Source of the DNA: Macrostomum lignano
Lineage: Eukaryota
Length of the DNA: 64,000 nucleotides
Reading direction: 5' to 3'
NCBI GenBank assembly: GCA_002269645.1
Contig: NIVC01002081.1
Coordinates: 1-64,000, forward strand
Both the position numbers and the translations under genes were made by a program. Positions 1-64,000 of the stretch are shown one piece after another. The stretch's first letter is position 1. Every line of letters begins with the position of its first letter. Under the pieces are notes generated by a model. The model made no database searches. It worked only from the letters and a program-made list of their open reading frames with translations, and was not told the origin of the DNA.

Positions 1-755
1 GAGATGGTTGTCGGCTGATGAGTTGTCGGTTGAGATTATTGTCGGCTGATGAGTTGTCGGGTTGAGATGGTTGTCGGCTAATAAGTTGTCGGTTGAGATG
101 GTTGTCGGCTAATGAGTTGTCGGTTGAGATGGTTGTCGGCTAATGAGTTGTCGGTTGAGATGGTTGTCGGCTAATGAGTTGTCGGTTGAGATGGTTGTCG
201 GCTAATGAGTTGTCGGTTGAGATGGTTGTCGGCTAATGATGAGTTGTCGGTTGAGATGGTTGTCGGCTGATGAGTTGTCGGTTGAGATGGTTGTCGGCTA
301 ATAAGTTGTCGGTTGAGATGGTTGTCGGCTGATGAGTTGTCGGTTGAGATGGTTGTCGGCTGATGAGTTGTCGGTTGAGATGGTTGTCGGCTAATGAGTT
401 GTCGGTTGAGATGGTTGTCGGCTAATAAGTTGTCGGTTGAGATGGTTGTCGGCTAATAAGTTGTCGGTTGAGATGGTTGTCGGCTGATGAGTTGTCGGTT
501 GAGATGTTGTCGGCTGATGAGTTGTCGGTTGAGATGGTTGTCGGCTAATGAGTTGTCGGTTGAGATGGTTGTCGGCTAATGAGTTGTCGTTGAGATGGTT
601 ATCGGCTAATGAGTTGTCGGTTGAGATGGTTGTCGGCTGATGAGTTGTCGGTTGAGATGGTTGTCGGCTAATGAGTTGTCGGTTGAGATGGTTGTCGGCT
701 AATGAGTTGTCGTTGAGATGGTTGTCGGCTAATGAGTTGTCGATTGAGATGGTTG
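1..755. repeat. Tandem satellite, 31-bp unit GAGATGGTTGTCGGCTAATGAGTTGTCGGTT (two related GTTGTCGG half-units)
   Basis: About 24 near-identical copies read directly; the array runs off the window start. Confidence 0.95.
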
Positions 756-1597
756 CATGGAGTCAGCTGATGGGGTTTTGGTTGTGATGGTTGTCAGCTG
801 AAGGGGTTGTCAGCTGGTAAAAGTAAGGGATGTAAGCGTGTTGGGATATTGTGTACTGTTTGACTCCAGACTACTAAAGAAATTTTTTCTGATATTGTGT
901 CTTCCCGCGGCTTTCCATTTCCCCTTTTTAAATCAATCTTCAAAAATCAATTTCCAGACTGTGCAGAGCCGGACAGAAAAGTGATAAACAACACAGAGCT
1001 CTAAGTTATTGCTTCTAAAATTGTCTAGCTACGAGTACATGCGCTGCTACCTGCTATGGGCATCAATAATTTCGATTCTAAGCTCAAAACAATAAAGAAG
1101 CTGATTGAACGAATGAAGAATTATGAACTGACCATGAATCAGATAGTTTTTATCGACTCAAATTGATGATAGATTTGCCCTTGGTAATTACACATGATTA
1201 CTCTTTTTGCAAACTCGCTGGCACGCCGGCCAGGGACTACTCTAAATAAAAGTTTAAATTAAAATAGTCCTTCGAGCACGCTATTTTCTACAGCAGTTAT
1301 TTGTAATTGACTACAATTGACTAAGTATTTCTTTGATTGTCGCGGTTCAAGTGGTTTTATTTACGAGCGGTAGTATAATTTCAACAAATATCTTAATTGT
1401 AGATAAAATTCCGCTTTCACTAATAAATAATAATTAAGTAAATTCCAATAGTGTCAAATAGTTTCCATTGAAATGTACTATTTTAACGCTAACTGGATAA
1501 ATAAGTGAGTCCAGCTTGTGAAAAACACAGACGTCAATTTCCCGAGCAATTCTGCTTGAAATTTCACTTAAAACTGGGTTATAGACTACTTAAAGTA

Positions 1598-1835
1598 CCT
1601 TTCACGTTCAATTTTGATCAGAGTCCACAGTTCTAAAAAAACTAGCGGAAAGTCAATTCAGACTGGGGACATTTTTGTCTGTGGCTAAACCTTGCTTCAG
1701 TGGCAAAATGGACAGAATGTTTTGAGCTGGGGTTTGTTTTTATTGATTTTCCGTAAGCGTTGCCTGAATTGTCTGAATTGAATTTCCGCTAGTTTTTTTA
1801 GAACTGGACTTTGATCAAAATTGAACGTGAAAAGG
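1598..1835. mobile_element. MITE-like element with ~65-bp terminal inverted repeats
   Basis: CCTTTCACGTTCAATTTTGATCAGAGTCC...CTAGCGGAAAGTCAATTCAGAC (1598-1663) is the near reverse complement of 1771-1835. No clear TSD. Confidence 0.7.
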
Positions 1836-2644
1836 TGTGTAGTTGCTTACAAGCAACAAGCAGAGTTTGATTTTTCGTGAGAAATACGACTCAATGGGAC
1901 GAATCGTTGTGAACTAGAATCTAATTGCTTTGCCAACAAGTTCTCGTATTATTAGAAAACAACTGGAGTTAGACGTCGTGTAATTTCTTGGTCTATCTAT
2001 AAAGCCTAAGGGTCTCAAAATGGAAGCGTGGCCGATTTTTTCGCATGCAATGGCGGGTACAGCACGCCTGTGTAGCATGAGACAGACTAGGCCTACGAGC
2101 TAAGGTCTGCGATCCTACACACCTGCACCCCCTCTATTCTGGTGCAGGAATGGCAGGAGAACTCTCTCCAAGCTGACTCGCAAGCCGACCCAGGGGTTCG
2201 CGCCCCGCATGTGTTCAAGGCAGCCCTAGGGCTGCTGGACTGACTGGGCTCCGGCGGCGGCAACCCATCCGTGGCCTTTTGGCCAAGTTGGGTACGGGCT
2301 CCGCCCGGAAGTGAACCTGTCCTGTGCAGGTACCTCTGGCCACGGCTCTGAGGAACAGGTACCACCCTCTGACCTTAACAGGGTATGCGGCCAGTCCGCA
2401 GGCTCCGGAGGCAGTCCTCCTGCTTCCCTCAAGGGCCCAGTGTAGTACCGTGCTGATGGTCCTTTGGTTCGGCCTCTGGTTTCTCCAAGCCGGGCTCTTA
2501 GCCGGGGAGTTTCTCGGTTGCTAGCGGTCGGGCCGGTACGGGCTTAAGCCACCCCCGGTCGCTGCCTCTTGGCCTGGCTGTTGGGTTTGGGGTTACGGCC
2601 CAGCGGCTTCTCACCTCTAGTCCCCACTCGCCTTTCAGCGACTC

Positions 2645-4100
2645 ATGGAGTATTCATTTACACCTAACACGACCGATGCTGCTGGAGCACCAACCGAGGT
2701 TGGCACCGCGGCTCAGCCGGACATTCGCAACACCGGAACCCCCGGTGCCTCTCAATCTGCCGCTGCCGCCGCTCAGGATAATACCGGAGTGGCTGGACAA
2801 GACAGCGGACCTCAGATTTCGAAAAAGAAGGCCCGTAGCATTGCTCGGTACAAAGCCTTTCTCCAGCGCAAAGCAGAGGAACGGAGGAATGCGAAAGCCG
2901 CCCCTCCGGCCACCTCTGAGGAGGGTGCCAGTAACTCTGCGAACCCCGCGGAGGAGCCGACATCCGACAAGGGGGTGGACCCGCGCGCCGGTCTGATGCG
3001 TCAGGTGCCGCCGAATCTCCTGGTGCGGCTGGCCCCTCCCGTGACCGGACCTCTGCCCGTGTGGAAGCTCCCACGGCTGTGGAGGGATCCAAAGCGGGGG
3101 GCGCTGGCCAAACCACAAAGCCGAAGCGAACCTACGCGGCTATGGCCAAGAGGCAGCCGGCCCTGGTTATCCAAGGCCAGGAGACGCCTCTTACGGCCGA
3201 ACAGCTCCACCTTATCTGGCGCAGGTTGGACTCCCACCTGGTCAAGATGGCCTTGAGCGGCACCATCATTCGAGTCCAAAAGACGAAAGTCGAGGGCCAA
3301 GCCCTCTATATCCAGCCCGCCGACAGCCAGTCAGGACAGCAGCTCGAAACTTCGACTGGGGTACGGAGCTGGAGAACCTGTTCATCTACAGGGAGGACGA
3401 GCGACCCCGGACACACCGGCACCGTGCCTGGATTCCGGCTCGCAGCTGCATCACCAAGGCCGACGAGCTGCGTCACCTGCTAGTGGCTTCCAACCCGGAG
3501 CTACCGGCCAATGGTGTCGTAGTTCACGAGACCATCTCCAAGCCGGGCGGAGACGGTTTCACGGCTATTCTTGGACTGTCGGATAGCTGGATGCTCCGCT
3601 ACCCGGACATGTCCATCATCTCTGTCGGGCTGTTGCAGATTCAGCTCTTTAGCTTCGAGTCTGACGCCACCCGCCCACCGCCCCCGGAGAAGCGTAAGCG
3701 GGCAGTCGGGGGCTCTGCCGGGCGGAAACGCCCAGGAAAAGAAGCTCCCGGCCGTCACGACCCCTCCGAGGACGTGGACCCTGTCAGAGGGAAAGCCGCG
3801 AAAGCTGCAGCAACAGGCGAACGTGGAAAGGGCCGGAAACCCGCCCGGAACACTATCCGCTCTGGTCTGACTCAGCGCGCGAAGCAGCTGCTGGACACCG
3901 CCAAGGCCCCCAACCGCAGCCACCCCCAGCCCAGTGTCACCACTGTGACTCCCCCGGAAAACCGGGCCGAGAGCGAGAATGCCGCCCAGGTAGCGACATC
4001 GCCCTCGACCATGGAATCCATCCGGGAGGAGCCCATGGAGCTGGAGCCTGGAGCTATCGGCGAGGCAGAAGAGGCAGCTCTCCTGCACAACTCGCCTTGA
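2645..4100 (+). pseudogene. Retrotransposon ORF1, split by two frameshifts (~3050 and ~3345)
   Basis: MEYSF... frame switches to the ...KPKRTYAAMAK...QQL frame, then to RNFDWGTELENLFIYREDERPRTHRHRAWIP...LLHNSP*, ending at TGA 4098-4100. Confidence 0.75.
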
Positions 4101-7849
<3,749 letters not shown>

Positions 7850-8488
7850 CTGCCCGTGGTCGCCAGGGGTTAGCGAAATGGGCGGCAACGCCTCCTCGCT
7901 GTTTCCGGACGCGCGAGCCCCCTGCAGCTAAGTCTAAGTGGCCGATTTTCTTTATCGGATCCCATTACTGGATCGACCAGCAGTGTTGAATCATTTAAAA
8001 CTGTACATATCACTTATCATTTTTAAACTGTTGGCATCAATCTCGTAGAACTTGGAAATGAAAATCATTCCGATTGGAATCGATTAGAACTTGGAAGTTG
8101 GAAAGGCATAACTGTTTATTCTTCTTTTAAATACTATAGATCAAATATCTTTAATTTAATCGGTATAGGTATTCACTATACTATGATACTATCCACGTGT
8201 TGGGTCAGTTGAAGTGGTATGGTGAACAACAATATTCTGTATAAGTGTCGGCGAATGTTTAATACGTGAAACACGAAGACTTTTAGAAATTCGACCACTA
8301 AACATTTCGATTATCGCCTTCTCATAGTTAAACAAAGTTTGTAAAGTTTTAAACTTGCATCAAGCCTTCCTAAAATAAATAACTAAGTGTAAGTCCCTTA
8401 CCGAAGAGCAGCTTTGTTATAAGATAGCGTTATACAAATGTATTGCTTTTTTAGATTTCTGTTTTTTGTTTCCGAACTGGCCTGGAAG

Positions 8489-8621
8489 CACAGACCAATT
8501 AAGTATAACTTATACTAAGATAAGTATAAGTATAATAAGTATAAATTTATACTTATTGGTACTAAGATATAAGATATAAGTTATACTAAGATAAGTATAA
8601 AGTTACACTTATTGGTCTGTG
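8489..8621. mobile_element. 133-bp MITE with 8-bp TSD (hAT- or P-superfamily derived)
   Basis: TIR CACAGACCAAT(T)AAGT / ACTTATTGGTCTGTG; CCTGGAAG duplicated at 8481-8488 and 8622-8629; AT-rich TAAG/TATA interior. Confidence 0.85.
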
Positions 8622-9602
8622 CCTGGAAGTAATAATAATCTAAAATATACGTTCCTAATTAAAGTACACATGAACTGAATTTTCAAATTTTTAAATTTAG
8701 CTAAGTATCAGATATTGTCGTGAATTTTTCACAAAAGCATTTATGAAAAGAAGTCTATTCGCTAAATTTGGCTCCACATTATGTTTACTGATTGCTAGAC
8801 CTATTTAGCTTTTTGGTCTAATTTTATTTATTTTTACCACTATGCCTGGGATAATTATTTCGACAACTTTAGTTAGGCAACCACTAAACTTAAGAAGGCT
8901 GTAAGGCCTAAGGGCTTGTTAAAAATTCTTTGTTGTTAGCTAGGCCTAGCTTTTTTATAGACTAATTTCCAGAGCCACAGCCATAGTTGCATAGGCCTAA
9001 GCTATAATACTATGTTAGCCAGGTATATCTAATAAAATTCTGATTAATGACTAAAGTGAAATATATAATATAATCTAAACCTATAAAACCCTTTCCTTAT
9101 TATTATTATCTTATGTTTTGCTTTAGGGTGAGCCTTGCCCTTGGACCCTATAGACTATATTATATTACATGATTATTATTTATTTAGTATTAAATTAATA
9201 TATCTTACTTATAGAGTTGGAGCTATATATACACATTTTAATATAGGCCTAGCTATATTGTAAACAACCAAAACAATTGGCACCCATATTTATCAATCAA
9301 ATATCTTATCAAAGCCTAAACTTCAAAGTAAAACCATCAAAATTAGATGTTTAGTCAAAGCTTTAGCCCATTTTAAATTAAATAAAGAGATTTTATTTAT
9401 ATCAAATTATAAAATATAATTTAATTGACTTGCTTAATTATAATTTTTCAATATTTAGGGGCCTAGACAATAATCCAATCTTTTAAGTTAGGCCTAATAT
9501 TATTATTATTATTTGTATTATTATTAGCCAATATTTTATTATATAAGATCAATTAATATGTATATATAATACTATTCTTATTTGTTAATTTCCAAGCCTA
9601 AC

Positions 9603-9790
9603 AAGCAGGGGTTATAGCCTAATGATTAGAGCATTGGACTTATAATTGAAGGTTGGAGATTGAATTCCTAATCAATATTAGAATAATTTGTATCCTTGAG
9701 CAAGCACTTAACTTTGCATTGCTTTAAGTTTAGTTCATCCAACTATAAAATTGGTATTAGCATTAGCTAGTATAATTGAGGCTGAGTGCC
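9603..9790 (+). mobile_element. Degenerate tRNA-derived SINE
   Basis: tRNA-like head with box A-like TAGCCTAATGA and box B-like GATTGAATTCC, followed by TCCTTGAGCAAGCACTTAAC, which resembles a common SINE central motif; all CpGs are gone. Confidence 0.5.
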
Positions 9791-10444
9791 AACCACCTAG
9801 TCTTTGGACTGAAAAGCCATATACAGCCTTTAGATACACTGCATAATAGCTAAGCCATTGATTGCCCATCTGGCCATTGGGATATGTATAATCAATTATT
9901 ATTTATTTAATATTAATTTTTTAAGCTTTTATATAGTTATTAAATAGCATAAAAATTACACCTAAATAGCCAATAAATAAATATTATATTGTTTACAAAA
10001 GAATTTAATTGCTCATGAAGTCAGTTAATTGCTCATGAAATCAATTAATTACTCGAGATCAATCAGTTAATAGATAGATAGATGACAGATAGATAGATAG
10101 ATATCTAGATATATATATATATATATGATTACAAAGACTATGATTATATGTCATCTCCTAAAAATGATAAGGTCTAAAAGTTTCTAAAAGTATATTATAT
10201 AAACTATATATAAATAGTTTTAATTTTTTTATAACAGATGCTTAATATTTTTTAATATTCAAGATTGACTGCATGACCTCACAATCAACTGATTGATCTC
10301 GAGATGACAGATGACAGATAGATAGAGATATCTAAATAGACTCTAAAGATATCTAAATATCTAGATACTAAAAATACTCATTCTATATACTAAAAATGAT
10401 AAGGTCTATATGTTTCAAGTCGATCAATTTACCATAAATCAATA

Positions 10445-11401
10445 ATGATTTCGATAAAAAATCGCATGCAGCAAGAGCAGGCTTTTATTGGTGGCAGCAG
10501 TGGCGGCAGCAACCTCAGTTTGCCATCAGGATCGGCAACAGCAATGCCAGCATTGCCATTCAATCCTGTTGGTCAGCGGCGTCATACCAGCTTGCTTACC
10601 ACTGGCCAATTAGTGCAAGGAGCTGATGGCGATATCTATGTTGTGATTTTGCCTCAGCAGCAGCAGCAGCAGCAGCAAGCATCGTCATTTGCTCAAGTTC
10701 CTGCGCCGCCTCCGCCTCCATTAGAGGCTGCACCCACGCCCAAGTCTAGTGTTAAACGAGCTCGCAAAACTCTAGCCACGCCGGTCAGCTTAGCAACAAT
10801 GGCTGCCGCCACGGCCAGCACCGCCGCCACCACTGTTAGTCGTTCCTTCCTGGCGCCATCCTCGACTACTTCAGCCGCAGTCGCGGCGGCAGTAGATCGT
10901 CGACTAAGTCACAACGAAGTTGAACGTCGACGTCGAGATAAAATCAATGCTCTGATTGGCCAACTAGCCGAGCTGATGCCGCCAATCAGCAATGGCCAAA
11001 TGGCTGGCAGTGGCACCTCCAATGGGGCCTCAACTAACTGTTGCGCGCCTAAAAGCGCTGTACTAGATCGAGCTGTTGTCTATTTCGATAAAGTCAGACG
11101 CGAGGGCGATAGGTTGACTAGCGAGCGAGACTGTTTGAGAGCTCGATTAGACCAGTTGGAGTCCAAGTCGAGCAATTTGCGAAAAGAGAATGCCCAACTT
11201 CGCCAACAGTTAGGCTTAGCAACTGTTGATGATGCTGCTCCTGCCGCTTGTTTGTTGTCGGCGAATTTTAAAGTCGACTTCGAAGATGAAGAGTCGGAGG
11301 CTGGGACTAGGACAGCCGCCCAGTTCGACGAAGACCCGTCCAAGTCTGAAAGCGTTATTTGCAAAAATTTCAAGTGCTGTAACGATGATGATGATGCTTA
11401 G
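10445..11401 (+). CDS. usf: USF-like bHLH-leucine zipper transcription factor, single coding exon (318 aa; ATG 10466 is an alternative start)
   Basis: Basic-helix RRLSHNEVERRRRDKIN..I.QL, helix 2 KSAVLDRAVVYF, heptad zipper ...LRARLDQLESKSSNLRKENAQLRQQL; AATAAA at ~11530. Confidence 0.85.
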   Translation: MISIKNRMQQEQAFIGGSSGGSNLSLPSGSATAMPALPFNPVGQRRHTSLLTTGQLVQGADGDIYVVILPQQQQQQQQASSFAQVPAPPPPPLEAAPTPKSSVKRARKTLATPVSLATMAAATASTAATTVSRSFLAPSSTTSAAVAAAVDRRLSHNEVERRRRDKINALIGQLAELMPPISNGQMAGSGTSNGASTNCCAPKSAVLDRAVVYFDKVRREGDRLTSERDCLRARLDQLESKSSNLRKENAQLRQQLGLATVDDAAPAACLLSANFKVDFEDEESEAGTRTAAQFDEDPSKSESVICKNFKCCNDDDDA

Positions 11402-11594
11402 GCTATAGCCAAGCTTAACTACTTTTTGCTGGTTGCCTTCTTTGGTTGCTAAGTCAGTAACAATATTGTGCCTGGTTTTTGTGCGTGAAATTATCTTCTT
11501 TCTGAGGGATGCTGTGGGGTCTGCTGCTTAATAAAAAGGTCCAGTTGTTTAAAGAAAATGAGTTGTCTTATATACTTCGTATTAATAGTGTAAG

Positions 11595-12629
11595 ACTGCG
11601 CTAATTGGCTCTAGATTCTATTCTAGTAATTGACTAGCAATTTTCAATTAAAATGACGTGGTTAATTTTGATTGGCTAGCGATTTTCAACTAAATAACGT
11701 GGTTGATTCTGATTGGCAAGCGACTTTCAACTGAATGACGTGGTTGATTTTGATTGGCTAGCGATTTTCAACTAAATGAAGTGGTTGATTAGCTAACGGT
11801 TTGAAACAAATCACGTGAAAAACGTAATCTTATTAGTACCAGTTTTCAACGACTGTTAAACCGCACTGTTGACCCAGACGTTTTAATATTATATCTTTCA
11901 TAATTTCTCTCTGACCCAGTTTATTTTACATCATCTCATAATTCATCATGCCTAAGCATACTGAACTGATTACTATTGTCGTTCTTAAGTTGCTTCACTT
12001 GCTTACTGCACTTTCCTTTAAAGGTGCTTGGCTTAACAAAACGAGTCAGTTGTTATTGAATTCAGAAGTCTATGAAACATAAAAATCTTCCGTTGAATTA
12101 ACTGAATAAACGCTACACTGTAAGTTACGTTAAAGTATGTCTACTTAGTGTCGCAGATTTTTTAAAAAGATCGTTAATTTTATTTTGTTAATGAGGTGTT
12201 TTATTGGTGTTACCTGTTTTTGCACTCTTGCTTTTATAGTCGTTTCTGCACCCCTCTTAATAATCCTATTTCTAACTATATTAAAATATGTTTCAAAGAG
12301 CTGTCTAGATATGTCTAGATCATTCATATATCCTTATTGATTAATATTCTTTCAGTTAGTATTACTTGTAGTAGTTTGTCGCTCCTTTCTGATCGTTTTA
12401 ATAGAAAGTTATTTTTTAGTAATTTTATTCTGTAGCAAAAGATCAGAGATACAACAGCAACTGCTATTGATGTTATAATCTGTTTTTTATAACAGAATCC
12501 TCTAGAAGTTCCTAAGTCAATAAGAAGTGAATAGCCCTCATAATTTTCCAAGGAACTAAAGTGTCTGTCCAGTCCTACTACTTCTAGTAGTTGATCCTCA
12601 GAAATGATAAAACTAGCGTTTAGCGCAGT
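11595..12629. mobile_element. ~1-kb element bounded by a 10-bp inverted repeat, with four to five 41-bp tandem repeats and a decayed minus-strand reading frame
   Basis: ACTGCGCTAA (11595-11604) / TTAGCGCAGT (12620-12629); units TGACGTGGTTGATTTTGATTGGCTAGCGATTTTCAACTAAA at ~11610-11790; short ORF pieces at 12145-12551 (-). Confidence 0.45.
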
Positions 12630-13789
12630 ATAATATACACGTAGTTTATAGTTTTTTGTTATAATTTTGCAGATTTATTTTCTTAATCATAATTATTGTT
12701 CTATATGCTAATTAAAAACTCTTCGTATGGCTTGTCATTTATAACAGTTTTGTTTTTATGGCTGCAAGTTACACAACTGATTCTATTGTGCACCATTCAA
12801 AACTATGTTTATTCTGAAAGAAAAAATATTATTTTGACAAGTTAGGACTTGAAAAATTTCTGCCTACTTAAGCCCGGGGCTTGACGAATTTAACATTTGT
12901 GTATTTTACTGTGCTAACAACAGGTGCGCGCACCCAGTGAATTACTACTATTATACACTGAGTAGTTTGTGTAATAATAACACTCGCCCAAATTGATATT
13001 AGCTTCTGAAAAGCTTTAAGTATATGTCATTGGTCATCGTCATCTGTTCGTTTCATTGCGTCATTGCAATATGCAATTCATTCAAATGAACAGCTTTGTT
13101 TATTAGTTTTTTCTTTGTTTATTTTTCGAGTCATCATCGCCGGAGTCTTTTGTTCGGTTTCTAGTGCCGATAATTGTAGCCTTCATCGGATAAATTAACT
13201 ATAAGGAAAAAATTGGTACGGATTGGGTTCAAAGGTCTTTATTTTCATAATTTCTTGCAAATCTCTTTATTTTCAAGTAAGCCTCGATTTGTCTACTTTA
13301 GCATAAGCTCACCAAACACTGTCTCGAACCGAACTGGAACTGAACACAGCTTTAAAACTGGCCATAGTTGATTCATTTCTATTGGTCTAGCCCCTCCACC
13401 CATGAGATCAAGGTCTCCAATTGTCTTTTTAAGTCTCGGGTTTTGAGTGGCCTATATTACTAGATACGGGAACTTTTGATATGAAAAATGTGTTCTTGTG
13501 ACCATATCCGTATCCACATGTTCTACCTAAAAACCTCCGTATCTGTAACTTCCCATAGCCGTATCTGTAGCTATGGCGGAACTCGACCAAAGAGGGTTCT
13601 GTTGTAATCAACCCACAGCACCTTTCTTCTTCTAACGAAGTGTCTCCCAGTAGTTCATCCGAGGCATACGGCCACAATTGACTCCACAATGAGGACAAAA
13701 TACTCCACAAGAACGTTACGGATGGTAAGGTGGTGTCCTTATGTGTTTGCAGTCAGTCAGCTGTCTCTGTTGACACAAACAACAACAGC

Positions 13790-14340
13790 AACATACATTG
13801 TCAGCCAGTCAAGCGTGGGGCAATATCACCGGGCGCATTTTAAAGGCCGGGGCGCAAACGTAGGCCGCACCGCCGGCAGTGTCCGGGGCGCCGGCGTCAG
13901 CCAGCAGGCAGTCAACAAAACGCCGAGAACGCGCCTGCCCCCGCCGGTAGGGTGCCTGCAGCGTCAGCAGCAGCACCTCCGGCACCGGCTGTGGGCAGTA
14001 CGTCTCGGATCGGATGATATGGCCTACCAGCTGGAGTCGCCGACGGCGCAACATATCGCTGGGACGGGACAGGCTGGTGCGGCGATAGCTGTGCCGCATT
14101 GGTGACTCGCTCGTAGCTGATTTTGAAGGCGGCGCCAGCAGACCAGCGTGCGCCGCATCGACCAGCTGGTCGAGCGATTCCGTCAGCGTCCAGGTCTGGG
14201 CGTTGTACAACAGGACAGTCTCGATCACCGCCTGGAACAACGCCGTCCTTTGGCGGTCAGGCAGGACCTCGGACTGCAGGACAGCCCTCACGGAACGGAA
14301 GGCAGCCCAGGCAAGTCCACGCTGCAGTGTTGCCACCACT
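13790..14340 (-). mobile_element. 5'-truncated RTE-clade non-LTR retrotransposon 3' fragment
   Basis: LFQAVIETVLLYNAQTWTL...LRRRRLQLVGHIIR...RRGQARSRRFVDCL matches the C-terminal region of RTE ORFs (LLYG.ETW, RRL.W.GH); a frameshift is present. Confidence 0.8.
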
Positions 14341-14699
14341 GCGATTTTTTATCGCTCAGCGATAATTTTGTCCATTTTTCTCGTTTCCTGCGATTTTTTG
14401 TGGACACCAGTCCTTTCAACTTTTTATCAAGTACTGAGCTGTGTTTCATTTTGTGCTCAATTTAAGTGCCATGAACGTCATCAATATAGCGTGAGGCTGT
14501 GCAAGCCTCCGGTTTTGAAGCTCGGCGAAAGGAGATTGAGCATGCTGCGGTCGAGCGAGCACTGAAGAAAGCTGCCGACGAAACGGCTCGGCGAAAGAGA
14601 CAGACGGAGTTCAGCGCTCGATCTGTCCTGCCAAAGGTTCCAAAGAAAAAAGGAACATCCACTGAAGAGCCTGCAGTTTTGCCTGACTGGCGCAGTGCA

Positions 14700-14790
14700 T
14701 TTTGCCCGCAAGTGAATTGCCCGTCGAGATTTGCCCACGAGTGAATTGCCCGCCGTGGTTTGCCCGCAAATGTTTTTTTCCAGCAGCGCA
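14700..14790. repeat. Short relic of the TTTGCCCGC 14-15-bp repeat family
   Basis: ATTTGCCCGCAAGTGAATTGCCCGTCGAGATTTGCCCACGAG resembles the left end of the 44410 element. Confidence 0.6.
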
Positions 14791-15723
14791 TTTGGCCACG
14801 TGGTAGACTTTGTTTGAATTGCCCTCCAATCCTTAATAAGTCTTAACATTCAAACACATGGAGGTAAGAGTAGAATTTTTAAAGAATTTGACGAATTATT
14901 GATAGAATTAGGTAATTTAACAATGCAAGCCATTAATAAAATTTCTCTGTAAACAGAAACAAATTTTCTACTACTTTCTTACTACAGAGTAGAAATAAAA
15001 ATTCTCAATTGTTCTTGTAGATTTTTTGCAACGCAACGCATTTGTTGTAATGAGAACTACACGAATTGGACACACGAATGCAAACAGTTTATAGAATAAT
15101 TTTATGTAAATGTATGTACAAGTTGTGCACAGAAAATTGGTTGCGTAGTGGGTCAGTATAATAAAAAATGATTATTGTAGCACCATATAATATGTACAAA
15201 AAAAACAAGTGACCGTGATCCACGCATTAAAACTTGTCAACAGCTATTTGGCTTCTCTATTGTATCGTTGTTCGCATGTACTAAGTGCAGATAAAAACAA
15301 TGTTAGTGCGGCGTGAGTGCAAGTCATTCTTTAAGGCATTATAGAAAGTGAAAATTTTTATGCTTAGAAATAAAACTTAATTATCGTTTATAAGCAAAGC
15401 CATGTAGTTCACAGTAAGAAGACAATACCTCGAAAGGTAATTATCATAAATTATAAAAAGTCCAAAGCAGTTAAAATCGAACTAAGTTAAAAAAACAAAA
15501 TATAGTTTTGAGTATTCAACGAATGATTCAAAAAGTTGTTAAGAAATTTGTTGACGTTTTAAACAAAAAACATTATTAATTAATAAAAATGATAGGCAGA
15601 AAAATGCTGATGCCGCTAAAATAGTCCTTAACACGTCTTGAAGGCGGACTGAAGAAACAGATTATAAAATAAACTTGAAAGAGGGAAAGAGAACGATATA
15701 GCAAATAAGTTATCAATTCAGCT

Positions 15724-16283
15724 TTAGTCTGTTGGTGACACATCATTGGCAGCACTGCTGGCACCTGCAGCAGCTGGAGACACCAGTCGAACTGGTTTGC
15801 TAGCTTTTCGCCTCGAATGCTGCTGCTGCTGAGGTTGGTCTGTCTGCTTCGGCTCTTGCTGTGCAGCTGTACTCTTCCGCAAATCTAGCCCATCGCCCTC
15901 CTCTGCAGCAGCCTGCTCAGAGGATCGATTGACTCCGAGAGTTGCCGCAGAACCAGATGCAATTTTATTTCTCATCCGATGATTATGAAACCAGTTCGTA
16001 ACGGTTTTCACTGGCAATCGGAATTCGTTAGCCAATTGTTCAACTGTGCCAACGGCTGGATAAGGCTCCCTGCTGAAGGCCTCCAGCAGTATCGCCTTCT
16101 GCGTCTCGGTGAACATGTAACGCGACTTCTTGCTCGGAGTCGCTCCGCCCTGAGGCGAATCAACGGAGCTGGCAGCGTCGGAGAAAATCTCGCTACTGTT
16201 GTTGTTGTTATTGTTGCTATTGGGCAGTGCAGAAGTGAGAGTCAGTGAAGCCGCCGACGTTAAGTTTCGGACAGATGATCCGG
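15724..16283 (-). CDS. cut: cut last exon: CUT-class homeodomain
   Basis: [54 protein letters not shown]; the WFHNHRMR helix 3 is typical of cut. Acceptor TTCCAG at 16284. Confidence 0.95.
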
Positions 16284-19200
16284 CTGGAATAATTCAACAA
16301 AACAGATATTGTCGAATTGTCTATGACACTGTTTGTATCTGTGTGTACCTAGACCTTGGGACTACTTAATGCTACTTTGAATTCACCTTTTAAAGCTGAA
16401 ATATAGTTCGAACAGTTTTTCAATTCACGATAAACGTTCAATAGATTCAAAATGGAGGTCTTCTATTGAATTAAAAGAGTAGAATGAATGCTAAGGCCAA
16501 TTTATCTGACTTCTAAGTTATCTGCACAGTAATACACTAATTTAATGCTTGTCATTTTCAACTTGGAATATTCCTAATAGGGTGAGGAATAAAATCACAT
16601 TTGCATTAGTGTAGTTGTCTATGGTCTAATGTCCAGATGGTTATGAAATTAATTCGGTGAAACGAGAATCGGCGAAATTAGAATTTCGGCGAAACGAGAA
16701 TCGGCAAAATGAGATTCAGCGAAACGAGAATCGGCAAAATGAGATTCAGCGAAAAGAGAATCGGCAAAATGAGATTCAGCGAAAAGAGAATCGGCAAAAT
16801 GAGATTCAGCGAAAAGAGAATCGGCGAAATGAGAGGTACCCATTTCTTGCCACAAACAAATTTAAGATTTATAAAATTTTATAACCCCCTTTCTGGACTG
16901 AAGCTTTCTAATAAAAAACGGAGACTTCTGTGGGTCCGCGACATAGACAGTGCTTGGCAGTATAAGACCGTATTTAAAAACATCTCAAGAACAAACCCGA
17001 TTCTAAATTGTCTGGAGTTGTCTGGCAGTGAGAATTCATGGTAATGGCCATAGACATGAGCGGCGATAGCCATGACTCAATTTGGCCATTACCATGTTTT
17101 CTCACTTCCAGCTAACTTCATTGGTCAATTCGTCCATCAGGATACGTGTGGGAAGGGGGAATAGTGTGTGGGGCGAAACCCCCACCAACCATAGACTATT
17201 TTATTTTACGCTCATAGACTAGTTCGTTTTCTAAAATGATATCCCGGTAAATTGTTTTATGGTCAATTTCAAACAATGACTGGTCATTGCTTGAATGTCA
17301 TTGCCTTAACGTAAATTACCATAGACATTTTGAACAATGACATCCTAGGACAGACCCATCGCGAGACATCAAACACTATTCAGAAACCAATAATGCACTG
17401 TTTTGTAGACTATTAAAGAAATTTAACGCTCTTTAAAAAACGCTGACAACCCTCTTCGGACGTGTAAAACCTTTCGAGGGTTCTGGTTTGAACTTTAATC
17501 CTAATTGCTCTGTCAAAGCGACCCTGACTTGTTCGTCTCAGCATAGAAATCCTGCACCTGAATCTAACATTGACTGGTGGGCAGTGCGTAGCATTAACGG
17601 ATCATTGTTAAAGAAGCAACAAACCTTCCAAAGATGACAGAGTAGTCTGATCCGGACTAGCTAGCCACAGGTTAAGCCGCAGGTAGGGCTCCCGACCCTT
17701 AGCGCTGAGCTGGTTCCAGGGCACTGGCGACTCAAGCAGTTCAGCGGTGGCCTCGGCTGACATTCCGAGCACTGACTCGCCAAGCTGCGCGTAGTTCAAC
17801 TGACTGCGGTTCATTGCCTGTTGAAAAGGAAAGCAAAATGTTTATTGGGGATATGCGAATAAATTCGTGAAGTTTAAAATTCAGTAATTGAATTATAGTG
17901 TCAATAGGGTCAATTGACCCCAGGATCAGCTATTCAGGTGTCAATTTTATTAATAAATGATGAATTACTTACCTCCAGCACAGCGTCGCACACCTGCTTC
18001 GTGTCAATGTCAAGCGTAATGCTGCTAGCTAGCTGGGCAATGGCGCTATCTGGGAGGTAACTGGCCGCATTGGCGCAGATTGACGACATTAGCGTCGTGC
18101 CAATGGGATCGGCGCCCGATAAGACCTTCTGCTGCTGCTGCTGCTGAAGTTGAGCCAAAGCTGCCAACGATGATGCCGACTGTCTCGACGGCATCGGCGG
18201 ATTGTTGACAATGAGGCGATTCAAAGCCTCGGGATCGTCAACGAATAGGCGCATTCGGATGAACGGTTCGCGACCTTTCTGCGTCAGCATCGACCATTGC
18301 TTTGGCCTGGCAAGCAGGTCGCTAACTGAACCCTGGCTGAGCCCGAGGACCTGAAACGCGTGGTTCAGTTGCTATGTTGGAACAAATCATAAAAAGTCAT
18401 CGTGAAGCTACCAAGGACGACTTAACTAGAAGGATGCGGAACCTAAGGAACTATATTACTTGAAGAATTGTATCTCCTGTCTACAGATCGAATAATAATT
18501 GATTGCATCTTTATTTAAAACGTGTTTAACTCGAAGGTTTAGACTTATATGAGGTTAGCTTTAGAAAATTTCTAGTCAAGATGTACCTAACAATATAGAG
18601 TAATTCTAAGAAACATACACTAACTTGATTGGGATTAGAATCATTAGATATTCAAAAGCGGGGCTTCAATTATTAAGTATCATATTGAACAAAAAGCATC
18701 TTATTAAAAGTTCGTATCTTCGTAGTTGTATTCTTTCGCGTAAAACCATCCATCATTTTTTAGGAATAGAAGTTTCCCATCCTACTTAATTCGCCCTTGG
18801 TGGCTACAGCCTACAATACAGTCAGAATTCAATTTTACCTGCTCTCCAAACAGTCTCTGACTAATGGAGTATTGATTAAGCAACTCCTTGACCTCCTTGA
18901 CAAGGTCCTCAGTGTTGAGATCCCAGTACTTCTCCACTTGCTCCTTAGTGATTGGCGGTAGAAGCATTTTACTCTGCTTCAGTGTAGACATGGAACTGCT
19001 TGGTGAAGCCCCTAGACTCAATGTGGGAAGCTGATGCGAATCATCCAACTGCTGCTGTTGCTGCTGCTGCTGAAATTCACCAGGTGACAGGAACTGCAGC
19101 GACTGACTGGAGTGCCGCTTCCTCTTCCGCGATGCGCCGCCCACCTGGCTCCGCTGATCGGCGCCGTCGTCAACTTTGACGCTCTCCATAATGAGAGAGT

Positions 19201-20453
19201 CAGATTCCAGGGCGCGCATTTCCAACGCTAGACGCTCAGCCGTCTCTTTGTCACCGTCTGCGTTGGCCTGCGCAAGAGCGCTTCTAAGTTGTTCCTATCG
19301 AATAAGGTAGTGACGTGCTCGCTAATGAATACCTGTTTCACTTCTCAAACTGATTATGTAGTTTTAAAATAGCGTATCTTTCTGCTGCACCTTTTGTCAT
19401 TAAAAACACTATTTACGAGGACTTCGTATGAGTTATGAAATATGCCACAGTCTCAGGACAAACATCAAAACTTCTTTCTAAGTTATATACCTCAGCATTA
19501 TCGACGGCTGGCAGCTATATTCTTGTTTTTAAGAGGTGTGCAACAAGAAGCTTTCGTATTTCGTACCTTCGTATTCTAAAACTTTGTGTAATTGCGCTCT
19601 TCTTTTCTTCGGTAAAGGGAATTTCACCTTGTGTATTTATATTCCTACTGTAGTAAATATTGTATTGTATAAAGTATTATTTACCTGGTAGATGCCTCGC
19701 ACAATGTCCCGCGTGGTGCCCTGCTGCCCGGTAATGCCAGCCGAGTCATCCTTCTGTGCGCTTGCTGATGCAGGCATTGGCGGAAGCAGCAACGGCTGCT
19801 GCTGCGGCTGAGGCGCGTCCATCACCAGATTACCAGAGAACTCGCCCGACTGGCTGGATGACGGGCTGGCGTCGCTTTCAAGTGTTGCTTCAGCAACGGC
19901 GTTCGAGTCATCGGCTGCCCCAGCTGTTGCAGTTGGTTGCAGAGTCAGCGAGAGTTGCACCTGCGGTTGTGTGGACTTCTTCGGCTGCTGCTGCTGCTGA
20001 CGGCGAGAGTCCAGACTCAGTAAAGACAAGGGCTCTTGATCCATTGATGAGGCTTGCTCGGAAGCTGCAGTATGTTTTTTTAGTAGTTCTCATTACTTTC
20101 CATGTTTTCAACAAAGGATGAAAACAACATACTATTAAAGGGCAATAGAAATTCATAAAAACATCATTACCCTCACCTTGATTTCCTCTCTTAATAGGCG
20201 CCATGGCTTTCAGAGCTAATACGCTGCTCTCGTCGGCAGCCCAAATGCTCATCTTTCTGTAGCTTTCTCTACCCTTCTCCGTCAGTTTATCCCATTGTTT
20301 TGGCTTGCTCAACAATTCGGACACGGTGCCCTGAGATAGGCCAAGCACCTGTTTAGCAAACAGTCTCTGGCCGATGTTGTGCCGACTGAGTAGAACTCGT
20401 ACATCAGCAGCGATCTGGTTCGTATCGAGTGGCGGCCAAAGCATTGACTGCTG

Positions 20454-20484
<31 letters not shown>

Positions 20485-20595
20485 TGCATGTTCAGCAGTT
20501 CTAATTGTTTGTCCTTATCCACCGATTTTTTCCCTCGCGAACTGGCTGTAGTTGAAGAAGACGGCTTTAGAGTTGGGTCCTTATTCGGTTGCTGC

Positions 20596-20627
<32 letters not shown>

Positions 20628-22518
20628 TTGCTGCTGCAACATCTTGAGCATATCAATACCATAGGCTCCGCCGGCGGTTGCAGCCGAAGTGAATGCAGAT
20701 GTCAAGTCAAATGCTGCACCACCAATCCCAGAGGTGCCCGGCGTAGCTAATAAGAAAGGCGCCTGCAAACTCAGCAGATGCCCGATCTGCATCTGATCGA
20801 TCAAGGATGTCGCCGAGGGCTGCTGCTGCTGCTGCTGTTGCTGATACTGACTGCTTGCTGACGTTGACGGAATGGCTGTTAAAGACAACCGAATTTACTA
20901 CTTAATTAGATCTAATTAAGTTAATTAGACAGATTAAACTCAGTATAAATAACACCTTAAGCTCGACGAGCAAAAAAAGTATTTTCTCTTCGTTGCAATT
21001 TTCCAATTTTTACTACGACCTAACTATTAACTGTATATAATTCATACCATATCAAGCAACTATCTAGGATTGAAACAAAATTCTCTACGGTAAAGATTTA
21101 AAACTACTGAATAAATAGTGCGCTCAGCTTCGTGGCCTCAAAATTATGTCAAAATTTTAAATGAGATTTCAACCATATTCGATGTACATGGACAGGTTAG
21201 CAACCACGTAATTAAGTTAACAATAATTACTTGTACGCACCTGAACTAGCGCTAACTCGGGTCTGTGGCTGTCCGAAGTTGCCAGCCTGCTGACTACTGT
21301 CTGGTTCTAGTTGAACTTTCAAGTCTGACGCCTGTTAAAGTACGCGCGCATGTAGATTTGATAGGATAGTCTCAGTTACAAGGTACAGATGGCACAATGG
21401 CACAATGATTAAATTATAATAATCAACAAATTACGAGCGTACTTACCTTCTGACGTATTCCAATCAGACCTTCGAGAAGTTGGTTAACCTGTTAGAAATC
21501 GAAGTGATAGACAGGGAATAGGTTTGTTAATAAAGCAATTTCACGATTGGGCTGCATTCAAAGTACAGAATTGTATATTGTATTATAATTGGAATAAGAG
21601 TTAATAGTTTACTCGTAAACAAAATCAATAAAGAAATAAAACTATGGTAACCATTTTCTTCGGTCTGTCACGTAATAATCTTTTTCAGAGTTTCGTCTTC
21701 TTTTTAAAGTTTTAAAATATTACTAAAAGTAGCAATGCAAAACACAAAGCATCGAGCTAAAATCGCTCCTTTACCTCAGATGCTTGAATGCAGTATCCAT
21801 CAGCGCTTTTCAAGCTTTCTTCTTGAATCTTAACGAGATGAGATTCGATTTGAGAAGCGTCCTGTGTGGTAAGGATTGTAAAAAATGCATTTATTTCGAA
21901 GAAATCTGGGAAAACTCATTCAAAGCCGACTGGACTGTATTATACTCACCCTTTCGATGCACTTTATTAAATCTTCAGGAGACAGCAGCAGAGGCATGTG
22001 ATGATTATTGGCACTGTATGGAAAAAATTAATAAATTAATTACAGGCTTAAAGTCAGGCTTAGACTTAACACAATTTTTTTCAAGGCAACTTACGAGAAC
22101 AGTCCTCGACCATTCAAAGAATCTCTGGATGTACCTTGTTTGGATTTACCTGCAAGGATGATGCAATAACAGATTGATAGAAAATAAATATAGTTTACCA
22201 AGGTATAGGATTAAATTTTAGGCCGGCATGTTGTATAGTGATAACAACGCCTCTGGGACTGGTGCCTTTGCTTTTTTGCTTTTGGCAAAAGTTCGTGACG
22301 TTTTAGCGCAATCAGTTATACTAAAATAAAAGCTAATAATTGATCTTTGAAGTCTAAAATTTCTGGAATAGGCGTAAGGAACAAAGGTTAGCCGGAGGAG
22401 GTCGAGGATAATCTAAGTGTTTTAAAATAACTTCAACACTTTACTCACATTTTTCCGAATCCATCTTCTTTTCATCGTGCAAAGTCAAAAGTGAGTTGTC
22501 GAATAGAACTCCAGTCAT
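15724..22518 (-). CDS. cut: cut/CUX homeobox transcription factor, 12 coding exons, ~1024 aa, three CUT repeats plus homeodomain
   Basis: Exons (minus): 22449-22518, 22095-22149, 21950-22013, 21775-21861, 21447-21488, 21241-21331, 20177-20875, 19685-20064, 18839-19294, 17973-18350, 17625-17817, 15724-16283. All introns are GT-AG with consistent phases; total 3075 nt, open to TAA. The five or six small N-terminal exons are less certain than the domain exons. Confidence 0.9.
16664..16830. repeat. Intronic minisatellite, 30-bp unit (two 15-bp halves) GAAACGAGAATCGGCAAAATGAGATTCAGC
   Basis: About 5.5 copies inside the last cut intron. Confidence 0.9.
17625..17817 (-). CDS. cut: cut exon: body of the divergent CUT repeat 3
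   Basis: [52 protein letters not shown]; CAG acceptor, GTTTGT donor, phases match both neighbours. Confidence 0.88.
17973..18350 (-). CDS. cut: cut exon: second half of CUT repeat 2 and start of CUT repeat 3
   Basis: [36 protein letters not shown]...[13 protein letters not shown]; GTAAGT donor. Confidence 0.95.
18839..19294 (-). CDS. cut: cut exon: coiled segment, polyQ and first half of CUT repeat 2
   Basis: [11 protein letters not shown]...[27 protein letters not shown]. Confidence 0.93.
19685..20064 (-). CDS. cut: cut exon: low-complexity linker
   Basis: Open frame ...MDQEPLSLL...[11 protein letters not shown]; splice phases match flanking exons. Confidence 0.85.
20177..20875 (-). CDS. 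cut: cut exon: polyQ tracts and CUT repeat 1
   Basis: [64 protein letters not shown]; three CAG/CAA runs. Confidence 0.95.
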
Positions 22519-24471
22519 GATCTGCAATTCAATTCCAAACGTTGTTGCTAGCGACCAGACCAGCAGTTGTCGAACTGAAAATTAGACAACAGAAGCTTTA
22601 GCCTTATTATAGTGAGATTAAAAACAGCCTTTCGTTCCGTGTCACTCAGTCTGGGTTCGCTTGGGGGAGGTGGGTGTATTTTCGATTTTGTATTCAGTTC
22701 GGCGCCATATATATGTACACAAAAATACGCCGCAACAGAAGACAAGCAATAATTTTGCCTTCCTGGAGCTGACTAGTTCTGTCCCCGATTCATGCCCGAG
22801 CCGGCCTCCTCACTCCTTCAGCCCACCTCTCCAATCCACTGACTGACTTTGCTTATGTGGCTGGAAAACCTCTCTCTCTCGGCAGCCCACCCCACTCACT
22901 CCATTAACAGCCGATCGCGAGCTATTGATTAAATGGAGGAGGGGTGGACTCTCTGCAGACGGAAAACTTTGGACTGACTGAGGAGAGGAGGGGGGTTGGA
23001 ACTGACTGACTTGGGGTCGGAGGCGTGGGGAGGGGTTGAACTGAAAAATCGTAAAATGATAGTCAAGGCAAAAGGGGGTTTGGCTTGGTGTACGGGCCCG
23101 CCTGATTTTCAGTGTCGCATACAGTTTGCGTTGTGTGTGTGTGTGTGTGACTCAATAAAATTGGGTATTGGTTCAGTCAGTCAGTTTCGCCAGCTCCACC
23201 TTTCCTTACCAAAGCCCCCCAACCCCAACTCCGGCTCCGCGCACGCGCTCTCTCACTTGCACAAGGTCCAAGTGCAAACACATGCAATGGCAATGCTAGT
23301 TTTTAAAATGGCTGACTGAAGGGATGAGGGGGGCTTTTGATTTTGGCTGGGTGTAGATTGCGTTACAAGGAAAATCGAGAATAGACAGTATTAAATAGGG
23401 GCTGCAAGCCTGCAACACTCAAGGCAAGGTTTTTCAAATTTATAAGCCCCGGGCCCGGTCCCACAATCTCTTGCCGATGTGTGTACATTAGCGCTAGAAC
23501 GCTGAATTGTGCTGTGCGCACGCGCTCCCAACCCAACTAACTATATCTTTAATCCAATAAGAGTACTGAAAAAATGACGCTTTACTTTGAGGTGTTGCAG
23601 TTCTTATTAAAAGAAGAGGTTTATTTCTTTGCTTTTTTCTCTGCTGTCGATCGAAAAAAGACTATGCAATGAGAAAAACAGACATACACAGATAGAGTGG
23701 AGGCAGTTTTAAGAGGGTTATTTGGACTAACGACTCGGTTATTTTGGTTTTTTGATTCGGCATATTTAAATTGCACACAAGGAGCTCACATCCGCATTCC
23801 CCACCATTATGCCATTCCATAACCACAGTTTTGGTAAATTAAAAACCTCAAACATCAACTTTCATATTCTCTTTTTAACTACAATTGCTTGTAAAGCATT
23901 TCTGTATTTTCGCTTCGTCAATCGTCAACATAAAAATAGTCAATAACTGCAGATAACGATTTTCAGCCAAATTGTTTACACCACCTTTTGTTGGCCCACA
24001 TGTACTCAGCAACATTGAAAAGTCGCCACTCTTTGCGCTAGACAGCAATTTCTTTTGGAACTATCCGGAAATACGAGAGAACTGAGGGGTAGCTTTAATC
24101 CGTCCAACCCTCGCACACCGCTCCCCCACTTCATTCCTCAACTCTAGTCGGCCGCGTGGCGTAGATGAGTTGCATCACTCGCAAAGATTGAGAGACTTTG
24201 CCTCATTGCCTGCACTCTCAAAAGTGGCGACCACAGACGGAATCTTCTGTGATGGCGACAGAAGATTCCAAGAGAGAATAGTCCAAGAGAAATTGCTTAC
24301 TGACGCATAGAGTGCATGGCGACTTTTTAATGTTGCTGAGTATTTGTACAAATTTGTGCAAACCAAAGCAGTAGTTCCAAGCCCAAGCGTCGTTATCCGT
24401 CGATTTAAAATGTAGAAGTACATATTTGTCAGCTTCGTCGATTGACATCGGAAACGTCGGCCCGACGTCGG

Positions 24472-24653
24472 CAGGGGCGGATCCAGAAAATTTTTGAGGG
24501 GGGGGGCAAGCTACACCAAGCACTACAACCCAATTTTGGAAAATAGACCTTACATAGTTACAGGGCAAAAAAGTATTGTCCAATTTTTTTTGGCCTCGGC
24601 TGAGGGGGGCCATAACCCCCTTGCCCCCCCCCCCTACCCCCGGTCCGCCCCTG
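24472..24653. mobile_element. 182-bp hAT-type MITE
   Basis: TIR CAGGGGCGGA(T)CC / GG(T)CCGCCCCTG; 8-bp TSD GACGTCGG at 24464-24471 and 24654-24661. Confidence 0.88.
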
Positions 24654-27600
24654 GACGTCGGATTGCTGTATACGAATTTCAATTCCAAGAGACGCAGAAT
24701 TCCACTGAAATAAACATAGCCCTGATGTTCCCTTCTGTTTTAGTGACCGCGCCGAAAACCACTACATGGAAACCTTGATAGAGTCGACTCAAAGGCTAAA
24801 GAGCACCGCGAAAGAGCACATCAAATGGAATAAAAAAACTTTTTCAGACTACTGTTTATATAAAACTGATAATTCAATAGCAATTAAAGCAATTAAATAC
24901 AGGTCCAGCCTTCACCTTACCTTCTTACTTACAGATCGATTATGCTAACGCAATGGATATAATACCAACGATTGTACGAGCGTATTTATGCGAAAATGAA
25001 ATGAAAAGCAGTACAAACTTCTGATAATATATGAGCAGTGTTTATTTCAGATAAATACGCTCATTTAGTTCGTATAAGTTTGTGCAGAAAACTCTTTCTG
25101 CTGCTCAGCGATTCAAACGCCCGAGCGGGCGCCGAGCAGTTAAATAAATCGAAAAATACCCCCGGCCAATTGCCCTCTCGCGTGGTATTGCATTCCTATT
25201 GCACTAAGCGTTCAAGAGTCGCTCTCGCTCCACCATTTTTTACTCCTGACATGAGGGGGCTTGCATTTTCCAATTGGGTATAGGGCCGGCTGCGAGTGCG
25301 TCAATACCCTCAATACCCTCAATAGGTGAAGCGCTCTCTGGTCTAATTAATAATAGAATGCTCTTCTTCTCCTGGGGGTGGGCTCCTTGCCAATGAACAA
25401 TGAACACGGCGTATTGGTAAATACAGATCGTGTGCATTGATCTGAAGTGGAGAGAGAGAGGGCTTACGCTGGCAATAGCTCGCGCACAATGCCATCGGGC
25501 AGTGGGGTCACCCCTTCCTGCCGCATTGGATTGAATCGGAATCCGAAAGACTGAGGAGAGTGAGGTTGGCGAACTTGTCTCTTATTCAATTCTTTTCCTG
25601 CCTTTTCCTGAGGCAGCCGCCTCTGCACAATTCAGATTCAGAATAAGGGGAGGAAGAGGTGGGGTTAGTTGTTAAGGCAGGACGTCGAACCGAACCGAAG
25701 CAAACTAATATTGGATTTGATTTGCGCGCCCCGCCCGAGTCTCGGCTCGAACAGAGAGAAAGAAAATGACGTGGGTTGCTCTCAGCCAAGGAGAACTCAG
25801 ATGAGAAACTGGAGAGTTGTCAACTCTTCCCCAAACCCTCGATCATTTTACATTACATGGGTATCATAAGTCTCCGTATAGCCCGTATCCTACTTAAAAT
25901 TCATGGCATTATCCAGAGTAATATTGTAAACTGGTTTCTGCAGAAGTTTTGAGCCCAAAAGTTCTACATTTTGAACTTGACGCGTTCTCAAAAGTTGTTA
26001 TTGCAGAATTTGTTTTTAATTTCTCCTGGACCGATTTGAAATTTTATAGTGACGTTTGACATTTGAAGTTGATTGATTCAAAATGGTTCTGTACTGAGGA
26101 TAAGCAACTTATACGAGCGTACGTATAGGCCGGCACTGCCTCCCTCTCAAATCCTGCTCAATTGCAATGAAGCCTTTCTATGGACTCTACTTGTTCCCAT
26201 GAACAGTTTTCCTTCGAAGCCTTCTTATCTTAGGTCAACTCACACACTCAGACTGTTTCTTTATCGCTAATCACCTTCTGTCATACTTAATCATCGTATC
26301 ATGCTTACAAAATTGTGGAATAATTAAGAATCCCAAAAATTTGTAATTTTTATGACGAGGTGATGAGGAATCAGCTAAATCAAATAGAATTATGCATGAT
26401 AGCTTTATCAAAAACGTTTTCCGTGCAGTGCAGACTCATACAGATTGCTGTAACAAATGCCTAGAAAATCTCCAGATTTTCGTTCTAAAAAGTCTCCTCG
26501 TCTTGCCGTTCCGATCGTCACCCACCCGCCCTCCAATTTCAGAGCACACGGAAAGAAAAGCAGCCGTTTTTACCTCGAGAGGGTTTTTTCCAGTTTGAGA
26601 GGAGAGAGAGGGTTGCCACAGCGTGACTCTCAATTGAATCGATAAAATGGTTTTGCAGTCTTCCAGTCGCTCGTACACCTAGGCAACTATAAACTCGGCT
26701 TTGTTTTGTTCGCATTGCAGATGAGGCGGGGACAGAGTTTATAGTGTATAATTTTAGGCATGCTTCAGCATGGACTGACTCACTTGTATTCGATTCAATT
26801 CAGCCCCCACTACCCTTATTGAATTGTTGAATTCTTGCCTCAACTCTATTCTGCTCAAACTAAATTGCTTTTCTCCACTAGTTTGTGTACAATAGCTATA
26901 AACTGCGTATAGATGGGTCTTCGAATTATAAAACGAACGCGATAGCATTCTATTTTGCTTGTCGAATATATGCATACATACTATAGGGCTCTGTATTGTG
27001 ATGAAAGACAGAAAATATGCAATGCATCAAACTATAAATCACTGTTTGCGTCAACAGTTGATTAATTTTGGCCAACAAGACGCAGGCCAGAGAGAGAATT
27101 CAGTTTTCAATTGAAGTTTTCAGCTATATGTAAATATATATAGCCTCGGAAGTTTTCTTATCGAAAAGCTTTTCTTCCAGCATTGAAGCTCTGTAGGTGT
27201 GCAATGTGCATGTTCGGGTTAAAGTATGCTATTAATCGAAATTATCAAATAAAACGCACAAAGTTCAGTTCGACGTTTTGCTTTGCATAGGAATCTATAT
27301 CCAGTAGGCAAGCGCAGTTGAGAAAGAATAAAACCAAATTGCGTATATTGTTTAATGCGCATCGATTTTCGAATATGATTTGATAGCTCATAAGTCCGAT
27401 GAAGTACTCGATAAGTCCAAACTATAGGCTTAGCTAACTACTGTGTATTCATGTACGGGTATTCAATATTCGAATATTGCACCGCTGCATCATCCGCACG
27501 CTTTTATTTTAACAGTTTTCCACTTAAGTTCTTTTCGACTCGCGATAGATCACTTACGCCGTGATGGAGAGCCATCCAGTGGAGATAAATTCTCTCTGGA

Positions 27601-28399
27601 CTCGGATATTATCGTTGTTGTTATTGAAACTTTCATAAGTTTGACATAAGGCCCCGTGTACAACAAGCATGGCTTGTACAACGTAACAACGAAATATTAC
27701 GCAGGTAAATGGTAATAGAGCACGAAAGATACTATATAGCGGCTATAGCCACAATGAGTAGCGATCTCAGGCCTCAAAGGCACCTTCATGATTAAAAACC
27801 TTTCCCATGACCCCGTCCACAGGGCCCGCAGCTGAAATTATGGCGCTCAGCTCAATGTCCACAAAGACACGCCGTTTCTGTTACGTTACTCCCCCATGAA
27901 AAGTTTAGCAGTCTACGCCAATATAAATGAAAATGATAGATCAATGTGCCTTGTGTACAAATTATGCAGCTTAAATTTACTAGCAAAAAGTTGCTTTCGC
28001 TTGACGCTAAAAAGATTACGATGCAATAAATAGAAATAAAGTAGTATCGTAAGACTATGTACAGTGTCGACAAAATTGCCCATCTAAAAATAGGGGGTCT
28101 CCTCCAGAAACTACTGACAGCTCGACTGTTATCACTACTTGGACGTGGTATCGAGGTACGTGGTGCGCTCACGTAGGAGATAGGGGCGCCAACCAATACA
28201 TCAAATGTTGGCACCCCTAAGGGTTGCGGCCCTCTCCAGTTTAAAATTCCTATACAAATTAAGCTGATTCCTCTTCTAAATCAATTTCATTTAGCGATTG
28301 ATTTTTGGTTTTGAACATTTAAGACCCAACCTAACGGTTCGATACGAGAGAAACTTACATCAATTTGCACGTAAACCATGCAACCTTGCACGTATTGTA

Positions 28400-30230
28400 C
28401 GTACGTCACCTCAATGTGCAACTGGACTAAAAAAACCGCACAGAGAATGCGGATGGCCGTGTAAAACATCTTCCCTCCCCCAATCGAACTTTTAGACGAC
28501 AGAATCCCCTTTGATCTCGTAGACCGTCCAGGGATCGATTTCGAAGGGGTGTCCGTCTTAGAGAGCTTGACTCGCCTCCACAAAACCTTGTCCCCGGTTT
28601 GGATGCGATGCAATTTCTTACCATTTTTTCGCACCAACGTGAATTTTCATGGCGGCCTTGTAGTCGTTGTCTCGCCTCTTGGCCGCCAACACTGGGAGTC
28701 CTGAACTGGCCCTCTCAAACCAGATCGGCCGGCAACGCTTCCGTGGCTCCCGTTGCGATACGTGGCGAGCCACTTTCTATAGTGCAATCCACCAGTCGGT
28801 GCCTTGGGTGCTGGAGATGCGTAGAAACTTGTTAATTCAGGCGCCTTTTGATGCGCTCCATATGGTGCCATTGGCCTCAGGATGGTACGGCGGGATTCGA
28901 CGGTGGCTGGTCCACGGACTCTTAATAAAACCGGTGAATGCTTCCGACGAGAATGGTGGGCCGTTGTTAGTCACGATCTGCTTGGAAATTCCAAACATTT
29001 GCTTCCATTGCCGATTGATTCACTCTGCGATGGTGGACTCCGATCGGATAGCGCAAATGGTGGTCCACAATCACTAAAAGTTGTCGTCCGTTGATGGGAC
29101 CGAGAAATTCAATTACTATGATGGACCACTATAACTCCGGCAGTTCGGTTTGTTGTAGTGAGGCCGCGGGGGCTTCAGCTTGATGATTCGCGGCGGCGCA
29201 CTCTACATAGACTCTTCGCCATCATTCGTTTAGCCTCAGCCGATATTCCTGGCCACCAGAGTTTGAGTTGAGTCGCAGAAAAGTTTTTGTCTCGCCTTGG
29301 TGCCTTCTTGTGAGCTAACTAAATAACGGTCGACTGTGGAGCTTCGGAGATCACACGTCGCTGGTCTTGTTAATAGAACTCCTGATAGCTCCGTTAGCTT
29401 CTGTCGAGCCGCGTCCTTTTGCCGATGTTTTCGTTCCGCAGATCCGAACTGCCGGTACGCAATGAGGACATTGCCGATGAAAGGAGGGGCCGTACGTTGC
29501 TTCCTTGACTTGCAGCAGATACAGTCCACTTAGTGTCGTTGGACGATGCTGTAGTTGGTGTTCAACATCTAGCCGAGGTTGACCATTTTTGGAATGGGTT
29601 CGGGCCTGCCGACTGAGAATGTCACGTGGAAATGGATGCGTGGAAATGGGCGCGAGCTGCGCTAAAACATGAAGGTCAGAGGCTTATGATCGGTCACGAT
29701 TGTGAAGTTTGCTACACCGCTGGGGTAGTGCCGAAACTTCTGATGTCCGTACTTGATTGCTAAGCCTCTCACTCTGTCTGCGAGTATTAGACTGGAGTGC
29801 AGACAAAGATCTACTTGCGATGCAACCGGCCAAGACGCTCCGTCGGTTGGACCACCTGGCAGAGAATTGGCACCAAGTCTTGTACAAGGACCAAGTTATA
29901 TACAGTGGTCCTTGGTATTGTAGCGTTGTAGGGCTGGCGTCAACGAGGAGTTCGGTTTGGCAGCGCAAATCAAAGAATACCAGCGTAGTGTTGCATGCAT
30001 GCAATGCGGTCCCGGACTGTTTGAAAGGCTTGTTGCTCGCTCCTGTCCGAGAGTCCCGGAATAAAACGACTGATGAATTCGATCAGGCCGAGAAACGGCT
30101 CAACTGGCTGGCTGGATCCCTTTTGCGGACAACCTTTCGCCAAGAATTTGACCCCCTGAACAGCGTATTTGCACTTTGCTAGATTTAGAGTTCGACCATC
30201 TTCTCGAAAAAGCGTTGGAGGCAGCTGGCT
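28400..30230 (-). pseudogene. Decayed Gypsy-type LTR retrotransposon pol (RT end, RNase H, integrase)
   Basis: Minus-strand fragments LAKCKYAVQGVKFL, FLGLIEFISRFIPG, TELLVDASP, IASRSLS, EFLGPINGRQLLVIVDHH.RYP, QIVTNNGPPFSSEAF, PYHPEANG; many frameshifts and stops; order RT-RH-INT. Confidence 0.82.
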
Positions 30231-30231
30231 A

Positions 30232-30340
30232 GACGACAACTGCACCTGCGCGACAACTGCCTGCGGCGAAAACTGATTGCAGCGACAACTGCCTGCAGCG
30301 AAAACTGCCTGCGGCGACAGCTGACTGTGGAGACACTGAC
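30232..30340. repeat. Short array of 15-bp GACAACTGCCTGCGGC-like units
   Basis: About six degenerate copies adjoining the Gypsy relic; similar to the arms of the 30609-31593 element. Confidence 0.7.
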
Positions 30341-30608
30341 TGCTAGCGCTGAGCTTGTTCATACAGAAACTCAGAGCGCAACATCATAGTTATTATTAGT
30401 AATTAACAGAAAATATCAAAATACCAAACAGAGAAATAAAAACATATTTTAGTTTTTGAATGAATTCAAAAGTATTATATATTATTTTTTTAACTGCACA
30501 ATTCTCAACCGACAGAAACTATTTGCTCACTTAACTTTCAGACTTTTGCATACGATCACACGTGACAAAACAAATACGCGTATATCGCGTTAACTTAAAA
30601 AATGGGAG

Positions 30609-31593
30609 CACCCCAACTGCCAGCCGGAAAACTGCCAGCCAACAACAGCCAGCCGGAAAACTGCCAGCCAACAACTGCCAGCCGACAATTGCCAGCCGAC
30701 AATTGCCAGCCGAGAAAACTGCCAACCAGAAAACTGCCAGTCGACAACTGCCAGCCGACAAGTTCTAGCTAATTAAATCTACTGTAGCCTTCTTATTAGC
30801 TAAGTAAAAAGCACGAAACTGTTTGGCTAGCAAAAGGCTTGTGCGGTAGCATTAAATGTCGCCCTTCCCTTCCCTAATTTTTTCAGATTTCCATTAGAAG
30901 TATATATGTGAAGGAGAAGGCATTCTGTAATGCCCATTGTGAATATTTTTGTACTGAAAGTTCATTTACTTTATTATTTAATTTGTGATTGCGATTGCTA
31001 TATGACGCAATCCTAGAAAAGTCTATTAAATTACTTTACTTAAATAAAGCTTTCAAAGAAAGAGCAAAGGCTACCTAAAATACGAAATTTGAACCAAGAT
31101 GTTCGTGCAGGAGCCGAAAGTTGCCAGCTCTGATTCGCGCACATGCCGTACAAGCTTACAAACTTTTGTTGGCGATAAAACAAAACAACTTGTAGCTAGG
31201 CTAACTGATTTCTGTAACAAATGCAATGGCAACCTGTTTTTGCTGAATAATTAACTAATTTAATAAATAGTCAACAAAGTTGTCTACTTTCTAGCTAGAT
31301 CCTGAATGCCATATTGCGGAAGATGTAGTATACGCAGGAAAATTCCGGCGTGCAAACGATTTGTCTGGCGTACATCTAGCGTTTTTCTCGCTGGCAGTTT
31401 TCTCGGCTGGCAATTGTCGACTGGCAGTTGTCGGCTGGCAGTTTTCTCGTCTGGCAATTGTCGGCTGGCAGTTGTCGGCTGGCAGTTGTCGACTAGCAGT
31501 TGTCGGCTGGCAGTTGTCGGCTGGCAATTGTCGGCTGGCAGTTTTCCGGCTGGCAGTTGTCGGCTGGCAGTTTTCCGGCTGGCAGTTGGGGTG
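30609..31593. mobile_element. Foldback element whose arms are inverted arrays of 14-bp AACTGCCAGCCGAC/GAA units
   Basis: CACCCCAACTGCCAGCCGGAAAACTGCCAGCC at the left is the exact reverse complement of the right end; unique AT-rich spacer ~30770-31380. Confidence 0.8.
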
Positions 31594-32445
31594 GAACTAA
31601 AAAATAGAAGGATACAAAAACTACATTAAGCGTTTGATAAAGTGAATCATTCATAAAATATCTTAGTGTTTATGTGCAGTAATAAATACGCAAAAAAGCC
31701 AGTATTTTTACATTCAACTTGTCAACACTTTGTTTTTGTCTGGAGCACCGATTTAAATTTTGTAGCACCGATTTAATTTGAATTCGCTGCACCGAATTCT
31801 ATTCGAAGGCAAGAAGATTACCCCGAGATATATAGCAGATAGCTCATTTTACAATTACAAGTACAGGGTAAACTTTACTTTGAAAAACATAAATTAACTT
31901 TTGCACAATATCCATATATTCCTCTGATAGCACTATTGACATACGATATGTTGTGTTGAATAAATTGCCACAATTGTTGCTGCGGCCAGCGGCTGGGATA
32001 ATATACTATCCTTGTGTATTAATCACGCGTGCATGAACTGGCTGTAGTTGTATTTAATTTTAGCTACCTGGTCCTAGACTAGACGTAGTCAGTAAACAAA
32101 CCACGTAAGCAGAGCAAAGAGCAAGTTGACCTTACCAGAAAACAAGTTGGATTCCGTCATAAATTTTACCCTCGTCTTATCTGTGCTTTTTAATTTTGAT
32201 ACTTCTTTAATATTCGCAGTACTGATTTTCTAAGTCTCGGATATCAAATATTTTTTCTTATTATCAGCATTCTATAAATTAATAAAATAGGCCTGCCTTT
32301 GCCTAAGACTAAGTCAAGTGGCTTAGTTGAGTTATTTACATAGGTCTACCACATTGATATATTTTGCTTTTTCACCAAGATAGAAGATACTTATAGATTA
32401 GAATAGCAAGAAGGTTTAGGCCTACATTGCCCTAATTAGTTTATT

Positions 32446-35400
32446 ATGTCTTGCCCCCAAGGATATGACAAAGCTACTATCTTTATAAAGCCAATTGCTC
32501 ATGATGCCACGTAAGTTTTCAAAGTCATATCTGATGTATTATACTTTTTTAACCTAATTAACTTATAAATATTGATTCTTTTGATCACTTTGCAAGCTTA
32601 ATAATTATTTATACTTAATGCAATTTTAGTTACTTATTTATATAGGTTATTTTATAGTTTAAACCTAGATATTAGGCTATGCAATGATATATACAAGCCA
32701 CAAAGTTGTTCTCCTAATTGCTTAGACTAAAAGGATAATAAAGGTCTATGATACAGCAGCCACTAGGCCTAGGCTAAGTACCACTTTCTGTTCTATCTTT
32801 TATTGGCCTTTGACCCAGACTAAACATGTGTCATCCCACAATTGAAAATCCTAGTTATATCACTGATGTGTTCTATATTATTATTTGAGCCTATTAAGCC
32901 TATTGCCTATTGAAATAAATTTAAATCCTAATAAGTTCATAGTTTTGATTTTGCTTTGCTTGCTAAACTATTATTTCTTATATTATTATTGATTATTTCA
33001 ATGAAAGCTAGGCCTATTATTTATAAATTATCAAAGCTTTGTGTTTTAATATAAAATTATTAAATAATATTTTTGACCCTATTAATATTGCACACCATTT
33101 TTTCTTTAAAATATTTTCATTAAATAATATACATTGACTAAGTAAAAGTTGATAGAATATGATATTGTAGTAATGTATAAAATGTTTAAAAAAGTAGTAT
33201 GAAGACGCACATGTCTTTTTGCCACCAGTGAACGGGCTTCTTTTTAGATGTGGGTCTTCATACTACTTGATAAACCTAGTTTTGTACCGATAAAAAAGAA
33301 CTGAGAATCTCAAGAAAAATTTAAATCTTTACTTATCCTATTTTTCTCTGTCTGTTCTGTTTTTCTCCTTTCTAATCTCTCTCTAGTCTCCCCTCTCCTC
33401 GCTTTTCTCTCACCGTGCCTTATCTTTATCTCTTATCTTCTCTTTTCTCTTCTTCATCTATTCTTTTTTATTTCCTCTCTTATCTGGCCCGCAACCATGA
33501 ACTGGAATCTTCTACAATAGGCCCTCCTCGATCTAAAAAAATTGTCTAAAGTCTCTAGAGCGTAGCAGGGTTATACAACTCCATTTTAGCTGGTTGTTTC
33601 GGCAGAAGATCCTCTAGCTTCAGCTTAAGTGCTTGGAAAGCCAGGCCAGTCTTGTGGGACCTAATACTCATACTGACTGATACTATCAATCAGATAGTTC
33701 ACTAAACTGACATAAGATACCTTCCGTAAGCCTCTTCTTCAACGGGGTTGCAAAGAAAGCTATAAATAAAGTTATTCCAAAACACTATACATACCTACTT
33801 AATAAGCCACGTATCGCCTGACCTTTTAGCCTGGGAGGATGTACACGTAGTGACTTGGAGCTTGCCACCGGCCAAACTTTGTACTGGGCTTGCAATTCAA
33901 ATGTGCCAGTTAAAGAGCTAAATTTAATACAAAATTCTAATCACGTGATGCTCGTTTATTGATCTAATTTTCCTTGGTCTGTGCGTGAGTCGCATGAAGC
34001 TCTTATTACATGCCCTCCAAACCAAGCCGCCAAGCCCTCTCGCGTTGCCACAACCCCACTTGGAAGGGACGGGTGTGTACATTATATGTACGAATATTCC
34101 TTCCTTTCCTTTCCTTTCCTTTCCTTTCCTTTCTAACCAGCTTAACTTAGCCTAACGCCAAAGCTATGCAATGCAAGCAATCGCATGCAAATGCAGATTA
34201 TGCAAATGCAGCTTAATGTGATGAATTTCGATGCAAAAAGGCATTTTTTACATGAAAAAAACATTGAATTGTTATGAAATTCAAGAAATTTGTTAAATTA
34301 ACTAGATATAGAACACTGTGCATTGGTTTCAGTGCAAAATTCCTACCATTTCCAGTTTAAATACCTGTTAGTCCTGTTAGACCTGTTAGTACTAAATTCC
34401 AGTTAGTTAAAGAACTAACATAAAAGTAAAAAGTCTAGTTTTCAGTTTTTTATCGATAATTTTTTACCCAATGAACTGAATCTCTAGAAATTGCACACAA
34501 ATAGGCCTCGTTATGTGGGAAATCAGGCGTCATTAAAATATTGCCATCCTATTGCGTTTTTTGCCTGATTTCAAGCAAAATATTAAAAAATCACTACTCT
34601 GATCGATTTCTAATCACTTTTGACACATGAGCACTTGTTGCAGACACCCAAAAACTTGGTCAATTTTAGCCAGACATTAGTACAACTCGTTGCAGTATCC
34701 GCATTTGATCTACCATTGTTTTAAAAATTTAATCACCCATTTTTCTGGCACCCAATCAGCCAAAAATCACAAATTATCGATTTCTGATCAATTTTTCAAC
34801 CCGAAAGCAGCAAAATCAGACGGCGGCAATTTAAACCAATATAGTACAGCAACTATGCTATAGAAATTTGAAATCGGCTTATTCGCACCATGCTCTCAAA
34901 ATTATAATGAGCAATAATGCGAAAGTCGTGATTTTTTTAAAAATCGATTTTTGTCAATTTTCTCAGCACTGCACAATTGTAGGGAAACAAAACTCTAGAC
35001 ACTTGTAGATTTTTGCATTGCGCATCCAACTGCACTGCTTTGAAGCCTAAACTCAAAAAGCTTCGTAGGAAAAATTGGCAAAATAATAAAATAAAGGTCA
35101 TTTTTTTACCCAAAAAACTATCAAAACTGCATAAAGATGCCGAAATAAATTAAAGTGCCATACACCATTTTGTAGGAAATTTAGTTTTACAACTTTGATC
35201 CTCAGATGTCGAAGCCGTATCTCGTAAGGTGTACCAGAATTTTGAGATCTCCCAGAAGCACTTTTGAAAAAATCATCTTTCCACTTAATTTATGGCTTAG
35301 TAATAAAATCTCTGCACTTAAAAGTATATTCATTTGATAGATTTAAAAGTTTTCTATCGATTGACACCTCACTCAACTCAATTGGTGCAGTGGTTGCAAA

Positions 35401-38400
35401 ACAGGAGCATTTTTGGCGAAAAAACGTGAAATTTAAAAATGCATGGGAGTCTAACTTATTTACTCGCCCTCGGCCCCTAGTGGGGCCTCAGGTTCTCTCG
35501 CTCTCGCCCGACGCCGCCTTCGGCGGCACCAGGCTTGGCTCGTTCACTGGTGGAACTAGAAGTATTATATTTATTAAGAGTTATAGAAAGATATTCTAGT
35601 TCCTAAAAACCATTCTCTTTTAAACTGTATTTTGGGATAAGAGCCAAAGATTCTAGATAATAAAAGCTTAAACTTATTAAAACTTCAAATATATGGCTAG
35701 TATGAGCTGCCTATTGTAATTTGGTCAGTTTTTATCATTGATGGGTGAAAGCATATCTAGATATAATGGTTTTTTATGAAATGATACTTACTATTGCTAT
35801 CAAACAAGATTTAATTTGCATCAAATCTAGTATATTTAAGCAGTTTTCCACTAGGCATGGATTGAGAAGTTTTTTGAGAGAGAAAGCAAGCATACTAAGC
35901 ACTATTGGAAAATAGGATTGGCATAGTTGCAAACCAAAATAGTATAGCCTATTTTTTGGCCACAGCCTGCTAGTTGTCTGCTAGTTGTAAAAGTTATAGC
36001 TAATCAAATTATATCTCTATTTGTGTGATGCAAAATATATTGCTATGCCTTGAATATGAAAATAAAATTTGTTAATTCTGTTTAGTATTTTTATTTAAAA
36101 TATAACTCTACTTTTTATATTAAAAAAATTGAATATTTAATTTGATTGATTATTCTAAAGTAAAAAATGTAACATAGATGCTATTCAATCTAATATTTTT
36201 GTACCTTTTTACTAAAGTTACCTAATAAAACTTCACTTGCATTTTAGTGTGGAAGAGCTACAACTCTACTATGAACAATTTGGAGACATTCTTTCAGTAA
36301 ATATACCAGCAGATCGACTGACTCAACAATTCAAGGGCTATGCATTCATTGAATATCCTTTTGTTAAAATTTTATTTGATACACCATTTGATAATTCTTA
36401 AAAATAACGCTAAACCACATTTTTATTACTGAATGAGTTGGCATTCATCCCCCTGATTCTTTTGGTCTGGCAGTGTCAGTCATGCTTCAAAATTCTTGTA
36501 TTAAACTTGAAGCAGGGGCGTCGCCATGGATTTTATGGGGGTACAAAGCCAAGAATTCAACATGTACATATACATGACTAAATACATGACTAATACATGA
36601 ATAATACATGACTAAATGAGTGTTGTTAGCACTCATCTTAGCGCCGCAGCCATTCCTTTTAGCGCCGCAGGCACTCATTTTGGCGCCGCAGGCACTCATT
36701 TTAGAGCCGCAGGCACTCATTTTGGCGCCGCAGGCACTCATTTTGGCGCCGCAGCCATACCCTTTTTAGCGGCGCTTTCATTTTAGAGCCGCAGGCACTC
36801 ATTTTGGCGCCGCAGCCATACCTTTTTTAGCGGCGCACTCATTTTAGAGCCGCAGGCACTCATTTTGGCGCCGCAGCCATACCCTTTTTAGCGGCGCACT
36901 CATTTTAGAGCCGCAGGCACTCATTTTGGCGCCGCAGCCATACCCTTTTTAGCGGCGCACTTATTTTAGAGCCGCAGACACTCATTTTGGCGTCGCAGGC
37001 ACTCATTTTGGCGCCCTGAAGAAAAACTATTGATTACCACGACTAATAAAGGTGGGGTGGGGAGGACAAAGCATTGACATGTCCTCCCAATAGCTTTTAC
37101 TGTGGGACATGTCCCCCCCCCGGTGGCGACGCGCCTGACTTGAACCATTATTTCCCCTATTACAAGGTTAAGCATTTTTAATTTCAAATCATCTGTCTGT
37201 CATCATTTCAAATTTCTTGACACATCGGACCACTATAGGAATAGCCAGACTGCTATATGATTGAAGTTTTTCTTGCCTTGTTTTCTATTGAATTTAGTTT
37301 CCTTAACCATTGAGCCTTAAAACGCATCAATTATGGCCACCCAATCAATCTGCTGTCATCTCATATGTGCTTCTTGGCTGTCTGTCTGCACATTTCTTCA
37401 CCCCGACGATGCCGCAACAGCTAGAGATCGCACCAACGGATCGATTCTGTTAGGCCACAATGTTACAGTGGAGATCGCCGAAGGACCCAGAAAAAGTGAG
37501 TCTGTCAAGTTTTATGACTTCTGATTCCGTCTTTTTGAATTTTTGAGTCATCACGCGAAGTTGTATGTAATATTTTACTGTTAACATCAGACTGCACACA
37601 AGCAATAAGGTTTAAGCTGTTTCAACTTATTTTCCAGCAATCCAAACATGTCGTTCAGTGCCGCAGTGTTTTATCACACAGTGTAAAACCAGTGTAAAAT
37701 TACAGCGCGCAGTCAGTTTGATCAGCGGTAAATCAGCTCCATGAATTGCATCCTTCTTGAGCGCATGGATTTCGCAGTCACAGAAAGCATTGGATTGTCT
37801 TATAATTTATGAGTTGATACTGCATGCTCTCTCTTTCTGATAAGGGAACTGGTGCACTTTAATAGTGCTTGACTCAGAAAATCAGAAACTTCATGGTTAC
37901 AGTTCAGCAATTTTCTCATCAGTTTCCGAAGGTGACATGCAGAGTTTAAAACGCAGAACGTAGTGCGTCCTGTACAGAAATTTGCAGTCGTGCAGTTTGC
38001 CCCATGTGCATTCGTAATCATGAAGGGTTCTTCTTGAATGCTAAACAATGTAAGCGATTCGATTATATCTGAATTTTTTACTTTCATATTTTTAGAACAT
38101 TACGCTTTTAGTCTTTATTTAATCGGTCTTTTTGTTTTTGATAGATTTGCTATGGCTTAGGAGGGGGCCATCACAAGCTCGAAAAATCACATCGTTGAAA
38201 AGCATCCACCATCACAAGCTCGAGAAGTCATATGCTCGAAAAATTACATCGTCGAAAAGTTTAGCAACCACCGTCATAAGCTCAAAAAACACAAGCTCGA
38301 AAACTCACATCATCGAAAACTGATTTAGCAACCACCATCATAAGCTCGAAAACTCACATCGTCGAAAACTGATTTAGCAACCACCATCATAAGCTCGAAA

Positions 38401-39670
38401 AGTCATATGCTCGAAAAATCACATCGCCGAAAAGTTTAGCAACCACCATCATAAGCTCGAAAAATCACAAGCTCGAAAACTCACATCGTCGAAAACTGAT
38501 TTAGCATCCTCCATCACAAGCTCGAAAAGAGTTAGGGTTAGTGCTTGTGCCTTAGGGTTTAGGGTTAGGGTTAGTGCCTTAGGGTTCAGGGTTAGGTTAG
38601 AGTTGGTGCCTTGGGGTTAGTGTTAGAGCTAGAGATGGTGGTTGCTAAATCAGTTTTCGACGATATGACTTTTCGAGTTTGTGATGATGGTTGCTAAACT
38701 TTTCGACATTGTGATTTTTCGAGCTTATGATGGCGACCCGCGTGGGAAGAGTCCCAATATCTTCGAAATAGCAAACGGGATTTAGATCAACTATATTGCT
38801 CTAGATTTAATTTTAAAGCTAATTGATTTAGTTTTAAAGCTAATTGGATTATTCTAAACTGACACTGTCAGTTTTGTGTAAACTTGAAGCCTGTGTTTCC
38901 CATACTTACTCCCATTCCCATCTTACGTACAGTTGTATACTACTGTTCCCCCCAAGGGAGAGTATTCAGCTGCCTGCAGGAAGGAATGTACGAGTATATA
39001 CATTACTAGTGCTCCCACTGTAGTACCCTTTAAAGGTGTTATGTCGTAGTTTCTCACGCACCAGGGCCCTTGAACGAAGGTATTTACAGACTCTTCATTG
39101 AAGGTATTCGTAGTTGCGCCCACGGCAAAACCCATCTACAAGCTTTACATGCTAATAAAAACAGGTGACTTTTTAATATAGAAAGCATACTTCAAGGTCG
39201 TGTCCAAATGCCTGCAATTAAACTGCAACATCCAAAACAAATCTAAAACAGCGCCAGCTGAAATGCAGCACCGAAGAGATGTTCGACGCCGATTTCAAAG
39301 TAGTCGCGACTATCGCGGCCGTTCGGATAGAAGCTATCATCAGCATCGGTCTTCGTTTGGCAATGCCGGCAGGCATCCCCGAGACCAATACAGATCATCT
39401 GAGCAGGCGCATCGCCGACCGCAATTTGAGCGGTCGCGTTCTCGTCGACGCGAGTTCGTACCCATGAGAAGACGACACATTGAGCCAATTATTCGTGTGA
39501 GCCCGTCCACTTCGCCATCTGTGGACGGTTCTCAGTCTCATAAGCGATCGGTGTCCAGGTCGATGTCTAGGTCTAGGTCTAGATCAAGGTTTGGACGCAA
39601 ATTCGAACGAGATTTGCGCTCGATCGAACGGTCGCGATCTAATTCACCGTCGAGACTGGAGTCTCGTTAG
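32446..39670 (+). CDS. srsf10: SRSF10/SRSF12-like SR splicing factor (RRM + RS domain), 4 exons, 230 aa
   Basis: Exons 32446-32510 (MSCPQGYDKATIFIKPIAHDAT), 36248-36352 (VEELQLYYEQFGDILSVNIPADRLTQQFKGYAFIE), 37392-37495 (FLHPDDAATARDRTNGSILLGHNVTVEIAEGPRK), 39252-39670 (TPAEMQ...RSRS...). 693 nt open. RNP2/RNP1 and the G.RKTP..M motif align with the SRSF10 family. Confidence 0.85.
33490..34123 (+). mobile_element. Probable decayed non-LTR retroelement 3' fragment ending in a (TTTCC)n tail
   Basis: Coding-like but interrupted sequence ending in about six TTTCC copies; lies in SRSF10-like intron 1. No diagnostic motif. Confidence 0.3.
36353..37391 (+). other. U12-type (minor spliceosome) AT-AC intron, 1039 nt
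   Basis: 5' end ATATCCTTT (canonical U12 donor), 3' end AC; joining GA|A TTT restores KGYAFIEF; U12 branch consensus TTCCTTAAC at 37299-37307. Confidence 0.88.
36513..37137. mobile_element. hAT-type MITE with internal 21-bp and 63-bp tandem repeats
   Basis: TIR CAGGGGCGTCGCCA / TGGCGACGCGCCTG; TSD ACTTGAAG / ACTTGAAC (7 of 8); internal (GCAGGCACTCATTTTGGCGCC)n. Confidence 0.82.
38162..38739. mobile_element. Foldback MITE with TCGAAAA-unit arms and a degenerate (TTAGGG)n spacer
   Basis: GCCATCACAAGCTCGAAAAATCACATCGTTGAAAAG is inverted as CTTTTCGACATTGTGATTTTTCGAGCTTATGATGGC; TTAGGG/TTTAGGG/TTCAGGG run at ~38530-38625. Confidence 0.78.
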
Positions 39671-40659
39671 GATTCTTAATAGAAGTTTCTGAATTGTTAT
39701 TCGTTTGATATTTTCTGCCAAATAGACAATACCAGACATTATCCAAGCTATCATTTTATGGTTTTTCCCACTCGATGCTTTGTATTTCACCAAATATTTA
39801 TTGATTTTTTGTCAGTTACAGAGTAATTCATTGAGGTACTATTGACATATTATATCCAGGTGTGACTGCTCACGGTGTGCTGGCTTATTTAAATGTTTCC
39901 GATCTACTTGCCTTCTGTGTGCTTAATAGAAATCAGTGCATACTTATTATTATATAGAAATTAAAATAGAATTTCAGCGTTTGCATTTTAATTTCGCTCA
40001 GTAAGGCTTTTAGTAACCTGTTTGCCAATATTCAATTATACAAACATTCTGACTTCAAGACTGCTGAAATTACTCTATTATGGTGCATTACTAATGTGTG
40101 CTACTCAAAGTAGACTATAAGACGTCTTATTTGTGTTTCTTTTTAAAGGAAGTATTTCTGAAATCTTAGTACTAAACCCAAAAGTTATTGATGGTACACA
40201 CTTAGTGACCTTATTGTTACATTCGACGTTTGCTTTTTGCTATTCATCCTTGTGTGCTATATTCAAGTTTTTCATTTTTTTTCTGCCTTTAACTACCTTA
40301 TTTTTGCCGTGTTATTAAGCTGTGCTTTTTCCCCTCAATATTCAAGAGTTTCGTTTATTCCGTTGTTATTTATATTTTCTTGTGTGATCAATTGTTATCG
40401 ATTTTTGAAATCGATTTGAAATAGAGCGTAGGCACTAACTGATTGCGTTGCCTTGACCTTGAGCAGTGTTTATACTAGTTTTCCTTTGCAGTATGCATTA
40501 AAACATTTAATTATCGCTTGGTCTTCCCATTTAAGAGTGCAGTGAATTAGGAGTCTTATGAAACTTTTGGACAGCACTACCTGAAGCTCTGCATTACACC
40601 ACCTACTACATTTGATAGGCTGCTGATTTTACCAGTCGCTACATTTTAAAGGCTACTGG

Positions 40660-41485
40660 ACTACATTATACCATTTGCTACATGTACATTTGAAAGGCTG
40701 CTGCATTACACCAGTTGCTACATTTGTAAGGCTGCATTACACCAGTTGCTACATTTGAAAGGCTGCTGCATTACACCAGTTGCTACATTTAAAAGGTTGC
40801 ATTACACCAGTTGCTACATTTGAAAGGCTGCATTACACCAGTTGCTACATCTGAAAGGCTGCATTACACCAGTTGCTACATTTGAACGGCTGCTGCATTA
40901 CACCAGTTGCTACATTTGAAAGGCTGCATTACACCAGTTGCTACATTTGAACGGCTGCTGCATTACACCAGTTGCTACATTTGAAAGGCTGCATTACACC
41001 AGTTGCTACATCTGAAAGGCTGCATTAAACCAGTTGCTACATCTGAAAGGCTGCATTAAACCAGTTGCTACATCTGAAAGGCTGCATTACACCAGTTGCT
41101 ACATCTGAAAGGCTGCATTACACCAGTTGCTACATCTGAAAGGCTGCATTACACCAGTTGCTACATCTGAAAGGCTGCATTACACCAGTTGCTACATCTG
41201 AAAGGCTGCATTACACCAGTTGCTACATCTGAAAGGCTGCATTAAACCAGTTGCTACATCTGAAAGGCTGCATTACACCAGTTGCTACATCTGAAAGGCT
41301 GCATTACACCAGTTGCTACATCTGAAAGGCTGCATTACACCAGTTGCTACATCTGAAAGGCTGCATTACACCAGTTGCTACATCTGAAAGGCTGCATTAC
41401 ACCAGTTGCTACATCTGAAAGGCTGCATTACACCAGTTGCTACATTTGAAATGCTGCATTACACCAGTTGCTACATTTGAAATGC
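40660..41485. repeat. Tandem satellite, 31-bp unit GGCTGCATTACACCAGTTGCTACATCTGAAA
   Basis: About 26 copies, homogeneous centre and degenerate edges. Confidence 0.95.
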
Positions 41486-42437
41486 CAATGCAGCTAATAT
41501 AAGCGAGAGCTTTATTTGATGGTCATGGTCACAAGTGCGCGTATGCTGCATATACATAAATTTCATCAGTTGCTACATTTAACAGCCTACTTAATGCATT
41601 TCACCGCTTGCTTGTTTGATAACCTTGAGTTCACCTAGATAGCTTCATTCTAGATCTAAATGTATTCATTATATACTGCAGCTGCGGAATGCATGTACAC
41701 AATGTACATGTACTCCGCATGTTAGTGAGTGATACATGTAACACATACGAGCCGTACATGTACAAGGCTATAAATTAACTTACATGTTGCACGAAGTGTA
41801 GTAGTGTATATAGAGAAGTCTATAATTGGCGATTTAGATAAGATATGACAATCGTGCATACAGGCATGCTGCATACAGTTAAAATGCTTGTCAACAGTAT
41901 TACAGTATAATGTTGCATGTACACGCTCGGAATTAGCTAAAATGCTTGTCTAAAGCTTACTTTATTAGCTGTGCACTATATATACTATATATATATACTA
42001 TATATACTATATACTATATATACTAATTGTAAAATGCGTCCACGTGTACGCGTACAATATTAATTATTTCTACGCATACATATGTACATGTAGATTACGA
42101 GCTGAGTCTACATATACATCGATCAGTTTCTTATTTTTATCATATGTGCATATGCTTTTCTTTCGTTTCGTACGCCCGTATATGTACGTGCACTAAACAG
42201 AATAGAGTGGAGATCGCTGCTGCGGCACTTACAGAAAAACTCCTTTCTTATTCAAAATTAGGCTATAAGTAGTGCTCGGCTATTATTTCGGTAAAATTAG
42301 GTAGAATATACTTATTTTTCTATATTTATATGCTAAAATTATTATTTTAACTTTCTTGCAGACGCAGGCGCAGTGCAGGTACATGTACATATATGCGCTA
42401 ATTAACATGAATACCAACCCATTTTCCGCCCGTAGAA

Positions 42438-43540
42438 GTAGAACTACCAAGAGGAGGAATTTCTCCACCCCTCATGGTAATTTCTTGCTGCGCCAGAACG
42501 GAGCAACACAGGCACACGATCAAGTTAAGAACACGGCGAACTTTTTTGCACACTCTCAATTAGTCTCAAACAAGAATCAAGTCGCCAGCCTTCCGGACCG
42601 TCGGGATATTCGATGATTCTGCCCGCCAGAATTTGTCTATAAGCGCTGGTGTGTTCAGTACACCCCTGTGCGCCAATCAGCACTGCGCCTCAGTGCAGCC
42701 TTGCCAAGTCTCCAAATTTCATCAGCGCGTCGATCACATGTGTCTGTCTCTCAAGCATTAAGTCATCACCCCGACGCCGTCGGCACCTTCAGGCACCAGG
42801 TGACTATGGGCATCCTGTTGGAACTATGTCAGATTTTTCTTATCAAGCTTCAATAATGAGCAAACCTCAACTGGCGGACATCCTCAGCTAGTCTTTCAAA
42901 CATTCAGTCATCACCCGGACGCCATCGGCGACTTCAACCGATTACATCAGGTGACTATGAGCACCATGATGCGAATTTCCAGAGTTTCGCTGATCAAACC
43001 TCGACAGTGCGCATAGTCATGTTTTTGTCTCCTTGAGGGTGCCGACGGCGTCGGGGTGATGACTTAATGCTTGAGAGACTAGCTGAGGATGTCCGGCAGT
43101 CGAGGTTTGCCCACTGCCCGAGGCTTGATTAGCGAAACTTGAGAAATTCGCATCAGAGTGTCCATATAGTCACCCGGTGTCGCCTGTTGAAGGCCCAGAA
43201 GCTCCGCCTGGGTAAAGGTCAGTGATCAACGAAGTCAGAGCTGATGCAGACACATGTGATCGACGCGCTGATGAAATTTGGAGACTTGGCAAGGCTGCAC
43301 TGAGCTGCAGTGCTGATTGGCGCACAGGGGTGTACTGAATACACCAGCGCTTATATAGCCAAATTCTGGCGATCAGAATCGTCGAATATCTCGACGGTCC
43401 GGAAGGCTGGCGACTTGATTCTTATTTGAGAAAGGTGCGCAATAAAAAGTTCGCTGTGTTCTTGAATTTCGTGTGTCTGCGTTGCTCCATTAAGACGCAG
43501 CAAAAAATTGTCAGGGGATTCCCCCCTTCGTAGTTCTACT
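42438..43540. repeat. Tail-to-tail inverted duplication (~310-bp arms) enclosing ~145-bp repeat units in both orientations
   Basis: 42438-42746 is the reverse complement of 43247-43540, near-identical proximally and visibly diverged distally; the unit TCTCTCAAGCATTAAGTCATCACCCCGACG...CCTCAGCTAG occurs at 42747 and 42892 (+) and at ~43037-43190 (-). Confidence 0.85.
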
Positions 43541-44409
43541 GTTAGCTCGTAAGGAGTCGCCAATGCAGTCGGGAACAGAGGGAAACTCGATGTCTTCATC
43601 CAATTCAAGCCAATTCACCGTAAATTCAAGTCATTGGTTGGACTTGTATCATTTTGCAAACTGCTGAATATCCGCACCAAAATCAACATTACTAGTTTGA
43701 GAACTATTAATTTTCAATAAAAAATCATTTTTGCCAGCCCCTCCCCACACGGCGACGCCCTTCCCTTGACTGCGTGCAATTGTATAATCTCTGTCAGCTA
43801 GTTTAATTAGTTTATTTGTTGCCTATCCCCGCATTTCTCTCTGCGCTAATTAATTGCATAATACACAGTCCTCGATTCGCTGCTCATGTTTCCTCGCGCA
43901 CCGTGCGACGGCTGACTTGATTTATAAATACCGGAAGTTCTCAAGCTATATAATGTAGATTAGAGCTTATACAAATAGTATAAGACTTTGTCTGCCTGTT
44001 TATAATTCGACCCGATGAACACTGCAGGCTATACAGCAGACGCGCCAGTTCACGTGACGATATGCAGATTAGGTGCTGAAACTGCACGTGACAATTGGAC
44101 TCTGTATTGCTCGTTCGCGTGCAGTATTGTCTAAGTTACCGATAGCTGCACCTGTATAATACAGTATGCATAATTCTTGCCCTTGCCCAGCTGGTTGGGC
44201 GTTTCTAATTCACAGCAAGGGTGGCGCGTGCCCATGCAGTTGCCAGCTGATTTTTACGCCCCCACGATGGCACCGCGATATTGTACCGGTCCCGATGTGA
44301 GCCCCTGTTAGTACTGGCCCCTAGAGACGCTGACCTCCAATAAAAATGTTCTACATTGTAATCAGGATTTCATAATATTACCAATTCTACAATGAAAAAT
44401 CGGGTCAAT

Positions 44410-46086
44410 GAGATTTGCCCGCAGACGAATTGCCACCGAGATTTGCCCACCGAGCTTTTCCCGCCAAGCTTTTCCCGCCTAGATTTTCCTGCCAAGCTTT
44501 TCCCGTCAAGCTTTTCCCGACAAGTTTTTCCCGCCGAGATTTTCCCGCCGGGCTTTTCCCGCAGGAGATTTGCCCGCTGAGATTTTCCCGCCGAGCTTTG
44601 CCCGCAGGAGATTTGCCCGCCGAGATTTTCCCGCCGAGCTTTGCCCGCAGGAGATTTGCCCGCCGAGATTTTCCCGCCGAGCTTTGCCCGCAGGAGATTT
44701 GCCCGCCGAGATTTTCCCGCCGAGATTTTCCCGCCGAGATTTTCCCGCCGAGATTTGCCCGCCGAGATTTTCCCACCGAGATTTGCCCGCAGGAGATTTG
44801 CCCACAGGAGATTTGCCCGCCGAGATTTTCCCACCGAGATTTGCCCGCCGATATTTTCCCGCCAAGCTTTCCCGCCAAGCTTTTCCCGCCGAGATTTGCC
44901 CGCAGGAGATTTGCGCGCCAAGATTTTCCCGCCGAGATTTTCCCGCCGAGATTTTCCCGCCGAGATTTTCCCGCCGAGATTTTCCCGCCGAGCTTTTCGC
45001 GCCAAGATTTTCCCGCCGAGCTTTTCCCGCCGAGATTTGCCCGCAGGAGATTTGCCCGCAATGCTTTCTGTCAGCAGTGCATTGGGGGGGGGGGGGCAAT
45101 GCAGACGAAATCTGCCGCGTGGCTACGCTCGTAAATTTGCTGCAGGAAACACAGCATTGCGAGCGAATCTGGGCGGGAAAAGCTCAGCGGGAAAACCTTG
45201 GCGGGAAAATCTCCTGCGGGCAAAGCTTGGCGGGAAAATCTCCTGCGGGAAAATCTCCTGCGGGAAAATCTCCTGCGGGAAAATCTCCTGCGGGAAAATC
45301 TCCTGCGGGAAAAGCTTAGCAGGAAAATCTCCTGCGGGAAAATCTCCTGCGGGAAAAGCTTAGCGGGAAAATCTCCTGCGGGAAAAGCTTAGCGGGAAAA
45401 TCTCCTGCGGGAAAAGCTTAGCGGGAAAATCTCCTGCGGGAAAATCTCCTGCGGGAAAAGCTTAGCGGGAAAAGCTTAGCGGGAAAATCTCCTGCGGGAA
45501 AATCTCCTGCGGGAAAAGCTTAGCGGGAAAATCTCCTGCGGGAAAAGCTTAGCGGGAAAATCTCCTGCGGGAAAATCTCGGCGCGCAAATCTCCTGCGGG
45601 AAAAGCTTGGCGGGCAAATATCGGCGGGCAAATCTCGGCGGGCAAATCTCGGCGGGAAAATCTCCTGCGGGAAAAGCTTGGCGGGAAAATCTCGGCGGGA
45701 AAATCTCGGCGCGCAAATATCGGCGGGCAAATCTCGGCGGGAAAATCTCGGCGGGAAAATCTCCTGCGGGAAAAGCTTAGCGGGAAAATCTCGGCGGGAA
45801 AAGCCCGGCTTGCAAATCTCCTGCGGGAAAAGCTTGGCGGGAAAAGCCCGGCTTGCAAATCTCCTGCGGGAAAAGCTTGGCGGGAAAAGCCCGGCTTGCA
45901 AATCTCCTGCGGGAAAAGCTCGGCGGGAAAAGCCCGGCTTGCAAATCTCCTGCGGGAAAAGCTTGGCGGGAAAAGCTTGGCGGGCAAATCTCGGCGGGCA
46001 AATCTCGGCGGGCAAATCTCGGCGGGCAAATCTCGGCGGGCAAATCTCGGCGGGCAAATCTCCTGCTGGAAAAGCTTGGCGGGCAA
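44410..46086. mobile_element. Large foldback element: two inverted arrays of 14-bp TTTTCCCGCCGAGA/TTTGCCCGCAGGAGA units around a ~110-bp spacer
   Basis: The left array (44410-45060) reads TTTTCCCGCC..., the right array (45172-46086) reads ...GGCGGGAAAA; the spacer has a TGCATTG-(G)n-CAATGCA hairpin. The many ORFs here are repeat artefacts. Confidence 0.85.
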
Positions 46087-46654
46087 GTATGTAACATTCC
46101 TATGTTCACAATTCATTGATTAAATGGGGTTACCGTTAAATCACGTGTGCAAGCTTTAGGAAAGGCCAGCTATTGCATGACTGTGCTATTTTAGTTTATT
46201 GACTCTGCGCTTGTTGTGTAGGCAGTCATTATTTTATTTTCTCATGCCCTCGTGTTTTTTTAGTCCTGACCAAATCGACTAAAATTACATTTCATGTTTT
46301 TCTTTACCTTCTGATTATAACAAATGCTTGGTACAGAATGTGTATGCAGTGTTTGTGCCCGCGGCCACGGGGTTGAAAATTTATGCAAAAATTTATCGTT
46401 ATATTTTATAACCCAACTGGCTCCTTGCAACATGTTGGTGTATAAAATCAGAATGTATATTCGTATGTGAAAATTATTCTTGGTTGGGTGGATATTGTTT
46501 CTGGCCCTTCTACTCAGTCTTGTGTTGTGCATGCATGTAGCATATGTTGGCGTACCCAAGGGGTGCCGGGTAGGGTAGAGGCAGGGGCTGCCTCATGGCT
46601 GACACTGAGAATTATTTGGCTGAGTTTTGCCACTTCACTCAAGCGGAATGGCGC

Positions 46655-47165
46655 TTCCTTAAATGAAATGGCGCCCCACTCAAACCGAATGGCATCCCAA
46701 TCAAATGAAATGGCATCCCAATCAAATGATGGCGCCCAACTCAAATGCAATGGCGCCCAACTCAAGTGAAATGGCGCCCAACTCAAATGAAATGGCGCCT
46801 AACTCAAATTCAATGGCGCCCAACTCGAATGAAATGGCGCCCAACTCGAATGAAATGGCGAACAACTCAAATGAAATGGCGCCCAACTCAAATGCAATGG
46901 CGCCCAACTCGAATGAAATGGCGCCCAACTCGAATGAAATGGCGAACAACTCAAATGAAATGGCGCCCAACTCAAATAAAATGGCGAACAACTCAAATGA
47001 AATGGCGCCCAACTCAAATGCAATGGTGCCCAACTCAAGTGAAATGGCGAACAACTCAAGTGAAATGGCGAACAACTCAAATGAAATAGCGCCCAACTCA
47101 AGTGAAATGGCGCCCAACTCAAATGAAATGGCGCCTAACTCAAATTCAATGGCGCCCAACTCAAG
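46655..47165. repeat. Minisatellite, 21-bp unit AATGAAATGGCGCCCAACTCA
   Basis: About 24 copies; the 168-aa NEMAPNS ORF is its in-frame translation. Confidence 0.93.
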
Positions 47166-50100
47166 ATAAATGGCAACCCCCATGCTACACGTAATACCTG
47201 ACTACCACATCGGCAAATCAGGATACAACGAGAGTCCAGGACTGCTCAAGAGCAAAGAAGGTCCTGCTGTGTAAAATTTTGAATTTCAGATAATTGCACG
47301 CTATACTTTTAAATAGGATGGGCGTGTATGCATACTGTATGCCCATACAATATATAAATACATTGTGTTTGTTGACCCATTCCGAAATCCGAATAAATAA
47401 GAGAGCTACCGAGTTTGTATATTGACCCTCAAATTTTGACAAATGCAGCCAGTCTGACTCATTCAGAATAGTCAACGCATCTCAAAACGCATCTCGTATG
47501 CATACACAATGCGCGTTCCTTTCGATTTTGGACGGCCGGCCTTCTCTTGCTTGCTGCTTCTTCAGTTCTTCTCTCGACTCTTTGCAGGCTCGGGAGGGGG
47601 GCTGCGCGACTGCGCACAGCAACTCAAAATCAGCCATGCGCGCGCCCCAACTTATATGCCTGTATAATATTAATAATACTATTATTATATGCATGGCTCC
47701 AGTTCCTGCGCGGCGCATTTGGTAGAATCGTAGCAGATTTCGTATGCCATTAAGCAGGATTGCCCCATTCGCGCACCGCATTACCTTTGTTAGCTTTTGT
47801 AAGAACTTCAGTCTTGGGCGGCTCGCATGAATGGCCCGCGCAAGTCGCAGCTCGCCTTCCTTTGAATTTGAACTCGCGCGCAGTGGTCCTCTCCCCCCCT
47901 TAGCCCAAAAAATTCTCGTCTCAACTCGTTTCGCAATTGAGAACCAAGCGCAAAGCCTTAAACTAACCTGGCCCGCAACTGCTGCTCCAATTCTTTCAAG
48001 TTTCTTCTTCCGGCCCTTAATGCATACGGGTCTCATTCGATCTGAAAAGTTAGCTGGCACTAACTACCTGCATGGGTGAACAGCTGTTGCCGCAGTTCTC
48101 CATGCCTCCAGGCTTGCTAATTATTGTGCTTATGCTGTATTTACATCTCAGCTATAGAGCTACATGTAGAATTCTATAGTGAAACCTGTCTACGACAAAC
48201 CTAACTTAAACATAACGTAACCTAACTTTGTCAGCTTGCAATATCGGGTGCTAATTTGTGTTTTGGATTGCAACGAACCGTTTTGGATTGCATATTCTGC
48301 GCAGCGTTGGAGCTATACGGTTTTATTTTTAATTTCAGGTCAACGAAAGACTTAGCCTAAACTTAGAAGTGGCAGGTTGTGCCGAGGTGCTCTATATCTA
48401 ATCAAAAACCCAAAATCTATGAAGCGATTGCTACGAAGTTTTTTGGCATGAGGGCGCTTGGGGTCTGTAAGGAGAGAGAGAGGAGGGTGTCCACTTCTGC
48501 TGCCGCAACTGCCCACGCATATCGCGACTGAGACGCGCTGCTACTTGTTTTGCCTCTCTCTCGCTCTTTCAGCTGGTGAAAGAGAAGGTAGACGTTTGGG
48601 TCGGGTCAGACAGGCGGACAGGTATAGACAGGTAAGGAAGGTAAATTGGCGGCTGACTGGCTGCATGGCTCACTTCTTAGCGTGCGCTGTGGGCGGTGAG
48701 CTATCGAGCAGAGAAAATCGATTCCATCTCTCTCTTTGTCTATCTTTCTCTCTTCACCTTTGCGCCTGCTGTGCTGTGCTTGTTTGCGTTTAGGTTTTAA
48801 TCACTTACCTAGCCTATCCTGCAGTCCTGCAGCTGCGCACTGGGGTGCGGTGCTGCTGCACTCGCCTGGGGCAATGGGGTGGTGGGTTGGGGGAGGAGGC
48901 TTTGGTTCGGTTTGGCTGGGCTTGGGCGGAGGCCCCGCGGAAGGTGCCGCCCCCGCCCCTCCACCCCTCGCAGCCCGACCTCAACCCCTCCCCCTCCCCC
49001 AATTTCAGGCGATTCTGTCTCGCTATTTAAAGCAAATAGGTTAAGGTCTGGAGAACTCGAGGCGCTGCATCGGCCTTGGCTCTTGGCTTGGCTAGGAGAG
49101 GCCGCGGGTAAGCTGCTGCTTCCTACCTGCACAGCTTCTATCAGAGATTTAATCTCTACAAAAGTGGTAAGCTTTGGAAGCAAACTATATATGCTTGAAA
49201 TTTTCAGTTTTAATTATGATTGCTTTATATAGAATTGTGTTTATAATCTGTTTACAGTGTGCAGCTGGGTGCAAACTGCTATAAATATAGCACTATAGCT
49301 GCAACGAAACCAATAGCTTCCGTTTTGTTCGCTGGCAAACTTTCAATCGGCAATGCAGCATCTAAACAGGAACCTGGTGACACCTATTATGGGCAAACCC
49401 ATCTGCGAATCTGATCTAGAAGAAGATAGAAGAAAAGAAAGAGGTGAGAATTAACGCAGAGCTGACTTCAGCCGCGGAGTAGTGAGTATGGACTTTGAAC
49501 ATGTAATTGTTTTAGTGGCTAAGTTTTTTATTAACTATAATACCATACCATATCGCAAAACTTCAACTGGAAGTTTGGCAAAGCTAAGAAGTGAATATTT
49601 AAATAATAGAATATAATACTAATGAATATCTATGAAAATATTGAATTATAGGTTAAATATTTCTACGTAGTACTTGACATTTCTACTCAGCATCATTCCA
49701 GGATTTTGTTGTCTGTCTCAGTATTTCGTATTGTATCTAAGGTATCTACTATCATTATTCATCAATAAGCGCTATTGTGTTTGACAGCTTAGTTCGTCGA
49801 TATAGTATACAGAGAACTTTGTGTTTAATTAGTGACTTTATGAATGCCATGCAGTTTTTTTGCTTGTTGTTTTTCTCACATGCGGCAACAAACGTCACAA
49901 GGTCTTCCACTGACTGTAACTACCGTATAGCTACTCGTATTTGTACTGTTTATTATGAATTTGCACCCTTTGTATGCTATGACTATAGATTAATAACAAT
50001 GCTCATATCAACAAGGTGCTAATAATGCGTTTGCAATTGACATGTACTATCACGAATGTATATATTAGGCAAAATGTATATAACATGTTTTTCACAATTT

Positions 50101-51544
50101 GCAGCGCAACTTTCTATAATGCTTATATAGTTTTAGAACTGTTTTGTGACACTGGCTTTTATTTCACCGTTCTGCTGCCTTAAACTGTACATATTTTTGC
50201 TGCTTTGACAGATCTGATTTTTTATGCTTAATTAGTTTCCCTATCTTCTTTATAATGTCACTGTTGTAAAGAAGTTGTTCCGTAGTGAAGGTTATTTAAC
50301 CATTCCTTCCTCATTCTTACTCATCTGTTTCATCGATTTCATCTTAGTTTTACAGTACAGTTTCGCCAGCGCATATTAGTAGTACATGATTGATTGACAA
50401 GTCTGTGCAACAATTAAAGAAACAATTTCACACATGGAAATTTAGCGATCGACTCTGTTAGCTTGGCCTAATGCACTATTACCTGCCAATCTATACACTG
50501 ACGATGCTGTGAAGCATTTCCGAACTTGTACATTTCTTCCATTTGTTCACTAGGGCGAGTCATTAATATCTCACCGAAAATCGCCTCATTTTTACTCAAA
50601 CTCACCCTGTAATGGTTGCTTTTTGTGCTCTTTTTTGTAACTCTGCTATCAAACTTGTCTAAACTAAGGCATCATCAAAGAAGGCTGTGATTTGCTCTGT
50701 GAATAGTTGTTGCGCGTGTATTAATGATTCTAAACTAACTTTTATTCGAGTTTTTTGGTATCATTTTGTCTACTCAGGCTACTTAGATGAGTAGCGCGCT
50801 TAAAACTTAGTTATTTAGTATTATAGCACGCTTAATTTGTTTTTGCCTATGGCTCATCATCTCAACTGGTTCGCTGTGCTCTGTAAATAAGTTGCAAGTC
50901 AACTTAAAACACGATTTAATAAAAAAGTATTGAAACGCACGTTTGCAATCTGCATATTTATCAATTTGCGCAATCCTAGATATTTTATTATGCCCGTCAC
51001 ACACTTTAATCTCAAATTCTATTAGAAAATTAGCACCTTCTTAGACAATTACACTCCATTTCTGGTTCTCAGTGTTTTTCTCAAATCAATTTTGATTTTT
51101 TTATTCTAGTATTCTGAATAATTTTTGTTTGTTTTGTTGAGATTTTCAGTTATAGTTTCTTTGAGCAACAGTTCAGAAACGTGCTACAGGTTCCTCATAA
51201 TTTCCTGATGCGATAAAAGGCAAAGTTATAAATTTTTACGCCGAGTAAACAGGTTTTAGTTTCAAATTTTAACACGCATAAATAAATGCTTCAATGACTA
51301 CTTTTTGAGTAGAGTACTCGTGACTAGCTTACGTTTAAATGAGTTTAAGTGTCTTTTTTTACTTAATCTGTGTGTAAACATAAAATACATAACTTTTAAT
51401 ACATATAAATATATTTATTGCTTCAAATTCTAATACAGATTTCAGGGTTAGACTCGTTTAATAGAAAAGGTAATACATTTGAATCAAAGGAAAACGTTTT
51501 TGGAGATGATTAGTGGATGTTTTATTAGGATCAGAGCATTTGCT

Positions 51545-52238
51545 GATCAGAGGGTATGTTTTAGCATCAGAGGGTATGTTTTAGCATCAGAGGGTATGTT
51601 TTAGCATCAGAGGGTATGTTTTAGCATCAGAGGGTATGTTTTAGCATCAGAGGGTATGTTTTAGCATCAGAGGGTATGTTTTAGCATCAGAGGGTATGTT
51701 TTAGCATCAGAGGGTATGTTTTAGCATCAGAGGGTATGTTTTAGCATCAGAGGGTATGTTTTAGCATCAGAGGGTATGTTTTAGCATCAGAGGGTATGTT
51801 TTAGCATCAGAGGGTATGTTTTAGCATCAGAGGGTATTTTTTAGCATCAGAGGGTATGTTTTAGCATCAGAGGGTATGTTTTAGCATCAGAGGGTATGTT
51901 TTAGCATCAGAGGGTATGCTTTAGCATCAGAGGGTATGTTTTAGCATCAGAGGGTATGTTTTAGCATCAGAGGGTATGTTTTAGCATCAGAGGGTATGTT
52001 TTAGCATCAGAGGGTATGTTTTAGCATCAGAGGGTATGTTTTAGCATCAGAGGGTATGTTTTAGCATCAGAGGGTATGTTTTAGCATCAGAGGGTATGTT
52101 TTAGCATCAGAGGGTATGTTTTAGCATCAGAGGGTATGTTTTAGCATCAGAGGGTATGTTTTAGCATCAGAGGGTATGTTTTAGCATCAGAGGGTATGTT
52201 TTAGCATCAGAGGGTATGTTTTAGCATCAGAGGGTATG
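51545..52238. repeat. Highly homogeneous minisatellite, 20-bp unit CATCAGAGGGTATGTTTTAG
   Basis: About 34 copies with only a couple of variant bases. Confidence 0.97.
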
Positions 52239-52569
52239 TATGCACTGCAGTCTCTAGAATCAAAAAATGTGCATTATTACGCAGTTGGGGGTTTTACTTT
52301 GTTATAACATGTACCTATTTTTAAAACTCATACACTACTTTTAGTAGTTTTAATCAGTAGTCGTGGTAATTTCATCGTGTGATAATTTAAATTTTGTGCT
52401 ATATTAAATAAAGCGTATTTCATAACATGTTCGGTCGATGAATAAATATGAATATTGTACGATTCAGATGTCAATACTCGATTAGGAACTTTTGTGTAGG
52501 GGATCAAGCAAATGTTGTTATGAAACTGATAGACCATAGCCTCATTAGCCCCCAATAGGTAATGACACC

Positions 52570-53010
52570 GGGATCCTCCCCCTCCTGAGTCTTGATCTAG
52601 GGATCCGCCCCCTCCTGAGTCTTGATCCAGGGATCCGCCCCCCCTTCTGAGTCTTGATCCAGGGATCCGCCCCCCCTCCTGAGTCTTGATCCAGGGATCC
52701 GCCCCCCTCCTGAGTCTTGATCCAGGGATCCGCCCCCCCTCCTGAGTCTTGATCCAGGTATCCGCCCCCCCTCCTGAGTCTTGATCCAGGGATCCGCCCC
52801 CCTCCTGAATCTTGATCCAGGGATCCGCCCCCCTCCTGAGTCTTGATCCCCGGGATCCGCCCCTCCTGAGTCTTGATCCCTGGGATCCACCCGAGTTTTA
52901 TCCCAAGAATCCGCCCGCTCCTAAGTCTTAATCCCCAGGATCCGCCCTCTCCTTAGTTTTGATCCCTGGGATCCGCCCAACCACCTGAGTCTTGATCCCC
53001 GGGATTCGCC
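52570..53010. repeat. Minisatellite, ~32-bp unit GGGATCCGCCCCCCTCCTGAGTCTTGATCCA
   Basis: About 13 copies with a variable C-run. Confidence 0.92.
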
Positions 53011-54089
53011 CTCGTTGGGACTTGGGCTTCCTGAAATTACCTTCACAGACTCTGTTGTAGCCTGCTGGTGTATTGACTGTTCAACTTGTCTAAAGAAAAT
53101 CCCCACTGAATTCACTTCTCTCCTGAAACTCCGAGCTGCCCTCCCATTGGCTCCGTTGAATTTCCCAGATCCCACCATCTCTGGTCGATAATTGGCTTTC
53201 AACTTGGGGGGCGGCGACAGAGCAACCGCAATTGGATAGGATGAGGCGATGGGCCGCTGCGATGACCCGATGGTGGTCTCACCGGCCCAACCCCCAGCCT
53301 CCCCCAGCCCAGTGAGACGTGTGTAGGTGAGGGGTGGGTATTAAGCTGAGGAGACGGAACTGCAGGGCAATAGGAGATCTCCCACGAGAAATTCAATCAT
53401 TGCGGAAGCAGCAACAGAAGCGGTCATCGCAGTCCCTGGAGGAACAGATATTTTCTAGGCTCACACAGCGGCATCATCACAGCCTCGCAGCTCGCAGCAT
53501 CTCTCATCTATCTTAACATACTGCTTCCTCTATTGAAAGATTTTTCCCACCAGGGACATATTTTAACTATTAGGGTGTATTTACTATATACCAGTAATTA
53601 TTACAAGTGGTTGCTAGGCCGTCTCTTTGTTAGCGCCGCGTCTGTCTGTAACACAATTTGCATAACCAACCAGTCTTGAGCATGGTGAGCATCAGTTAAA
53701 ATTTATCATTTGAGTTGTTTATTTATTGATTTGAATGCATATTATTATAAACTATCTTTGTACTAGCCTTCTTTCTGACACACCTGTGCTAGCGATTCTT
53801 CTTTAAGCACACATAATTTGATAAATCGCCCAATGAAAATATTTCCCAGGAAATAATCGGTAACAACGGGATTAAACACGAATCTCGAGGCCCGATTGTG
53901 CGCAACTGGATACAGACGGCAGACTCCGCTGGCAGCAAGTGAGTTTCTGTGTGTGTCACTTTATGATTATGAAAAATCATTTAAATTTCAGTTGAATCAC
54001 GACCACGTTGATTTATGGCTGATCTATACACTATAGAGTCTGATATAGATATTCATATTCAACATAAATCAACCTAGGATAAATCTACC

Positions 54090-54860
54090 TATTCAAAAGC
54101 TATAGATCTATACGATAGATTTATCCAGTCAACTGTAGATCTACGATAGATCTTTCCAATCAACTTTTGATCTATACGATAGATCTCTCCAATAAACTAT
54201 AGATCTACGATAGATGTCTCTAATCAACTATAGATTCACGATAGATCTTCCTAATCAGCTATAGATCTCTACAATCAATTATAGATCTACGATAGATCTC
54301 CTAATCAACTATAGATCTACTATAGATCTTCCTAATCAGCTATAGATCTACGATAGATCTCTACAATCAGTTATAGATCTTTGATAGATCTCTCCGATCA
54401 ACTATAGATCTACGATAGATCTCTCCAATCAACTATAGATCTATACGATAGATCTCTCAAATAAACTATAGATCTACGATAGATGTCTCTAATCAACTAT
54501 ATATTCACGATAGATCTTCCTAATAAACTATAGATCTCTACAATCAATTATAGATCTACGATAGATCTCTCCAATCAACTATGGATCTACGATAGATCTC
54601 TCCAATCAATTATAGATCTACCATAGATCTCCCAATCAACTATAGATCTACGATAGATCTCTCTAATAAACTATAGATTTACGATAGATCTTCCTAATAA
54701 ACTATAGATCTACGATATATCTCCCAATCAACCATATAAATCCACGATAGACCTTCCACGATAGACCTTCCTAATCAGCTATAGATCTAAGATAGACCTT
54801 CCTAATCAGCTATAGATGTACGATAGATCTTCCTAATCAGCTATAGATCTACGATAGATC
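54090..54860. repeat. Degenerate minisatellite, ~30-bp unit CTATAGATCTACGATAGATCTCTCCAATCAA
   Basis: About 25 copies, ending ~65 nt before the COE exon. Confidence 0.9.
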
Positions 54861-54925
54861 TCCCGACTCCAATTTCAAAAACTTCGACAACACGAATCTG
54901 AACCCAAATTGATTCCCCGTCGCAG

Positions 54926-55096
54926 TCCCCTCCTGTTCAGCACTCTGGAATTTCGCGTGCCCACTTCGAGAAGCAGCCGCCGTCCAATCTGCGCAAGAGC
55001 AACTTTTTTCACTTCGTGATCGCCTTGTACGACCGACATGGACAGCCGGTGGAAATTGAGCGGGCAATGTTTGTCGGCTTTGTGGAGGGCGACATG
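54926..55096 (+). CDS. coe: COE/EBF (collier/knot) transcription factor, DNA-binding domain exon
   Basis: [52 protein letters not shown] is the COE signature; donor GTGAGC at 55097; acceptor at 54925 or 54940 (both phase 0). Confidence 0.95.
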
Positions 55097-55124
55097 GTGA
55101 GCTGGGGCCGGAGTGAGAGTCAGA

Positions 55125-56567
55125 GTGACAGGCTAAGAATGATAGGCTTAGAGTGGCAGGCTTACGTGACAGGCTAAGAGTGAAAGGTTTAGAGTGACAG
55201 GCCTAGAGTGACAGGTTTAGAGTGACAGGTTTAGAGTGACAGGTTTAGAGTGACAGGTTTAGAGTGACAGGTTTAGAGTGACAGGTTTAGAGTGACAGGT
55301 TTAGAGTGACAGGTTTAGAGTGACAGGTTTAGAGTGAAAGGTTTAGAGTCATATAGAGTGACAGGTTTAGAGTGACAGGTTTAGAGTCATATAGAGTGAC
55401 AGGTTTAGAGTGACAGGTTTAGAGTCATATAGAGTGACAGGTTTAGAGTGACAGGTTTAGAGTCATATAGAGTGACAGGTTTAGAGTGACAGGTTTAGAG
55501 TGACAGGTTTAGAGTGACAGGTTTAGAGTGACAGGTTTAGAGTGACAGGTTTAGAGTGACAGGTTTAGAGTGACAGGTTTAGAGTGACAGGTTTAGAGTG
55601 ACAGGTTTAGAGTGACAGGTTTAGAGTGACAGGTTTAGAGTGACAGGTTTAGAGTGACAGGTTTAGAGTGACAGGTTTAGAGTGAAAGGTTTAGAGTCAT
55701 ATAGAGTGACAGGTTTAGAGTGACAGGTTTAGAGTCATATAGAGTGACAGGTTTAGAGTGACAGGTTTAGAGTCATATAGAGTGACAGGTTTAGAGTGAC
55801 AGGTTTAGAGTGACAGGTTTAGAGTGACAGGTTTAGAGTGACAGGTTTAGAGTGACAGGTTTAGAGTGACAGGTTTAGAGTGACAGGTTTAGAGTGACAG
55901 GTTTAGAGTGACAGGTTTAGAGTGACAGGTTTAGAGTGACAGGTTTAGAGTGACAGGTTTAGAGTGACAGGTTTAGAGTGACAGGTTTAGAGTCATAAAG
56001 TGACAGGCTTAGAGTGACAGGTTTAGAGTCATAAAGTGACAGGCTTAGAGTGACATGCTTAGAGTCATAGAATGATAGGCCAAGTGTCATAAATCTAGGC
56101 ATAGATTCACTCTATGAATCATTTCATACAGTGACAGAGTGAGAATCATAGAGTGACAGAGTGGGAATCGTATAAAGTGACAAAGTGAGAATCATAGGGT
56201 GACAGAGTGATAATCATTTCATAGAGTGACAGAGTGAGAATCATAGAGTGACAGTGGGAATCGTATAAAGTGACAGAGTGAGAATCATAGAGTGACAGAG
56301 TGATAATCATAGAGTGACAGAGTGATAATCATTTCATAAAGTAACAGAGTGAGAATCATAGAGTGACAGAGTGATAATCATTTCATAAAGTAACAGAGTG
56401 AGAATCATAGAGTGACAGAGTGATAATCATTTCATAAAGTGACAGAGTGAGAATCATAGAGTGACAGAGTGATAATCATAGTGACAGAGTGAGAATCATA
56501 GAGTGACAGAGTGATAATCATTTCATAGAGTGACAGAGTGATAATCATTTCATAGAGTGACAGAGTG
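55125..56567. repeat. Intronic 14-bp satellite AGAGTGACAGGTTT grading into AGAGTGAGAATCAT/AGAGTGATAATCAT
   Basis: Fills almost the entire intron 55097-56619. Confidence 0.95.
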
Positions 56568-56619
56568 ACCAAATAAAAGCAAATAAATATGTTTATTATT
56601 GTTCCTCCCAAAACCGCAG

Positions 56620-56683
56620 GAGCCAAAATCTGAACGGACCAGCAACGGCATTCACTACCTGCTGTACCTGATGTACGCTAGCG
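56620..56683 (+). CDS. coe: COE/EBF next exon
   Basis: EPKSERTSNGIHYLLYLMYASG corresponds to EBF E..SEKTNNGIHYRLQLLYSNG; CCGCAG acceptor, GTGAGT donor, phase 0/1. The following exon (.RTEQD.YVRLID) was not found in the window. Confidence 0.92.
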
Positions 56684-57439
56684 GTGAGTTTATGACCTTT
56701 ATTGACCTTATTTTCTAAGAAATTCGTTTTACATAGACAAAAGCCGAAAGTTGAAAAGCACAGGAAACGACTACAGGTGGATGGATGACGCAATGCGCAA
56801 AATCATTGATAAGATATTTACAGACAGCGACTTCTAAAACTTGTCAAAAACCAACTGCTGGCGTATTTCTACCGCGCTTCTATACCATACCATCCAGCTT
56901 CTCAACTTCATCTAAAAACAATCGCTCTATGCGTGGCCTTCTGTCGCCTGCCGTCTGACGTATACGGCAAAGGCGTTGTATTTATTGACAGCGATGAAGC
57001 GGGAGTCTGGACGGCTCAAATTAGCATTCAATCGTCCATATATAGAGACCTTTAGCACCTTCACCTCGCCTTTTATTTCACGCAATGTCAAATATTTGAG
57101 CTCGGCGTCAGCACGTGACCAGCTTTCGCCTCAAAGAGAGCGCTATCCTCATCATTTCCCGTCAGTCGTCATCTCTCATGCAGTCTCTATCTATCTCTGT
57201 CTGTGGCCAGCTTGTAAATGCCTTAATGCATAATGCATGCAAACAGTTATGGCCATTTATATAATATGACTAGTGCAGAGATTTTTGACGCTTTCAGTTG
57301 GCGAAATCAAATTAAAATTGATGCTCAAAACTTGGCGGCGCTGTTATTGATATTATGGGAAGAAAGATGAAATTGAAAAATTTATTGAGGTTTTTAGCAG
57401 CGGTGGAATTAAGGAGTTAACGGCTTGAGAGTTGTAGCG

Positions 57440-58087
57440 GATAGAGAAGTAGGCAGGGGGAGAGTAAACAGGGGGAGAGTATAGACAGGGGAGAGAAGTA
57501 GACATAGTGAGAAGTAGACAGGGAAGAGAGTAGACATGGAGAGAGTAGACAGGGGGAGCGTAGACGGGGGTGAGCGAGAAGTAGGCAGCGGAGAGAGAGG
57601 TAGACAGGGGTCAAAGGGAGAAGTAGACAGAGGGGGTAGAGAGAAAAAACAGGGGAGAGAGTAGACGGGGGAGATAGAGAAGTAGACAGGGAAGAGAGTA
57701 GACATGGAGAGAGTAGACAGGGAAGAGAGTAGACATGGAGAGAGTAGACAGGGAAGAGAGTAGACATGGAGAGAGTAGACAGGGGGAGCGTAGACGGGGG
57801 TGAGCGAGAAGTAGGCAGCGGAGAGAGAGGTAGACAGGGGTCAAAGGGAGAAGTAGACAGAGGGGGTAGAGAGAAAAAACAGGGGAGAGAGTAGACGGGG
57901 GAGATAGAGAAGTAGACAGGGGGTTGAGAAGTAGACAGGGGGTTGAGAAGTAGACAGGGAGAGCGAGAAGTAGCTCGTAGGCAGCGGAGAGAGAGGTAGA
58001 CAGGGGACAAAGTGAGAAGTAGACAGAGGGGAGAGAGAGAAATAGACAGGGGGGAGAGTAGACAGAGGAGATAGAGAAGTAGACAGC
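57440..58087. repeat. Purine-rich compound minisatellite (GAGAAGTAGACAGGGG-type units with a higher-order duplication)
   Basis: Repeated AGTAGACAGGG cores; a block from ~57540 is repeated at ~57780. Confidence 0.9.
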
Positions 58088-58089
58088 TT

Positions 58090-59360
58090 CAGGTAGCAAT
58101 TTTCCCACAGCAGCTCTGTGTGCTTTAGAAGATTGGCAAACAAAAACAAAAACTCCAGGCCAATTGTCTCAAATTTGAAGAGGCTCTCACAGTTATATTT
58201 ATCATGGATGTTGATCAGTTTTCTCCATAGCCATGATGGAGAGTGAAGGAGTTCCTGCTGGTACTTGTAATTATTATTAATACTCGTAAGGATGCTGGGC
58301 AATTCGTGTGTAACACGCTTCATCCTTGAAAGAATGTCCCAAACATGGGTGGCTCTGCCCTCAAGCGATTCTCGAGCCCGTATGCATGATCTTTGTATAG
58401 AGTTTTTTTTTGCATTCATTGCTTCATCATATGCAGGGGTATAGATAAATCACGGGGTACTTGTAATACCATTGCACTGTGCCCGGATTCATCAAATATT
58501 TACGAGTTGATCCTGTAGTTATGGTTGGCACTTGTACAGAGTGAGTGGTTTCAAAGCAGAAGTTGTATACACCTGTACTCAAAAGCAACATGTTGACAAC
58601 TCAGTTGGGCCCGCCTAAACCCGCATAAATGATGTGTTGCTCGGGACTTTATTTAGAATGGAGAATTGAGCTCAAGTGTCTTGAGTAATGTTGCATAGGG
58701 ACTGCGGATTATAAAGTAATTCTATTTATCTATTCGAAAGGTTCTGCAACACCCAAGATGGCGCCGACTATCTGTTGCTATGCCAGATGTGCAGAGTGGT
58801 CTGTCTTGGTTCCCCACACACACAAGCTTGGGAATCTTCTAAAGGACTTGTTCTAAATTATAATAAATCCAAACCAAACCAAAATAAGTCCAGGCCTTCA
58901 ATCTGGTCCAGTTGCATAAATAGACTGTCAATTTCGAATCCTAGTAGAAATGGTTTGATTTTGTAATTAATAAGGTCCAAGCCCTCAAGGTAAATTGGAA
59001 CTTCTTTATACGCTCCTGTACTATAGAGATCCATTGTCTTTTACGGTAGTAGATTTAGACAATAGCTAGCTTAGACAAACATGTCAGATTTCGCTGACGT
59101 GTCACTTCCGGTTAGCGAGAGAGCTTGTAAAAAGGTTATAAGATTATACGATGGTGAAATTGAGTCAGTGATCCAGATTCTCCAGGGACTGAGCATGCAA
59201 CTAAACTGGCTGTATACTTGTAGTTCGCTTCTTGCGCAAACTGTATCGCCACTTTGTCATTTTCATTTCGTCTTTCACAAACTTGAAGAAGAAGCAGAAA
59301 AAGCAGGAGAAGATTTATCCATCTAATATTTATATTGCCGCGGCCTCGAGGGAGCTCAAA
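58090..59360 (-). pseudogene. Decayed ORF with signal-peptide-like start, Cys-containing middle and hydrophobic C-terminal segment (env/glycoprotein-like)
   Basis: RWINLLLLFLLLLQVC; MDLYSTGAYKEVPIYLEGLDLINYKIKPFLLGFEIDSLF; KLVCVGNQDRPLCTSG; LCGFRRAQLSCQHVAFEYRC; ...HVWDILSRMKRVTHELPSIL...IGLEFLFLFANLL. Multiple stops and frameshifts; the family identity is inferred only from architecture. Confidence 0.4.
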
Positions 59361-60399
59361 CACTGCAGTGAAGCTGAGTTAAAGAGAAGGCGCCGAGAGC
59401 TAAATTAGCTTGAGTAGAGATACAACCCAACTGGGATTTCTTCCCAAAGCTAAGATAGCTGGTATAGAACAGAGAAAGATACGAAATAAAGAAGCGGTCC
59501 CGTTGTTCGGGGATTAAAATTTTCATTTTTAATAAGTTCGTGCGGAGATCCTGGCCGCCTCGTCATCAGCGAAAAGTCACGAGGGTTGGTGCCTCTTGTT
59601 TATCTGTGTCATAAAGCTTTTGGTTCGATGATGAATAATAATAATAACAATAATAATAATATAGGAGGATTTCACCGCTGCAGAGCGCAGATGAGGCTGC
59701 GAGGCTGTGACCGAGACCGAAAAACCCAATCCAATTCCCCTGGCGACTGCAAAAGCGGATGGTTGAGAGCTTCATCTGCAGGTTCTCTCTCAGCCTCCCT
59801 CCCATCTCCCCTCTCCCTTCGACTCTGAATAATTGATTTCATTCCCCATATCTGTCCCGTTTGTTGCTTTTTGAAGCAAAGCAGAAAGAGAAAAAGAAAG
59901 AGATGGAGATGGAGAGAGAGAGTTGGATGGGTGAGCAGTGAATCAGGCTTGACTTCAGAGCGGTCCGCGCGATGGTCACGGGGCGCTGACTGCTGATTGG
60001 GAAGTCAGGGGGGGGGAACTTTCAACAAGAATTGAAGAGGGGGAGGAGGGGGGACCAGCGGCGATGGCCGGCCGCTGCGCCTGAGGAGCTGAAGCATTCT
60101 GTGCTGGCTTGGAGAAAAATAAATGAAAACTGGAAAGATCTCCCTGCCTCTTCTTCGGCTGGAACGAAAATTTCCCAAGAGAGACGGAAATGGAAAAGAG
60201 GAAAATTTAAGGGTGAAAAAAGGCAAAAGCAAAAGTTAAAGTTAAAATAAAATTGTGCGAGGGCGGGTATAAACGAAGGATATTTCAGGTTCGAAGGGTT
60301 TTTTCAGAGTTGGTTTTAACAGCGGTTGTAAAATCTTCTTTAAATAACTCATGGACTCTCACACCATGACTCTCAGACTTTTCCACGGACTGTGTCACA

Positions 60400-61256
60400 G
60401 ACTCTCGCGAAGACTATTCCATAGAATCTCCCCGTAGAATCACACAAAGAATTTCACACAGACTCTCATAAAGACTCTCACAAAGAATCTCACACAGACT
60501 ACTTTCACAAAGAATCTAAAAGAATCCCACACAGATTTTCACACAGGATCTCATAAAGACTCTCACACAGTATCTCATACAGACTCTCACACAGACTCTC
60601 ATAAAGACTCTCACACAAGATCTCATAGAGACTCTCACAAAGAATCTCACACAGACTCTCATAAAGACTCTCACACAGGATCTCATAAAGTCTCTCACAA
60701 AGAATCTCACACAGACTCTCATAAAGACTCTCACACAGGATCTCATAAAGTCTCTCACAAAGAATCTCACACAGACTACTTTCACAAAGAATCTAAAAGA
60801 ATCCCACACAGATTTTCACACAGGATCTCATACAGACTCTCATACAGACTCTCACACAGACTCTCATAAAGACTCTCACACAAGATATCTCACACAGACT
60901 CTCATAAAGACTCTCACACAGGATCTCATAAAGACTCGCACAAAGAATCTCACACAGACTCTCATAAAGACTCTTACACAGGATCTCATAAAGACTCGCA
61001 TAAAGAATCTCACACAGACTCTCATAAAGACTTCCACAAAGAATCTAAAAGAATCCCACACAGATTTTCACACAGACTCTCACACAGACTCTCATAAAAG
61101 ATTCTCTAGATTCTAAAAAAGAATCTCAAAGAATCTCACACAGAATCTCACACAGACTCTCACAGAGACTTTCACACAGACTCTCACACAGACTCTCATA
61201 AAGACTCTCACACAGGATCTCACAGACTCTCACGCAGAATCTCACACAGACTCTCA
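60400..61256. repeat. Degenerate 12-bp minisatellite CACAGACTCTCA/TAAAGACTCTCA
   Basis: About 70 variant units with higher-order blocks. Confidence 0.92.
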
Positions 61257-61999
61257 TGATACTTTCTCCCATTGTTTTATCCTACTCGCTCATTTATATA
61301 TATCCCATCTTTGTTCCATTAATTAGTTGACAAGTCTTTGTTGAAAGCGGCAAAACGGGGGGGGGTGGGTCACCTCTGCCGCCCAAACGTTTTTCATCAT
61401 TAAATTTTTGTCAAATTTTGACTATATAAAATAGCAAGAGATGATTTTGTTGTCAAGGCTGGGACAGAGTATAATAGTTTTCGGCATATGGGGGGTCAAT
61501 TATCAGTGTATTATAATTTGCATTGAGCTGAGCAACAAGGCGCAACTGTCTCTGCGCCAGCAGCACACACTCGACGGGCGGACTAAAGAGAGTAATTAGC
61601 ACCCAATTGAGTTTGGTTTCGGGCTCAAAATTTTCTCAACCTCTCTCGGTAGGAAACCAAACACCAGGCCGTGCCCGCCGCTATGAGGCGCGCGCCAATT
61701 AGGAGCCAATTCAATTATTTAAATATCCGAATTAGACTTTTAATTGCGCAAGAAATTCGGTAAGAAAGAAGAGATAGATCGGCGAGGGCGGGACAGAGAG
61801 AGCGAAGGTGCTGGCAAATTCAATTTATGTGTAAATATAGAAGTTAAGTGGCCTAATAATGTGCTATTTGACCCCGCCGGTGCCACGTCACCTGGCAGGC
61901 AGTAGCAGGAACACAACACCTCATCGATTGAGAGCCAACTCATATTCTGCCTCATGCCGAAAAGGTCTTTGTGGTTGCATATTCGTTTCTTTACCCAAC

Positions 62000-62706
62000 T
62001 CAGTCTCTTATCTCCCTCAGTCTCTTATCTCCATCAGTCTCTTATCTCCCCAGTCTCTTATCTCCCTCAGTCTTTTATCTCCCTCAGTCTCTTATCTCCC
62101 TCAATCTCTTATCTCCATCAGTCTCTTATCTCCATCAGTCTCTTATCTCCCTCAGTCTCTTATCTCCCTCAATCTCTTATCTCCTTCAGTCTCTTATCTC
62201 CCTCAGTCTCTTATCTCCCTCAGTCTCTTATCTCCCTCAGTCTCTTATCTCCCTCAGTCTCTTATCTCCCTCAGTCTCTTATCTCTCTCAGTCTCTTATC
62301 TCCCTCAGTCTCTTATCTCTCTCAGTCTCTATCTCCCTCAGTCTCTTATCTCCTTTAGTCTCTTATCTTCCTCAGTCTCTTATCTCCCTCAGTCTCTTAT
62401 CTCCTTCAGTCTCTTATCTCCCTCAGTCTCTTATCTCTCTCAGTCTCTTATCTCCCTCAGTCTCTTATCTCCTTCAGTCTCTTATCTCCCTCAGTCTCTT
62501 ATCTCCCTCAGTCTCTTATCTCCCTCAGTCTCTTATCTCCCTCAGTCTCTTATCTCTCTCAGTCTCTTATCTCCCTCAGTCTCTTATCTCTCTCAGTCTC
62601 TATCTCCCTCAGTCTCTTATCTCCTTTAGTCTCTTATCTTCCTCAGTCTCTTATCTTCCTCAGTCTCTTATCTCCCTCAGTCTCTTATCTCCTTCAGTCT
62701 CTTATC
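62000..62706. repeat. Pyrimidine-rich minisatellite, 18-bp unit CTCAGTCTCTTATCTCCC
   Basis: About 39 copies; the long SLSLLSP ORFs are repeat artefacts. Confidence 0.95.
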
Positions 62707-63369
62707 TCATTTCTCACTCAACAGTCACTATCATCTCTGTTTTACTCTTTGCAGATTCAATTCAATTTCGCATATTCCTGCCTACTACCAGCCCAGACTA
62801 ACGTGGCTATAGAAAATGAAATTAATAAACTGTGTAAAATTTTCAGCATGCGGGTTCGGTATTAATAAAAAAACGCCACAATTAAAAGGCGTGTTAACTC
62901 TCACGTATTGGTTTAAGCATTCGCCGCCACCGTAAAACAACGCTTCAGCCTCATCTGAAGTTGTATATTCTATAGATGAATATAATATTGCATATCTCTG
63001 GGTTGGATAGATTTGCCAGATCTGTTTCAATATCCCACTGTGTGCGGTTTAATCTGCCTAATGGAGTGGCTGGATTGCATTTATCACACTGCGAGTTTGC
63101 CGGGTTTAGTCAGACAGGTTGGAGCTGGGAAGTGTTTTATATAATGTGTGTGTATAGGGTTCAGCTCCTGATTACACAACCTGTGTGCAGCCGCCCCTCG
63201 ACCTGCCCACAAGTGCCTCCTTGTCGTCTTGAATTGAAACGCAGGAGAAAAAAATTGATTAACCGTTTCGGCTCTCGATGCAGAATTGAATTTATTGCGT
63301 GACGCCTGTCTGTAATGTGTGTGGCAAGTGTGTGTTTTGTGTGTGTTTTTGTGTTTTATGTGCGTTTTT

Positions 63370-63897
63370 GTGCGTGAGTGTTATGTGCGATAGTGTTTTG
63401 TGTGATAGTGTTATGTGGGAGTGTTATGTGCAATAGTGTTATCCAGTGTTATGTGTGATAGTGATATGCTTGAGTGTTATGTGTGATAGTGTTATGTGCG
63501 AGTGTTATGTGCAATAGTGTTATGTGCGATAGTGTTATGTGTGATAGTGTTATGCTTGAGTGTTATGTGTGATAGTGTTATGCTTGAGTGTTATGTGTGA
63601 TAGTGTTATGTGCGAGTGTTATGCGCAATAGTGTTATGTGTGATAGTGTTATGCTTGAGTGTTATGTGTGATAGTGTTATGTGCGATAGTGTTATGTGTG
63701 ATAGTGTTATGTGTGATGGTGTTATGTGTGATAGTGTTATGTGTGATAGTGTTATGTGCGATAGTGTTATGCTTGAGTGTTATGTGCAATAGTGTTATGT
63801 GTGATAGTGTTATGTGCGAGTGTTATGTGTGATGGTGTTATGTGTGATAGTGTTATGCTTGAGTGTTATGTGTGATAGTGTTATGTGCGAGTGTTAT
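63370..63897. repeat. Minisatellite, 15-bp unit ATAGTGTTATGTGTG with variants
   Basis: About 35 copies. Confidence 0.92.
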
Positions 63898-64000
63898 GCA
63901 TGTTTGTTGTGTGCGTCAGTCTTGCTTCACTGACGATGGCAATTGTTTTACTCAACTCTTTACTTAACTTTGGATTTGAGATTTGAATATGATATTGCCT

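Follow-up and report, generated by a model that had tools for sequence, protein, structure and literature searches.

Does the interval from 36353 to 37391 of this DNA hold an intron of the minor, U12-dependent class within an SRSF10-family gene, and if so, how old is that intron and how closely does it keep to the rules of its class? The window, by which we mean the whole 64-kb stretch analysed here, is from Macrostomum lignano (a protein search returned matches of 99-100% to M. lignano proteins), and it contains an SRSF10-type gene for a 230-aa RRM and RS protein in four coding exons. The parts that matter for the question are as follows, with a slash marking splice junctions here and below.

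32446-32510, + strand: coding exon 1, 65 nt; MSCPQGYDKATIFIKPIAHDA plus 2 nt, with RNP2 (IFIKPI) inside; followed by a U2-type donor, GTAAGT
36248-36352, + strand: exon 2, 105 nt; preceded by AG; ends ...ATT GA in phase 2, within codon 7 of RNP1 (KGYAFIE)
36353-37391, + strand: intron 2, U12-type AT-AC, 1,039 nt
36353-36361, + strand: minor-spliceosome 5′ splice site ATATCCTTT, a perfect consensus, identical in 3/3 homeologous copies
37390-37391, + strand: 3′ terminal AC of the productive intron; ...TGCAC in the context CAC/ATTT, as in orthologues (TAC in homeologue L001)
37392-37495, + strand: exon 3, 104 nt; FLHPDD...EIAEGPRK; followed by a U2-type donor, GTGAGT
39252-39670, + strand: exon 4; preceded by AACAG; TPAEM linker, Arg/Ser-rich tail and stop codon

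The AT-AC join and its support

Joining 36352 to 37392 leaves the RRM and its RNP1 intact (KGYAFIE/FLHPDD), and the resulting protein has a single, N-terminal RRM (Pfam RRM_1 at residues 12-81, E=1e-14) and an RS-rich C-terminal region encoded by exon 4. The linker across the exon 3/4 junction reads GPRK/TPAEM, where the SRSF10/12 pattern is G-D-R-K-T-P-x-Q-M. The GenBank protein BOX15_Mlig005216g1 is exactly the AT-AC-spliced CDS and, on contig NIVC01001737, AT-AC joins give the GenBank protein P0001, residue for residue. The M. lignano GenBank annotation was derived from RNA-seq and transcriptome assemblies (PMC5730564); use of the 36352^37392 junction in mRNA is thus supported indirectly, through an RNA-seq-derived annotation. 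When alternative GT/GC-AG introns were enumerated, every one that preserved the ORF deleted RNP1, and no GT/GC-AG pair kept it; the sole other intron boundary consistent with the mRNA is a one-base shift (TA..CA).

An earlier note on this DNA, made from its letters, had proposed the U12-type AT-AC intron, and all of its statements about the sequence proved correct: the perfect donor, the AC terminus, the exon sizes and a site shared with orthologues all speak for that assignment. It had also supposed that annotators admitting only GT-AG introns would mis-model the gene, probably leaving it undescribed here. That is not supported for M. lignano, where BOX15_Mlig005216g1 is already correct, but the concern is well founded for older annotations of Lottia, Tetraodon, Helobdella and Capitella, in which the gene models carry spurious residues at the homologous junction.

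The first bases of the intron match the extended U12 5′ splice site, /ATATCCTT(T), and its interior matches the branch-site consensus TCCTTAAC as TTCCTTAAC. Each of ATATCCTTT and TTCCTTAAC occurs once in the 64 kb, counting both strands, where 0.8 matches of each would be expected, yet both of these sole copies fall within the one 1,039-nt intron, correctly ordered and on the coding strand; scaled to the length of intron 2, the expectation for TTCCTTAAC is only about 0.006 copies. Because order, strand and intron all agree, and because the donor falls at the exact codon and phase of the orthologues, the pairing of the motifs is not a matter of chance. The donor, TTCCTTAAC and the AC are moreover kept in 3/3 homeologous copies (the window, L001 and L002), while other parts of the intron diverge. 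At other RTATCCTT sites in about 130 kb of M. lignano DNA there is no coding context, and thus no further U12-type introns were found there.

We therefore give very little credence to the view that the motifs are accidental or the copy dead, the locus being a pseudogene or its junction an artefact of annotation. It is true that about 0.8 copies of either 9-mer, taken by itself, would be expected in the window and that the M. lignano genome is highly duplicated (PMC5730564), but all three copies have an intact ORF, the window and L002 differ at 12 coding positions but in only 4 amino acids, the gene model is derived from RNA-seq, and nine animal species have exactly homologous sites.

Orthologues and the age of the intron

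The comparison took in nine species: Macrostomum, Lottia (L003), Capitella (L010), Helobdella (L007), Asterias (L006), Hydra (L008), Dysidea (L005), Tetraodon and the tardigrade Ramazzottius varieornatus (L009). In 9/9 of these a 105-nt exon 2 and a 104-nt exon 3 flank an intron at the same codon and phase (RNP1 codon 7, phase 2), and in 8/9 (Macrostomum and 7/8 others) that intron has an ATATC[CT]TT donor and an AC or AT end. The 65/105/104-nt exons and the split of RNP1, which the earlier note had likened to SRSF10-family genes, do have counterparts in SRSF10/12 genes ranging from sponge to fish, and the gene structure together with the linker agrees with that of the other eight species. Lottia, Capitella, Helobdella, Asterias, Hydra and Dysidea agree with Macrostomum in exon lengths, position, phase and ATATC[CT]TT donor, and in an acceptor of the form YAC/AT. 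The proposed great age of the intron is borne out by the U12-type introns at the identical site in seven other animals, a sponge among them, from which it follows that the intron predates Metazoa; with identical flanking exon lengths throughout, it can be dated to the root of the animals or earlier.

The ninth species is the exception. In Ramazzottius an intron stands at the same position and phase between exons of 105 and 104 nt, but it is 97 nt long and runs from GTAAGC through a pyrimidine tract to CAG, where Macrostomum keeps a U12 donor and an AC end. Judged from its sequence, this GT-AG intron is a U12-to-U2 conversion, one such conversion thus being documented at this site.

The Macrostomum protein itself is much more divergent than the SRSF10/12 proteins of the six invertebrates listed above. 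Its RRM is 26-27% identical to SRSF10 RRMs. Outside M. lignano, its top single-sequence matches are to plant SCL30 and SRSF2, an SRSF10-like protein ranking slightly lower (E 7e-8 vs 6e-5), and when the whole library was searched with the protein by HMMER, only its own copies and multi-RRM proteins came back, with no orthologues from other flatworms. The SRSF10/12 orthology that we propose rests mainly on gene structure and on the G-x-RKTP-x-x-M linker. Taking these observations together, 36353-37391 is very probably the U12-dependent AT-AC intron 2 of the M. lignano orthologue of SRSF10/SRSF12, descended from the same intron as its counterparts in the SRSF10 genes of sponge, cnidarian, annelid, mollusc, echinoderm and vertebrate. 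It is a real feature of great age and belongs, as might be expected, to a known class; its one oddity is the distance of its branch-site motif.

A displaced branch-site motif

The interior of intron 2 contains the following features.

37299-37307, + strand: U12 branch-site motif TTCCTTAAC, the only consensus copy in 64 kb; putative branch A at 37305/37306
37370-37378, + strand: CTTCTTGGC, 13 nt short of the acceptor and at the position of the branch site in orthologues
36513-37137, no strand assigned: inserted element with 14-nt terminal inverted repeats (CAGGGGCGTCGCCA / TGGCGACGCGCCTG) and a flanking direct repeat, ACTTGAA
36629-37015: tandem array in the inserted element, with a 61-nt period and a 21-nt sub-period
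37118-37340, + strand: conserved block within the intron; homeologues differ at 1 of its 223 nt
37322-37323, + strand: AC dinucleotide lying 17 nt beyond the putative branch A; candidate U12 acceptor at canonical distance

A U12-type branch site normally lies 10-20 nt upstream of the 3′ splice site, with an optimum of 11-13 nt (PMC8199999). In the orthologues the branch motif is 9-12 nt from the exon in six and 27 nt in the leech, but in Macrostomum a spacer of 84 nt separates TTCCTTAAC from the productive 3′ splice site. The earlier note rightly reported the motif within the intron but overlooked this distance, which breaks a rule that defines U12-type introns. At the usual place stands the A-less CTTCTTGGC, which resembles the Asterias/Hydra branch motif TTCTTAAC with AA replaced by GG and which reads CTTTTTGGC in homeologue L002; it looks like a degenerate copy of the branch site at canonical distance. 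No consensus U12 branch site is present within 55 nt of the productive acceptor, and TTCCTTAAC falls outside the branch-site search window of intronIC (-55..-5), so pipelines restricted to 55 nt from the acceptor may under-score intron 2.

A fold joining the distal branch site to the acceptor is not favoured (minimum-energy z of +1.06 and +0.91 against shuffles), and changes between paralogues break the weak stems of the tested fold and do not compensate for one another. An internal GT-AG intron shortening the distance between TTCCTTAAC and the acceptor was rejected, there being no AG 3′ of any GT in that stretch; local duplication as the source of two branch-like motifs was likewise rejected, the only repeat present being one of 13 nt and 85%.

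The inserted element is found in all three homeologous copies, with arrays of differing length. The block at 37118-37340 includes the branch-site consensus and also a pyrimidine tract with an AG ending at 37297; the intron flanking it has 3-8 differences per 100 nt between homeologues, and within the final 51 nt there are 4-5.

It is conceivable, with the balance of probability clearly against it, that minor splicing is itself unusual here and that either: a branch at TTCCTTAAC reaches an acceptor 85 nt away; or TTCCTTAAC drives splicing to the AC at 37323, with the productive acceptor using the A-less region. Long-reach branching, if real, would break a tight distance rule that has been considered intrinsic to U12-type splicing, and the route to AC 37323 would be an independently evolved autoregulatory switch, internal to the minor spliceosome, in an SR-protein gene; the near-invariant 223-nt block would then be the element controlling such splicing.

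The second of these can be put as a dual-acceptor minor intron, in which a canonical intron (36353-37323) competes with the weaker, productive acceptor at 37391 as a flatworm-specific switch of unproductive splicing. We raise this tentatively, as the less probable view. TTCCTTAAC and the AC at 37323 are within the optimal range of each other, and the near invariance of 37118-37340 beside the more changeable last 51 nt counts in its favour. An mRNA using AC 37323 is predicted to gain 68 nt and to shift frame, stopping after 99 aa, and unproductive splicing is the means by which mammalian Srsf10, and SR genes generally, autoregulate (PMC7244321). However, no annotated protein or isoform has the AC 37323 junction, although the shared 56-residue N-terminus would have let the protein search detect one, and gene conversion could explain the conservation among three recent homeologues. 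A second acceptor would refine our preferred reading, that of a U12-dependent intron 2, and does not exclude it. In either case the displaced motif offers an easily tested case for how strict the U12 branch-to-acceptor rule is outside vertebrates.

Spliceosome and comparison with vertebrate SRSF10

Could the major spliceosome remove this intron instead, as a U2-type AT-AC or hybrid intron whose U12-like donor is a relic of lost or waning minor splicing? The 3′ end gives this some colour. U12 introns are typically without a polypyrimidine tract before the acceptor; here pyrimidines make up 17 of the 24 bases at the end of the intron, in a flatworm, whose introns are generally T-rich, and a yUnAy-like CTCAT lies 28 nt upstream of the acceptor, in the region that lacks a consensus U12 branch site. 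The tardigrade orthologue, too, shows that this same intron can be converted to the U2 type. Against this, GA/ATATCCTTT has almost no complementarity of the U1/U6 type, for which a donor such as /ATAAGT would be needed; three homeologues preserve the donor 9-mer without a change; chance is unlikely to have put a perfect TTCCTTAAC into that intron as well; and all four minor snRNAs are retained in other flatworms, having been found in Schistosoma (PMC2770079) and in Schmidtea (PMC6312358). We consider removal by the major spliceosome improbable.

For Macrostomum itself, Rfam searches (at gathering thresholds and at E<=1) found no U11, U12, U4atac or U6atac in the window, L001 and L002, which together are only about 130 kb of the genome. 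That the M. lignano genome keeps a working minor spliceosome, as the earlier note proposed, is plausible, indirectly, from a gene model built on RNA-seq that requires the AT-AC join and from the minor snRNAs of other flatworms. We found no literature on Macrostomum that deals with U12-type introns or the minor spliceosome. An early-branching, free-living flatworm, used as a regeneration model with RNAi and transgenesis, can be added to the animals that still have a bona fide U12-type intron.

If the established pathway holds in this flatworm, the U11/U12 di-snRNP would bind at the 5′ splice site, ATATCCTTT, and at a branch site of the U12 type, and U4atac/U6atac.U5 would then catalyse removal of intron 2; with 36352 joined to 37392, RNP1 (KGYAFIE/F) would be rebuilt to give a working RRM. 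Minor introns are usually removed slowly. Since the protein needs the intron 2 splice, the amount of this SR protein that is made probably depends on how active the minor spliceosome is, as has been demonstrated for mouse and human SRSF10.

In mammals it is the minor 5′ splice site of exon 2 that yields the productive Srsf10 mRNA (Meinke et al. 2020, eLife, PMC7244321). A major 5′ splice site farther downstream in that exon competes with it, and there is also an internal poison exon, exon 3, whose GA-rich enhancer depends on SRSF10 (PMC7244321). We found neither a convincing competing major 5′ splice site nor a mammalian-like poison exon in the flatworm intron, where the GT sites after the donor are weak (the nearest, at 36363, reads TTTT/GTTAAA) but the pyrimidine tract with its AG at 37297 and the conserved 223-nt block are present, and the suggestion that the intron is ‘regulated’ was not borne out in that form. 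At the Tetraodon locus the vertebrate intron 2 interrupts the same codon 7 of RNP1 in phase 2, between exons of 105 and 104 nt, and has the same ATATCCTTT donor; however, 10 nt separate its branch site, CCTTAAC, from the acceptor, against 84 nt for the flatworm consensus, and it ends in AT where the flatworm intron ends in AC. In vertebrate SRSF10 and in the flatworm gene alike, a productive mRNA requires the minor splice, and among SR-protein genes it is this one alone, the host of the intron in Macrostomum, for which a coupling of output to minor-spliceosome activity is known from mammals.

Gene structure and the AT-AC junction

The gene model rests on four exons, which are listed here with the other coding elements of the window.

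Exons and coding elements in the window
2645-7378, + strand: non-LTR retrotransposon; G+C 57-63%; long ORFs carry endonuclease, reverse-transcriptase and RNase H domains
10445-11401 and 19908-20888, + and - strands: ORFs with a bHLH domain and a CUT (ONECUT-like) domain; neighbouring transcription-factor genes
32446-32510: coding exon 1, 65 nt, the 65-nt exon named in the earlier note
36248-36352: exon 2, 105 nt, preceded by AG and ending ...ATT GA
37392-37495: exon 3, 104 nt, followed by GTGAGT
39252-39670: exon 4, the last of the model

The spliced window protein (230 aa) differs at 2 residues from the GenBank protein BOX15_Mlig005216g1 (230 aa; 99% identity), which is reproduced exactly by the same four exon joins on contig NIVC01001737; it also matches BOX15_Mlig015740g2 of Macrostomum lignano. 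The gene is present in three close copies (the window, NIVC01001737 and NIVC01000945), the third copy in the window being consistent with the heavily duplicated M. lignano genome (PMC5730564). In the NIVC01000945 gene range (10001-28343), the model for BOX15_Mlig015740g2 joins exon 3 to an exon far downstream, so that the C-terminus is unrelated (GPRK/SDSVSLFKANRL...), and the normal exon 4 is still intact at 14270-14688; the model describes an alternative transcript or a chimeric one.

Joined exons 2 and 3 encode VEELQLYYEQFGDILSVNIPADRLTQQFKGYAFIE/FLHPDDAATARDRTNGSILLGHNVTVEIAEGPRK, an RRM (Pfam RRM_1, E=1e-14), and intron 2 (36353-37391) cuts the seventh codon of the RNP1 octamer KGYAFIEF after base 2. 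The 5′ splice site ATATCCTTT (36353-36361) directly follows exon 2, the intron finishes ...TGCAC at 37391, and TTCCTTAAC lies within it at 37299-37307. Each 9-mer has one match on both strands of the 64 kb, against about 0.8 expected, and neither is significant by itself; taken together they are, since a single 1,039-nt interval contains both, on the coding strand and in the correct order. The position of the donor, on an exon boundary common to distant animals, is likewise significant.

We enumerated every GT/GC...AG pair near both boundaries as an alternative to AT-AC; those that keep the frame open all remove RNP1. The mRNA sequence is compatible with one other boundary, a one-base shift giving TA...CA, and the annotated protein therefore needs the AT-AC intron. 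GenBank gene models for the assembly come from RNA-seq processed with STAR, StringTie and TACO, together with a de novo transcriptome aligned by BLAT, and not from an ab initio GT-AG predictor (PMC5730564); through them the AT-AC junction has indirect transcript support. Exon limits, donor, TGCAC end and TTCCTTAAC, all as described in the earlier note, were correct on rechecking. Its guess that the gene would be mis-modelled did not hold for M. lignano, since an annotation built on RNA-seq and transcriptome matches the AT-AC join: the intron was already implicit in a correct GenBank gene model. We conclude that the flatworm SRSF10/12 orthologue contains a genuine U12-type AT-AC intron.

Both introns flanking exon 3 contain repeats. 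A transposon-like insertion within intron 2 (36513-37137), with 14-nt terminal inverted repeats (CAGGGGCGTCGCCA / TGGCGACGCGCCTG) and a flanking direct repeat ACTTGAA, is hAT/MITE-like. Within it, 36629-37015 is a tandem array of 61-nt period with a 21-nt sub-period; all three homeologues have the element, with varying array lengths. Intron 3 holds a tandem array at 38170-38530, with units of roughly 60 nt (…CATCACAAGCTCGAAAA…), mostly missing or rearranged in NIVC01000945.

The same intron in other animals

SRSF10/SRSF12 proteins from many phyla came up in a profile search, and genomic loci were compared in eight species and one myxozoan.

The intron interrupting RNP1 (class; donor; 3′ end; spacer from branch motif to exon)
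Macrostomum (window): U12-type; ATATCCTTT; AC; 84 nt
Lottia: U12-type; ATATCCTTA; AC; 9 nt
Capitella: U12-type; ATATCCTTC; AC; 11 nt
Helobdella: U12-type; ATATCCTTT; AC; 27 nt
Asterias: U12-type; ATATCCTTT; AC; 12 nt
Tetraodon: U12-type; ATATCCTTT; AT; 10 nt
Hydra: U12-type; ATATCTTTT; AC; 12 nt
Dysidea (sponge): U12-type; ATATCCTTG; AC; 11 nt
Ramazzottius: U2-type, 97 nt; GTAAGC; CAG; not applicable

In all eight species (Lottia, Capitella, Helobdella, Asterias, Tetraodon, Hydra, Dysidea, Ramazzottius) the intron follows an exon of exactly 105 nt that has AG upstream, precedes one of exactly 104 nt with GT after it, and interrupts the same RNP1 codon in the same phase. This directly bears out the earlier proposal that the exons split the RRM as in SRSF10-family genes. 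The flatworm protein is itself divergent, with 26-27% identity to SRSF10 RRMs and best matches outside the species to plant SCL30 and SRSF2; the case for orthology to SRSF10/12 rests mainly on gene structure, which is identical, and on the linker (GPRK/TPAEM in Macrostomum versus GDRK/TPxQM in the other species). On these comparisons the intron is at least as old as animals.

Several loci have particularities of their own. The intron of the tardigrade Ramazzottius varieornatus (GTAAGC...CAG, at about 3291-3387), at the identical codon and phase, is a clear U12-to-U2 conversion. In the myxozoan Thelohanellus kitauei (about 3190-3215) the same site holds a 21-nt in-frame GTTATTC...ACAAAG, annotated as coding (VQLFIPLQRFEDP), which may represent a very small GT-AG intron or the fossil of one. 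A further U12-like donor, GTATCCTCC, lies within the AT-AT intron of Tetraodon; it is probably the minor site belonging to vertebrate exon 3, left unused. GenBank models of the Lottia, Tetraodon, Helobdella and Capitella orthologues contain spurious residues at the junction (for example AYIKFKNTFEDP, AYIQYIFEDV, AYIQYPFPFLIQDARD and SYIQYPSFSIDPRD); true AT-AC joins give back RGF[AS]Y[IV]Q/[FY]ED, and annotation appears to have imposed GT-AG boundaries on the intron.

A displaced branch-site motif

The one feature unexpected to a specialist is the displaced branch-site motif. In the U12-type orthologues the gap between the end of the branch motif (TCCTTAAC, CCCTTAAC, TTCTTAAC, CCTTAAC or CCCTTGAC) and the exon is 9-12 nt, the leech having 27 nt; reviews name a branch-to-acceptor distance of 10-20 nt (optimum 11-13) as a functional constraint (PMC8199999). 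The only consensus motif in Macrostomum ends 84 nt upstream of the exon in all three copies, outside the -55..-5 window searched by intronIC (PMC7367187). At the canonical position stands CTTCTTGGC, followed by 13 nt, which resembles the TTCTTAAC of Asterias and Hydra with G in place of both adenosines; the NIVC01000945 copy has drifted further, to CTTTTTGGC.

An AC at 37322-37323 lies 17 nt downstream of the branch A of the consensus motif; its use as acceptor (candidate AC 37323) would add 68 nt and shift the frame, so that the computed protein stops at 99 aa. A fold looping out the 84-nt spacer was unsupported by a folding test, no internal intron that would shorten the distance is possible in the spacer, and a local duplication that would account for the two branch-like motifs was unsupported when checked. 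In Helobdella robusta 27 nt separate CCCTTAAC from the acceptor of the AT-AC intron, beyond the textbook 10-20 nt, so the distance rule is somewhat relaxed in another spiralian.

Between the window and NIVC01000945, intron sequence typically shows 3-8 differences per 100 nt, and the final 51 nt of intron 2 carry four changes specific to NIVC01000945 and one in NIVC01001737. The block 37118-37340, which includes TTCCTTAAC and, just upstream, a pyrimidine tract ending AG at 37297, shows 1 difference in 223 nt between homeologues; a check for repeats ruled out that it is one. Such near-invariance suggests constraint on the distal branch-motif region, but gene conversion between recent homeologues would leave the same picture; the block may be a tract of that kind, a regulatory element or the boundary of a cryptic exon. 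The branch-site displacement is cheap to test.

Minor splicing in flatworms and mammals

We found no literature linking Macrostomum to U12-type splicing. Complete minor snRNA sets are reported from Schistosoma (PMC2770079), U11, U12, U4atac and U6atac are reported from the planarian Schmidtea (PMC6312358), and a large survey places Schistosoma among lineages with minor introns (PMC10639083); retention of the minor spliceosome in Macrostomum would therefore be expected, not surprising, and the donor, perfectly kept in three copies, argues for it.

In mouse and human SRSF10, a major site further downstream, tied to poison exon 3, is in competition with exon 2's minor 5′ splice site under SRSF10 autoregulation (PMC7244321). 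No convincing equivalent of this mammalian-type competing site or poison exon was found in flatworm intron 2; that the intron is regulated, as the earlier note proposed, stays an inference. Intron 2 is homologous to the known minor intron of vertebrate SRSF10 and to those of many invertebrates.
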